A stretch of DNA of 62,056 bases, the filler included, from Sluysia triapertura (lineage: Eukaryota): NCBI GenBank assembly GCA_046118255.1. It is 4 parts of 4 records of this genome, joined end to end, with 100 filler letters (N's around TTAATTAATTAA, not from the genome) between each part and the next. Parts side by side here need not be neighbours in the genome. Positions count along the whole stretch, not along the records: positions 33,887 to 51,025 come from JBJNIA010192051.1; 3 more parts are not named here. The stretch is one strand, 5' to 3'. This document shows, in pieces, positions 1 through 62,056 of this stretch. The notes under the pieces are model-generated. The model saw only the letters and a program-made list of their open reading frames with translations, searched no databases and was not told where the DNA came from. Within the stretch, counting starts at the first letter, position 1. Every line of letters begins with the position of its first letter. The position numbers and the translations under genes were made by a program.

Positions 1-3000
1 CACATTCGTAAATTCATAAAGAAATGTGATAAATCTGTCGGTGTACAAATGATTTTACATGTTGGTTTCAAAAAAGACAATAAAAAGTGTGCCTGTAAAA
101 AATATCGCTTTTATTCCAAAAAGTTGTGCTGTTAGTTGATTATTGTGATAAATTTATAATCATTGTTTTTCTAATCATTTATTAACACATTATGAGCGGG
201 TATTCTTAAGTGACAGTACATAAAACGGGTACTAATATAGTCAGATTTTCAATAAGTTCGGTCCTGGTGGTTGTTTTATGGGTAGAAAGTCTTCTTCCAC
301 AGATAGTCTCCAGGCCAGAGTAGCAAATGTTAAGAAAACGAAAAAAACATATTATTCCTGTATATGCAGCAGCGTAACTGGCCTCTTACGAGCCATGTGC
401 ACGATATTAAATTCGGGCCCCATAACGTCAATATATAACGACTATTTTTATAAGAAACAGTATGCATGTTCGAAAAGTATATATAAATTAGCAAATTCAT
501 GTATTATAAAACGATTATATATGTATTCATTCGTCGGTCCCCTCAGGCCCACATTTATATATACATTTACCAAGGATTATAATAAATAAACAACAATATG
601 TTTTAATTATTTAATTAAATAATAATAATAATAATAATAATAGCTCTAATAAAATTTATCTTGAATATTTTCAGCCTGTAAACATCTTAAGTGTAAAATG
701 ACTCCTCCAAAATGCATTTTGGATCATATGTGGATAAAAAAGAAGACTTGTTTTATCAAAAAACACAAGAAATGTATTCCGGAATTACGAATTTATAAAA
801 AGCGAGTCGGTTAGTGAAACATAATCATCAAATATTGTAATAATTATAATAATAAGTAGTATAAAATAATGAATTAATTATTTTTTATTTTAGGTTGCTC
901 AAAAAAACATCGAATAAGTTATCATTGTTCACAGAAAACTTGTGTTGGTACAAAATCGATTCATTATTACGTTTTACATAAATGTAAATGTTTGAAACGT
1001 GTCAAGGTAAAGAAATTCACATGTTGTTGTCCAAATCCGCACAAATCGGTCAAATGTAAACATGACGTTTATGAAGTTAAATATGTTAAGTATAAATATA
1101 TACACAATCACAAGTCGTGTAAGAAGATAGTCGTTAAAAAACCTAAGCTGATTCGTAAGTTTAATTTATATATTACAATTTTATTTATTCATTATTATTC
1201 ACATTTTATCTACTTTCAAAATAATAGTAAAAAATAATTGTTAATTTTTATTTTTTTTGTGGACAAAACAATATATTCAAACAATTTAATACTTACAATT
1301 TAGAATGTACCAGAAAAGTTGTTCTGAAAAAGAAATGTAACAAGCGAACATGCAAAAAAGGATTAATTATTAAACTATTTAAAGTGGTACATTGTAAGTG
1401 CAAATTGATCAAAGTAAAACGATTATTTGGTAAATGTTGTTGTCCACCTAAACATAAGAAAATTAAATGTTACAAGAAACAAGGTATTATACAGCATGTT
1501 CAATTTAAATATCGACTTTACAAAGGCAGTTGCATGGCTCAAAAATTAGTCGAACAAGATAAAATATGTTAGTTTTAATTTTTATTCATTTATATACTAC
1601 TAATAATTAATAAGTAGATTATATTTGTAAATAATGTAATTGTTTTTTTTATTTTTTGTTACAGCTTGTAAAGGTATAAAATTTTTACGTTTCAAATGCA
1701 ATCATCATACAAAAAAGCGAATAATAAAAATAATTGCTCATGTTCGTGTTGGTTGTAAATGTAAACGAAGAGTTAGAATTATGAAAACTTTATGCGGTAA
1801 TTTATTGAATTTTTTTTCAATTTACGATCTCATTTTTAGCGTGTAAAAAACCGAAAATAATAAAAGGAAAATGTATTAAGAATTATCGATCTGTGTATCA
1901 AGTTGAATATCGATTAAAGAAATTAAAACATGGTCATAAATGTGTAAAAACAACATTGAAATTATNNNNNNNNNNNNNNNNNNNNNNNNNNNNNNNNNNN
2001 NNNNNNNNNNNNNNNNNNNNNNNNNNNNNNNNNNNNNNNNNNNNNNNNNNNNNNNNNNNNNNNNNNNNNNNNNNNNNNNNNNNNNNNNNNNNNNNNNNNN
2101 NNNNNNNNNNNNNNNNNNNNNNNNNNNNNNNNNNNNNNNNNNNNNNNNNNNNNNNNNNNNNNNNNNNNNNNNNNNNNNNTCCAGTACGCATTCGAAAATG
2201 TTACTATAATCATATAAAAATTCGAGAGATATTTTACAAATTGCGTCGTAAAGGTTATCGAAAATTTTGCCACATGAAAGACACTATTCGTTATCATTCT
2301 CTTAAGTGTTCATCTGGAAAAACGTATAAAACTAAATGTAAAAAATTTAAACGAAAATACGTAACCATTTTTTATCGACTGAAAAATTGTAAATGTTACA
2401 AAAAGCAATCGATAAAGATTCAAGCTTGTAGTAAGTATACTTTTAATTATTATTTTTAAAAATGGTTCTGATTATTTTTATTTAAAATTTTAAATTTTAG
2501 ATTGTCATAAACGCAACAAAAGTTATAGTTACTGTAAGCATGGTGTTATTACAACAATTAGTAAAAAATATTATTCAATGAAAGGATTTGTACGATGTTT
2601 AATGCATGCTACTTATAAAACCAAATCAATAAGTTAGTAGTATTTTGTGGAAATTATTTTTTAATTATATACATACTATTTATTAATATAAGTAACACAT
2701 TTTTCCAGATTGCCCAAAACAAAAACGAATTCAAGCAATTTCACATAAATGTGTTCTTCGAAAAGGATACGGATATTACAAACATTATCTGATAAGTTGG
2801 CATAAATTAGTCGGATGTAAATGTATCAAATTAACTAAAAACATATCAAAACTGTGTGGTTGTGTGAAAAATATGAAACGTATTAGATGTATTGCTGACG
2901 ATACATTGAAAATTTATAAACGTACTGTATTGAAGCTTGATCATGTTTGTTTACCAAGAAAAGAAATATCAACTAAAGATATACGTAAGAATGTTTAAAA

Positions 3001-6000
3001 ATATATATATTGTTTAATAAAGTTTATTTACTTTTGTTAGTGAGTAGATAAATAATATTTAAAAATAATATTTGTTTTATATATTATATAGAATGTCATG
3101 GAAAGGAATTGGAAATAAAGAAATATTCTTGTCATAAAATAGCCAAAGGAAAATGTTATCGTAAAATTAAAATAATTGAAAGATGGGTTAAAAATTGTAA
3201 ATGTCTTAAAAAAACGATATTAGTTCAACAAAGATGTTGTAAACCGAAACCAATTAAACGAAAATATTGTGACAAAAAACGTGGACAAAAAGTATCCGAA
3301 ACAACCAAATTTAAATTGGCATCAGGCAAAGTAATATATCGTAAAGGTGATTATGTTTTATTGGATAAAAAAGTTATCAAATCAACGACAAGACAGCGAC
3401 GTGATATTATTTGTCCATCAGCGTTTGTGCATGAAAAATGTGAAAAATCGTCTGGTCATTGGCAGCGTATTATTGGTTCATTTAAACGTATTGGTTGTAA
3501 ATGTGTAAAGAAGTTGAAACGAATTCACGGAAAATGCAGTAAGCTGTTTTTAAATATGAGTGATAATTGATTGATTTTCAATATTTTTATTAAATCCGAT
3601 TATCCATTTAAAAACACTGTTATAGCCAATTACATTTGACCTCATTTCTCACTAATGGCATTTTCAAGCAAATCATAAGTATACACTTTGTAATAAATAA
3701 TAGAGCTATATAAATTATTATTTTTCTATTCAGAATGCCCTCCGAAGAATGTCAAAATAAGTAAATGTCACAAACAATTCCAAACTATCCACATAACGGA
3801 GTATTATTTAATCGATCGACATTGTGTGTTATTTTCTCGTCGCACAAAACGAAGATGTGCCTGCCCAAAACCGATAAGTCGAATATATTGTGATGGTGAA
3901 GGAAGGTGGGTTCGGTGTGTAACGGAATTTAAATTTTCACACCAAAGCAACAGTTGTAGTCTGGAAAAACGATGTGTCCGTTGGAATCAGTTGTGTCAAG
4001 AATCGTACAGTGTAGAAGGTAGATCTTGTGATAAGAAAACAAAATTGCGTCAATTCAAATTCGTTTCATTTATATTGGATCATCATAAATGTAAATGCAA
4101 ACGACACGTATCAATATCTCATGAATATTGTTGTAAGTAAATTCAAAATTTAATTAAAATTTATTTATTGACAATTGGAAGTAGTATATATTTTGGTAAA
4201 TATTTTTATTTGAAAATAATAAAATGTACATTAAGTAATTCTGAATATTCTTCAAAAGGGGTCAAGACCAACAGTGGGTCACAGCACAAAAAGTGTGAAG
4301 ACCACTGCTTTATAAGATCGAATCATTTATTGATATTTTTATTGGCAAAATAAAAACATCCAATACAATTTTTAAATTTATAGCATCACTGAAAGTAGGT
4401 AACGTATTTGTGATATATATTGTATAATTAGAGTCAACATTTTTGTTTTAAAATTTAACCAATAAGATTACAGCATTTGAGATACAAGAAACTTGAACTA
4501 AATATTTCTTAAAATTCAAATTAAATGTATTATTATATGATTTCATTATATAATATTATTACTAGAACATGTAATAAGTAAATTACAGTTACAAATTTTC
4601 TAATGATTTTATTGGATAATTTTTTCTCATGATTCTATTGGATAACAACCAATTTATTTGAATTTTTATTGTTACCAAACAAATTTTGATTATGATCAGA
4701 TAATTATAATATTACTTTATTTTTATTGGTTAATTTAAATTTTTTAAGTTTACTAAAATTAAAAATTTTTTAAAAATAATTTAGATTGCAAACACAAAGA
4801 CAAAGTATCTACTAAGTGTATCGATAATGTTTTGATAACCAATAAAAAACATTATTCACTTCATATGGGTGTTTGTTTACCAACCAGAAGTCAAATTAAA
4901 AGTCAAATAAGTGAGTCGGTTTTGTTTTATTGTGATTGGTTAAGTTTACTTGGGCAATCAAATTAGATAATAAAATAGACAAAAAACAAAACATTTACCA
5001 ATAAGAATGCATTCTTAAAACATATGAAATATTTGGCAATAGAAACATTTTAAGAACTTTTAAACAAACTGTTAACATATTTAATTTTTGAATTTAAGAA
5101 ACATAAACATAAAATATAAGTATACAATCAAAACTTTTTAATAACTCATTATTTATTCTGTGCTTTGTCTGATAATATTCATTTTTGGCAAGATTTTCCA
5201 TGTTTTATTGGCATCTGCTTTTGATTGGTCATATTTTCTGGATGGATTTTTCATTTATCTTTCGTATTTGTTTGCAATTTTTCTTATTTTATCTTATTTA
5301 TGAACATACTTCGAGTTTACGTGTTTTCTGATAAATATTTTTAGATGTAAAGTAAATGCAATATAATTTTATTTTCAAGAATATTTATGAATGTATTAAT
5401 TATATGGAAAATAAACTCTCGATTATTTTATGGCACTTTTTCAGTTAAGCTTGATTCAATCATTATTTAATTCATTAAATTAGCGTCAGAAGTGTTTCAT
5501 TAACTGAACGATTGTTTATATAATATTATTTCCGAGTAAGTTCGAAAGAATTAAGATGCATGTTTAACATAATCAATTATTATTAGTTTAGTTACTTATT
5601 TTTGGCAGCAACTAAATTTGCGCAAATAATAAAAATAATAAAAGCGAGAAAAATATTTTTTGAAATTCAACGGAATATGAAACATATTTATTTCAGAATG
5701 CCCAGAACCCTATGTACAGGCAGGTAAATGTCACGATGACCTTCATGGAATTAAGAACGGTTTCAAATTCATTACTAAAACCGAATATCACAATGTCAAT
5801 TGTAAATGTATTAAAAAACAACGAAAATATCAACATCCATGCGGTAATTGGGTTTTATTTAGCGGATTTAATTTACTATAGATTGTAATTTAATTCATAA
5901 GCCGGAGACAATTAAATTTTGTAAACATGGTAACAAAATAGTTAAATTAATCAAGTATTATGCGTTACAGAAGAATAAATGTATTCCACGACAAAAACAT

Positions 6001-6007
6001 TATAAAG
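1..6007 (+). CDS. Partial multi-exon gene for a very basic Cys/Lys-rich tandem-repeat protein. Exons: <1-130, 675-809, 894-1154, 1304-1567, 1665-1796, 1840->1965 (gap), <2180-2430, 2501-2632, 2709-2984, 3092-3538, 3734-4132, 4785-4910, 5697-5843, 5882->6007 (gap)
   Basis: Hand-spliced at GT..AG sites, the exons read in frame without stops (e.g. KKCACKKYRFYSKKLC-S-CKHLKCKMTPPKC...; LHKCKCLKRVKVKKFTCCCPNP...; NVNCKCIKKQRKYQHPC-D-CNLIHKP). Recurrent CxC, CxCP and CC motifs. Start and end are not visible. Confidence 0.9.
1966..2179. other. Assembly gap (N run) inside the Cys-rich gene
   Basis: N run; coding sequence of the same repeat type on both sides. Confidence 1.
4174..5228. promoter_or_regulatory. 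Dense cluster of CCAAT/ATTGG pentamers in introns of the Cys-rich gene (candidate NF-Y enhancer)
   Basis: 13 occurrences counted by eye (4174, 4341, 4360, 4459, 4611, 4637, 4649, 4725, 4839 exonic, 4935, 4998, 5207, 5224); function is inferred. Confidence 0.4.
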
Positions 6008-6135
6008 NNNNNNNNNNNNNNNNNNNNNNNNNNNNNNNNNNNNNNNNNNNNNNNNNNNNNNNNNNNNNNNNNNNNNNNNNNNNNNNNNNNNNNNNNNNNN
6101 NNNNNNNNNNNNNNNNNNNNNNNNNNNNNNNNNNN
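6008..6135. other. Assembly gap (N run)
   Basis: N run. Confidence 1.
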
Positions 6136-6474
6136 TTAACTAATTCTTATTGATTGCACAAAAGAAAAAGAAATACGATATTATGCATTAATAAAATTAA
6201 TTTATACTTTATCATAGAAATTGTTGATAAAAGTGAAATTTTTATGGATCTAAAATGTTAATGAAAGAAAATCCACAAATTAAAGAAAAGAAAAAAAATT
6301 AAAAACTAAATAAATAATGGAACCGTTAATATAAATTTTATGTTGAAAATTCTTCTAAATTTTCAAATATCAGTGACAGATTATGCCAATTTCCTGACAT
6401 AAAAATCTTTTCTTAGATAATAAAATGAAATTATTTATGAGAAAAAGATACCTAGAACGCACTGCAATACTTCA

Positions 6475-6590
6475 ATTGGTTTATAAAACTAACCCCAATT
6501 ATTGGTTGATGCAACTAACGTTGTAATTTTTTGGATTGGAACATTTTTGAACTTTAAACAACCAATAAAAATCAAGTCTAGTATCATTGG
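6475..6590. promoter_or_regulatory. Second CCAAT/ATTGG cluster (6 sites in ~116 bp)
   Basis: Sites at 6475, 6495, 6501, 6535, 6562, 6586. Confidence 0.4.
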
Positions 6591-7937
6591 CTCGAATTAA
6601 TGAATGAGTCAATAAAAAATCTGTACCGAATGCAAACTTTGGAAATAAAGAACATTTTTCTCAAATTTAAATTAAAATTAAGAAAATTGAATGAGAAAAA
6701 GATATAATTATGTAAAGAAATTGTGAAATAAAATGTGATTCGTCAGTCCCCTACGATCGTATACTTATACACTTATGGGCTAGAATAATTAGTGGAGGTT
6801 TATTTTTAAATTAATGCGGTCAATCCTATCTTAAAACTTGTCTTAATTAATAATTATCTGCAAATTAATTCCTTAATTAATAATATTTAGTAATTGTCAG
6901 ATTTTCTACCGTGAAATTAAAAACAGTATGTTTAATTTTTCGACCATACTAAAAACAGTGTTCCTTACAAAAATTTCTAAATAAATAAATTTTAATAACC
7001 AAAAGTACATTAAATAACACGATTTATAAAAATTAAGAATACACAATTAGATAACAATAAATAATTGATAATAATATATTGTCAGATTGATATACAATCT
7101 ATAGTTAAAAAAATTAATTTAAATCTACAAGTCCCAATTAAAAGGACCGTTAGAAAAAGTTTATACACTGATTTTAAGTAACATTTAACTACCTATTAAA
7201 ACAGGTGCGACTTAATAATAACAAACTAACGATTACAGTAAACTTCTAACTAAGCAACAGTTAGAAACCAATATTAATTACTTAACTTTATGCTTAATGC
7301 TTGATGTTTTTAAAGTACTTTATGTATAACCTTGAAGAATGTTCACATATTGAATTAGTTAATATTGAATAGAAACTCATATATCCAAATAATTATAATC
7401 ATATTCATGTATAAACATTACAATTAGATTAGTTACCCAACAAATTTTTATTATTTAAAGCACTTATTGACTTTTCAATTGATTATTGATTATTATGTAT
7501 TTAATTTACATACATAATACAATATTAATCGTTATGACACTGTTTTGTTTATTTACATCATTGATCAAAGAATAAGTGATTTTTGTTAAACAAAATAATC
7601 GAAATGTTTTCAAAATTATTTTTTTTGTTTTATTTTAAATAAAATAAATAATTTAATTACAGGAAAAAAAGCAGTATTCAATTTTAAATATTAATTGATA
7701 TATTTTATTAATATATTGCAAGAAAGTCAATTTAATTTAATTGTTAAATATTATATTTTCCATTTATTTTTTAAATGAATATTCAAAAACATTATTTTTC
7801 AAATTGATTATAAAAATATCAAATTATAATTATAATTATTATTATTATTATAATTTGTTAATTAATTATTTAGTTAAATTGTTTTTATTATCTATCATTC
7901 AAATTTCAATTATAAATTTTTTATTGAATATTTAATA

Positions 7938-8009
7938 ATCATTATTATTATTATTATCAGTCATTATTATTATCATTATTATTATCATTATTATTATCAT
8001 TATTATTAT
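7938..8009. repeat. Imperfect (ATT/ATC)n microsatellite
   Basis: attattattatc repeats visible. Confidence 0.85.
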
Positions 8010-8265
8010 GTAATTAAAGAAAATTATTGATTGAAATTATACTTTTCGTTTAATTCACAGTGGGCCAAAAGAAGTAAAGAAATATTGTCCATAGGAACTG
8101 TTTCCATGAATACTGTGACTTCAAAATCAATAAAAACCGTAAATAATCTAATTGGATCGATTTGCACTAATCGATATTATTTAAATAATTATTATTACTA
8201 TTTGTAAATTTAATTTCATTTACACTGAAAAAATTAAATTAATAAAACTTATTATTATATTTTTT

Positions 8266-8297
<32 letters not shown>

Positions 8298-9106
8298 AGT
8301 TATTTAATGTATATATTTCCGTTTTTTATTTTTTACTAAAATAAAATCATATTTTAGATATATAAATATATTTTTTTTCAAATTTAATTATTATAAATAT
8401 TATATTAATATTTATCAATGAAGAAAATTCAGAATTTATAATCTTCAGTAATAAAAATAAATGAAACAAAGTTAACTGTAGGTGGTAAGACACACACTAG
8501 ATGAGCAGCAAAAATTACGAAATATAGGCTGTTATATTAATTGTATTGTTAAAAAGTGTAAATATCAATTAAAGAAAATGTCACTTATTGTTCATTCATT
8601 GATAGCTAGCAACATAGATTTTAGCAATGGTTTATTGTACTTGCTGTTCATTTTTCTAACACTTAACCAACGGCAAAATATTTTCTGAGTTTCAGCAACT
8701 TGATAAGTTAATAAATTCTAATTAATTCTAATCTCTCAACCTTAATACTTTATAAAATACTTAGGAGTATTTATGAATACTTTTTTCACACGATAAATAG
8801 AACCAAAATTCTAAAAACTTTATTATTTAAAAATTCTAATAATTTACAAAATAATTGTGATAGACAAACACAAAATAAAATAAATATTTAATTTACTCTG
8901 TATTTTGCACCTCAAAATATCGGCGAAAACTAATTTTTATCATTATTATTATCATTATTATTATTATATTTATTATATTATTATATATTATTATTATTAT
9001 ATTTTTTCTTTAAAGATTTAAATTTAAGTGCATTTTAAGATATTAATGTGGACCTTTTAGAAACTTCTCCAAAGCAATTTCGAATCCTTTGAATAGAATA
9101 AAACAA

Positions 9107-9313
9107 CTAAAAATTCCAAATGGCGGATTTCAAAATGGCCATTTTCATTAAACTGATACTAGTTTATACACTAGTCATCAACTAATGAGAATCGATGGAA
9201 TATTCTAGAACATTATAGAAACTTCTGTTATATTTTTCGAAGCGAATTTTCTTTTTTCAAAAAATAATTTCTTTTTTGGAAAATAATTATTTTGTAAGTG
9301 ATTTTAAAGATTT
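9107..9313 (+). repeat. Dispersed repeat family D, copy 1 (probable transposon-derived end)
   Basis: atttcaaaatggccattttcattaaactgatactagttta...cttttttcaaaaaataatttc...gtgattttaaagattt matches the reverse complement of 57700-57856. Confidence 0.8.
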
Positions 9314-9344
9314 ATACATAATTTTTATGCATTTTATATGATTG

Positions 9345-9735
9345 TAGAGGGTTGTGAAAACGACCCAATATACTCAATTTCATATAGAAGAATGAAAAAA
9401 TTACAATAATTAATCAAGCACCAATACTAATTCTCCAAGAAGATCCCATATAAGGAATTACATTGGTTGCCAAAGCCCTATATTACGTAAGTCTTGAATA
9501 TCACTTAGAAGTAAATAAAAATTTGGAAACCAAGATGAATATTTCATTGAGACATAATAATCTATACAGAATCAACAGTGATAACAAGTTAGGTGATAGG
9601 TGGTATACCATTTATGTTTCAAAAATATACAACCAGTACTACCAGAGAATGTCAAATTACTTGAAGATTATGAAATATTTAAGAAAAAGGCAAAGTTTCT
9701 GTTTCAAAAATATTAAAGTGAATGATTTATTTTAA
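9345..9735 (+). mobile_element. Degenerate 3' end of an L2/CR1-type non-LTR retrotransposon ORF2
   Basis: Across frameshifts reads YKELHWLP...KLGDRWYTIYVSKIYN..LPENVKLLEDYEIFKKKAKFLF, matching the L2/CR1 C-terminal pattern LxxLHWLP...GDRxFxxxAPKLWNxLPxxIR...FKKxLK. Confidence 0.65.
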
Positions 9736-10559
9736 GCGCGTTTGAGTACTTACTTTGCAGTAGATATGAGCGCAATATAAATTAATATATTATTATTATT
9801 GAATATTTAAAATGTTTAAAAATGAATCAAATTAGATTGTGAATGGTGATAAAATAAACAGCGTAACGTTATCTAAAATTCCAATATAATATTATAGAAT
9901 ACATAAATTATCTGAACAGCGAAAAAGTGTGGTTAATGTTAATGATAAATTAATGAACGAAATAAATTATTTGCTATATAAACGATTGGATTAGTTTGAT
10001 TGAAAAGAACTCTCAGGACAAAATATTTTTTTGATCCAACTGTGTATTGAAATGATTTGTGATTTCAAATAAACATTCAGTGAATTATGTCGATTTTACC
10101 AATAATACAGTTCACAATTTATTTGACTGCCTTCTATTTTGGATCCCGGAGAACAACACTTCATATAACAATATCTGATTATTTTCATTAGTTTTGGCCA
10201 ATAAATATTTTATTATTAAATAAAACCTTTCTTTTATTCAATGTTTTGGTTGTAACGAATATTTGTTTCTGCTATGTATAATTTTTAAGATTACAGAAAA
10301 ATTATCTCTATTAATATTAAAATCTCTTCATCACTCAATTTATGTGATAAAATACTTTTAAACATTATGAACAGTCCTTTACATTTAATGAAGTTTAATT
10401 CCATAAGATATTCACTAAAAAGATTAACAAAATGAACATATAATTTATTCAAAATATTAAAAATTTTATTATTTAAATTTCTGTCTTGGTTTTGTTTTCC
10501 CTGAACATATTTCGAGCGAATAATTTTGATAGTTCTGAAAGTCACCATCGCTGGCGTCT

Positions 10560-11140
10560 TAAACCGGAATCACAATAGGAAAATGCCTCACACGACATGT
10601 ATCCATGATTCAAAGCATTTGTCGTCGAGAGTGCGGACCAGTTAAAAGAATGATTGGTAGGTTGTGTTTGATTAATTGTTTTCGGCTTAACATAGAAGCT
10701 ATGACAGTACATGAATTAAATGTTTCGATTTATTGCATTTACGTGACTGTTTTAGGAAATTATATCTCCTTATTGTATAGAAATCTATAGAAGCGTTAAC
10801 AATTTGAAAATGTTTTCTTCCACAGATATCAACATTAGGACATCTAGTTAATTCTTTGTTTAACTTATCTGTACGTGATATTAAGTACATATTGACAATA
10901 TCGAGGGGATATGTTGTCGTTTTCATAAATATTTTGAATTCTTTTATAGACCATCTACTTTTGATCAGCGTAGTTACGTGAAAAGAATTAATTTCAAAAG
11001 TTGCTGTCATGTCTAGTAATGTCAGGATACTAAGTAAATAACGTGTTTGATTGTTAACTATCATCATATATATTATATCTTGATAAAGATAACTATAATT
11101 ACAAATGCTGTGCAGATTAAAACTTGGTATGAGCATTTAA
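10560..11140 (-). mobile_element. Degenerate gag-like ORF1 of a LINE (I/Jockey type) with decayed CCHC knuckles
   Basis: ORF 10699-11136 ends ...RRYNFLKQSRKCNKSKHLI (knuckle 1, first Cys to Ser), followed out of frame by TGPHSRRQ and TCRVRHFP (knuckle 2 and 3 remnants). Confidence 0.4.
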
Positions 11141-11749
11141 TCTAAATGTATACATTTAATCGGAATAGATACTGTGGCCGTGGATCATGTATGATTGATA
11201 ATGTTGGATGGTACCATCGCAAAGTAGTATCATTCGATACATTGACACTTTCATCTGATTCTTTATCTTTGTGCAAGTCGTTAGTGGAATGCTATTTTGA
11301 TTAATCGGGTTTTGTAGTGACAGGTAAATTCGAATAATTATTATGTGGTATTTTCAAGAATTCACTTGATATACCGTCAGTTTTATAGCTCGGTTTCAAA
11401 AAATTGATTCCGCACTGATAAGTTCTTTGAGAAGATAATTTGAATGAGACGTTAATGCTGAATTTAAGAACGAAGGATTTAATCTGTCTGATGATGTTAC
11501 TAAATCTGAATTACTTTCAGATCTATGGCATTAGTAGGTTGGTGAGTAGTCATAAGATTTGTCATCATATTACCGGGTAAATTAGTGGTATTCATGCTAA
11601 TATTGTTACCGGTAGATTGATATTGATTGAAAATTCTCAATAAATTGTGATTATTAGCATAATTCAATATTTATGTTATATGGTCACCATTGTTTGAATA
11701 CCATTTAAATTAATTGTATTAGTATAATGAATGGTATTATTCTTTGAAT

Positions 11750-12348
11750 TATTACTGTTATCATTATTGTTGCTATTTTCTAATGATTTTTTAATACATA
11801 CGTTTATAAAATTTATTATACTAAATCAATGATATAATGACAAAGTACAAAAGATGCCTGGATTTAAAAACAAAAATATGAATTCCTTTACTTTGAATTT
11901 ACACGATCTGTCTGTTATTTCTTTTATTTCTTGATATATTAAAATATGTTTAAAGTAGTTAAATGTCTTTAGATGTCTGAAGGTTAAATGTTTTAGTGTT
12001 GAAAACTTACGATTTCATTATTTTGAAATGATATAAATATTTTACTTAGATTTTAAATGTAAATTGATGATATGACTGAAATTGTTGTTTGAATGTTAAG
12101 AGATTGTGAATTCCAAATATGTTGAAAGAGAGTAGTTTCGTGGAAGTGGATTAGATAAATTATAGGCTATGTTTTGGTAAATTCAAAAAGGTAATTGTGT
12201 GATGATTTTGGTTATGTTAATATTGAACTATGTATGAAGATATTTATGATGAATTATTTTTGAATGTGAATTGTAGACTTTGAGGGTGAGTGAGGTTTGT
12301 TGTGTTGTAAGGAAAAATTTTAATAAAGGTGAAAGGTTGGCCACCACA
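11750..12348. repeat. Dispersed repeat family B-like copy ending in ...GGTTGGCCACCACA
   Basis: G/T-skewed sequence; tgaatgttaagagattgtgaattccaaatatgttgaaa resembles 28890-28925; terminus shared with 29122 and 35540; left boundary approximate. Confidence 0.6.
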
Positions 12349-12702
12349 AATGTTTCTATTATTAAGAGTCTAAAATAATAATGTATGGAATTTTAATTTA
12401 AGAACACAGACCAGTACTGAACTAACACTCTTCAAGTAAAATTTATAAAAGTTGTAAAGAGAACTTAATTTAGATTAAGAATCATTAGATTAATAATTAA
12501 GATTTAGTAAAGAATCATAGAAAATAAACACCGAAGTAATTTATAAATATAAAGTTAACATTTAAAATAACGGTATGCTATTAAAGAAATGCAAATTAAA
12601 TTATCAGATTTTATACAAGGTACAAGTTAAAAAACTTCTTAAGGATCAGAATTTCAAGATCCACGAGTTCGAAGAATAAATTTCGGAGAATTAAAGAGAA
12701 CC

Positions 12703-13059
12703 NNNNNNNNNNNNNNNNNNNNNNNNNNNNNNNNNNNNNNNNNNNNNNNNNNNNNNNNNNNNNNNNNNNNNNNNNNNNNNNNNNNNNNNNNNNNNNNNNN
12801 NNNNNNNNNNNNNNNNNNNNNNNNNNNNNNNNNNNNNNNNNNNNNNNNNNNNNNNNNNNNNNNNNNNNNNNNNNNNNNNNNNNNNNNNNNNNNNNNNNNN
12901 NNNNNNNNNNNNNNNNNNNNNNNNNNNNNNNNNNNNNNNNNNNNNNNNNNNNNNNNNNNNNNNNNNNNNNNNNNNNNNNNNNNNNNNNNNNNNNNNNNNN
13001 NNNNNNNNNNNNNNNNNNNNNNNNNNNNNNNNNNNNNNNNNNNNNNNNNNNNNNNNNNN
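12703..13059. other. Assembly gap (N run)
   Basis: N run. Confidence 1.
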
Positions 13060-13309
13060 AGTAATGGACAAACAATTTCATTTCAAATTTATTAAATGTC
13101 GAAATTAAAAATTAATATTTAATATTAAAACTAAATTTAATGTTTTTTTTGGAAATTTATTTGTTTTAATTTAATATATTAATTAGTACACCATTTTCTT
13201 TTATAGTAAACTCAATATTTTCTTAGTTATTTATTAAAATTTAGAAAATTTGAATTTATTGTTAATTTAAACAAATAGTATATTATTTACTAAAAATGTT
13301 TTGTTCTTT

Positions 13310-13310
<1 letters not shown>

Positions 13311-13363
<53 letters not shown>
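13311..13363. repeat. (TAA)n microsatellite
   Basis: About 17 perfect units. Confidence 0.95.
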
Positions 13364-13912
13364 CGTGGTTTTAATAATTTTAACTATTACTGAATTTCCA
13401 TTATAATTTTATTAAGCAAAAATTTAATAAACAATTTAATATTTCTTGTCTTTATTTCCGTTTTATTAATTTCTTCTAGACTATTAATAATGACAACAAT
13501 GACTAATTGTAGTTAATTATTTTATTTAAGTAATATTACTACTAAATAGCTATTAAATAATTTTAAATATATAAAATTAATGCCTGTTTTTAAAATTTGG
13601 TTTTCAAATTATTTAATTATTATAATTTGTATAGTGTTTTTGGCTCCTTTTTAACTTGCAGCGAATAATAATCATTTAACATTTTCACCAATCATCATTC
13701 ACCAATTCAGTTGTACAATAATTTACATTTATTTCATATTATGTAGGAAAGAAAGTCTTATCCGATAGAAAATAATATTTATTTACTAATAAAGACACTA
13801 CGTAAATTGAAAAATATAAAATGTAAATCTAAAAAATTTCAATGTTTTATTAAATCCTTTTTTAAGTGTTAAATTTCTATCTTATAATTAAATAATTGTT
13901 TCGTGGCATATG

Positions 13913-14093
13913 ATGGAGTTTAAAAGAAGTGACTTGAAAAAGCTGAAGTATTTTTGTGGAAAGATGTACCAACAATTGAGAAGATTAACTCCGTGCTTGG
14001 TATCGGTACTGTATCTGCAAGAAACTGCCAGCGAATAATTGCAAAATTTCATCGTTGATGATGAAGAGAGATGTGGTTAAAGATGATGTTTTG
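13913..14093 (+). mobile_element. mariner transposase N-terminal (HTH) remnant
   Basis: TIEKINSVLGIGTVSARNCQRIIAKF..VDDEERCG resembles the mariner pattern AxRNINxVFGEGTVSERTCQRWFAKFRSG..LEDEERSG. Confidence 0.75.
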
Positions 14094-14103
14094 TTTATAT
14101 ATA

Positions 14104-14382
14104 GAGTGGTGGCCAAATTATTAGACTAAAACAGGAAAAATGTGATTTTCTTTGGTGGTCCATCAAAAAATTGGTCGTTTGAGAAAATGTGTCACAAAGA
14201 AGAAATGATAGATATTTGGTGAAACTTTCTACTATGAATCATAAAGCTACTAGTATGACTTTGCAGAACCAGCTAGAGACTTGCAGAATTCACAGTAAGA
14301 AAGAGAGTACAATGAGACGACTCAGGAATGATCAGGAACATCAGTATCCTTGAAAAATGGTCTAATAATTCGACCTCCACTG
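14104..14382 (+). mobile_element. Internally deleted Tc1-like element (279 bp) with TIRs and TA target-site duplication
   Basis: TA-gagtggtggccaaattattagac ... gtctaataattcgacctccactg-TA; internal RNDRYLVKLSTMNHKATSMTLQNQL...STMRRLR is a Tc1 transposase DNA-binding fragment. Confidence 0.85.
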
Positions 14383-14905
14383 TAATTCATTGATATTAAC
14401 TTTGTTTAGCTCATTTTTAATGTTTTTATTAACATCTATAGATGGTTATCTTTTATCATGTTTATCTTCTAATGCATTATTTTCATGTATTATAATAATG
14501 TATTATTATTATTGTTATTTTTTGGTGTTTTACTATAATTTTTTAAACAACTGCACATCGTCTTAACGGTTATATTTATCATTATACATTAAATTAATAG
14601 CAAAAAAAGTAAAACAAAACAAAACAAAATAAAATAACAAATCGAAATTTGTAATAGAAACTGTTTGAGAATATTTCTCATGCTGTAACATTTTTACAAA
14701 AAACCCTATATATATAAATACTCATAGCACACAGTGGTAGAAATATTTCAACTTGCATAATAAATACTTTAAAAGTCAACTGAATAAGTAAAATATCATG
14801 AAAAAAACAATTTCTTTATAAAATTCTCTTCTAAATGCAGTATTTAATGCTTGTAAATAGTAAATATGAATATTGCTTTGTTTATTAAATATTATACCTG
14901 AATTA

Positions 14906-14930
<25 letters not shown>
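14906..14930. repeat. (TA)n microsatellite
   Basis: About 12 units. Confidence 0.9.
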
Positions 14931-14936
<6 letters not shown>

Positions 14937-16674
14937 GTGTAATGTTGAAGTAAATAAGTGTAAGTTCATTTACATGAAATGTGGCAATATATGTTCAGTA
15001 ATTCATAAATGTTAGCATCAGTAATAAGCATAAATTCTTCTGCTAATTTAATCTGTAAAATTTAGCTGAAACTTATAAGTCGTAAACCATTGAATAAGCT
15101 CAAACGAACTCTGTCTTATAATTACTATTGTTCATCTAAACTTGTTTTACGAATTTATTTTATAAGTGATATCTATATTATATATGTATCTTATCTCAGT
15201 TGTTCGAAATGGAAGTGCTTAACAAAAGTTTTAATACTTGAAACTTTATTTTATTTTACATAACTCAATTCGCTCGATTCGCTTCATAAAAAGTTTTAAT
15301 TCAACTTTAAACTTTTTGACACACATTTTGTTGCTCACCAGTTAGTATTAAAATCAATTTAGTTTTAATACTAATCACTTTTAATTGTACAATAATGAAT
15401 GTGTGTTACCTAAACGAATATGTTTTCTAAATGACAATAATGAATTCTTGTTATTGGCAACAAACTCTAGAACAGAATAAACGAATATTCTTGTAATTCA
15501 TCTACAATGTGTTAACAAGTTTACATTAGACATTTATTCCAAATGTATTCATTTTGGGAAATCGCATAAGAAAAAGTTTCATAATGTATTTTCGATTGTT
15601 TGTTTGGCTATGAAATGACATTTCAAGGTCACCAAAATTAATTTGATGATTGTAATTACGATTATTCTTCAAATATTCGTAATTTCACTTAAAATATGAA
15701 TTCAAATTAAGTTGCCAAATGTATATATTAAGATATTCTTTTTTCCAAAAACGTTTGCTTCAAATACTGTTAGTTGTTAGTTTATTTTAAATTATTTAAA
15801 TTAGTTTATTTTAGTTTAAATTAAATTAAATTATTAAGTAAAATCCAAACCTAATATGCGTAGTATATTTATTAAATAACATTAGTGCATGAAGCATTAT
15901 ATTTAACTACTAAAATTATATTTATTTATCCACTAACACCCACGATATACATGTAGAGATTTATGATAGAATTTACGTCATACTTTTAATTTGTACTATA
16001 TTTACGATAAAATATTCAATTTAAATAATTAATAATTAATTTAATAAAAAATGTACCATAAACTAAGATAGTAATTATAATATCTAGAGGAAAATAATTT
16101 TGTTTTTTTTATTAAATATAATAATAAAATGATAAATAAATAATAATTATTACAGTAGTAATAGAAATATATATTTTTTATAACTACTAAGGTTATAACG
16201 GAAATAAAAAATTACTTATATTTTAAAGAAACTATTTTAAATACCTTAAAAGAAAGTAATCTTTTATTTACTTTTATTGTTCCTTGCCAGTTAATGTTCA
16301 TCATCTTATTTGATAATAACTATTATTTTATATAAATTTGTTGTCTACACTTTTCGAATGTTTCTTGTAACTTTACTATTTATATAAAAATTAAAAGCTT
16401 TTGTCTACTAAGTATTAATGGAAATAAACTAAACACATAACAAAATAAAGAAGAAATATAGATAGAAAAAATGAACAATATTCAAAGAAATGTTAATAGT
16501 AATGATTTTTAAAAAGTAATATAATATTTTCCAATTAAATTTATGTTTATTTGTTTTGATAAACCTTGTAAAAATGTAATAATAAAGTAAATAAAAAAGT
16601 TAAATATCATATTGATTGAAAATTTTCATAAACCAAGTGAAATAATGATTTTAAAAACAATCAATAAAAACAAA

Positions 16675-17045
16675 ACTTCTGCCAGCAATCTGCAAGTTTT
16701 TGGATATTGTCAAAGTACCATTCTTTGACACACTTTCTGAACCTCATGGGATCACTTAAACGACGACGTTTTCATAAGAATTTTTTTTGTTTTGAAAAGA
16801 CTAGTTATGGCTTTGAATTGTTTTATGCAACATTTGATACTTTTCAATCAGTGCACTGTAAACTCGATCAAACTGCTCGCAGTAAAGCTAAGTTTTCAAA
16901 CTTCAAGATTCTTTCAAAGTTCCACTAAACGGAAATATTTTAACCAAATTTTTCTATTGTTCTGTTAAATAGAATTTATTTCATTAACTTTAGACTTACT
17001 CTTGATATAGTTTTCAATTTCACTTCTCCATCTTTCAATTAAGAT
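16675..17045 (-). mobile_element. mariner transposase catalytic/C-terminal remnant
   Basis: Reverse strand gives YCEQFDRVYSALIEK, NNSKP (like DNARPH) and EWYFDNIQKLADCW (like FYxxGIQKLVxRW), with stops and frameshifts. Confidence 0.75.
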
Positions 17046-17142
17046 AAGTAAAACCCCGAAGGTTAATCCATCAAGTGAAAAAAGATTTATTTACTTAGGA
17101 TATAAACTCAAGGAATAAAATCACTTAAAACAAACTCAATTA

Positions 17143-17236
17143 TATTATAACTATTATTATCATTATTATTATCATTATTATTATCATTATTATTATTATT
17201 ATCATTATTATTATTATCATTATTATTATTACTATT
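17143..17236. repeat. Imperfect (ATT/ATC)n microsatellite
   Basis: Visible trinucleotide run. Confidence 0.85.
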
Positions 17237-18363
17237 AATTTATATTTTATATAAGTCATGCAACAGGAAAACCGTTATTAAATCTCCGATAATTAAAAGT
17301 GATATACACATAAATTCAAGTAGTATTATTGTATGAGACAAAAAAACTAATAATTTTTAAAAATTGAAATGCACAAATTTGTTTCCCCAGAGTACAACAT
17401 TACCGTTTAAATTATGTATTATCGCGTGACAATTATATTCTTCCGTTCTCATATTACACTCTATTATGTAAAATTTTATTTGATATAATATTTACTACAT
17501 ATCAGTTTTTAATTATTGTTATTAAGAAAAATATCAATTATATATAGTTATTATAATTATTGTTATTAGTATTATCTTTATTATTATTCTTATTATTTCA
17601 AACATTGCCAATTATTAAAAACTTTTCTAATAATATAATGTCTACGATTATAAAGTATTTCAACAAGGAAGTTAATGTTTTGGAAATACTTAATAATAAC
17701 ATCCATAAATAATTATTTTTATTCCCATAATTTGGACAATTCTGTTCATCAAAACACAAAAAGTTATATTCATCGAAACAATTAAAATACAACGATCCAT
17801 AAATTATGTATATCAATTAATAATTATCTTTATTATTATTATTATTGTTATTATTATTATTTAATATTAGCAATAAATTATATTTAATTTTGTGTACCCA
17901 TTAATCTTAATAAATTACTTATAATTAATATTAATAATAATAATAATTATTATTATTATTAAACTATAATTATTGTCAAATTATTTTTATAATAATTATT
18001 AAATTATAATTAAATTGTTCATTTATGCATCAAAATAAATTGACAAGTTTAATGTAAAGGTGCCCAAACTAGGGGGCGAGTCCCCGGATGGGAGCGCTAA
18101 AAATTTTAAAAATGTTAGATTTTACAAACAAAGATTTGTTTTTCTTTTGTTGTTTTTTACCAATTCAAGTAATTCCATCACCTAACTCCATAATTTACGT
18201 TCTTGATGTTGAACGGTCATCAAGGAAAAAAATTTCAGAGCAAATATACTTACAAATTCATAAAGCAATTATACATGTGCACTAGAGATGTTATGCTATT
18301 GGGTATGCTTCAATTTTTAGCTGTTAATTAAAAATAAGTATCACAATCGCGAAATAGCAGCTA

Positions 18364-18438
18364 TTAACCTCTTGTCGCCCGGTGAGTCGTATACGACTCA
18401 AACTGAAAACTATAATTTATTGAACAAATGCCTTTACT
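18364..18438 (+). mobile_element. piggyBac-like element end, truncated by the gap
   Basis: TTAA-CC start followed by the perfect 18-bp subterminal palindrome TGAGTCGTATACGACTCA (18383-18400). Confidence 0.55.
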
Positions 18439-18538
18439 NNNNNNNNNNNNNNNNNNNNNNNNNNNNNNNNNNNNNNNNNNNNTTAATTAATTAANNNNNN
18501 NNNNNNNNNNNNNNNNNNNNNNNNNNNNNNNNNNNNNN
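18439..18538. other. Artificial contig linker: 44 N + TTAATTAATTAA + 44 N
   Basis: Identical 100-bp spacer at three places; the 12-mer gives stops in all six frames. Confidence 0.95.
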
Positions 18539-18540
18539 CG

Positions 18541-18988
18541 AAACGAATTGATTTAGAACCAGAGTATGATAAAGCCACTAAAAGCCTTGATGATATGAAT
18601 CTTAAAGACAATTTACTTAGAGGCATATGCACATATGTTTTTGAAAACCCCTCGGCAATTCAAACAAGAGCCGTGTTGCTTTCTATTGAAAGACATGTCG
18701 TTACGGCGCAAGCTCAACCAGTTATTGATGAAACTACTACATTTAGTGTTCATGATTTACAGCGAACTGATGTAATTAAAATTGAGCTCCAAGCATTAGT
18801 TTTCGCACTAACGAAAGACGTAGTAAAGCAATTACATAAAGCAGTAATTATTCTCAGTTACTATATGGGAGCAGAATCCTATGCATGCATTGGAGGTACT
18901 AGAGTACAAGAAGATGTTGGAAGTTTAGAGAACGCAGTTCATGTCATTATTGGGACCTCTGGCGGAGTTAATGATGTGATTGAAAGAG
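18541..18988 (+). pseudogene. eIF4A-derived DEAD-box N-terminal fragment with disrupted ATPase motifs (pseudogene or dead paralog); the frame stays open to 19686
   Basis: LDDMNLKDNLLRGICTYVFENPSAIQTRA (Q motif), AQAQPVIDETTTFS (Walker A SGTGKT lost), ALTKDVV (PTRELA lost), ACIGGTRVQED, IGTSGGV (TPGRV lost); no DEAD motif follows. Confidence 0.85.
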
Positions 18989-20060
18989 GTAATAAAATTA
19001 ATTTTATTCACACATTCAATTATTATTGTTACCACATTCATATTATTCTTATTAATTATAATTTTAGTATACAATGCAACGGATTTGGGCCTGCGAAGAC
19101 ACAAACACAGCAGAGATCAATTTCCATGGGTCAAAATTTATATAATCCAAATGCAAATTTGATAATAAACATTAATTGTATAGTCCTTTATTGTTATCGA
19201 ATGTACATAACTACAAATAAAAATTTCTTTTATTGTTATCGTATACGCTTAAGTTATGAAATGAACTATCAATGTCTTTATAGACCTTACTGTTTTCATA
19301 AACCGACCCAGTATCACAAAACAGCTATAAGTGACCATAAAATAAACAGAGACCATGAGTTCAGTAACATCTTTTACAATATCTTTTATAATAACATTGT
19401 AATTAAGTCATATATCAACCTAATGAAAGCGGTTATCCTGAACGATAAATTCATCGTCTTGCGTAATATTAAATCTAACCTAAGATTAACAAGGTCTCCC
19501 GAAGTATTAAAATGCGTTAAACTAGTGTATCATAAGATAAAAATAAACAAGATTATTTTTAATTACAAGCAACTACAGCCCTCCACGGAGTGCCCAAACA
19601 CATTTCTTACCACAACAATACATAAGTTGAAAAATCTAATAATCATTTTTACTAATACCTCTTATTTTTTTCACATTACGCCTTAATGTCACGTAATATC
19701 AATTATACTTTTTAAATAAACTTATTTTCAAATATTTTTGTAATATGAAAATTAATATTACATTCTGATACTTAACGGTAGATGATCAACTTTATTAGAT
19801 ATTCCTCGGAATGTTCTTGTGATGCTGAGTTTAAATTTTTCTCTGAGCAAATGGCTTCAAAACATCAGTATGCAATCATGCAATGTTTCTTCTTTCTACG
19901 TGAGGTCTGACTGACACAAAATTAAAATTGAAAATTAAAAGTTCACGTTTTATAAAGCGGAAATTATTTTAAATTGATCGGGATATTTATAAAATTAGCT
20001 TTAAAAAGTTTCAAAACTTCAGCTCAATATGTTTATTAATTACAAAAAATTAAAACAACT

Positions 20061-20099
20061 GTGGACAATTTTGTCCACGTTTGATAATCGTAGGGTTAA
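20061..20099 (-). mobile_element. piggyBac-like element end (...AGGG-TTAA) with subterminal palindrome
   Basis: gtggacaa-tt-ttgtccac followed by gtttgataatcgtagggTTAA. Confidence 0.55.
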
Positions 20100-20154
20100 T
20101 ATTTAATATGTATAGCATTATTTTACAAAAATGACTAAATTTCCAATAACTAAC

Positions 20155-21357
20155 TAAGAAAAACTGCTCTTGAATAACAACAGGAAAGCAAGTGACACTT
20201 GAATCAATTCAACAGAAGCTGGAATAACTGGTAATTTTTGAGTTAATATCTTTATTAAATAATGAGATAATTCCGAATCAAATCTACATATAATAAATAA
20301 AAATTAGATACAAACTTAAAATCTGCAAATGTTTTTAAAGCTGCCAATACCCTTAACAATAACTGAGCATCCACTACATTTGGCGATGCCATTTCATTAG
20401 AACCTTCATTGATTATTGACTTAGCTAAATTAATCAACTTAAATTTCATTTTCTTCATTAAATCAGAATCTTTTTTTGACTTAAGAAATTTTGTAAACCA
20501 TTTACAAGTTCGTTGATTTTCATCCAACATAACTAATTTCAAAAAATCCAAAATACTCAACTGTTCATCATCACTAAGATCAAGAGCGACAGTCAATACC
20601 AATTCGGGTAAAACGAGTTTTTTCAACTACAAATAATAAATAATAATTAAAATCTAACGCAATATTCAAAAATTGAATAAACGTGCGACGGATTCAAATC
20701 TAAAATAGATTTAGTAGAATCTATAAACAATTTAGATATATCTGAATGAGTATCTGTAGTTTCTGATAATATACTGTCAACATAATCAATAACTGAATAA
20801 CAAATAGAATGCCATTCGTGTGGAAAATTAAATGTCAACCCTTTAATTAATTCAAATCCGCATTTACAATGTAACAATCCTTTAACTACATCAGATATCC
20901 GCCAAAATAATGGATAATCTTGAACAATAACACAAATTATGAGCTTAATTATTGGATGAAACGTTACATTGTTCATTATTTCACTGTCACTTAAATTAAA
21001 TTTTGAATCAATTGGTAGATTCAATAATTCATATATCTCATTTATAACAATTCTAATGGTGTCTTTATAATTAAGAGCATTATCGAATTCATTACAAGTA
21101 TATAACTTAGAATGCCTATTTTTCGACGATTTAGTAACTTCTAAAAATAAAGAATCAAAAGGTACTCCTTTCGAAAAGCTCTCTATGACTTCAATATATT
21201 TTTGAATTTTATAGATTTGGTAACTTGTTAAATTAGAACTTGTTATGTAATCATTTACGTTAGTAAGGGAATAATAAATAAGGGGAAATATATCAACAAT
21301 TTCATTGTAATTTAAACTTTTAAAATTACTATTTATTGCTTTCTGAAAAAGATCCAT
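20155..21357 (-). CDS. INTS2: Integrator complex subunit 2, N-terminal part (exons 21357-20659, 20626-20316, 20283-20155); downstream exons not found
   Basis: VVKGLLHCKCGFELIKGLTFNFPHEWHSIC, LNPSHVYSIFEYCLKKLVLPELVLTVALD, KWFTKFLK, LLRVLAALKTFADFK and ILTQKLPVIPASVELIQVSLAFLL align in order with recalled INTS2 segments (EALLHVRNGAWFLCLLVANVP, NPSQALKVR..LPGLGVALTLD, TWFGTFIR, LLRLYCALMGIAGLK, LMTSRPPATPAGVRFVSLSFCMLL); two 32-nt GT-AG introns keep the frame. Confidence 0.85.
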
Positions 21358-22499
21358 AAAACCAAATTATATTTTAAATTTAATTTTCCGTACACATACA
21401 TGTTCAAATAAGACAAATATTATTTATTATTATTTATTATATTATCATTTATTATATTATTACAATGATTGAATAAATTACAATTTATATATACTATATA
21501 ACATTTTTTATTGAATAATAAAACAAAATAAACACGAATAATTCAATATATTTAAAAAATTGATTTATTAAACTACATGAGAAAAGAAATATTATTAAAT
21601 TATAATTTATTATAATAATTATTATTTTGTCAATGATAATTATTATGAATCATGAAGATATTAATATGATATATAAATACTATAATTACTATAATATATG
21701 ATAGAATTATTGCCAATAGTTGTAATAATGTTAAATAATGATATTGTTGATCTAGCTAAAATATTCATAAAATAACCATAAAGGATGGTACTACGAAAAC
21801 GTTTCACTTTTTATAATGTTGGGATTGCCCAACTGTAGACCAGGAAAAGAGTAAGAAACATAGAGAACTATAAAATCAAGGAAGAACTGATACAAGTGAT
21901 GGATTGAACATTATAAACATTTAAATAAGAAATATGAAAAAGAAAACACTTATAACAGCTAAAGAATATCTTAAGGTTCCAAAGACCTATATAAGGGTTA
22001 GAGACCTTATGGAAGCTTGAGATGGACTTGAAAAATTTTTAGAAGCATTGAGGTACCTTTGAACTTTAGAACCTTTAGATCATTTAAGACCTTAGTAACC
22101 TTTAAGTATCTTGGAATATCGGTGAGCATTTGAGATCCTATAGTAATCTTATAAAGTGTTTAAAATCTTTAAAATATTGGAGAAATAAAATCTTTGTTCA
22201 AAATAATAAAGATAAGTTTAATATGGTAATAATTAACATGAAGAAGTAGAAAAAGGAATCAGAGAGGTGAATGCCTTTTAAATTACTAAATAGCTTTAGA
22301 ACCTAAATAAAACCTTTAAACGTAGAATAAGATTAAGTCTAAAAATAGATTAATTAATTAAAATCTCAATTAACTTAATTAAGAAAAAGTACGTTTATGT
22401 GAATAAATTTTGAATGTGGAATGCTATGTTGAATTTGTTTTAAAAAGTCCTTTCGATGAAGCTATGGTTTGGCGGAGTTCATGCAAGGAAAGCCAATAT

Positions 22500-23085
22500 T
22501 CAGCAAAGTCAAATTTTAATTAATTTTTAATTATATAATTTTGAATTTTTTATATTTAGAGTGATGCAAATGCAATGAATGGAATATGAGATGATTGCTA
22601 TGAAAGAGGTGAATCTATAAGTGAGTTCGAAACGTTTGTAGAACGGTTTGTTTGAGATTAAGAACCTTAAACATTTTTCATTAGAAAATTGGTTGTGAAG
22701 AATCAAAAATTAATTCAATTCTAAAAAAGAAATTTAATTCATTACTTTTACGTACGTTAACAATATTGTTGATTGTTATTTTAATGTGAGAATTAATTTA
22801 AGTGAAAATAGATTGAGTAAAATAAAAGAAAACGATGATTGATAATAAATCAAATTTATACTTTTTGTACCTAATGAAGTTTCACAGACTGTACCATGTA
22901 ATTGTAAAGTTGTTATTGTCGGTCTAATTCTCAAAGAGGTTTTGATGATTTGTGTGAGAGTGTTTGATTGTGAGAATTGGGATTGATTGGATGATAACAG
23001 AGCATAAAATAAAAATTTTTTAAAATTTCACAACACAATCACACAACCACAATATCAAGATCCATGTTTGTGTGACTTCTAATTT
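22500..23085 (+). repeat. Dispersed repeat family C, copy 1 (partial)
   Basis: aatgaatggaatat..gattgctat..gtgagtt.gaaa.gtttgta..tttttcattagaaa..gtcggtctaattctcaaagaggtttt..caagatccatg is shared with 25215-25670 and, inverted, with 58790-59290. Confidence 0.85.
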
Positions 23086-23570
23086 ATTATTATTTTGTTA
23101 ATGTTAAAATTTTATGTATATTATAATGAAATCATTAATTAAAATAATTAAAAGTACAAAAATTAATTTAATTAAAAGTAGATAAAAAATTTCACTGCAA
23201 TTAAAAATAATATGTAATCTTATCAAAACATGTTATTTAGTAATTGATAATGTAATGTTTAAATTAATTTTATCTGAATAATTTAATGTACAATTTTATC
23301 TATGAACTTTAAAATAATTAGCAAAATTATTATAAACCTTAAAAAATTAATTAATGTCTATAATTGTTAATAATGTCTAAATTATTTAAATTATTAATTT
23401 TATCTTTATAATTTTTAAATATCTAATTTTTATCTATTAAATACTTGTATAAAAGCTACAGTTATTCCACATAACACTCACATAAAATTATTTACAAGTC
23501 TTTAATTATTAAAAAATCTACAACGTTTGTTGGAAGAATCTCGAGGAATTTCTGATCAATAATTATTCGA

Positions 23571-23632
23571 GGGAGAATTTAATTTGGAAGAATTTAATTT
23601 GGAAGAATTTAAATTGAAAGAAGTTAATTGGA
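23571..23632. repeat. 15-bp tandem repeat (ggaagaatttaattt), about 4 copies
   Basis: Visible tandem units. Confidence 0.8.
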
Positions 23633-25214
23633 TAATTTGGGGAAATACTGGTTCAAAAGATTTCAAAGAAGAGTTCGATTTTGGAAAAATTTATCGATCG
23701 GTGGAAATTATTCGAAGAAGAATTTGTCATTTGGGAAAAGGAACAATTGATTAAAATTTTCGACGGATTTGCTGGAATAACTGTAAGCTATTTTTTATAA
23801 GTTCTATACAGTAATATACTGTATTAAAATACACTCAAAATCTAAAATTTTTGGAACCCAAAGATTAACTCTGGGTTAAAATCGCTTTAAAATTTGATAC
23901 ATAAATTAAGAGGAATCTTAATAATAATAATTTTAAAATTTTATTTATATTATCAACTTGATTACTTTGTTTCTTTGCATATTGAGTATCCTTGTAAAAA
24001 AGTTTAATTATTTCAATAAAATTTCATAGAGTACATCAAGTACTGAGTTTTGTTGTTTTATATTTCAAAAAGATAAATTTTAGTAGCAAATATAATTTAG
24101 AAGGCCCTCTGTCCAAGACTAAAGACTAAGGAATACTTTTCGTAGCGAATTATCTAATTACCTATAATTAAGTCTTCCGCTGGAAATAAATCTTAAATTA
24201 TAGGCGAACCCGTTAAGAATAAATTTATAATTGTTAGATATTTAAGGTTAAAATCTGAACAATATTATATTTATTGATAATTTGTGAAAATTATTTTTAT
24301 TATACAAAAATAAAATAGAAATTAAAGAATTAATTAAAAATTAAAGTTATATAAACATTTTAAATATTTAATCTGAATAATAATTACATATATTTACGTG
24401 TTTAAAATTTTGTTTAAAAAAATCAATTTTCAAAATATTTGTAAGTGACGCCAATATGTCGGATTTCAATATAAATAGAAATACAATTCAAACTTGGATT
24501 TAGAAATCAAGAGTATTTATTGGAATTTTTAAACAGATTTTTTTGTCAAGGATTGAATGGACTCCATGTCAAAGTAAAATTTTTTAAATAAGTTTTGTTA
24601 CACCTCTAATTTTAATTTCAATAGAGTTAATTAAAATACAACTTAAACTATTTTAATTTTTATCCTAGACCATAAAAAGGCTAAACCTAATTCAAACCTA
24701 ATTTAAAATCAAAAACAGCCTAAGAAATATTTCTTAAGGCTTAATATCTTATTATTACTATAATTATTATTGTTTTATTTAACTTTGTTTGTGTACAATA
24801 AACTTATTATGAAAATTATTTTATGCGATTGTTAAATTCGTATGTAATATATCTTCAGTGTATTTACTGTCTTTTCCTTATCATTTAATATATATAACAC
24901 TTTGTCAGACCACAACAGCTGATTTAATATCTAAAATAATTATACAAATCTGTCAGACCGTAAAAAGGCTGACTTAAATACATAAACATGTAAGGAGTAA
25001 TAATAAAGTAAAAGTTTTGTTACATTTTGAATCCTTTACCGCGATCTGAACACTTATAAGCATTCATCTTAGTAGCAATAAGTAGTTTTTCTTTTCTACA
25101 AATCTATTTAGAACGTCTTCGACCAGGTATAAAACGTATCTAAGACCCTCACGATCTTTTTTTAAGTATAAGTCTAAGTTTTATAAATAAAATACTTACA
25201 CTTAGAATGATGAA

Positions 25215-26360
25215 AAAATAATGAATGGAATATATGATTGCTATAGGAGAGTTTGAAGTGAGTTTGAAATGTTTGTACAATAGATTGTTTGATAATAAAA
25301 ATCTTAAATATTTTTCATTAGAAATTTGGGTGCGAAAAATCGAAGATCACTTGAATTCTAAAAAGTAAAATTAAATTCATTATTTTTGATTGATATTTTA
25401 ATGTGAGAAGTAATTTAAATAAAAATAGATTGCGTAGAGTAAAAGAAAATGATGATAAAAGAAAAAAGTGATAATAAATCAAAATTTCGTTTTTTGTACC
25501 TAATGAAGTTTGTTAGACCGTACCTTGTCGGTCTAATTCTCAAAGAGGTTTTAATTATTTGTGTGAAAGAGTATTTGGATGATGAGAAAGAATATAAAAT
25601 GAAAAACTTAAAAATTTTACAACGCAATCACAAAATCAAGAAGATCCATGATTTTGGTAAGACTTAAGTATTTTATTTTTATTATTTTAATTTTATTATT
25701 TTGATTATTGTTATTATTATTAGAGATAAATTTCTTTGGAATCCTTAAATTTTTATAATTTTCCCTTTTTATCTATTGATAAATTTGATTTTTGGAGGAT
25801 CCCTACCCAAATTTTTTTATAATTTTTCTATTACTAAGACTCAGTAAAATTATTTTGAAATATTCAAGCGATATTATTATTTTGACATTTAGATATTTAT
25901 ATATTTGATTTTTGGGAGAAGCCCTGCCCAAATTAATATTTAATCGTTATTAAGTTAGAATATAAATTATCCGAAAATATTTAAGTATTATTATTATTTT
26001 CAACTTTCTAGATATTGATTTTAGTTGCGCCAACTTTGATTTCTTTGTTATAGGTTAATGCGATTTTAATATTGTCATAAATATTATTGTTAATTTAGTC
26101 ATTTTATTTAATTCACTTGTATTACCGCATAAGCAGAAATTTATAATAACGACTTGTATTTGATTCTTGTAATTATTATATTATTGAGTTATTATTGTTA
26201 ATTTGAATTAAGAACGCAGTTTGTCGGTTGAATAAATATCATTAGTAATATTTAGTGAGTATTGAAATTATTGAGATTTTATTTAAGTAAATTAAACTTA
26301 TATTAATCAATTATTATTAATAACATTAAAGATGAATCATATTATTGATTAAACTAATAA
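25215..26360 (+). repeat. Dispersed repeat family C, copy 2 (~1.1 kb)
   Basis: Matches copy 1 and the inverted copy 3, e.g. ggagaagccctgcccaaatta and aacgacttgtatttgatt. Confidence 0.85.
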
Positions 26361-27162
26361 TTTGTAAAGTTTTCACCAAGAATTTTATATAGATCGTTAA
26401 AATCTCCTCAAAATTATCATGGCAATCCGCCTTTTATTTTATATCTTCTTATAATCTCATAAATATTGATAATTTTTAGCTTTGATAAAAACATTAAATT
26501 CAATTTACCTTGATGTAATATCTAACATATTCCTTAAAATGTATAGCGCATTTTCACGCCTCATTTCAAATAGAAATTCAACAAAGGATATTATAAAATT
26601 CATATTAAACTTATTATAAATTATAAATGGAGAGTTATAATCACATTTTGCATAATATTCACTAATTAATTTTGATTATATAAGAGAACAATTACTCGAC
26701 TACTTAATTAAGACTACAATTAAGATTACTTAATGGCCTTCATAGTTATTAACCATTTGCGGTCCTATTTTATTTATTGGTTTATGTTTAAATTTAAAAT
26801 TTATATTAAATTGAACTTTCTTAATAATAGTGAATTTAAAATTATGAAAATTATTAATAAAATTAAAGTTAAAATTACAAAATTTCTTAGTGTAAATAAA
26901 AATATTATGATTGACAAATTCTTTAACGATCGATAAAAATATTATTAGGTTATAAAGAACTTTATTAAAGATAAGATAAAAATAAATACGAGAACATTTA
27001 TTGAACACAGATTGAAATTGCACATCAATAAAAATTGTGAATTTTAAATTTTATAATGGTAAGCTTATTGTAGCCGTTATTGTCCATTCGCTATTTTGGA
27101 TACACGATTCTAAAAGCAAAGTAATAAAGTTTCTAATTTTATAAAACATTATAAAAAACAAA

Positions 27163-27616
27163 TTATATATAATATATAAAACTTGGACTAAGTTGTAAAC
27201 TGGATATAAGATTTAAGATTCGATTAGAATTGCTGTAGAAGGAATCCTCGTCGTTTACGTTTTGTCTTAATTCATATACATCGTGAGAATATTTGCAGTT
27301 GGAACCGTACTTTGAACATCTTCCATCTAACGATATACCATTCAGACAGATGCCACGTCTATAAAGGTCATTCTGAATGATCATCTTATGGGATTCTATT
27401 CTAATTGGTATATAGGAATTCGGATTGATCAAGGTTAGTTGCATTAACCGCCAAATCGGTTGTTAAATCATCTGTTGAAGTATGTGAGAATGTTGGATCA
27501 AAATTCATATCTGTCAAGTATATTAAAGGAATGTTACTTGACATTAAATATACAATGGAAGGATTGAAATTCAGTGCTGATTCGTATTGATTAACATTTG
27601 ATGAATTAACAGACAT
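27163..27616 (-). pseudogene. Unkempt-type CCCH zinc-finger gene, copy 1 (two overlapping frames: frameshift or unresolved intron)
   Basis: LYRRGIC-x9-C-x6-C-x3-H-DVYELR (finger at 27348-27283) has the same spacing as an Unkempt finger YYKTGICIHETDSKGNCTKNGLHCAFAHGPHDLR. Confidence 0.7.
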
Positions 27617-28254
27617 GATTTCATTCGAATTACATTTTGTATTAATTTGCTGTATATGGGAATACGAAAAGACATTACTAAAACGGACAAATTAAAATAT
27701 TGAAGTGTAGAATTCGATGAACTTGTAACTACAATAGTTATTGTTGAATTTATAGTTGAATCTATCTAACAGCATAATTTCATAGTATTATCATAAGTAT
27801 TTGAATGAGTCAAAGTACGTACATCATTGATATTTTGAGCTTGTTTCATTCGTTTTTATTACTTTCACTTGTTAGCATCAGCTCAATCAAATATGCATAA
27901 CTAAATTAATTTTTTTACTAACAAATTTATTTCAAAATATGCTTTTGTTCTCTTTATTACTAATTGTTTGATCTCAAATGAATTTTGTGGTAGCTCTTAT
28001 TTAAAATGAAATAATTCTTTATAATCATAATAAATTAACTTTTCATCTGTAACATTAATTTTTAATAATTTGAACATTGTTATGCTTAAATAAATTTTGT
28101 TGACTACTAAAATAATTTTTAAAATGTTAATTCACTTTTTGTTATGCATCGTAAAACTATGCCACTAATGCTAACATTAAATAAATTTTTAATCTCTATC
28201 TTTGTTTGTAACTTTTTTGTTTCTAGTTTTTATTCTTTTTATCTAATTTTATTT

Positions 28255-28474
28255 AAAAAATGATTGGATGGCTAATTGTAGTAAGTAGGATAGTAGCATT
28301 ATTGGTTGGCCAATGACGAATTGAATACCAATAAGCATTGAAAGATTTACCAATCATTTGCACAAATAACTTGTCTATATTGACAGGAAATGAATTAATA
28401 TAATACTGACGATAGTGATAATGATTATGACAGTAATAAAATAAAGTTGGTAATAATAATGAAATAAACTTTAA

Positions 28475-28511
<37 letters not shown>

Positions 28512-29122
28512 TAAAAATAATAGTAAAATAAAAATATACAATAAATAAAATTGCACAAATCCTTAAATACCTTCTCTGTTTTTTAATTCATTAAATATAA
28601 AATTAAAAACGAATGAAATTCTTTTAAAATAAAATCTTATTATAATTATTTCTTGAACGTAAATTCTTTCTGAATGTTCTTTTAATTCTTATTGTCATGG
28701 AAAAAGGATTTATGCAGCATACACTAAAAAATAACAATGTAGTTAAAAATGTTAAAAGACATTTTTATAAAAGGATGTCTAACGAAGATAATACGTAACT
28801 AAAATTGTTAAAAAAATTCCATTTTGATTGAAATGTTTAAAATGATTTTGAAATGTGAATTTAATGTTTTTCAATGATGTTAATGATTGAATGTTGAACA
28901 ATTTTGAGCTTGAAATGTTTTGAATACATTTTTGAAGTATAAATTCGATGATTTTAGATGTTGAGTAAAATTTTAATGCTAAACAATTATGAGTTTAAGC
29001 TGTTTTAAAATGTAAAAGGATTTTAATGAATCTGAAAAAGTGAAATGTGAAATATTAAGGAAAGTGATATTAATTATGTGTAAAAATGATTTAAATTTTG
29101 AGTAAAAAGGTTGGCCATCACA
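28255..29122. repeat. Dispersed repeat family B copy ending ...GGTTGGCCATCACA; contains an (AAT)n tract
   Basis: Inverted similarity to 41290-42200 (ttggttggccaat/tcggccaactaat; aatgttgaacaattttgagcttgaaatg/catttcaagttcacaattcttcaacatt). Confidence 0.7.
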
Positions 29123-30449
29123 AAAATTATAAACCTATTTTGATTAATTCAATACAATACTGTGATCAACATCTGTAATCAACAGAACATATAACAACTA
29201 CATATACCAATAATTTATAAAATTTGAAACGTATCTCTTATCCAACTGTTAAGATTTTGGCTTTGCACATGTTCACAGTATATGTTCATGGTCAGATTTA
29301 GATTTATTGACCAAAAAAGTAGCTAGATATTCAAAAGGATAAAATTCGAATTTATATAACATAAATTGTATAACAAGCGAAATTCTATAAAAAATGATTA
29401 ATTGAATTATTCGCAGACTCTGACTCTGTTGATGAAAGTTTAATATGAAATTTACAAAGACCAAGTAAGCATTCCTACCGTTTACTGTCATTTAAAAAAC
29501 TTTCTATCTCTATCGATTTCAAGATCGTGACCTTATATGCTTTATTATCTGAGTTATAAGTTAAATTTGCCTACAACGATCTCTTTTATATTTAAATAAT
29601 CATTGTAAAACACTTTTTAGAATCTTGCTTAAAGTTTTGACTCTGTATACGAATCTGTAAATCTCATTTAATTGTAAATTAAAGATAAGTTTTACGGTAT
29701 ATGATAAATCATGATAGAACTAATAAGATCACTTAATTATATATTACTTAACAATGTAGCAAATAAACATATTGATGCTTATTCTTTCAAGACGGAAACT
29801 GTAGGATAATGTTGGCACAACTTTTAACACACGAACTTCTAGCTCATGCATCTTTCGATATTAAAAATACTTCAGTAAAGGAACATCCATGCTTGAAACA
29901 ATCTGTAGATATTCGTAATACTTATTTATATTGACACATTTTGATCTGCTATAAAATAGCCAGTGTAATATTATTTTACTGGACAATTTTTCGAATCACT
30001 TACATTTTGCATAAATCGAAAAGAAACAATTTTAATACAAGAAGAATGAAGCGATAAAAAGACAAAACTATTAATAAAATGAGATTAATGTTTTAACTAA
30101 ATTTTATTAAATTTTAGATTGTAACTGTGTACATATTGATATAAATATATCGATTAATGATATCATTAAAAGCAATTATAATGTTTCACAAAAGTTAAAA
30201 TCTAATAGTATTAATAAACGAAAGAAGGCGAAATCGTCAAGTATCGATATAAGTCGCCAGAATGAGACTTCTTGTGCAAGGTGAAATTTATTCGGTTTAA
30301 TTATAAGCAGAGTGGTGATATTTATTATTTATCAACATTTTAAATATTTTCAAAAGTAATATTTTTTACAAGATTTTAAGGTAATCCGGATTTCTATTTA
30401 AGTTATTGATAACTTCTTGATGCATCCATGTAGTATTACAATCTGAGAT

Positions 30450-32050
30450 ATAACACAAGGGGAAACGATCCCAGATCCACAATATTAACAGATTTAAAGT
30501 GTCGAGGAAGTAATTGGAGGATACTCGGTACCTTTAATCATTTCGAATGCTTGAAATGATTCAAGACTCATTGATTCCGAATTGCATGTTATCTGTTTAA
30601 GATGTGACTCCTTTTAAATTTGGATAGGATATTAGGAAATTCGGTTGGGAAAATTTTATGTATCGAGTTACAAAATTCGAAAAACGCATAATCAGCAGAA
30701 TAGAGGGACATTGGGGGCACTTACCTTTTTGTGTTCAATGTTGCTTAATAAAGTGGGCCGCAGTGTTGCATATTATTCCCTTTGTGGAGTCAATACAATT
30801 CCCTCAATTCCCTTTGTGGTTGGTAGTACATAAAGATATCAGGGTTCCGTTTGTATTGTAGGGCCAGCCTGATTTAGATAGGGTATACGTTGATGAAATA
30901 ATTCTTCTTTGGGTGGGTATACCGGAACCGCAAAAGAGTCATAAGTTACGAGGGGAGGTTTCCAAAGAAACAACGATTCAATAAAAAATAAAAAAAGATA
31001 AAAAGAATTCAGTGGTTCTGAATGTTTAAGACCCAGTAGAAAGTGTGGCCAAGTTGCGCATTTTGGAAGGTGAAAATTGTTTCAAAATACTTGTTCATTA
31101 TTGAACATTGCAAAGTAGGCAACAGTAGAATCAAACACTACCGAGTTAGCGTCAGAGATGTGTGCATCAAAAAAATCATGACTGGATCCAAAGATAGTCA
31201 ATCGGATGGGTGGGTGAAATTCAGATTTTTGGTAGTTTAATAAACTGTATAATACATTAGTGAGAAACATGTTTTGAATGCACTACTGGTGCACTTTTAC
31301 CTTCAATTAATTCATAGGGATAGTGAATTGGTGATTCCAGATAAAGTGTCTACGGAGTTCACTAAAATCACAGCGGTTCTTATTCGTAAGGCCCTTCGTG
31401 TTACAGTGGATGAGGGAGATAAAGATGTGGAAGTCAAATTTATGTGATACGACCGCTGAGTTCGATTTAGAAGTGGAGCTGTTATAGAGGTCAGCTGACT
31501 CAGAAATCGAGTGGTTGTCTGTGAGAGCATCTTGTTCGTATAAGCAGGGCCTTTCGGGGGCGTTCCTTAAGGATAAGATCATTAATATGATACTCACCAA
31601 TCGTTGATGTGTCTTCTCGGACGCAAAGGTCTTCTAAGACTAATTTTAAGGATGATGTAAAACAGTAGAGACTTAGGATCCAATAGTAGTCATAGGAGGA
31701 ATGGGGTAGGAGAGGAGGCGTAGGGAGGTTTGACACGGAAATATCTATTGTGACAATAAGGTTGTTGGAGTAGAAATCATTAGTAATGTATTGCTTCAAT
31801 ATTAAGCACCAGTTTTATCCGCAGATTATTGTGTTTGAATGGTTTCTCTTTACCCTTATTACATTGGAATAGGACCTGTCGATTACTTCTGTCCAGGTCA
31901 ATTACTCCTGACCTTTTCGTGTGTCCATTGCATAACCCGAATTCCTAGACTTTGAAACGTTGGCAGAAGTTTCTTATTGTGGCACCACGAGGGTGTGTAG
32001 TTTCATAAATTTTGTAATTGGGGCAAAAGTTACCTCAACCAACATGATGA
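30450..32050 (-). mobile_element. Heavily decayed and internally deleted Ty3/gypsy pol (RT-RNaseH-integrase order)
   Basis: Locally higher GC; reverse-strand fragments in order: PY..KSAP (RT), SDANSVV..VAY (RNase H), KSGWP, KCP (integrase Zn finger), TDNMQFGINE (like SDNGxQFxSxE). Confidence 0.6.
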
Positions 32051-33479
32051 AGTAATATACGTTTGGTGCAGGTACCTAGAAGACCACTCGGAATGATCAT
32101 GAAGGAGGTTCCTCAACCAACAATCTGACAATATTCGGCACATAGCTATTGCCTATTTCATCACAAAATGACATAGTGCCTCCAATAACCTTACATAAAA
32201 GAGGAGTTCTTTCATTGAGTACCAAATAAAGCTGAGTTATCAGTCCCTTCTAACAATTATATTTTATTATAGTCAATTAAACTATCCTATCACTATTCTA
32301 AATGGCACTCCACCATATTCAAGAACCAAATGGTAAACAGAAAAACATGAAATAAAGCTTCTTCAGAAATCTTCATACTTCTCGTCGGAATTATTTTCAC
32401 TCAAAAGCAGTTATCTATTTCATCAAAAAACCAACTTCTCCACATATTTACTCAAGTATTTGTGGAATATGCTCTTACATGACAAAATGCCCAAGTAAAT
32501 TTGACCGTTATATCATTACACAATATAAGCATGTCATACCAATAATCAATCGCCCTTAATTGATTATGTATTTAGATCCAGTAATAATTCTGATGAAATT
32601 ATTACTTCAATACATGATGCAAAATATTTGAATGACCTTTTAAATAGAAATAATAATGACGGAGATGGCACTTTATTAAAAGAATTAAATAAATGAAAGA
32701 GTAATTAATGAATAATTGACACAACGAATATCAAGTACCACAAATAAAAGTTAAATATATAAATAAATGTTATAAGAAATGTTAAATCAATCATCAAATA
32801 ACAGACAATTAACAATTAGCAGGTATAATGTAACCTAATCTCTAATGTCCCCAAACATTAAATCAATGTAAAACAAAATAATAACAAACCGTTATCCTAC
32901 AATAATATAAATTGAATCTAAGTCGCATTGTAACACAACAGTTGTAAATGCAATCAAAAGCAAACACCAACACAAAGTAACACATTTTACTTAAATAAAA
33001 TATTGAACGAACTTTAACAAACAACATACATATAATATCATGTAGACTTTAGAATTTTTTATCTAAATTTAAGATTCGTGTTAATCATCAGTGCTCATAT
33101 TGTTATCATTCAAAATAATATCATGGTGTAACTGGTTATTACGCATCTTTTATAAGTTACACTTTGTATATACCATTTTATCTATATTTTATCGTTCTAT
33201 TATTATTCTAGCACCATATTACTTCTTATTTCTTTTGAAACTATACGATGGTTTATGACATATCTACCGTTTGATATTAGTTTTAGGAACCTTATACTGG
33301 AAACTTATTCAAGATCACTTTCTACTTTAACTTTATTATCGATACATATCTTTTGTTTTACTACATATTCATCAAGTAAAGCTATTATTATCATTATTAG
33401 CATTACTCTGTACCACTTCATAGAATTAGGAAATAAAAACTGAATTATGTATCGCCATTTAACAAAATGTGGCAATTAT

Positions 33480-33660
33480 TTATTTGTACAAGATATCCAA
33501 AAGGTTTATTGACATTGACCACTTGAAGGTCTTGCAATGGATGAAGTATCATGTCTTATCTTGACTGGCTAGCACAGTTTTAATGATGAAAATGATTATA
33601 TTTGTCGTCAATATTTACCAGTAGATCGTTACAGTCTTGTTGAAGTGTTGTGTCTGTTAC
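33480..33660 (-). mobile_element. Possible retroelement integrase Zn-binding-region remnant
   Basis: Out-of-frame pieces TRL..IYW..NCASQ..LQDLQVVNVNKPFGYL resemble RLxxxYYW..CxxCQ..LQxIxVxxPF. Confidence 0.35.
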
Positions 33661-33786
33661 TTTTATTTTAAATTGTCAAATTATAACCCAATAACTAAAC
33701 AAATTTGACATTTCAATATATTCTTGAAATTATCGCAGTCATATAACAAAAATTCTTTTATAATGTACCTCTAATGTACATATATA

Positions 33787-33886
33787 NNNNNNNNNNNNNN
33801 NNNNNNNNNNNNNNNNNNNNNNNNNNNNNNTTAATTAATTAANNNNNNNNNNNNNNNNNNNNNNNNNNNNNNNNNNNNNNNNNNNN
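33787..33886. other. Artificial contig linker (44 N + TTAATTAATTAA + 44 N)
   Basis: Same 100-bp spacer. Confidence 0.95.
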
Positions 33887-34077
33887 CACAATACTTTTGA
33901 AGATTTGTAACGTCTAATTAAGTCATAATAGTCAATTATTGTTTTTGTAATTGCTGATTGGAAAATGTTATCCAAATTATTCCTGATGCTGTGTAAAGTA
34001 TATACTTTTTTTGACATAAAACATAAAAATGAATTTTCAATAATTGTATAGTCTAGATACATTTTCACTAAAAATGT

Positions 34078-35540
34078 TGTTATTACTCATCCAATCAGGC
34101 CTTTAATAATGATAAATGAGAATAATAAGTCCTGATTGGAGGATGTGTGTTATTACTATTATTGTAGCAACCCAATTGACCATCATCAATGTTGGCACTT
34201 AAATAAGAATTGTGATACATAGTGTCAACACGGGTGATGGTAGTAACCAGTTTATTGACGTGACTTGAAATTAAAAATTAATAATTTGAATAAAATAATT
34301 TAATAATTGGTAATAATAATAACAACAATAACAATATTGTTATTATTATTATCAAGAATTAAAAGAAAATCGCATAAATTTCTCTTAAAATTACACTTTA
34401 CTTTTCTTTTAATCTTGATTTCTTCTGATATATAAAGATAAGAAAATGAAATAAAATTCGTCGACACTGTACGAAAGAGCAATGATAACAGGGTACATTA
34501 TGCCCGAGTTATCTTTGCTGCTTCGTTATAAAATTGAATTCTTTAAAACTGCATTAGATTTTGCTTAAATTCTTAAAAAGTTTTATCATGTTGAGGTAAA
34601 TTAAAATGTATTCGAAACTAAATATCTGAGTAAGAATTGTTTTGAAAGGATTGTTTAATATAATTAATCTTTGAAGGTATTATACTTAATCTGAATAGCA
34701 AAATGAAATAGAGAATGTTTGAATAAGGTATTAAATATTAATTGAAGTTTATAATTGAAAACGATGTTTAAGTATTGAAATATCGTGAAAAAAAAAGTTT
34801 ATTGAAAAGGTTGTAATTTATTGAATTTAAAAGGGGAATTACAATATAACTCTTGTATATTTAAGATGTTATTATGCTATGTTTTATGTGATTATTTTGT
34901 TTGGTGTTTTTAGTGTTGATGTTCTGTGTTAATGATGATTATGCATTGATGAATAGTGTATTTGAAATGTTGTACTTGATTCGAAGATGTGAAGTAGGTG
35001 CTTTCTATGTTTCAAGTATATTTGTTGATGTTGTGGAATAGTATTAAATGTATTTGTGGTTTATATGTTGTAAGTTTATGATTGTGGTTCGATTTAAGAG
35101 AATAAACTATTAAATGAATGTTATCGAATGTTAGATATTAATTGCCAAAATGTAGTGTAAGATGAAGGGTTTGGGAGTGTTAGATGTATTATTTCAAATG
35201 AGTTTATTGTTGGGTTTATGTGAATGTCGAGTTATGATTTTTGTGAATTAGTTAATGTAAATTGATAATGTTGAATATGATTGTGATTTGGTTTGAGCAA
35301 ATAAACTATTGAATAAGTGTTATTAATTATTAGGTATTAATTGTTAAAGTGTAATATAACATAAGGAGTTCGAAGTATTAAATGGATTATTTTGAATGAG
35401 TTTGTTGTTGAACTTTTATGAATGTCGTATAATGTTTTTTGAGAATTAGTTAATGTAATTTGGTAATGTTAAATATAAATGTGGTTTAGATGTTGTGGAA
35501 TTTTAATAAATTTTAGAGGTTATGAGTCTTGGCCACCACA
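34078..35540 (+). mobile_element. Repeat family A, copy 1: ~1.46-kb TG...CA element (solo-LTR-like) with three hairpins and an internal ~199-bp tandem duplication (35080-35278 / 35279-35478)
   Basis: Colinear with 61083-62056; starts TGTT and ends GGCCACCACA; no clear target-site duplication. Confidence 0.7.
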
Positions 35541-36745
35541 CTGAACTTACTGCCAGGATGAATTTGTGAAGTATCATCGCATCCACTTGGGTTGACATTG
35601 TGGTAAACAGAGCCTAACATTGAGAATTGAACAAGGTTCTGAATTAAAATTGTACAGGCTTTTAAGAATCCACGTCAATATTTTATAATTTACAAAATAA
35701 ATTTAAACAAATACAAAATCGGTGTTTAAAAGAATTCGGTCCTTAAAATGACTTCAAAATTTCTAAAATTGATTTTAAGCATTATTTAAAATATGCTCAA
35801 ATTTAATTAATATTAAACGAATGGTAAATGATAAATTTTACAATTGTTTTTTAAAAGTAATATCATCTTATTGATGATGAATTTGAATTTACCTGTAACT
35901 GCAATAGATTCCTTTTTAGGTAGAAGTTTATTTACCTTGGTTTTGGTGTAGTTTTCAACGTTTATCTGATAAAATTCGTGACTTAAGTTTTGTTGAGAGC
36001 ATTATTGTTAAAGCAAAAATTGATCTAATATAATTACATTTACAGAATTATATTATTATATTTTCAAATTGTATGGTTAATCTCGAACTAGCAATTTAGT
36101 TGTGAAAACTGCTCTAGATTATAAGTTTATTGATATGACATGAACTTTGAGCAGATACTATATGTATAATTAATTTAAGACAGTTTGATTGTTGTAATTA
36201 TCGACTTGATGCAAATCTGTCTAGTAATTGTTTACAATAAGATTGAGTGGAAATGAAATGAATTATTGTACAAGCTAACCTCAAATGATTACTCTCTTTT
36301 AGTGATAAATACGATTATCACTTATTATTTTTCAGTAACCTTATAAATTGCCTTTATTCTGATAAAATATCAAGACATTTGTGCTTCTAAATTGAATGTT
36401 TATTATTCTATAAAATTAATTAATTTATTATTCGTTAACTAGATTCCACATAATTTTACAAATTTATAATTTGACAAAGATAAAGTAAAATTTATTGATC
36501 AGGACACTTTTCTGAATTTTATTTTAAAATATCATTTCATTTTCAAAGGTATTAAAATATGTTCTTATTCGTCGGTGATGCTATATGATGAGACTTTAAA
36601 TTACATTTATTTAAATATTGCAAAAAATTATTCCTAAACGATAAATATTTTTTAACATTATTGATGTAACTAATATTACCGTAAATATACAAAGTTTAAT
36701 ACTAAAATAATACAATAAAAGATGTATTAAATCTGTTGGAATATT

Positions 36746-39700
36746 TTACAATTTTATTGATATCAATTCATTGCCAGAAGCCAGAAAAATATCCTGTTTT
36801 GTCTGTTCTACTAAAACAGCAGTAATTGGCTGATTACATAATGTTTCAAGACTTTCTATTGAGCTACCAGTATTTATATCTCCATTTTTTAAGTAATATC
36901 TATGAATCATTTTTCGAGAATCCGCTAGAACCAAAGCATTAATATCTAAACTAACACAATGTATATCATGAGTCAATTCCCGCAATTCTTTCATAATCCA
37001 ATTCTGCAAATACAAAATAAAAATTGAATAAGCATAAAAAATTAAAATTTACAATTCCACATCATATCTCAGAAGTTAAGCAAGAATAATAAATTTTTAT
37101 TTTAAGTCTGAAATAAACACGTTTGTTGCCGAGTGACATTTTCAAAAACGGATCCACCACGCCAACAAATCTTAACATACTCGCGTATCAATTCTCGTTT
37201 TTGAGCCCGAAGTCGAAAATTTGTGGCGTGTCTACCTTAAAAATCCAATGCCATTAAAGCAATTCCATGGGCTGTTGTAAAGATTTTCTTTTCAATCTCC
37301 AGTAGCGAACGTGTTAATTAATTAATTGTAAAATAAAAATAAAAAACATGTATTTCTGAGAAACACATTGAATTTTAACGATTATTAATTGTAAAAATTA
37401 TATCGTAGTTGTGAATAATAAAACAATACGAGCTTGATTATATGTCGATTAAGTAAAACAGAAACGTTTTATGAATTAACTAGTAGCTACAGCCTAAACA
37501 CTAATTTCGACCTACGAGATAATTCGTGGTTGAATCAATACCTTTTACAGAAATATTTTAAAATGTTATTTTAAATTGATTTGAAATATCTTTAGAAATT
37601 TTCTTAATGGTATACAATTAATTAAGTATTATAACAGTAGCATAAAATGCGCTAGTGAAAAAAATTATTCGCATAGATATTCAATAAATAAAATTAACTA
37701 ATTTACAAAAAACAAACATTTAACATTACATAGCGGTTAAAGAATTGTTATAAAAGTAATGATTAAATACCAAAAATGTGAATATGATTCGAAAGTAAAC
37801 CTTTAGACACGAATATTGTAATAGTAATTTAAATAAAGTGATATTCAATAATTTTAGTTAATCATTTAGTACGTTTATTTTTTGAAATTCCTTAGATGAT
37901 ATGTTTTTTGACTTGAAAAATGACAAATTTGTTCTTTATTATCTGATAATGTACTTAAAATTAAAAATAAGTTTTGGTACTAAAATAAAAGAATTGTTTA
38001 TTGTTAAATTATTATGGCAATATTACTGCAATTTTGACATGAACCGTGGATTAAATAAAACTATTTTATTTAAATTAAGTTAAAAAATTAATATAGACTA
38101 TATTCTAAATTAGATTGCTGTTGAAATTTAACTATCTTCATAAATCCATGTATGAATTTACGGATAAATCTTTTAAATTTAAAATTAAGCTTGCAAATAT
38201 CCCAATTATAAATTAAAATTCTATTTAAATTAGTAAATAAACATACATGTTTTAATACTATATACAATTTTTTTGTCGTATAACAAACAATTGCTGATGA
38301 ATTTTGAACGATTCCTTTAACTTCTTCTTTAGTATTACCCAAAAACTTACACTTTATAGGACTTCGTTCTGAATCCAAGCACTGTACAGTTCCATCCTAA
38401 AATGTAAATGTAAGCAAATTAGTATACGCATATTTAACTAGCTGAAATCTTATTTTCATGTATTAGCCTTTGCCTACTATTTTCTATTTCCAAAATAACG
38501 AGTAGCACATAAATATTTGACGAAAATGAGAAAATAAGCTCGTACTTATTATGTATACAAGCAAAACAAAATAATTTTGAAAGAAATCAAAATTAAACCT
38601 AATTTTTAAAAGTCATAAAACCTATTGTTACATACGATGAGGAAACGTATTTTCGCAGAATTTAACAATTTTTTTACCCTGAACATTTTTACTAATCATG
38701 TTTTTTATTTGAAATTGTGTAGCCAGATCTAAACATTTTTTGTCTTTTGATCTAATTGTAAAATAAATATTCAAAGGTTGTTTAACAGATAGTTTTAATT
38801 CATAATGCCGAGTTTGAATCAATATTATGTCTCACTGATTATTACTTTATGATAATCTTCAAGTGATTCAATTTTTACTTTAAAATTTTGTTGACAAGAT
38901 TCTGATTGCTTTGGTACTTTCAGTAATAAATTTATACAATACAAATCACAATTCACTTCATAACTGGATGCCGCCGAAGTTCATATGGTTGAGATAATTC
39001 AAGAAAGTAACTTGTCGAATTCATTTATAAAACTTTTTAAAAAGTTCTTTACTTTGGTACACTTTCAAAAAATCGAAAAAAATAAAAATTATAATATAAA
39101 AATATCGTTAGTTTTTTTTTACTTGTTAAGTTTTGTTGTATTTCAAAAAAGCAGCTCAAATTCTGACCTAAAATATTTTATGACTTGTTCAACGGACGTT
39201 TTAAACAGTTCAGTAAAATATATTCATAAACTATATAAACAGAATATTTAAATTTGACCACTTTTCATGTTACCTTTTGTGTGTATTTTAAATCAACTGT
39301 TTTATGAATTTGTAATTTGTAAAATAGTCATTTCACATTTTTATTTAATATTTGTATCTATCCTCTAAAATACTGCGTCTTTGAAACTACCATTTTAAAC
39401 AAAGGAGTAAGCTTCTCAATTTTGTGATTAAAAGTTATTGTAAGTTAATGTATGAAGTAATTATTAATTCATATTAGCATACATAGTTAAGACAACATTA
39501 TTTTATCTCTAATGTTCTTTAAGATTAATTTCTAAAATCCTACGAATAAGTTATTTGGATTACAGGCGAACTCATTTAAGTGTAATCTTTCAATTTATGA
39601 GATTAGAGTAAACGAAACCACATTTGTTTAATTATTTACTGTCATCCTAAGATCTAGATATACATAATCCCAACTCGAGGTACAAATTAAACATAATCTT

Positions 39701-42700
39701 AGACAAATGGCATCAAACTTTGCAATATCATAATAATTTAACAAACAATTTATTAACAATTACTTATTAAAATAATAATAATGTTAAATTATTAAAACAG
39801 CAACATAATACTCAAGTAATACTCAATACAATGTAATATTTTATCGAATGTTTGAAACTATAAAATGCTACGCTTAATTAAATCGAATGTTTGAAAATAA
39901 AACGTTATAATGATACTTTCAAAATAAGTTTGTAAGACTTTCAAATAAGTTAAATATTATGCTCTAATTGATTGGAAACAATACAATAATCGAATGTATG
40001 AATATAATATAAAAATAAAAATGAATAATTTGTAAAATGGTGAGCCATACGAAACATATGAAATAAAGTTTAGAGGCTTAGAACTATCATTTACACTGAT
40101 TACACACTCCCATCTCTGTCAGCAGAGACAAGTAACGAAGACATAAAAATCAATATATATAAATTAAATAAAATAAAATCGATTAAGATTGTAGAGACTG
40201 AAATTAATTTGACAAGTGAGACTGATTAAATACGTAACACATACTAATAGTAGAAGAGATTTCAAACAGAATAAAAGTGTAATATAATCTTAATATTTTG
40301 TAATATTCATTTTGTAAAATAATGTCCACATCTTAAAAATAATACTCATTTTTATTATAAAACTAATGTTAAAATAATTATTATTCATGAGAATTTTAAT
40401 TCTAAAATAATATTAAAATAATTTTAAAAATAATGCTCAAAAAACTGCTGAGATTATAATGTTGTATCAATTTAAAATGAGATTACATACAGTTAATATA
40501 AATTCAAAATTTAGTAATAAATAAGAATCAAATTTAAATTGAAATTTTATAAATGAGATTCAATAATGACAATATGATATTAAAATTCATAAACATCAAA
40601 CCTAATTACTATAGTCAACAAATCATTTTAAATTAAGAATTAATAACAGTGATATGAAATCTAATTTTAAGAGCACAAAACTCGATCAAAATTGTCTTTA
40701 ACTCACGATTTAAAATATGTAAGATAAAATTATATTAAAGTGAGATTGAACAGAACTAGCATGTAATTAAAAACTAACAGCATTACTCTCAATCAAAACT
40801 ATTATTAGTGACTAAAATCATCTTAAATTATAAGTAATATCAAATTAAAATTCAGGCAGAAAGTACAATTAACAATACAATTAAAAAGAAAATATTAATG
40901 TTATATATTTGTAGTTCAACCAACACATAATATTGTATTAAATTTGTACTAAATATTTATAGTTATAACTAAACTAGTATTATATTTGACTAAAAACAAT
41001 CAAAAAATTTATTATTATTTACATTAAATAATTTACTATATTTGAATTTCCAGTAAATAATCTACTATATTATCATCAAATAATTAGAATTTAAATTAAA
41101 TAATTTACTATATTGTCAAATAATTGGAATTATATGCTAAAAAAAGGTATAAATATCAAAGTTTGAAAAATGAACGACGACTTGACGATACATGTGATCC
41201 TATTATTGATAAAAAATCAGTTTATCAACCGAGACTATTAAACGTGAAGTTACATTTATCCAATATCACCTTAAAGATCGCGATCGTGGCACCGAAACTC
41301 TTTACTATTATGCCTTCAAAACCATTAAAATTTTAGACATTTCAACACATTTCAAGTTCACAATTCTTCAACATTAAAATCATTAATTACATCAAAAACC
41401 ATTAAAATTATATTTTAAATTCAAATTTAGTAATATGTTAAATGGAATTTCGCTCAACGCCTTCAACTTCGTTAAATCTCTGTCATAATTTCTCTTTTCT
41501 CTAATTTTTTAACTATCTTTCCTTTTTCTCATTTTACGCAGTTTTATTTAGTTCAGCGTATAAATTCTCTTCAACAATTTATAACAAAGATTTCAAATTT
41601 AACAAATTCAAGTTTAACTACCTTAACATTACACAATAGTTCAAAGATTTTTAACTCAAACATTTATAGAATCAGAAATTTCAAGAAACTTATTTATTTA
41701 ATAAGATTTAATTAACAAAAAAGCAAGAATCGCAAAAAGACACGAATAGACTATACATTCACAAATCATCTACATTTTACCTTTCACTTAAAGAATTAGA
41801 AAAGAACTATTTCAATATTATATCAAAAAGAATTTCGATATTAAATAAAGAGAAATGTATGAAAGAGATGTTATGCATTGTAATTATTTTTATTCATTTT
41901 GTTATTTTTTATTATTATTCTCATTTTATTAGGATTATTAATCTTTATTATTATTGATTAATATTTGCATTATTATCACTATTATTATCTTCATTTTAAT
42001 TACGCCTGACAACAAATGGCACTTAATCATTTCAGGCTAACACAAATTTTACAACATTTAATCTTTTCTCACGTTAACTGAAAAACATTTCATTGAAATT
42101 TTAATTTAACATAGCAACAAAAAAGTAATTGCTCTCTATCGGCCAACTAATCAATATTCACAATAATTTGTTACAACACATTATTTTGTATAATTGTTTC
42201 ATTATTATACAAAATTCATTTTAGTAAACAATTTTTTTTAATGTTTTGATAATTATTTAAAAAACAATATATCTGAATCATTGGAAAATAAAAATATCAT
42301 TTCGTAAAGTGTATATTCTTTAATCAATGAAAAGTGTTAGTTTTCCAGATTTAAACAAATATTTAGATTTTCAAATGTTTACTAAAGTCATACCAAATGA
42401 CCATGATGAAACTCAAATAATCATGATGAAATTTAAATGTATAATAAAGTCATAACAAATGATTATGATAAAACTAAGTTCAATAATTTATTAAATAATC
42501 AGAGTAATAAAGAGATAACCCGTTCCATGAGTTTCAAATGAATGTTCATCTGTCAAAGATCTATTTAATAAATTTGTGTCAAAAACATTTAAATTCGAAA
42601 TCGATCGTTCGTAAACCGTACAAAGTATAATGTGAATAAATATAATGATAATTATATAAATATAATTAATTCCAATCTCAATGCATTGCTTGATTCAAAT

Positions 42701-44141
42701 ATTCAACAGCAATTAATCATGTCACATCGTCAGGTAAATGTGTCAAACATGCAGAACTTTGTTCGTATGCACATGGACTGAACGAGCTGGTACCAATCTC
42801 TGGAATGTTTAAAGAAAAATCATCTTGGCCGTCATATTGTCTTATCAACGACTTTAATCAAGTAAACTTTATTTGTTTTACAAATTTTATGATTCTTAAT
42901 ACTGATTTTAAATTTTTCATAATTTTATTTATAGGATGTGATGAAGAATGTCACATAGTATATTTAAGAAATAAAAAAAGAAATTTTTGTGTTTTTTATA
43001 AATTTTATCAATAAATGTTTAATAATTTATGTTATCTTTAGTATTAGTGAATTTTATAAAATTTCAGATATAAATTAGATAACCTTTAACTTTTTAATAA
43101 GATTTTATAATATGAATATATGTAACAAAAACATATTCTCATATAAATGGTGTAAAGGTATAATACCCCAAAAAAATCATAATTCAAGTTTAATTATTTC
43201 TATAAATATCAAATAAAATTAGAATTATTATTTTAAATAAATTTCATTGCAACTATACATTGCTTATTGTTGATTTTGAAATAAAACCATTGTAGTCTTA
43301 TTGAGTTTCTTAATAGAGAAAAGGGATTGTGAATAGAGTCACGGAATAAACACTGTAATAAGAGTCGCATAAAATAAGAACAAAAATTGACAAAATAAAA
43401 GTTTTGAAAGGAATAAGATCTTGAATGAGTAAAATTTTATAGAAAAATAAAGTGATATTGTCTCTAGAAGTTTGACAAAGCACAATAAGATAAGAACAAA
43501 TTAAATTAAAAAAAATTCTTTTTGAAGTAAACTATTAAAAAGGCACTTCTATCTCAAATATCTGAGACGAGTATTTCAGTTCACACTTCCAGATAAAGCA
43601 AACATAATAAACAAAATATAGATATTTCTTGCAGGATTAGTGAATAGGAGAAATTTATATTAATAAAAGATAGCACCTCCAGATAAATTTAAATAATAAT
43701 ATAAAATGAAAATATTAAAGAGGTTTAGACCATTACCAGAAACCAAGAGTTCATTGCAAGCACCCTCAAACTTTATTAAAGAATCACTTATTAAATTAAT
43801 TTTTACAAAAGCTAAAACCCATTACATATTATTTGTCAAACACATTCTATTGCTAAGCCTAATTTCTTAAATTTTACATTAATATAATAATAATATAAAT
43901 TAATGATTAAAAAGCTAACCTTTTCTGCTATAACCATATAATTGCTGTTTGAAACTCTTGAAACGCACATAGAAACTATTCGGGTTTTGAAAAAATTTTT
44001 ATTTGATAATACTTCCGCTTTAGAAATGTCAATAGTAATAAGATCACAATTTGATAAAGCCACGTATATCTTAAATTTTAAAACACACCAACAATCAATT
44101 GTTGAGGTAAACAATGCAATTTCCTTCACGGGACTCGAACA
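36746..44141 (-). CDS. 3' part of a WD40/beta-propeller-like protein gene (exons 44141-43920, 38396-38247, 37003-36746; 5' exons not identified)
   Basis: All junctions are phase 0 GT-AG; the spliced product contains IVSMCVS..YMVIAEK|DGTVQCLD, HDIHCVSLD..LVLADSRKMIHRY and QPITAVLV..DIFLASGNELISIKL*. Confidence 0.65.
37118..37313. mobile_element. piggyBac-type MITE (196 bp) inside an intron
   Basis: TAAA-cacgtttgttgc ... gtagcgaacgtg-TTAA: imperfect TIRs flanked by TTAA-like sites. Confidence 0.65.
41290..42200. repeat. Dispersed repeat family B, inverted copy inside the 5.5-kb intron
   Basis: Reverse-complement similarity to 28255-29122; boundaries approximate. Confidence 0.65.
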
Positions 44142-44466
44142 CTGAATATTTGTTATAATAATGTGCAAAAGTCTAATTAATGTTTATCATTGCTTCCGAT
44201 TTTTTAATTTGTTTGCATAAAATTAAAAATTTCCTAATAAATTATATTTTCGAAAGTTCTTATATTCTAAATCATTTTTAATGTGCATATATTCATTTTA
44301 ATATGATGGTGTAATATGTACTTTTTAAACCTAGATAATAAAAATATATTATAAATATGAAAATTATCTGAAATAAATAAAATGATTTAATGAAATAACT
44401 GCATGCGATTGAAAGTTCACCGCTAAAACGTGATTACATTATAATTAATTACATAAAACTTTATCG

Positions 44467-45316
44467 CGTCAAAATATAACAATCAAAAAAGTCGCCAGTT
44501 GAAAATATAGCTGAATTAAAAATAACATTAGTAAAGAAACTTATGTAATTCATATGTGATTTTTTCCATATAGGATTCATATATGGAAAATTCACATAGA
44601 ATTTTTTCCAGATCTGAACTGTTCCACTCTACTTTGATTTAGATCTTGTTCCTTTAGAATAGCGTCTACATTGATGCTAAGAACTTAATTGTGAACTGAA
44701 AGATCTGTGTCATCCTTCAACTGAATTATTATCCTCAAAACATCATAACAGTTCTATAATTCAATATGAAACCTCGCTATTGTTGTGGAATAATTTAATT
44801 CATTAACGATGTTGGTGATGGTAATGGATATATAGTTTGTCTTCTTTCTTGTTAAATAGTTTTGTTATTACTTTGGATTTTCGGAAGTGATGTAGATGTA
44901 GCTTGTGATAATTTTGATGCTGATAATGGTATTATTTGTTGTAAATGTCCATTAATTTCGTTTATTATTTTTCGTGCATTAATATTATCTGGATTAGAAA
45001 TGTGTCTATGATTGTTCAATTCCCATATAACTTAATTACCTTTTGTGTGACATCTTCCTTTACATTTACCAGACCTAAATTCCACACAACGCCAAATATT
45101 AAATTCGTTTTCCATTGCTTTTGAATATAAAATTTTCCTTTTTGACTCCTAATAAAATCCATTGTTGGATGTTAATATAAGCAATATAAATATAATTTAA
45201 ATGAAATTAATGAAGATACGGCTACATAATTTAATAGAATGTAATAAAAATTATAATTTTATAATTTTTATATATTATATTTTGTTTGCGATATTTTTGT
45301 TTGCTATATTTGGACG
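44467..45316 (-). mobile_element. Internally deleted Mutator-like element (FLYWCH-MULE transposase remnant) with TIRs
   Basis: ATG at 45162: MDFIRSQKGK..WRCVEFRSGKCKGRCHT..NNHRH (FLYWCH), LPKIQS..PLPSPTSL..IP, then NNSVEG*HRSF..LKEQ; TIRs cgtcaaaatataacaatcaaaaaagtcgc and gcgatatttttgtttgctatatttggacg. Confidence 0.8.
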
Positions 45317-46925
45317 AGGAACGACGAAACTACAAATTATTACTTACATTAATTTTATGAAGAATAGCTTTTGTTGAAGAAACAGATATTAAAAAGTCAT
45401 TACATTGTAATATACAAATTACATCTTCTTTTAGATGACCTTCATAATATATTGGATAAGGCTATATTAAAAAATAAAGGTATTGCAGAATATAAATTTA
45501 CATTTTTTTGATATGAGCATAATCCATTTTTACCTGCGATAAAAATGCCGAGTTTATTCTTAATAATCTGATTTATTGTGTACTTGCTATTAAGTTTTGC
45601 TAAAAATAAATGCGGCCTGTAATTATAAAAATTAACAGAATTAATTATAAATTACATTAATTTATAATTTTAATTAAATAAATAAATCTAATATTAAAAT
45701 AATTTTAATATAACTTTTTATTCCATAGTTCAAGAACATGAACAAATTCAAAATTGAAAAGAAACTTTTCATAAATACACTCAAAAAATAAGTATGAAGC
45801 TTACGAACTTAAATAGCCAAGGAGAAGCTGCATATAATTAGTAAAAACACTTATTAGCGAAAAACATGTACTAATACTAATAGAAATAAATTAGTGCGTA
45901 TGAAAATTTACTATAGTATCTTTAAATATAAAGAAATTACCAACAGCCAAAACTGTATTATAGAAAGTTGACACTAAAGAGGTTAAAATGGGTAGAATAA
46001 AATTTAAAGTAATTTTACTATAGAATAAAATAATTAATTATAGAATAATTAAATAATTTGACAAAATTAATTATAGGAAAACATTGATTATGAAGAATTT
46101 AACCAAATAAATCCTATATAAATTGGTATTTTTCACTAAAACACAATAAAAATTTTATGGGAATCCAGTTACTATATTTCTTAACCATTGGTAAAATAAT
46201 TGCAATATCTTAAGATTAAAATATATATAATCATGCTTTTTCATTTAAGGTATTACGTATGGCATTTTTATTTTTATTTTGAATATTTTGTAATAAAATT
46301 TGATAAAGTTTTGGAAATAGACTTTATTCAATCAAGTTTTTGTTAATTTTTTTATTGTATAATTGATACCTTGAAAAAGAATTACGATTTCACGGAGTGT
46401 TTATAAGAGAGACTTAAAATCATTAAATATTAGTCAAAGTATTGTGATATAGAATTAAATTAACTAAATTTGATGAGAATTTAAAAGTAAAGCCGTTACA
46501 AAGTTTAAAGAGTTTTATTTATCTTTTTTTGCGAATAATTTTAAAGTTAGTAAAGATTATTAATCTTTAGTAAAAGCAATATTTCTCATCTAAACTTACG
46601 TTAAGACAAAAGATTTTTCATTTTTAAATAATAAACACAATATACGTTTTTATTACAATATCACTAACTTAGTATAACTTTTTAATATTTGAACTATGAA
46701 AACTAACGAAGGAGATAGTTTAATTAAAATTCGACTGCGATCGTCCACTAAAGATCTGAAATACAGTAATATTACATACTCAAAAAATCGACTATTTTTA
46801 TTTTTATTCAGATTCAAAAAACAAACCTTTTTAAACACAAATTAGAACTTTCTTTCACATTTCGTGTACTATCAGGAAATGAATGAGTCTTGTAATTACT
46901 TAAATTTATACTAAGCTGGTCACGA

Positions 46926-46935
46926 TTACTATTAC

Positions 46936-46989
<54 letters not shown>

Positions 46990-47011
46990 TACTATTATTA
47001 TTATTATTATT
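46926..47011. repeat. (TAT/TAC)n microsatellite
   Basis: About 28 units. Confidence 0.95.
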
Positions 47012-47354
47012 AAAAATAACGTAGAAATAGCTAAGAGTAATTCAATGAAAATTATAATTTTCTAGGAGATACTTAGTTAATTTTTCTTTTCATCAAATCC
47101 TTAAATGATACTGTTTACAGATATTTAGTGTTTAAAATATCTTTTCTGGTAGTGTGTTTCTTAATTTTGATTTTTAATTTAAAACTTATCGAAATATTAA
47201 AGTAACACTATTCGCTCAAATTAATTTAACAGACTTAAACACACAAAATATAATTAGTATTAATTAGGCTCAAATAAGCAAATTTATAAATTCATTAATT
47301 ATCTGAAAATGCGAATATTACTTTATATTAACTTTAATTTTTCTATAATTTGAA

Positions 47355-48800
47355 ATGAAATTTTTAGTTCCAATAGTAATATTAATTATGCTACAGATGG
47401 AAGAATATTTATTCCAAGGTAGAAACTTTATTAATAATAAAATGTTTTTCAGAATATAAATTTGATTTTTCACCAAATCCTGTTACAATTCGAAATTACG
47501 CAAAAATAGGCGAAGAAGTCAAGTTTAATTGTCCTGTATTAAAAATATTAACTAATGTTTTTCACGAAAATAATTTAGTACTAAGCGTTAAAGATAAAAA
47601 TATATTTAAAAATAACCGAAGCGATCGTTTAAAAATGGAAATTCGTGACAAATATTATTGGTTTACAATAAAAAAATTTAAAATAACAGATTATGGAAAA
47701 TGGGCTTGTGGTAAACTTAAAATTTATTACTTTTACAGCCTCAGTACGTTTAGTTTGATCTGAATTTATTATTTAATTAAATTATTATTGATTAAAAAGG
47801 TAATATTTTTAAGATGAGGGCAAAATGGAAATACAATGTACCAAGACGAATGCAAATATCAGTCCATATACTAAAATGAACCTTCATTATTCTTTGGAAG
47901 GAAATGGAACCAAAGAGTATCCCTACGACTTAAGAAATGGCATTGGTTTAAAAATTGTATGTTTTTGCAAGAAACAAATAAAGGATTTAAAATTTCTTTT
48001 AGAATTTAAAGATAATGTTAGCAAATTGTTCGAGATTTTAAATATCTTTTTAGAATCAGAATAAATTTACGAAAATATTGAACAATTCAGCTACTGAACA
48101 AAATTCAAGTCAAAACATTTCGATACATTGTTCAAAATTACGTTTAACAGGAATCAATCGCATTAGCTGTAGCTCTTTTTTTAATGACACTTTCATGAAT
48201 GTATTAGATCAAAAGGATATATTTATTATGTGTTCATGTTAGAATAATGTTATTAAAATTTGGAAAAAAATAAATTTTAAACAAAATTTTGTATAATTAA
48301 AAAAATTTTATTAATTTATTAACCAATATTTTATTCTCTATATAAAACTCTGCCTTAAACATACTAGACATTAACTAAATGAATTCGAATTCAAATATCA
48401 AATTTAGCTTTAAGGCTTTTTAGTTCAAACTTAATGTCAGTAATAATCGCTTTATATTATATGATATTTAGCTTATTTTAAATTTGTTTATTTTTCAAAA
48501 TGTGTTTTGAATTTTTATCAAAAACTAATTTGAAAATGACAAACTTAAGTTACTTAAGCTAGGTTTATGAATCAAAATGATTTAAATATTTTTAATTTTA
48601 CAGTTTTACATAGTTATTTTAAATTTGTTTCTAATTACATTAATTATTTATTTTCAGATAAAAACTTCGATTGGTCATTAACAGCGCAAGAAATTGTTAT
48701 AATTTCAATAGGATTTTCAGTATTATTGATTTATTTGATCCTATTATTTTGTCATTTATGTAAATATTGCCGCATTAGAAAAGTGCTAATTCATCAGTAA
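47355..48800 (+). CDS. Type I membrane protein with an N-terminal Ig (V/I-set-like) domain, 294 aa (exons 47355-47418, 47453-47743, 47814-48016, 48054-48237, 48658-48800)
   Basis: Signal peptide MKFLVPIVILIML; IGEEVKFNC...DRLKM..WFTIKKFKITDYGKWAC (Ig B- and F-strand cysteines, DxGxxxC); TM helix IVIISIGFSVLLIYLILLF; short Cys-rich tail; 885 nt spliced in frame. Confidence 0.8.
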
Positions 48801-50472
48801 CAATATTTGCCAATATATTGTCGTATATTTATGTAAATCTTAATTTTTATGCATAGTTTTATTTTAATTCAAACTATAAAATTCAATAGTTCAAATATTT
48901 TTTAAAAATGTTCAAAATCTATTTCATGAAAATATTGTACATAAGATGCATTATTTACAAAATATCGGTGAAGAAAGCGCCCATTCGGATCTAGGATTAG
49001 CTGAAGGAAAATTATACCACCAAATAAAATTAACAAGCACCACAAGAAGAGTCAAACTAATATTTAAATGCTCAACTAAGAAAACTTCAAACTACAAAGT
49101 TAAAAGTTATAAATAGTATTTACGCATAAATTACTCCATGTATTTGTAATACGCTTCCAAAATTTTTGAATATTAGAATATCATTATTATATATTTACAT
49201 TATATAAATTATTACAAACATTAAATAAAAATAAAAATGATAAGTATAAAATATCTTTCTTTAAAAAATCCATTTTAATTATATCAACGATAAAAGTGAC
49301 TGTAGAAGGTCACCTACAAAAATAACCCACCATTAACTGACACAAAGAAATTCTTTTGTACGTGTTTCGGTGATACAATATATTTATTGATTAATGAAAG
49401 TCTTAATTTAAAAATTTTTCTAATCAATTTTAGGAAAGTAAATAGTATATATTTAAAATTAAATGTTTGTTTAGAAAATTCAAAGTTATATGCATAAATA
49501 TTTTTGAGATGAAAACATTATTGAAATTTGTAACTTAATTATGAATTTTGATATATTGTTTAGGTACCTTTAGGTTAAGTGATAAAAAAAGTCTTCAAAA
49601 GCTTATAAATGTAAAATTCAGATCACGTACAAAAGTTATAACTTATGGCAAAGGTATATTTTCGACTCGTCTTTATGTACTATCGTTCACAAAGTATTCA
49701 ATTTATATGGCATAATATAACATAATAAAACATGACTAAACTAATAATGAAAAAATTTAAGAAACAATAAAAAATTATCATCTCTGAATAATAATAATAA
49801 TAATTTAAACAAACGAAAATGCATTTCATTTATGAGTTTGGGTTTGGTTGAAAAAACCAGAGCGGTTTTAAATTATTTTGTCCATAATTTGATAATTTGT
49901 AGTTTTTTTCTTAAAAGGAAATTGAGTTAAATTAAAATTAAGTTTTCAATAAAATAAAATTTAATTAAGAGAAGGTGATACGATTTAGGCCGTTTTAAGA
50001 TTTAAGAACAGTTCCTTAGTGATTTTATTAAGTTGGTTGATATTGAAATGTGTCTGAGAGAAATATTTATATTGCTTACTAATTTTATGCAGATTATACA
50101 GCGTTTATGGATGCATTGCACGAACAAGTTGATTCGAAGTTACCAAATCTGCCATCTTGAATTTTTAACACAATAAATAAGGGGTATTGAACTTTGATAC
50201 CATTTATTTGAATTATTACAGTGAATTACATATTTAATTAATAAAATCGAACTATTTAATTTAATTGATATTATTAGAAAATTGTGACTGTAAAACAAAA
50301 AAACATGTATTGACTAAACATGACAAGAACTAAAATTTTTAATAAGATCATAAAAAAGCAATATATAAAGTTTATTTTTCCTTGAATATGCCATCGAAAG
50401 TATTTTGCTTTTTTTCTAAATAAAAATAAAAATATATAATTGCAAATAAAATCAAGAAAATGTGATTATTTA

Positions 50473-50986
50473 CCTTAAGTATGTCAAAACTTTGAGGACT
50501 GGACGAGATGTTAGCTTGCTGACCATTGGTAAGTGTGAGACAATTGATGGAAGGTTTTCCAAAATCTGGTGTGGTTCTTAAACTTGATAGTAAGTAATGA
50601 ATTAGCTTACTATGATCATCGACCTTTGGCATGAAATAAATATATTTATAGCCAAATATGACGCATTCACCTGCTTCATTTGACTCATAAATACACAGTG
50701 CTATTTTATAATATCTTGGATGGAATTTATTTTTGCTGTTTCTGATCTTGATATGCGAGTATTGTTGATTGATTTTGAAAGGATATCAATAGCCGATAGA
50801 ATTTGGTTATTATTACTTAATCTGATAAAAGTACTAGGCGTTAGTGCTGAAGTTGAAATTGGATAATTAATACTTGCTACGTTTCTGACGATATTTGAAC
50901 AAAGAGCATCAGGAAAAATTGCTGAGATACTATCATTAACACTAGAATTACCAAGGCAGTCAAAATGACGGCTTTTAATTTTCTTG
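50473..50986 (-). pseudogene. Unkempt-type CCCH zinc-finger gene, copy 2 (frameshifted; third Cys to Tyr, His lost)
   Basis: KFHPRYYKIALC-IYESNEAGE-C-VIFGYK-Y; the flanks match copy 1 (NSSVN..SNI; INQQYSHIKI vs INPNSYIPIRI; LLSSLRTTPDF vs LISSLQLSPSF). Confidence 0.65.
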
Positions 50987-51025
50987 CTAGAAAATTATAT
51001 AATTACAAATAATAATTTATTGAAA

Positions 51026-51125
51026 NNNNNNNNNNNNNNNNNNNNNNNNNNNNNNNNNNNNNNNNNNNNTTAATTAATTAANNNNNNNNNNNNNNNNNNN
51101 NNNNNNNNNNNNNNNNNNNNNNNNN
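51026..51125. other. Artificial contig linker (44 N + TTAATTAATTAA + 44 N)
   Basis: Same 100-bp spacer. Confidence 0.95.
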
Positions 51126-51729
51126 AAATCCTTTAAAACTCCAAACGAGGTTGAGCTAGTTAATAAACTTACTATCGATATTATAGTTTTATAAAAAATC
51201 TTTGTAAGAATTTTAATTAGTTTTTTCTTTGTTAATAATATACTTGAAGAGTGTTAGATTGTTCTCAATCGATAAACTTATAAAATCATTTTTGTTAGCA
51301 ATACATTAATACGGGTTGCTGTAATTTTAATTAAACAACACCCCGTAAAGGGTTGTATTAAATTAATTGAAGAGTTACAAGCGATTAATCATTGCCATAT
51401 AAGCCGTAAGTCATAGATAAAAGTTTTTCTAAAGTTATTAAGTTAAGTTATAAAAATCCTAATAGTACGTCTCCAATAGTGGTATAAACCGTATATATTA
51501 GGCGAACCTACTCATCAGATATTTCGCAAGTAGGTTGAGTTCTTTTAAGAAAAAACCCTCGCAAATAGATCTGCGTCTCTGGCGTTAAAAATCATTTTAC
51601 GAAATGTTGTTACTGTAATTGACGTATTGTAGTGTGCCCAAATAATCTTTGAACAGCCGCTGGTAGTGCTTATATCATCTTGGCCTTTGGAGGTGACATT
51701 CGTAAGATCGCGAGCATATGTTGGATGAC

Positions 51730-52040
51730 ATTTATATATTTTATTGATGAGTTTATTGGTATATTAACGCCATGTTTTAAAGGTTGTTGAAAACTGGTGA
51801 TAAAATTCTATTATCAAATACAACAATAATATTCTTAAAAAAACTCTTGTTAAATTTAATAACTGTTTCAATGTCAACAATTTTCATCATTGGGTTAGAT
51901 GGAGTTTCAATCCATATTATTTTAGTAGAAGAAGTTAAACATTTCTTTAATAATCTTAAATCATGCACATTAATAACTTCACACTTTATTCCAAATTTCA
52001 TAGCTATTTTCAAAAAATAAAGTCTAAATTCTCCAGTTCT
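51730..52040 (-). pseudogene. CTH: Cystathionine gamma-lyase internal fragment, frameshifted
   Basis: YFLKIAMKFGIK..TKIIWIETPSNPMMKIVDI..IIVVFDNRILSP; after a frameshift, QQPLKHGVNIPINSSIKYIN (PLP-lysine motif, like QRPLxLGADIxxxSATKYMN). Confidence 0.85.
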
Positions 52041-52489
52041 GGCCAACCTTATCGTGTAAAATTTTATCACATTATAATATATAAAACCTAGTAACTTTAC
52101 ATCTTAACCATTTATTCCATCATAAATCATTAAATTGTAAATTAAATTCAAAATATAATATCAAACAAATGGAATGTTTCGTCTTCATCTTCTTTCTTTA
52201 ATCTGTTTTGTTTCTCTTCATCGTTATCCAATTTGATCGTACGGTATTCTTGCATTATTTTTGTTTCATCCACCGTCAATCTACTCAAACTCCTACCAAG
52301 TCCATTACTTTCAGATTCTTCACTATAATCATCATATTCTTGTGTTTCGTAGTTATAATTTACTTGTGTCCTACCATTTTATTATTTTTCTCATTAAACC
52401 TTACCTTTCTTGATGGAGTTTGTCCCATTACTGGTTGATAATTTTGCATCATACTTAAATCTTGGTTAAAAGTATCTTATTTTAATTTA

Positions 52490-53460
52490 CTACAGTTTCG
52501 TGCTTAGTGTCCCTTCCTATTACACTTATGACGTATTATCTCACCTTCTACGTTAGTTTTAGTTTTATTAATGTAATTATTATTTCTTACTGGGCTCTTA
52601 TTGCTATCTTTAAATTCTTCGTTATTCGGCCACCTCATCGGAGGTCTTTACTCAAATTCTCTTGTTTCATTATAATTTCTTGCAAATCCTCTTGCTCTTC
52701 CTCTTCTTTGATTATAATCATTTCTTCGTGAGTTAAAACTATTTCTCCTATAATTATTACCTCTAAAATTACTAGTATTATTATTATGATTATCTGAAAA
52801 ATGATTATTTTTAAACATATCATCTCTTAAATTATATCCTGGACTCCTATCTCCTTATCATCATCACTTACATAACATACGTTGTTTCTTGCTTCCATTT
52901 TAGATCTCTCTATTCCTCTTAATATTTTGACTATCTCTTTAAATGAATGATTGTCTATTAAATTAACGTAGATACTTAAATCCGGACGGAGTCCGCTCTT
53001 AAACTTATCTATTAAAATCATTTCCTTTTTATCATCTGAAATCTTAGCTCGTGCCACTAAACTCTTGAGTGCGCACGCGTATTCGTATACGGTTTCGAGA
53101 AGTTTTTGTTTTCTTATATACATTCATGTATAATATTTGCATATGTCATCCAAAACGATTTCTTCCGTGAAAGCGTTAACAAAATTGCTCCAATTAGTTT
53201 AGATAGCATTATCTATCTCCTTATATGTCTGAATAGCAACACCTGTAAGATAATTTTGAATTCTCTTAATTTTCTCTAATTCCGACCAGCCATTAGCCTC
53301 TGATATGCTGCCTTACTCAAACAAAAAAAATCACACAAATCCTCTTCGGCTCCTTTAACTTACGCATTTCTGGTAATAATACGGCAGATTTTATATTTTG
53401 TGCAAACTGTGTCATATATTCCTTAAATTCGTTCATTGGTACGGCCATTTTAATGTCTTC
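52490..53460 (-). mobile_element. Ty3/gypsy gag, decayed
   Basis: SEANGWSELEKIKRIQNYLTGVA..W..F..AF; KQKLLETVYEYACALKSL..DKFKSGLRPDL; CCHC remnant RHKCNRKGH*ARNC at about 52534-52493. Confidence 0.85.
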
Positions 53461-53693
53461 CAATACAACTTTTATATCTTTTAGTGGGATGCTAATATTA
53501 TCATGTAATCATCTTTAATATCTATTTATGTATCGTCTATGTTTAAAAATGTTTCTTATAACTTAAATTATTCATTTATTTATTTATATCGATTACACTT
53601 AAATTACTCTTTAAGACTTACTTAAATACTTATATCTACTTACTTCCTTACTTAATACTAATAAACTTAAATATCAATAAATTCTTCTTGTTG

Positions 53694-53711
53694 GTTCCAA
53701 TTCTGGCGCCA
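53694..53711 (-). other. tRNA primer-binding site TGGCGCCAGAATTGGAAC
   Basis: TGG-starting 18-mer a few nt after the ...AACA LTR end and upstream of gag. Confidence 0.7.
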
Positions 53712-53716
53712 AATTT

Positions 53717-54079
53717 TGTTTAGTTTTTTCTTAATATAAAAACCTAAATTACAGCAAAATAATTTATTATTCTGAATCCGTTTACAGTGTACGACTTACT
53801 AATGGTGTACCTGTAAAATTACGTGAAAACAATTATCAAGATTAATAGTATAAAAATACTATTTGCCTTAACTTAAATAATAGTGGGCAAAATCTCTTGA
53901 TATTAAATGACTTAAAACATAATCAAGATTAACGCTAGCTTCTATAATATTTGAATTTATATAAAAATCAAATGAGTAGTATTTGTATAGAAACGTGTTG
54001 TTTGCTAGATCTTCAATTCTTATTTAAATCTTAATATAATGCTCGTAATAGGAAGAATATAAACTCGACTTGTGTTACA
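53717..54079 (-). mobile_element. Putative 5' LTR (~363 bp, TGTAAC...AACA)
   Basis: Abuts the PBS; TG...CA ends; AATAAA near its 3' end; outer boundary inferred, second LTR not seen. Confidence 0.5.
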
Positions 54080-57000
54080 ATATTTACGTAAAAAGATTTA
54101 TAATAAAATAAGACTTAAAGAGTTTAAATTTTATTATACAACAAATAAAATTAAAATAAAACTACGGTAAATTTATAAAATTCGAAAAAACAATTATTAA
54201 TAAAGATAAAAATTTATAAATAATAAAATTATAATAATGATAAAAGTTGAATTATAATAAAGGTCTAGCTGTTAGACTCTATCTTGTAATAATGATTTTA
54301 TAATTAACCTTAAGGGCCAACTAAAGATTATTTTATATTTTAAATTGATTTTGTGATTGGCTTTAAGGACCAACCGTGAAATTAGTATTTTACGTATAAA
54401 TTTTAACTCAGTGTGAGTTTGCAAGCTATGTTGAACAAACTTACGAATTAATTAATAATGAATGCTTGTGTTCTCCGTTTGTCATTTCTTTTAAATAAGT
54501 TGATTGCTTGAGAATGGAAGATCGTATCCCTCTAATCGTAGACGCGAAAGAGGATATCGTTGACTCAATTATGAACTTAATTGGTTGCTGGGACATTAAA
54601 TTGTTGATTTTACTTACGAAGCTTGAATTAAACTGTAGCTGACTCAAACCCAAACTAAGACGTATGATTCAAAATGGCATAGCATTACGTGTTTTATTTA
54701 TTTTTGTCTATCTTTATATAAAGACATTTTAAATTTTAATTTGCATAAACAATTTTTTTATTTTCGAATATTCTTTCAAATTCTTTTTTAATTTATAACA
54801 ATAATTTTAATTTTAATATAATTAGAATAAGAATTTTTTAAATAATAATAATTTAATGATTTTTTTACAATAAAATATAAAAATTTTTTGTACACCTTTA
54901 CAAGATGTATTAAAAACTTATTAAACATATAAAGGCAAGTAGATGAAAAAAGAACTTATTCTACCTTTTCAACAAATTCAAACTTTCTTTGCCCCCACAT
55001 TCACTAACCTCAACATAGACATTATTTCGAACTCTTAATCGTTTTTTTGGTGGCTCAGAACATAGATTTTTTCCAAAATTGCTTTCAAACTATCCATTTA
55101 AAAGGATATTATTGATAATTAAAAATTTCACTAGAACCACAGATTACAAAAAAATTAATGAATAATACACTTTACAAAAAACAATTCCAAATTTCTAAAA
55201 TATTAAATCAATATCATTTGATATTGATTAGTTTGTCTGTTATTTCCTTAAAAGAAAATGAAAAAGTAAATTAATTAATTAAATTATATACTGCAATAAT
55301 GAACAGTGACATAAGACGGATATCAGTAATTAAATTGTCATTTATTGATGTTTACTTATTAATAGTTAAATATTAATTGATGTGTTATACGTGATTTTAC
55401 TATTTTAATAGTGTATAAAACTTTAAATCATCTTTGTTTTTGAGGTCGTGTTTGAAATAAAAATCGATCGTTAATAATATTATAATTATAATAATAATCT
55501 ATTATTATTATAATTATTATTATGCCAAAATTATATTAATAATAATAATTAAAAGATCGATAAGTTTTTTTATTAATTAGTATAATATGTACGTTTATAA
55601 TTGTTATAATTACAATATGTACTTTCTTATTTATAAAGACTTTTAAGGTCAAATTTAATAATAAAAATAGCACTACAAATGGTGCTTGTAACTCAGTTAC
55701 TTGTTTTCAGTTTTCTTGTAATAAAATGTAAAAAATGAACAATAAATTCGAATGATAAAGTTCGGAAGTATCATACTTAAGTGTAATCTGAGATATTGTC
55801 GAAATGTAATGTGATTTTCAATGAATTTTTATCATGAATCAATGTTATAACAACTTTACTATATGTTATTGTAGAAATTAGGATGTTGGCTACATGAATA
55901 TTATTATACTTATTCTTAGTAAATATTGTTTCCTTTAAAAGTTATACTAATGTCCTTTTCGCGAACCTATAAGCATTTATGGAAAAATTTTTTAATATGA
56001 GTTTAATACTGAATTAAATTGAAAATATAACTTACTAAGGTAGTTGTAAATGATAATTGTTCGTGTTTCATTACTATTAAAAAATACTTAGAAATTTTAA
56101 TAGACAAAAGTTTTCTTTAATTCCTACGAATGTTATAAGATGGAATTTAATATTTTATTTTATGATCATAATTCAAAAGTCGCAATATATTCAACTTTTA
56201 CAAAAAAAATAAACATGAAGGTTAATATATAAAATAGAACGAAAATACCAACTTTATAAAATAATCTATACAATTAAAAATGTATACTATCGATATCATA
56301 TTGGCTACAAGTGCCTTTACTTCTTTCACGCACTTCATTTTTATGCATTTGGTTAAATTCGAGTATCCAATTAAGGATCTTGTATATTTTCTTCATTAAT
56401 AACTTCTAACTTGCACATGGATCTAGCTTAGCTATTTATTTATTTCTCTGATTTATAATTTGCTAATGACACTGTAATTATATTATAATTTTCAACAATT
56501 GTTACTCTTATAGCAAGCATAGAATTATAGTAAATACATTGTTACGGGGAAATTATTTGTAAATGATTAGTAAAATTAATCTCGGACAGCATTCAGGAGC
56601 ACCCCATTCCAGCACTCCAATGAAAGATTGTTCGGATCGTTTCCACTACGTAAGCAATAATAATTTCCATTTCCTTCAATTTAATTTGCACTAAGTATTG
56701 CTGTATCCGGAAGCAGATCTCAATCTAGAACATAATAATGTGAACAACGAAATATTTATTAAAATACAAGAATACGTTTTATTTTTTATGAATATTAGTA
56801 AATGTTCGTGTTCAATTTGCTACATGTTTACATTTCTGATCCTTTATAATTCTATGTAACGAGGAATTAATTGATTCTGGCATACAATGCATCATCTTCG
56901 CAAGATTATTTGACTTTTCAACGAAATCGAGGTATTGAATGTGCCTTCTGCAAAAGAGAACTGCTTAACGCAAAGCATATTAACAGAACCAACTTATACA

Positions 57001-57699
57001 GACGCTGTTTTTTAATACGAGAGAAAATAATACAATAAAAACTGAAAATAAAATAGTCGCGAAGGTAACGTATATATTTTGCAATTGTACGTAAATAAAC
57101 ACTGCAATATCTAAGCAAAACATCATAGCAGCAAGTGTCTTGAGCTTTACTATGAAAATATACATTCATTTCATGAGTACTATAGCATACTAAAATTAAA
57201 TTCTCCTTAACTCCAATATTAATACAAATCAACTGCTTCTAACATAAATATTAAAGTCCATAAACCTATTATGACAATGGTTTTAAAAAAACATAGTCCA
57301 TTATGAAATTTTGCCTAAATTCATTATCAGTTTTAACACATGCAAAAAATTGCCGTCAACAGCAAGTTGATAATGCAACTGCAAATTGATACAGTGAAAC
57401 ATAACCATATAATCTACCACATATAAACATAAAATTTTCTTCATTAATTTTTTGAATAATTCATGCAAAAAACTTGTGTGATAAGTAAAGCTGATTACTT
57501 GTACGCAGTAGCCTGATGCAGAAAAATGAACATATAAATGAACAATTTAAACAGCATTTTAATTGATATATATTGATATATTATTGATAAATTACCACTG
57601 TTAGATAATAAATTTAAATTTTCTTTATAACCTAAATTTTTTATTTATTTTAAAAAGTTAAATCGAAATATTTTTAGGTTATCATCAAAACTTAAAACC

Positions 57700-57856
57700 C
57701 TTTAAAATCTTTAAAATCACTTTAAAAATACTTTCCAACAGAGAAATTATTTTTTGAAAAAAGAAATTACTCTATAAAAACAGAATATTGATTCCTATTG
57801 GCTGATAACTGGTACATAAACTAGCATCAGTTTAATGAAAATCGCCATTTTGAAAT
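57700..57856 (-). repeat. Dispersed repeat family D, copy 2 (inverted)
   Basis: Reverse complement of 9128-9313. Confidence 0.8.
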
Positions 57857-58199
57857 ATATAATTTGGTCCTTATTTTGTTCTTTACTTTATTTATTTTGG
57901 GTTGCAAATTTTTGGTTTATCGATCAACAATCAAAAAATTAACAATCAATCCTGGTGGCAATATTATTCGATCAGAACCCGCATTCCATTCCACGTTTAT
58001 CGTAAGTTATTTTTATTAAGGTGATACTAATTGCGATACTAACCTAAATTTAATTTATGGCAAAAACAATTAACGACCCTAGAGGTTTTAATTGTAACAT
58101 TGAATTTTATTAGTTCACTATCTATTCTTTGTATTATGTGGCATCTTTGAAATCAATAGTAACAATAAACTAATATCAATTTACTTCACTTAAATAAAA

Positions 58200-59300
58200 T
58201 CTCAAATTATTTAAAAATTCACTAGATCAAGTATAACTTATCACACATTTTCTTATTTTAGTAATGATATTTATTCAACCAAAAAATTACGTTCTTAATT
58301 TAAAATAATAACAACAACCCAATAATATAATATTATAAATCAAATACAAGTCGTTATAACAATTCTCTGCTTGAACATTAATCAAGTAAACTAAATGAAA
58401 AATAACTAAATTTCAAAGTTAACAATAACATTTATGACAATATTAAGATCACAACAATCTATCCAAAAAAACCAGAAATGACTCAACAAACAACAAAAAT
58501 TAAAATACCAATATCTGAATAAAGTGAAATAAATAATAATAATATTTATATCTTATCGAATAATTCTATTCTAACTTAATAGCCAAAAAACAATTTTGTA
58601 ATTTTGGGCAGGCAGTCTCCTTAAATTCAATTAAAATCAATTTAACAGTAGTTTAATGAAAAATTGTAATTAAACACTTAAAAACTCTTCAAGATAACTT
58701 GGGCTGGAAGTCTCCCAAAAATCAAATAAAATCAAATAAAAAATTATTCAATAATATTAATAATAAAATAATAATAATAATAAATTTACCATAATCATGA
58801 ATCTTCCTTTCAATATTTTAAGTACTCGCTTTTATATCGCTATATTGTCCAATCACTCTCAAACTCACAATCAGAAATTACTCTTGCACAAATCATTAAA
58901 ACCTTTTTTAAAGATTAAACCAACTAAAACGACTTTGACATTTACATGGTACGACCTGTCAGACAAAACATAACAATTCGATTAATAATCAAGTCTTATT
59001 TTTTTCTTCTTCTATAATCGATCTATTTTTTCATGAATCACTTCTTACATTATTATTTATATAATAAAATATGAATTTAACTTTAGTTTTTACAGTTCGA
59101 TTAATTTTCAATTCATCACACTCAATTTTTAGTAGAAAATGTTTAAGGTCCTCATTACCAAACAAACCATTTCACAAACATATCAACCTCATTTTCGGAT
59201 TCTCCTATTTCATAGTAATCACTTCATATCCAAATCAAAATCTATTCATCATTCTAAATATGAAAATTGCAGCAATTTTTAATTAAAAATTAATTAAAAT
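58200..59300 (-). repeat. Dispersed repeat family C, copy 3 (inverted)
   Basis: aatcaaatacaagtcgtt, ttgggcaggcagtctcc, acatggtac and aacaaacc match copies 1 and 2 in reverse. Confidence 0.8.
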
Positions 59301-59430
59301 TCGAGTTTTTGGGTAGTTGACGTTTGTACGATGTTGAAATGATGTTATTACAAGATTAAATTTTAGAACTAAATATGTTTTTAATAAATTAACCTTGAAT
59401 AGTTTATACAGGTTCCGTAAGTTTGGAGTA

Positions 59431-60877
59431 CTAAGTAAAGCTTAAATACTCCGCGTCATAGAAGAAACAAATATGATTCATATCAATAAAGAAGTTCGTG
59501 AATGGACTAACGTTTTGTATTTCTAAAGTAATAGTTATGTCAAAGATGGTCGTATTAATGTTTAATAACAATATTTTATGAATAATAGAGATAACTACGG
59601 TTGCTTTTAACAGTATACGTGTCCCATGTTTTATTATTTTTATAAGTATAGACTTATACTTAAGTTCGTGGTTATAGCTATCGTACATCGTTAAAAGCAA
59701 AATATTAACTTTTGGAACCATTGAATTAGAACTAGACATTTTATTTTAAAGAACTACTAAACAAAATCTAATTGAATTAATGTTTTTGAACAAAAGTAAA
59801 TATCTATTTTTATTGAAGAATTCCTCCATTATTCGAAATTCATATTCCACTAAATCTTGTTGTCCCAGCAGTTCCAGATTCTAATTTTGTCATCTAAAAT
59901 ACAGAATAATAAAGGTAAAAAGTCAAATCTTACGTATGAAATCTTAACAAGTACCATCTTCCTCATAAACTTAAACGGACACGTATTTATGGTAGGTTTC
60001 AGACTTCTTTCGACTAACAATGGTACAATTAATTTTTGGCTTGACACGAATAGAATTATCTTATCAACTCGTAACGTGATCGGATATCTTGGAATGACGG
60101 TTTCCTTTCTTAAAAGTAACGATTTGATCGGTTTCCGATTAACTATTCTTAACAGGTACTTCTTAGATCGTGACAAACATACAAAAAATTTCACAACTGA
60201 TAGATATGATAGAATGTTTGCTTCTGCATCAAGATATATGATGAATGAAATAGTTAATGATCTAGTTCCTTTTGGTTGATCTTGAAGAATTGCTTTATTA
60301 ATTATGTATTTGTTGCTTCTAAGCAATAGACTTGATTTAGCTTTTGTTCTAGATATGAATAAGCCATAAAACATCAGAAAAACACCCTTTGACACAAATA
60401 ATTGTTCTTGATTCATTTCATTGATAACGTAATTTAGGACATAATTTATTAGAGATTTACAACATGTTGTTAATCTAAAAATATTTATATTTATAATAAA
60501 ACGAGGAAAAGGAATTTTAGAATTACTCATGATTATATTACTTGAAAAAGAAACTTTGGTATAACAATCAAACGAGTCAATTTTAGTCGATTCTGGTTAG
60601 CAATTGAATCAGTATTAACTTTTTGACTTGGTCTACGAGATTTATCAATTTTACACCAACTTATAGTTAGTGTCTTATTACAACTTTCAATTTCATCTTT
60701 TTCCTCATCATCCATCCAAAATGCTTCGGCGTAGAGATGGTCTTCACCTGGAATGTGTGAATCTTTATCAAAACTCTGTAAAATACTGTTAAGATTACTT
60801 GGATCATGATTGGGAACATTATAAAAGATAGCTGTTTGGATCTGAACTTTTTTGCGATTACAAAAAGGTATTATCAT
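59431..60877 (-). CDS. Putative spliced gene of unknown function
   Basis: Three adjacent minus-strand ORFs (114, 226 and 102 aa) with plausible GT/AG sites between them; no recognisable motif; exon boundaries unresolved. Confidence 0.4.
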
Positions 60878-61082
60878 GTAACCATTTGAAACTTATTCGG
60901 CTTTTTGTTTACGATCTAGAAAGATTTCATCAAACTCGTTGGATTTCGGTAGCATTGAAACCTTTATCAATTTTTTCGCCAACAATTTGTTATACGTAAC
61001 ATAAAAATCGGATCATTTTAGTAAGATTTAAAATTCCAAAGATGTATAAAAATTTCTGCTAATCAAAAAAATGATATTCTAC

Positions 61083-62056
61083 TGTTCAGCTCACCCAATC
61101 AGAGTCTTAGCAATAACAATTAATTGTATGAACTCTGATTGGGTGGTGTACAAAACTATTGACATGAAATGAAGATCGATACAACTGATGATTGACCATC
61201 ATTAGTGTTGGCACTTTAATGAAAAATGTAACGTATAGTGTCAACACTGGTGATGGTAGCAACCAGGTTGATCGTCATTTAATTGAATTTATTTTAATTT
61301 ATATTTTATAAAAATAATTTAATGTTTAATAGTACTAACAATAATAATAATAATAATAGCAATAATATCAACGATAATACTGTTATTATTATTGTTATCA
61401 TTAATAAAACGTATAAACCTTGCTTTTTAAATAAAAGACACGAATTTTTCTTTCGAATTCTTTTATTTCTGATATATTAAAATAGAAATGAAAAATAAAA
61501 ACTATTGGTATTATGCGAAGGAGCAACGGTAACGTGGTATATAATGCCTCAGTTATCGTTTCTGCTTCATTTCTGAAATTAATTTCTTTAATTAAATTTG
61601 TTTAGAATTTTTGAAGGTAAAATGATTTGAGTTCTAAGTGAAATGAAGAATGTTAGAATAAATTCTTGAGATTTATTTAAGGTTTATAGTTGAAAACAAA
61701 ATTTATGCATTGAATATAATGGTTTGAAAGGCTTGTTAAAAGATTATAGTTTATTAAATTTAAAGGAAAATTACAAAATAAATCTTGGCGTATTTACGAT
61801 GCTGTTGTAAAAAGTTGATAATGGTTATGGGTAGATTAAATTGGTTGTAACGTAAGTATTTTCTATGTTTCAGGTACTTGTTAATGTTGTTAAATGATAT
61901 TAATGTATTTGTGATTTATATGTTATAAGTTGTGATTGTGATTTGATTTGAGAGGATAAATTATTAAATAAATGTTATTGATTGTTCGGTATTAATTATC
62001 AAAATATAGTGTAAGGTGAATGATTGAGAGTATTAGATGAATTGTTTGAGATGTGT
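61083..62056 (+). mobile_element. Repeat family A, copy 2 (runs off the window end)
   Basis: Colinear with 34078 to about 35200, including all three hairpins. Confidence 0.75.

What the first reader, a model, noticed from the sequence alone, without database searches (positions are those of the whole stretch)
1..6007. Cys/Lys-rich protein built from a ~44-aa module with an all-phase-1 exon array
Seen: all 12 resolvable introns are phase 1 and split the codon just before a module-initiating Cys (ag|NN TGY). Complete exon lengths are 126, 132, 132, 135, 147 nt (one module), 261, 264, 276 (two) and 399, 447 (three). Modules roughly alternate between a C-x(8-11)-C...CxC...C form and a form with fewer cysteines. 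The Cys spacing is kept while the intervening, very Lys/Arg/His-rich residues diverge. Established: symmetric 1-1 exons are typical of exon-shuffled extracellular modules, and the dipteran Balbiani ring 3 silk protein is a conceptual analogue. Inference: this is a possibly unnamed disulfide-bonded repeat domain in a secreted, polycationic structural, adhesive or cuticle protein. Any exon could be skipped without a frameshift, which would allow combinatorial isoforms.
Basis: partly seen in the sequence, partly recalled or inferred. Interest (0 to 1): 0.8.

Follow-up and report, generated by a model that had tools for sequence, protein, structure and literature searches.

The report
Giant secreted flatworm cysteine-repeat protein fragment
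The region holds 14 exons from the middle of a very large secreted flatworm protein made of a small, unnamed disulfide-rich beta module repeated dozens of times, with uncharacterised orthologues in tapeworms, flukes, monogeneans and free-living flatworms.

Summary
Fourteen exons on the + strand (1-6007) are joined by 12 resolvable introns. All are phase 1, and every acceptor reads ag|NN TGY.

The modules alternate strictly between type A (C-x9-10-C-x17-21-CKC-x10-C) and type B (C-x8-9-C-x~20-C). A and B are homologous (hhalign 95%), but the working unit is the ~88-aa A+B pair.

No Pfam family, solved structure or known fold matches the unit. A profile of it does find 127 proteins, and every named one is from a flatworm. 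Some reach 5,275 aa with 49 units, a signal peptide and a VWA domain, plus weaker PAN-like and ShK-like matches near the C-terminus.

The window's exons line up in order with Echinococcus EUB62272, Echinostoma VDP67309 and Macrostomum A0A1I8GF89, including module-specific oddities. The window therefore holds the middle of an orthologous giant gene. The genome uses the flatworm mitochondrial code and also contains vertebrate host DNA.

AlphaFold models (pLDDT 96) show each module as a short strand plus a long beta-hairpin.

The most likely role is a secreted, disulfide-locked, strongly basic extracellular scaffold. The tissue and the binding partner are unknown. Free exon skipping is untested and looks unlikely.

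The parts
1..130 (+). Exon E1, one type A module. The exon starts 11 nt upstream of the window (contig 116), after ttttag|AA TGT, and is 141 nt in full.
675..809 (+). Exon E2, 135 nt, a B-type variant module, phase 1-1
   Evidence: matches P0004 1412-1456
894..1154 (+). Exon E3, 261 nt, one A+B unit
1304..1567 (+). Exon E4, 264 nt, one A+B unit. This is the unit folded by AlphaFold (pLDDT 96.3).
   Evidence: P0004 1554-1637
1665..1796 (+). Exon E5, 132 nt, type A module
1840..1965 (+). Exon E6, a type B module cut by the assembly gap after 41 codons plus 1 nt. It follows a 43-nt intron.
1966..2179 (.). Assembly gap. The two flanks are consecutive modules in the Echinococcus orthologue, which has a B-B junction there ('...LRSEPCKCPLSRTTRRC'). 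The nominal length of 214 nt would keep the frame (1+214+1=216).
2180..2430 (+). Exon E7, the end of a B module plus an A module. Its 5' end lies in the gap.
2501..2632 (+). Exon E8, 132 nt, type B module
   Evidence: P0004 1838-1874, P0001 2202-2244
2709..2984 (+). Exon E9, 276 nt, one A+B unit
   Evidence: P0004 1891-1971
3092..3538 (+). Exon E10, 447 nt, modules A-B*-A. B* lacks two cysteines and carries an insertion, exactly as in the orthologues.
   Evidence: P0001 2349-2487, 36% identity, E 3e-28
3734..4132 (+). Exon E11, 399 nt, modules B-B'-A. This is the best conserved stretch, with the motif CACPKPIxRIYCDGEGRWVKC. It was folded at pLDDT 95.8.
4785..4910 (+). Exon E12, 126 nt, type B module
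5697..5843 (+). Exon E13, 147 nt, type A module
5882..6007 (+). Exon E14, a type B module cut by the second gap (6008-6135). It follows a 38-nt intron.

Best explanation
WHAT IT IS. Positions 1-6007 encode about 1,000 residues from the middle of a very large secreted flatworm protein. It is the orthologue of Echinococcus granulosus EUB62272 (5,275 aa), Clonorchis CSKR_202890, Echinostoma VDP67309 and Macrostomum A0A1I8GF89.

HOW IT IS BUILT. The protein is a long chain of ~44-aa modules. Each module is predicted to be a short strand plus a long beta-hairpin. The modules come in two homologous, alternating types:
- type A: C-x9-10-C-x17-21-CKC-x10-C
- type B: C-x8-9-C-x~20-C
One A and one B together form an ~88-aa unit. 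The unit has four conserved disulfides and one optional one, and at least one disulfide links A to B.

INTRONS. The introns sit at module borders, always in phase 1, in the codon before the module's first cysteine.

INFERRED FUNCTION (not shown). After secretion the chain acts as an extended, disulfide-locked, strongly basic extracellular scaffold or fibre. The basic surface would bind polyanions such as glycosaminoglycans or mucins. The VWA domain (a strong Pfam match in the orthologues), together with the weaker ShK-like and PAN-like stretches near their C-termini, would dock other matrix components. Those regions are not in this window.
For: GENE MODEL.

A/B HOMOLOGY: hhalign probability 95%, E 3e-8.

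CYSTEINE CO-OCCURRENCE in 284 near-full units: C16-C44 phi 0.93, C11-C43 phi 0.58, C45-C75 phi 0.57. There are 5+3 conserved cysteines.

RELATIVES:
- The profile search found 127 proteins at E<=1e-3 and 27 at E<=1e-30, with up to 49 units in one protein.
- All named hits are Platyhelminthes.
- The exons line up in order with P0004 1412-2351, P0001 about 1850-2700 and P0002 1138-1447. Shared oddities include the Cys-less B with an insertion, the B-B' pair, and the B-B junction at the gap.

SECRETION AND OTHER DOMAINS IN RELATIVES:
- Hydrophobic, signal-peptide-like N-termini.
- VWA in P0001 (E 4e-18) and P0142.
- ShK above the Pfam cutoff in the same-genome paralogue L014 (E 5e-7).

STRUCTURE AND CHARGE:
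- AlphaFold models are all-beta, with pLDDT 96.3 and 95.8.
- All family members tested are net basic, from +3% to +23%.

INTRONS IN ANOTHER SPECIES: the Cichlidogyrus gene P0016 has 4 introns, all phase 1, and 3 of them read ag|NN TGY CC.
Against: - There is no RNA evidence for the splice junctions or for expression.
- The N-terminus (signal peptide) and the C-terminal VWA, ShK-like and PAN-like part of this gene are not on this contig.
- No further exons lie in 6136-18438. The gene may be truncated, the scaffold may be misjoined at the 6008-6135 gap, or a long intron may follow.
- The function is inferred only from architecture and charge. No member of the family has been studied, as far as I could find.
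- I could not read the AlphaFold coordinates, so the disulfide map rests on covariation and parity alone.
- In the orthologues the PAN and ShK matches fall below Pfam's cutoffs.
Confidence: 0.75

Rival explanations
1. The protein is a gland product rather than a general matrix protein. It could be a cohesive or adhesive component of attachment secretions, or of eggshell, cement or hook material, whose positive charge and cysteines drive coacervation and cross-linking.
For: - The window protein has extreme charge (+23%), 9.5% Cys, 5.4% Tyr and 5.5% His.
- Known flatworm glues are very large, Cys-rich and Lys/Arg-rich secreted proteins (PMC6410801, PMC9229212).
- One Macrostomum family member, P0134, joins the units to a stretch that UniProt labels VWFD and whose C-terminal sequence is printed. 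I read that stretch by eye as VWD/C8/TIL-like and did not scan it.
- The organism is very likely a parasite that attaches to a vertebrate host.
Against: - The described adhesive proteins Mlig-ap1/ap2 and Tmed-ap1-3 have other architectures: vWD, C8, TIL, EGF, TSP1, and low-complexity KR/GRK repeats.
- The orthologues in Echinococcus and the flukes are only mildly basic (+3% to +8%).
- Module-by-module conservation from Macrostomum to tapeworms looks more like a core structural protein than a fast-evolving glue.
Confidence: 0.2
2. The all-phase-1 exon array is used to make many isoforms by skipping module exons.
For: Every complete exon is symmetric 1-1 and a multiple of 3 in length, so any of them can be dropped without a frameshift.
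Against: - No RNA data exist.
- Single-module exons carry an odd number of conserved cysteines (A has 5, B has 3), so skipping one would leave unpaired cysteines.
- Each module has its own positional orthologue in distant flatworms.
- In Cichlidogyrus most of these introns are absent: the last coding exon is 1,913 nt. The array therefore cannot be a conserved splicing device.
Confidence: 0.1
3. The exons are a decaying or truncated gene copy (a pseudogene fragment), not part of a working giant gene.
For: - No exons follow E14 in the remaining 12 kb.
- The continuation was not found with one query.
- The assembly is very fragmented, with 263,945 contigs.
Against: - None of the 14 exons has a stop codon or a frameshift, in DNA where I estimate a stop about every 11 codons.
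- All cysteines and all splice signals are intact.
- Identity to the orthologues is highest in the same stretches that are conserved among the orthologues themselves.
- Other contigs carry pieces that match upstream parts of the orthologues.
Confidence: 0.05
4. It is an intracellular basic protein, for example a chromatin or sperm nuclear protein, and not a secreted one.
For: Very high Lys/Arg content and a pI of 10.07.
Against: - The cysteine positions are conserved in even-numbered sets with covarying pairs.
- Relatives have signal-peptide-like N-termini and VWA and ShK domains.
- The predicted fold is all-beta and disulfide-type.
Confidence: 0.02

Closest known systems
Echinococcus granulosus EUB62272 / W6UV63 (auto-named 'Collagen alpha-3(VI) chain') and its flatworm orthologues: Clonorchis CSKR_202890, Echinostoma VDP67309, Sparganum SprV_0501750900, Macrostomum A0A1I8GF89
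   Same: - They contain the same ~88-aa A+B unit (profile E down to 2e-216, 49 units).
- The modules come in the same order and show the same oddities.
- Identity is 30-40% over E10 and E11.

   Different: - The window holds only about 1,000 residues from the middle. The signal peptide, the VWA domain and the C-terminal ShK-like and PAN-like parts are not on this contig.
- The window protein is far more basic (+23% against +3% to +13%).
- These proteins are uncharacterised. The 'collagen' name comes only from the VWA domain.
Other giant modular matrix proteins built from tandem small disulfide-rich modules (fibrillin, hemicentin, SCO-spondin). This comparison is from my own knowledge.
   Same: - Secreted, thousands of residues long, with dozens of tandem disulfide-stabilised modules.
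- Each module is individually conserved between species.
- Introns lie at module borders in phase 1.
- An adhesive VWA-type domain is present.
   Different: The module here is not EGF, TB, Ig, TSR or LDLa. No Pfam model matches it.
Thrombospondin type 1 repeat and pleiotrophin/midkine domains; bacterial G5/E repeats (SasG, Aap)
   Same: They are elongated three-stranded single-layer beta modules. Pleiotrophin is also Lys-rich and binds heparin (from my own knowledge). These appear as weak structural hits with Z 3.2-4.1.
   Different: Z below 5 is within noise for this search. The WxxW and CSxTCG motifs are absent, there is no Pfam hit, and the cysteine pattern differs.
Flatworm adhesive proteins Mlig-ap1/ap2 and Tmed-ap1-3 (PMC6410801, PMC9229212)
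   Same: They are very large, secreted, Cys-rich and Lys/Arg-rich, with long repeats, and they come from flatworms.
   Different: Their architectures are vWD-C8-TIL, EGF, C-type lectin, TSP1, and 221-330-aa repeats or low-complexity KR/GRKHS regions. I could not compare sequences directly, because the ap sequences were not at hand.
Chironomus Balbiani ring 3 silk protein
   Same: A cysteine-containing repeat protein split by many introns.
   Different: It comes from a different phylum. No similarity was tested, and the analogy adds nothing now that true orthologues are known.

Membership tests
Flatworm giant tandem A+B-unit proteins (EUB62272-like; unnamed family) | Tandem ~88-aa units that match the unit profile | tested here: met
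   The window exons score E 7e-23 to 2e-5 against the unit profile. The same profile finds 127 proteins.
Flatworm giant tandem A+B-unit proteins (EUB62272-like; unnamed family) | Modules line up in order with the orthologues, including module-specific variants | tested here: met
   E2, E4 and E7-E13 map in order to P0004 1412-2351 (E7 weakly, score 70). E8-E12 map in order to P0001 2202-2656. E10-E12 map to P0002 1138-1447.
Flatworm giant tandem A+B-unit proteins (EUB62272-like; unnamed family) | N-terminal signal peptide | not testable with these tools
   The 5' end of the gene lies beyond the contig start. Signal-peptide-like N-termini are seen only in relatives.
Flatworm giant tandem A+B-unit proteins (EUB62272-like; unnamed family) | VWA domain plus ShK-like and PAN-like stretches towards the C-terminus | tested here: not met
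   No such exon lies in 6136-18438. These parts are present in P0001 and P0142 and presumably lie on other contigs.
Any Pfam-A family (for the repeat module) | A match at or near the gathering score | tested here: not met
   Ten window exons and six paralogue pieces gave no relevant family at E<=10; the one row returned was a NusG_add match at E 0.026, below its cutoff. P0007 (3,665 aa) gave none at 0.01.
C-terminal cystine knot (CTCK). UniProt labels one 180-aa family fragment this way. | A CxGxC plus CxC knot signature and a match to Cys_knot-type models | tested here: not met
   The unit has CxC but no CxGxC. No Pfam hit. The fragment P0139 consists of ordinary A+B units.
Thrombospondin type 1 repeat | WxxW and CSxTCG motifs, and a TSP_1 model match | tested here: not met
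   The motifs are absent from the consensus. No Pfam hit. Structural Z is only 3.2.
Flatworm adhesive proteins (Mlig-ap1/ap2 type) | vWD-C8-TIL, EGF or TSP1 domains, and KR low-complexity or 221-255-aa repeats | tested here: not met
   None of these is present in the window exons. The architecture is taken from PMC6410801. I made no direct sequence comparison.
Balbiani ring 3 silk protein | Sequence similarity to BR3 repeats | not tested
   No BR3 sequence was at hand. All relatives found are flatworm proteins.

The most novel reading that the evidence does not exclude
The ~44-aa module (paired as A+B) is a previously undescribed extracellular domain family with no detectable relative in Pfam or the PDB. 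It may be confined to flatworms. It builds a set of giant proteins conserved from Macrostomum to tapeworms. These would then be a lineage-specific core component of the flatworm extracellular matrix or host interface, and a flatworm-only extracellular target in parasites.
Probability: 0.5. Interest if true: 0.6.

Novelty: new variant of a known kind. Interest (0 to 1): 0.5.

Why it matters
Flatworms include major human and livestock parasites, and their extracellular matrix is poorly known. This family is very large, conserved across all the main flatworm groups sampled, secreted, and built from a module that no database names. It currently carries misleading automatic labels such as 'collagen alpha-3(VI)' and 'CTCK domain'.

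Defining the domain would correct those annotations. It would also give a handle on a flatworm-only extracellular protein, with possible uses in localisation, RNAi and antigen work. The domain is small and confidently predicted, which makes it a good subject for structural study.

The finding also gives a clean example of module-border phase-1 introns that are kept in one lineage and lost in another.

Tried and rejected
- WORD-BASED PROTEIN SEARCH with the 1,469-aa paralogue ORF: no hit.
- ESM Atlas feature search: no usable hit.
- FOLD SEARCHES: Foldseek against the PDB on both models gave a best E of 0.08-0.47. VIA-align wide gave a best Z of 4.4-4.5. The Atlas shape search gave TM <= 0.52, and only to bacterial beta proteins. 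I treat all of these as noise.
- PDB SEQUENCE PROFILE SEARCH: nothing.
- RNA EVIDENCE: only one DNA run holds the stretch. I did not use read laying, because DNA contigs cannot show splicing and laying them across the gaps risked reading the gap letters.
- SPECIES IDENTIFICATION through a cox1 fragment: best identity 73%, with no organism names. The window is not Protopolystoma (28-33% identity to its family members) and is not close to Cichlidogyrus.
- CONTINUATION OF THE GENE in this genome, searched with Cichlidogyrus P0016:440-914: nothing at E<=1e-5.
- LITERATURE SEARCHES by accession number and by keyword found no description of the family.
- The open frame at 236-586 is not an exon. It is made of interspersed repeats.
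- tRNA and Rfam scans were empty.
- I did not send the joined (spliced) protein to any search or folding tool. All searches were exon by exon, by reference. The joined translation was made only in local scripts for composition.

Full report
**The observation**

The + strand of 1-6007 carries 14 exons. In window coordinates they are:
- E1 1-130
- E2 675-809
- E3 894-1154
- E4 1304-1567
- E5 1665-1796
- E6 1840-1965
- E7 2180-2430
- E8 2501-2632
- E9 2709-2984
- E10 3092-3538
- E11 3734-4132
- E12 4785-4910
- E13 5697-5843
- E14 5882-6007

The contig extends 126 bases upstream of the window. There E1 begins with ttttag|AA TGT CCT, which makes it a complete 141-nt exon behind an (ATT/ATC)n microsatellite at the contig edge.

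Every acceptor reads ag|NN TGY after a pyrimidine tract. Every donor is gtaagt, gttagt, gtaatt or gtgagt. All 12 resolvable introns are phase 1.

Two numbers put this beyond chance. Twelve out of twelve introns in one phase has a probability of about 2e-6. By my estimate from the base composition, this ~23% GC DNA has a stop codon about every 11 codons, so open frames of up to 149 codons are not accidental.

Two introns are only 38 and 43 nt long. From my own knowledge, that fits the very short introns typical of parasitic flatworms.

The 983 residues seen contain K 21.6%, C 9.5%, R 6.4%, H 5.5% and only 4.5% D+E.

**The gap at 1966-2179**

E6 is a type B module. It enters the gap after 41 codons plus one base, so it is almost complete. 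E7 leaves the gap inside another type B module that lacks only its first few residues.

Two B modules in a row break the usual alternation. However, the Echinococcus orthologue has exactly such a B-B junction at the corresponding place: '...CVKKVKVLRSEP-CK-CPLSRTTRRC...' against the window's '...CVKTTLKL[gap]PVRIRKC...'. The two flanks are therefore consecutive parts of one gene in the right order.

With the nominal 214 N the frame is kept (1+214+1 = 216). Because the gap length is only an estimate, that is a one-in-three coincidence at best and proves nothing. The gap may hide a few codons, an intron, or both. I did not fill it.

**What the modules are**

Alignment of the modules gives two types:
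- Type A: C-x9-10-C-x17-21-C-K-C-x10-C
- Type B: C-(P)-x8-9-C-x~20-C-x~11

The order along the gene is A B A B A B A B | B A B A B* A B B' A B A B. The true period is therefore an A+B unit of about 88 residues, and introns have been kept at some module borders and lost at others.

A and B are homologous to each other: profile-profile comparison gives probability 95%, E 3e-8.

I looked at cysteine presence and absence in 284 near-full units taken from all relatives. The cysteines covary in pairs:
- C16 with C44, phi 0.93 (an optional fifth disulfide)
- C11 with C43, phi 0.58
- C45 with C75, phi 0.57

A has five conserved cysteines and B has three. At least one disulfide must therefore join A to B. 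I infer C1-C32 and C30-C54 from the A/B homology, but that is inference, not a result.

**Relatives**

Pfam gives nothing for the unit, even at E<=10.

In the same genome (619 Mb, 263,945 contigs), the unit profile finds at least nine further contigs. One of them carries a 1,469-aa intron-free ORF on C203585 that ends in a ShK domain (PF01549, E 5e-7, above the cutoff). That ORF is the orthologue of a separate ~1,700-aa subfamily, represented by P0011.

I searched a profile of 22 units against 1.84 billion representative proteins. It found 127 proteins at E<=1e-3 and 27 at E<=1e-30, with up to 49 units in a single protein.

Every hit that carries a name comes from a flatworm:
- Echinococcus granulosus (5,275 aa, auto-named 'Collagen alpha-3(VI) chain')
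- Macrostomum lignano
- Sparganum proliferum
- Echinostoma caproni
- Paragonimus kellicotti
- Clonorchis sinensis
- Dicrocoelium dendriticum
- Dibothriocephalus latus
- Protopolystoma xenopodis
- Cichlidogyrus casuarinus

Ten family members of 600 aa or more begin with a strongly hydrophobic, signal-peptide-like N-terminus. In several of them a module start follows within a few residues.

P0001 and P0142 carry a strong VWA domain. They also have weaker PAN and ShK matches near the C-terminus, both below Pfam's cutoffs.

**Orthology**

Compared exon by exon, the window lines up in order with three proteins:
- Echinostoma P0004: residues 1412-2351
- Echinococcus P0001: about 1850-2700 of 5,275
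- Macrostomum P0002: 1138-1447, for E10-E12

The shared details are specific:
- The B module in E10 lacks two cysteines and carries the same insertion ('KLASGKVIYRKGDYVLLDKKVIK' against 'KLSPAKVLFESGDLTIWDQVPKA').
- E11 holds the B-B' pair with the conserved motif CACPKPIxRIYCDGEGRWVKC...CVRW.
- E14 starts CNL..., as in Echinococcus.

Identity to positional orthologues is 30-40% over E10 and E11 (E down to 2e-38). Identity between units within the protein is 19-32%. The array is therefore old and each module is kept individually. It is not a recently amplified or homogenised repeat.

The window thus holds roughly the middle fifth of a giant gene. Other small contigs carry pieces that match upstream parts of the orthologues.

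Nothing of the family lies in 6136-18438. What follows E14 is unresolved: a long intron, a scaffold misjoin at the second gap, or a truncated gene.

**Introns in another species**

The annotated Cichlidogyrus gene for P0016 has four introns, all phase 1, and three of them read ag|NN TGY CC. One sits exactly where the intron before E11 sits. The stretch corresponding to E11 and E12, and everything after it, is a single 1,913-nt exon.

The phase-1 module-border rule is therefore shared between species. The dense intron array is not.

**The organism**

The assembly holds an AT-rich mitochondrial contig. Its cox1 recovers the conserved Asn residues only if AAA is read as Asn (GGFANW, PRLNNFSFW, DRHFNTSFF). 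That is the flatworm/echinoderm mitochondrial code.

The assembly also holds three GC-rich cox1 contigs that look teleost-like. I take these for host DNA, not human, and did not pursue them.

The organism is therefore very likely a parasitic flatworm of a vertebrate, probably a fish. The species could not be named. It is neither Protopolystoma nor close to Cichlidogyrus.

**Structure**

AlphaFold2 on the E4 unit, with the 22-unit alignment, gave pLDDT 96.3. On E11, with 15 orthologues, it gave pLDDT 95.8. Both models are all-beta. Every module is a short strand followed by a long two-stranded hairpin.

No solved or predicted structure matches convincingly:
- Foldseek against the PDB: E >= 0.08
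- VIA-align: best Z 4.5
- Atlas shape search: TM <= 0.52
- PDB sequence profile: nothing

The weak rows include other elongated three-stranded modules (SasG E/G5, TSR domains, pleiotrophin). This is a resemblance in general shape, within noise. It is not evidence of kinship.

**How it probably works**

Shown:
- The repeat architecture.
- The conserved cysteine sets and covarying cysteine pairs.
- The flatworm-wide orthology.
- Secretion-type features and a VWA domain in relatives, plus a ShK domain in a same-genome paralogue.
- A net positive charge in every member tested (+3% to +23%).

Inferred:
- The secreted protein forms a long, disulfide-locked chain of beta modules that serves as an extracellular scaffold.
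- Its basic surface binds polyanionic partners.
- The VWA domain, with the ShK-like and PAN-like stretches, provides further contacts.

The extreme charge in this species is only partly a matter of base composition. The swap of R for K fits the AT bias. The loss of D and E does not, because GAA and GAT are AT-rich codons too.

A gland product (glue, cement, eggshell or hook material) is the main rival. The known flatworm adhesive proteins are similar in size, charge and cysteine content, but they have other domain architectures (PMC6410801, PMC9229212).

Combinatorial exon skipping is arithmetically possible. Three things speak against it: cysteine parity, module-by-module conservation, and the absence of most of these introns in Cichlidogyrus. 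No RNA data exist to test it.

**Novelty**

The gene is not an orphan. Orthologues are deposited, but as 'hypothetical', 'VWFA domain-containing', 'Collagen alpha-3(VI)' or 'CTCK domain-containing' proteins, and I found no paper on them.

The module has no Pfam model and no structural relative. I rate it a new variant of a known kind, namely modular disulfide-rich giant extracellular proteins. It is of moderate interest.

**Limits**

- The splice sites are predicted, not observed.
- The ends of the gene are missing.
- Model coordinates could not be inspected.
- The taxonomic range rests on the named subset of hits.
- The joined spliced protein was never sent to a search or folding tool. All such calls used single exons by reference. 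The joined translation was used only in local scripts for composition.

Noticed in passing
window 241-520 (inside intron 1): Two adjacent interspersed repeat insertions, 72-81% identical to copies on many other contigs (1,726 first-look candidates). They explain the 117-codon open frame at 236-586, which is not an exon.
   Followed up: partly
window about 13750-14350: A decayed Tc1/mariner-type transposase remnant. There are weak HTH_48 (E 0.015) and HTH_Tnp_Tc3_2 (E 0.025) matches in short open frames interrupted by stops.
   Followed up: partly
G000 contigs C219470, C200653, C192378 (L024-L026): Three GC-rich (47%) vertebrate, teleost-like cox1 contigs in the assembly. I take them for host contamination of a parasite sample, not human. 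I did not pursue them.
   Followed up: no
G000:C243991 (L027:1501-2835): An AT-rich mitochondrial cox1 whose conserved Asn positions are encoded by AAA. This is the flatworm/echinoderm mitochondrial code. Its best named-free match is only 73% identical, so the species stays unidentified.
   Followed up: partly
G000:C203585 (L014:3380-7786): A paralogue with a 1,469-codon intron-free exon of the same units, ending in ShK domains. It is the orthologue of a separate ~1,700-aa subfamily (P0011, 28% identity end to end). The family therefore has at least two ancient branches with very different intron densities.
   Followed up: partly
window 10294-11136, minus strand: Open frames of 145 and 92 codons in a locally GC-richer stretch (up to 32%) with no Pfam match. 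Their nature is unknown.
   Followed up: partly
window 1797-1839 and 5844-5881: Introns of only 43 and 38 nt next to introns of 544-786 nt in the same gene, i.e. a two-peaked spread of intron lengths.
   Followed up: no
proteins P0001 and P0139 (public records): The automatic names 'Collagen alpha-3(VI) chain' (Echinococcus EUB62272) and 'CTCK domain-containing protein' (Macrostomum A0A1I8HBY8) look like misnomers. They seem to be caused by the VWA domain and by the CxC motif of the unit.
   Followed up: partly
window 7823-8009, 8933-9000, 13311-13363, 17139-17237: Many (ATT)n/(ATA)n microsatellites. One also forms the left edge of the contig, just upstream of E1.
   Followed up: no

Follow-up and report, generated by a model that had tools for sequence, protein, structure and literature searches.

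The hairpins described here form one conserved, folded module, which lies at the inner end of a mobile repeat of ~1.5 kb that is very abundant in Sluysia triapertura, and a separate RNA gene is not indicated. That the repeat belongs to a mobile element we hold with high confidence, and there is an about even chance that the stems are the R/U5-type stem-loops of a Ty3/gypsy-like LTR read on the minus strand, an assignment that does not extend to a clade. The hairpin module is real and its high-copy repeat looks uncatalogued; no description of the element appeared in the literature searched (by topic, not by sequence), and it may already be catalogued in Repbase or Dfam. Two copies lie in the window, that is, the whole stretch of 62,056 nucleotides that was analysed; copy 1 borders an assembly gap and copy 2 is cut by the window end. 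The window has a GC content of ~25% and eukaryotic content, with protein matches to INTS2, a DEAD-box remnant, a Cys/Met lyase, I-set and Unkempt-type CCCH fragments. The INTS2, I-set and CCCH matches and the ~32-nt intron carried by INTS2 would suit an AT-rich, animal-like host genome.

The original prediction placed three stems, A, B and C, in each copy, and all three were recovered there; a fourth hairpin, D, had been absent from it. The hairpins are as follows.

34088..34142, hairpin A of copy 1, strand-symmetric and free of G-U, with an inverted CCAATCAG/CTGATTGG core and also two inverted CCAAT boxes
61092..61145, hairpin A of copy 2, strand-symmetric, a perfect 14-bp stem
34179..34241, plus strand, hairpin B of copy 1, a 21-bp stem (2 G.T, 2 mismatches) with a 21-nt loop
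61195..61257, plus strand, hairpin B of copy 2, a 21-bp stem with 3 G.T, an island with the greatest run X1 depth in the hairpin block (see below)
34299..34364, hairpin D of copy 1, an (AAT)n..(ATT)n microsatellite palindrome between B and C
61331..61410, hairpin D of copy 2, (AAT)n..(ATT)n, between B and C
34472..34525, plus strand, hairpin C of copy 1, a bulged stem with a 5-nt loop and one conserved U-G pair
61517..61568, plus strand, hairpin C of copy 2

Against dinucleotide shuffles, the plus-strand RNA folds gave z-scores in copy 1 and copy 2 of -2.8 and -6.6 for A, -3.6 and -5.7 for B, -4.5 and -3.6 for C, and -8.9 and -5.4 for D, and the values for B and C agreed in a second shuffle fold analysis. 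When both strands of the window were scanned for local folds, B of copy 2, A of copy 2, C of copy 1 and B of copy 1 ranked 1, 2, 4 and 7 among the best 40 folds listed. Hairpin A of copy 1 scored 21.7 bits against the hairpin B model (34082-34157 against 34175-34251; a rough E of 0.005) with similar loop edges, and the two hairpins may derive from an old tandem duplication. Searches with covariance models of hairpins B and C detected no third copy of either in the window. Two more long AT-rich palindromes, both single-copy, are located at 44531-44620 and 15340-15375.

Between the copies, stem columns were identical at 87 of 106 and loop columns at 31 of 53 (Fisher p=0.002), which bears out the claim that the stems are kept above the loops. 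The drift of the spacers, claimed along with it, is only partial. The unstructured G/T-rich block at 34990-35200 is 82% identical between the copies (169/206), not significantly lower than the B stem (39/42; p=0.11), and conservation is therefore not confined to the stems. Compensatory changes had likewise been proposed for all three hairpins, and only those of hairpin A were found: three of its 15 pairs (not two) changed on both sides, a number equalled or exceeded in 49 of 500 shuffles, against none of 21 pairs in B and none of 17 in C. What is conserved in hairpins B and C is the sequence, and not through compensation.

The span first proposed, 34090..34526, lies within the repeat, which is far longer. 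Homology between the copies runs from hairpin A rightwards, up to the window end in copy 2, and the skewed arm of copy 1 reaches 35540; left of hairpin A it was not significant (175/1000), with one sub-stretch at 8/300. The features of the arm and of its outer end are the following.

34426..34436, TATA-like motif TGATATAT(A/T)AA, also at 61470 and 11932
34600..35528, strand-skewed arm body of copy 1, with internal duplications
61600..62056, skewed arm body of copy 2, cut by the window end
35529..35540, minus strand, outer terminal motif of copy 1, TGTGGTGGCCAA on this strand, where the G/C skew stops
12337..12348, minus strand, outer motif at the end of a more distant skewed arm (~11700-12348), left of which lies an ORF
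29111..29122, minus strand, outer motif with 1 change that ends a skewed arm with (AAT)n, five CCAAT boxes (28263-28350) and then a CCCH zinc-finger ORF
33983..33986, plus strand, candidate 4-bp target duplication CTGA with its partner at 35541-35544, then TG, possibly chance (0.10 expected per kb)

The plus strand of the arm contains 4% C and 21% G. A tandem unit of 198 bp is repeated 2.1 times at 35077-35487, and a second duplication with an offset of ~158 bp starts from 34560. In copy 1 the skewed body ends sharply at TTGGCCACCACA (35529-35540). The outer motif, TTGGCCA(C/T)CACA, occurs three times in the window at up to one change, against 0.002 expected, and the skew ends at it in all three arms. 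As the DNA beyond the motif is unrelated among these arms, it marks the end of the element; a tRNA primer site following an LTR was also considered for it and is disfavoured by the same DNA, which is unique in the window. The bodies of the distant arms are weakly alike (z of 3.4-6.4 relative to local shuffles; controls reached 3.1), and target-duplication candidates at two other arms were at chance level. AATAAA is present at 35505 on the plus strand, and on the minus strand at 34256 and 61293, just before B. A fourth TTGGCCACCAC match at 14106 (opposite strand; 13930-14360) has no skewed arm and lies in what is presumably a different, Tc1/mariner-like remnant.

The multiplicity of the repeat was assessed in run X1, the single sequencing run listed by a run search (0.59 of the words). 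As this run is possibly the source of the assembly, its multiplicity is not independent evidence. At a likeness of at least 80%, 3,582 of its contigs were placed on 59300-62056 (2,757 bases), and the depths given here are sums over contigs, not copy numbers. Summed depth was 254-742 at ORF sites, ~2,070 at hairpin A, ~6,090 at hairpin C and 42,608 in hairpin B (at 61203), against ~1,450-1,850 in the spacers around B (61151-61176 and 61285-61288), and it rose to 87,232 in the arm body, the highest value of the examined stretch 59300-62056. Among the contigs listed, one is identical to the copy 2 locus and has a depth of 21.9. Division by this depth gives ~12-34 for ORF sites, 55-95 for hairpin A and the spacers, ~1,950 for hairpin B, ~280 for hairpin C and up to ~4,000 for the arm body; these ratios, which are rough and are not copy numbers, suggest that related copies of hairpin B number on the order of a thousand, and those of the adjacent orphan ORF tens. 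The repeat is abundant at a high and uneven multiplicity, with hairpin B standing out as a conserved island and the arm in great excess over the ORF. The non-coding mobile element with a conserved fold, one of the options offered originally, is supported by this high copy in run X1 and by the depth of hairpin B (~42,600) over the spacers beside it.

Next to the inner end of copy 2 lie two features of the minus strand.

59434..60892, minus strand, broken orphan ORF in three frames (119, 248 and 104 aa), running away from the arm and multi-copy in run X1
60967..60994, minus strand, candidate inner LTR end, made up of TATAACA (which fits YNYAACA), a 6-nt spacer and a TGG-starting 15-mer

The 248-aa piece had no relative in 1.84 billion representatives, a word-indexed search, the Atlas or PDB sequences, none of the three pieces matched Pfam or PHROGs, and a single-sequence structure model of the ORF reached a pLDDT of 32.5. 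The ORFs are co-directional: the ORF or remnant beside each of four arms (60892, 11136, 27691 and 42694) runs along the direction of the G-poor strand. A likeness of the copy 2 ORF to the ORF beside the 12348 arm (19 of 2000 shuffles) had been picked from 45 comparisons and was not accepted. Non-coding, strand-skewed repeats of a second family, ~1.2 kb long and 64-69% alike, were observed at 22505-23430 and 25101-26344 on the plus strand and at 58132-59357 on the minus strand. The last member of this family abuts the far end of the orphan ORF, which is thereby flanked by an arm on either side, each C/A-rich when read inwards. Two inverted repeats of ~250 bp (9069-9313 and 57705-57915) form a pair that is 68% alike, and the second copy adjoins this second family.

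On the LTR reading, the element would be laid out on the minus strand from a TG start (35540) through a long, G-poor, U3-like body with tandem duplications to the TATA-like motif, followed by hairpins C, D, B and A in an R/U5-like position, a CA end, a degenerate primer site and the orphan ORF. We infer this layout together with a minus-strand RNA and a role for the stems: copies with an intact fold would replicate better, through priming, 3'-end processing or dimerisation/packaging, and the fold would be kept for that reason. Copies with an ORF would be far outnumbered by terminal repeats that are solo or non-autonomous. In an excerpt on LTR structure, conservation is described as concentrated in or beside R/U5, with stem-loops (PMC2664473). 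On the minus strand the outer end of copy 1 starts with TGTGGTG, a match to TGTGGYG, which an excerpt of PMC3601003 gives as the 5' integrase motif of the CsRN1 clade; in copy 2, TATAACA at 60994 matches YNYAACA, the general 3' consensus in the same excerpt. Each match is weak alone (YNYAACA has a chance rate of 1.8 per kb, and two of the four TGTGGYG sites in the window are unrelated), and the two ends come from different copies. The TGG 15-mer of copy 2, part of a primer-like site that we take to read poorly as a tRNA 3' end, agrees at 11 of 15 positions with the PBS-like site of a gag remnant at 53711; of 5 matches to that site (at most 4 mismatches), this 15-mer is the one non-self match that has ACA directly upstream (0.07 expected). 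This remnant (52480-53720, minus strand) is a decayed, putatively gag-like ORF that retains traces of a zinc knuckle and is preceded by a primer-like ACA..TGG site; the gag label is our own reading, with no Pfam gag match.

Several observations speak against an LTR of the usual kind. No second LTR or partner repeat was found in the window, and the inner end of copy 1 has neither YNYAACA nor CA..TGG. The site after the inner end of copy 2 differs from the tRNA-Trp site of CsRN1-like elements, as far as an excerpt of PMC2582038 describes it, and the orphan ORF pieces showed no CHCC motif. As the adjacent ORF has no similarity to Gag/Pol in Pfam, PHROGs, PDB sequences, the 1.84 billion representatives or the Atlas, the element is not filed as an autonomous Ty3/gypsy member; as, in addition, the ends come from different copies and copy 1 is without inner motifs, it is not filed in any clade. 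The repeat resembles the LTRs of animal Ty3/gypsy (Metaviridae) retrotransposons with a CsRN1-type 5' end, described in excerpts of PMC3601003 and PMC2582038, in its TGTGGYG-type outer end, the YNYAACA of copy 2, the tandem duplications of a low-complexity body, the conserved stem-loops near one end and a terminal repeat far in excess of the ORF. Unlike them, it has no paired LTR, no tRNA-Trp primer site and no Gag/Pol, its stems B and C fold better on the plus strand, which is antisense in the LTR model, and its length is ~1.5 kb against the 146-381 bp given for the LTRs of CsRN1-like elements in the same excerpts.

Related classes were compared as well. An Rfam search, proposed originally as a check, returned 0 matches at E<=1 in the window, and local Rfam searches returned 7 and 11 weak matches, all far below gathering scores. 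The retrozyme-like RNA proposed among the options was not borne out, as no hammerhead ribozyme was present among the matches at E<=1 or among the 7 and 11 weak local ones, which argues against a retrozyme. Non-autonomous LTR elements of the LARD and VL30 type have a long non-coding terminal region, conserved structure and no recognisable pol. The repeat is alike in its long, structured, non-coding terminal region without a recognisable pol, and differs in that the structure sits in a terminal arm adjoining an orphan ORF and that no autonomous partner was identified. A pattern of the hairpin B 3' arm had 0 matches in metagenome and viral contigs; the two-arm pattern had none in viral contigs and one in metagenome contigs, an intergenic palindrome of 53% GC flanked by ORFs of bacterial type, which is otherwise unlike the repeat and was set aside as chance.

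An element-borne RNA of the plus strand, either a structured ncRNA that runs through B, D and C into a G/U-rich body ending near AAUAAA..CCACCACA or a pre-miRNA, is the strongest alternative and on balance unlikely. Its transcription would start from CCAAT boxes at hairpin A acting as a bidirectional promoter, with the ORF expressed leftwards from the same promoter; dicing of hairpin B may yield a small RNA, and such a plus-strand RNA can coexist with an LTR origin. In favour of this promoter, CCAAT boxes are clustered in the interval from arm to ORF at three of the five arms examined (4, 2 and 5 against ~0.5-0.7 expected), whereas the two other arms (near 11400-11700 and 42000-42400) have 0 and 1. 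AATAAA or AGTAAA lies 22-36 nt before the outer end on the plus strand in all three arms (expectation 0.24 per 30 nt), and a G+T excess usually marks the sense strand, according to an excerpt of PMC10030826; the hexamer and the G+T excess both favour a plus-strand transcript, against the minus-strand LTR.

The G-U pairs, from which a plus-strand RNA had been deduced, carry less than was claimed. All three non-Watson-Crick pairs of hairpin B in copy 2 are indeed G-U on the plus strand, and copy 1 has two true mismatches (A.G and A.C) that had been omitted. Position 61203 reads C in most run X1 contigs (depth 41,863 of 42,608; 92 contigs; the one of the three G-U sites among the 40 of 482 rows listed), so that its pair is C:G in most of them and the G-U is a change private to copy 2. 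Two G.T pairs of B and one of C are common to both copies, and a plus-strand fold would be compatible with these three shared wobble pairs. Five of 7 distinct G.T/A.C mismatch sites favour the plus strand (p=0.23). Hairpins B and C fold better on the plus strand in both copies (-33.5 against -26.4 kcal/mol for B and -22.8 against -11.2 kcal/mol for C in copy 2), but they do so with DNA as well as RNA parameters, and the preference is therefore no pointer to RNA. Among 482 variant places of run X1, counted as changes relative to copy 2 with ORF and arm pooled, A>G on the plus strand is 1.95 times T>C (p=1.4e-5), as on a transcribed sense strand. Such a substitution bias of the element's plus strand would turn Watson-Crick pairs into G.T without selection, and the wobble pairs therefore do not show RNA. 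With these three results, a plus-strand RNA is not established by the G-U pairs, and the lack of double-sided changes in B and C also speaks against it.

Animal pre-miRNAs are hairpins of ~60-65 nt with a ~22-nt duplex and a ~11-bp basal stem, and small-RNA reads map to both of their arms, starting at uniform 5' ends and offset by 2 nt. Hairpin B, with 65 nt and two 22-nt arms offset by 2 nt, has the size and the duplex of the pre-miRNA-like shape ascribed to it and no canonical basal stem on the plus strand, as its flanks are unpaired there in both copies at 86 nt, with only a bulged alternative in copy 2. The small-RNA precursor cluster, suggested along with this shape, fits hairpin B and fails for A, C and D, which are not pre-miRNA-shaped. 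Compared with animal pre-miRNA clusters, hairpin B is alike in size, in duplex geometry and in arms that are better conserved than the loop; it differs in the missing basal stem, the lack of a known family (best Rfam scores of 23 bits against cut-offs of at least 70), the three unfit companions and the high-copy repeat around it.

A non-autonomous rolling-circle DNA element (Helentron/HINE- or Replitron-like) is doubtful. The plus strand would be displaced as ssDNA, its hairpins bound by a Rep/HUH enzyme and the skew caused by deamination. The DNA folds favour the plus strand, and a loss of C from one strand fits single-stranded exposure in an excerpt of PMC10030826; hairpins are general to Rep transposons in one of PMC10288648. 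The order of end hairpins, microsatellite and tandem repeats resembles DINE-1/HINE as described in an excerpt of PMC4067079, and the end hairpin, the microsatellite, the internal tandem repeats and the high copy number are shared with those elements, with the microsatellite and central tandem repeats being common in Helentron/HINE and not exclusive to them. The same excerpt defines Helentron/HINE by 12-15 bp subterminal inverted repeats at both ends. No such pair was found here, the best having 10 of 12 matches and an inconsistent placement in the 3 arms. The end folds are weak and differ among the three arms, with a T run beside the outer motif in 2 of them and no compact terminal palindrome, and the frames scanned held no Rep/helicase. 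Unlike the DINE-1/HINE of the excerpt, the repeat showed no short 3' palindrome in these end folds and has four large hairpins in place of one small one. Replitrons are described from plants, algae and protists in the portion of the literature consulted.

A cassette-type mobile element is a more speculative reading. Here a constant skewed arm with a bidirectional CCAAT promoter would serve interchangeable orphan ORFs one way and a structured, ~1.4-kb G/U-rich RNA ending in ..CCACCACA the other way, the RNA being the replicating template or a source of hairpin-B small RNA, in about a thousand copies. Decayed Unkempt-type CCCH zinc-finger ORFs were observed at 27166-27462 (minus strand), 42694-43011 (plus strand) and 50375-50785 (minus strand), the first two downstream of related skewed arms (28200-29122 and 41285-42000; z 8.3), which suggests that such ORFs are element-borne cargo. 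Very unlikely is an origin from organellar or plasmid-like extrachromosomal minicircles, the repeat being their integrated constant region, in which one skewed, hairpin-bearing control region serves many one-gene cassettes. The excess of arm depth over ORF depth, the similar arms beside unrelated ORFs and the strong G/T skew would suit it; against it, no recognisable mitochondrial ORF occurred under codes 5, 9 and 14 among the matches listed, no tRNA gene was found in the window, and CCCH ORFs of nuclear type are among the neighbouring cargo. A mitochondrial insertion is unsupported for the first two of these reasons.

A host microRNA cluster or stand-alone multicopy RNA gene is scarcely credible: the four ~55-80-nt hairpins in tandem and the score of A against the B model recall one, but they form part of a 1.5-kb repeat with an unstructured body that equals them in conservation and exceeds them in abundance, the copies decay by private changes, and no Rfam family matches. 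Least probable are neutral fold-back palindromes kept symmetric through intrastrand repair, which would accord with the strand symmetry of A and D and the non-significant covariation but not with B and C, whose sequence is kept and whose bulges and wobble pairs stay in place, nor with the >20-fold depth island of B.

As an LTR-like repeat, the element would be one more uncatalogued transposon family, mainly of interest for its lineage. Its hundreds to thousands of diverged copies offer real power for covariation testing, and it shows how strand-biased mutation can mimic G-U "RNA evidence". Its significance would be greater if the arm made its own structured or small RNA, and if one arm carried swappable orphan genes it would provide a route for gene-family expansion in the genome. 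Elsewhere in the window, a multi-exon gene at 236-6150 (plus strand) encodes a repetitive Cys/Lys-rich protein, and the exons examined matched nothing in Pfam or the Atlas; a GC-richer (~40%), decayed, coding-like stretch at 30500-32300, with no Pfam or PHROGs match, is possibly a retroelement remnant; and a degenerate eIF4A-like DEAD-box ORF at 18541-18990 (plus strand) adjoins an assembly gap.
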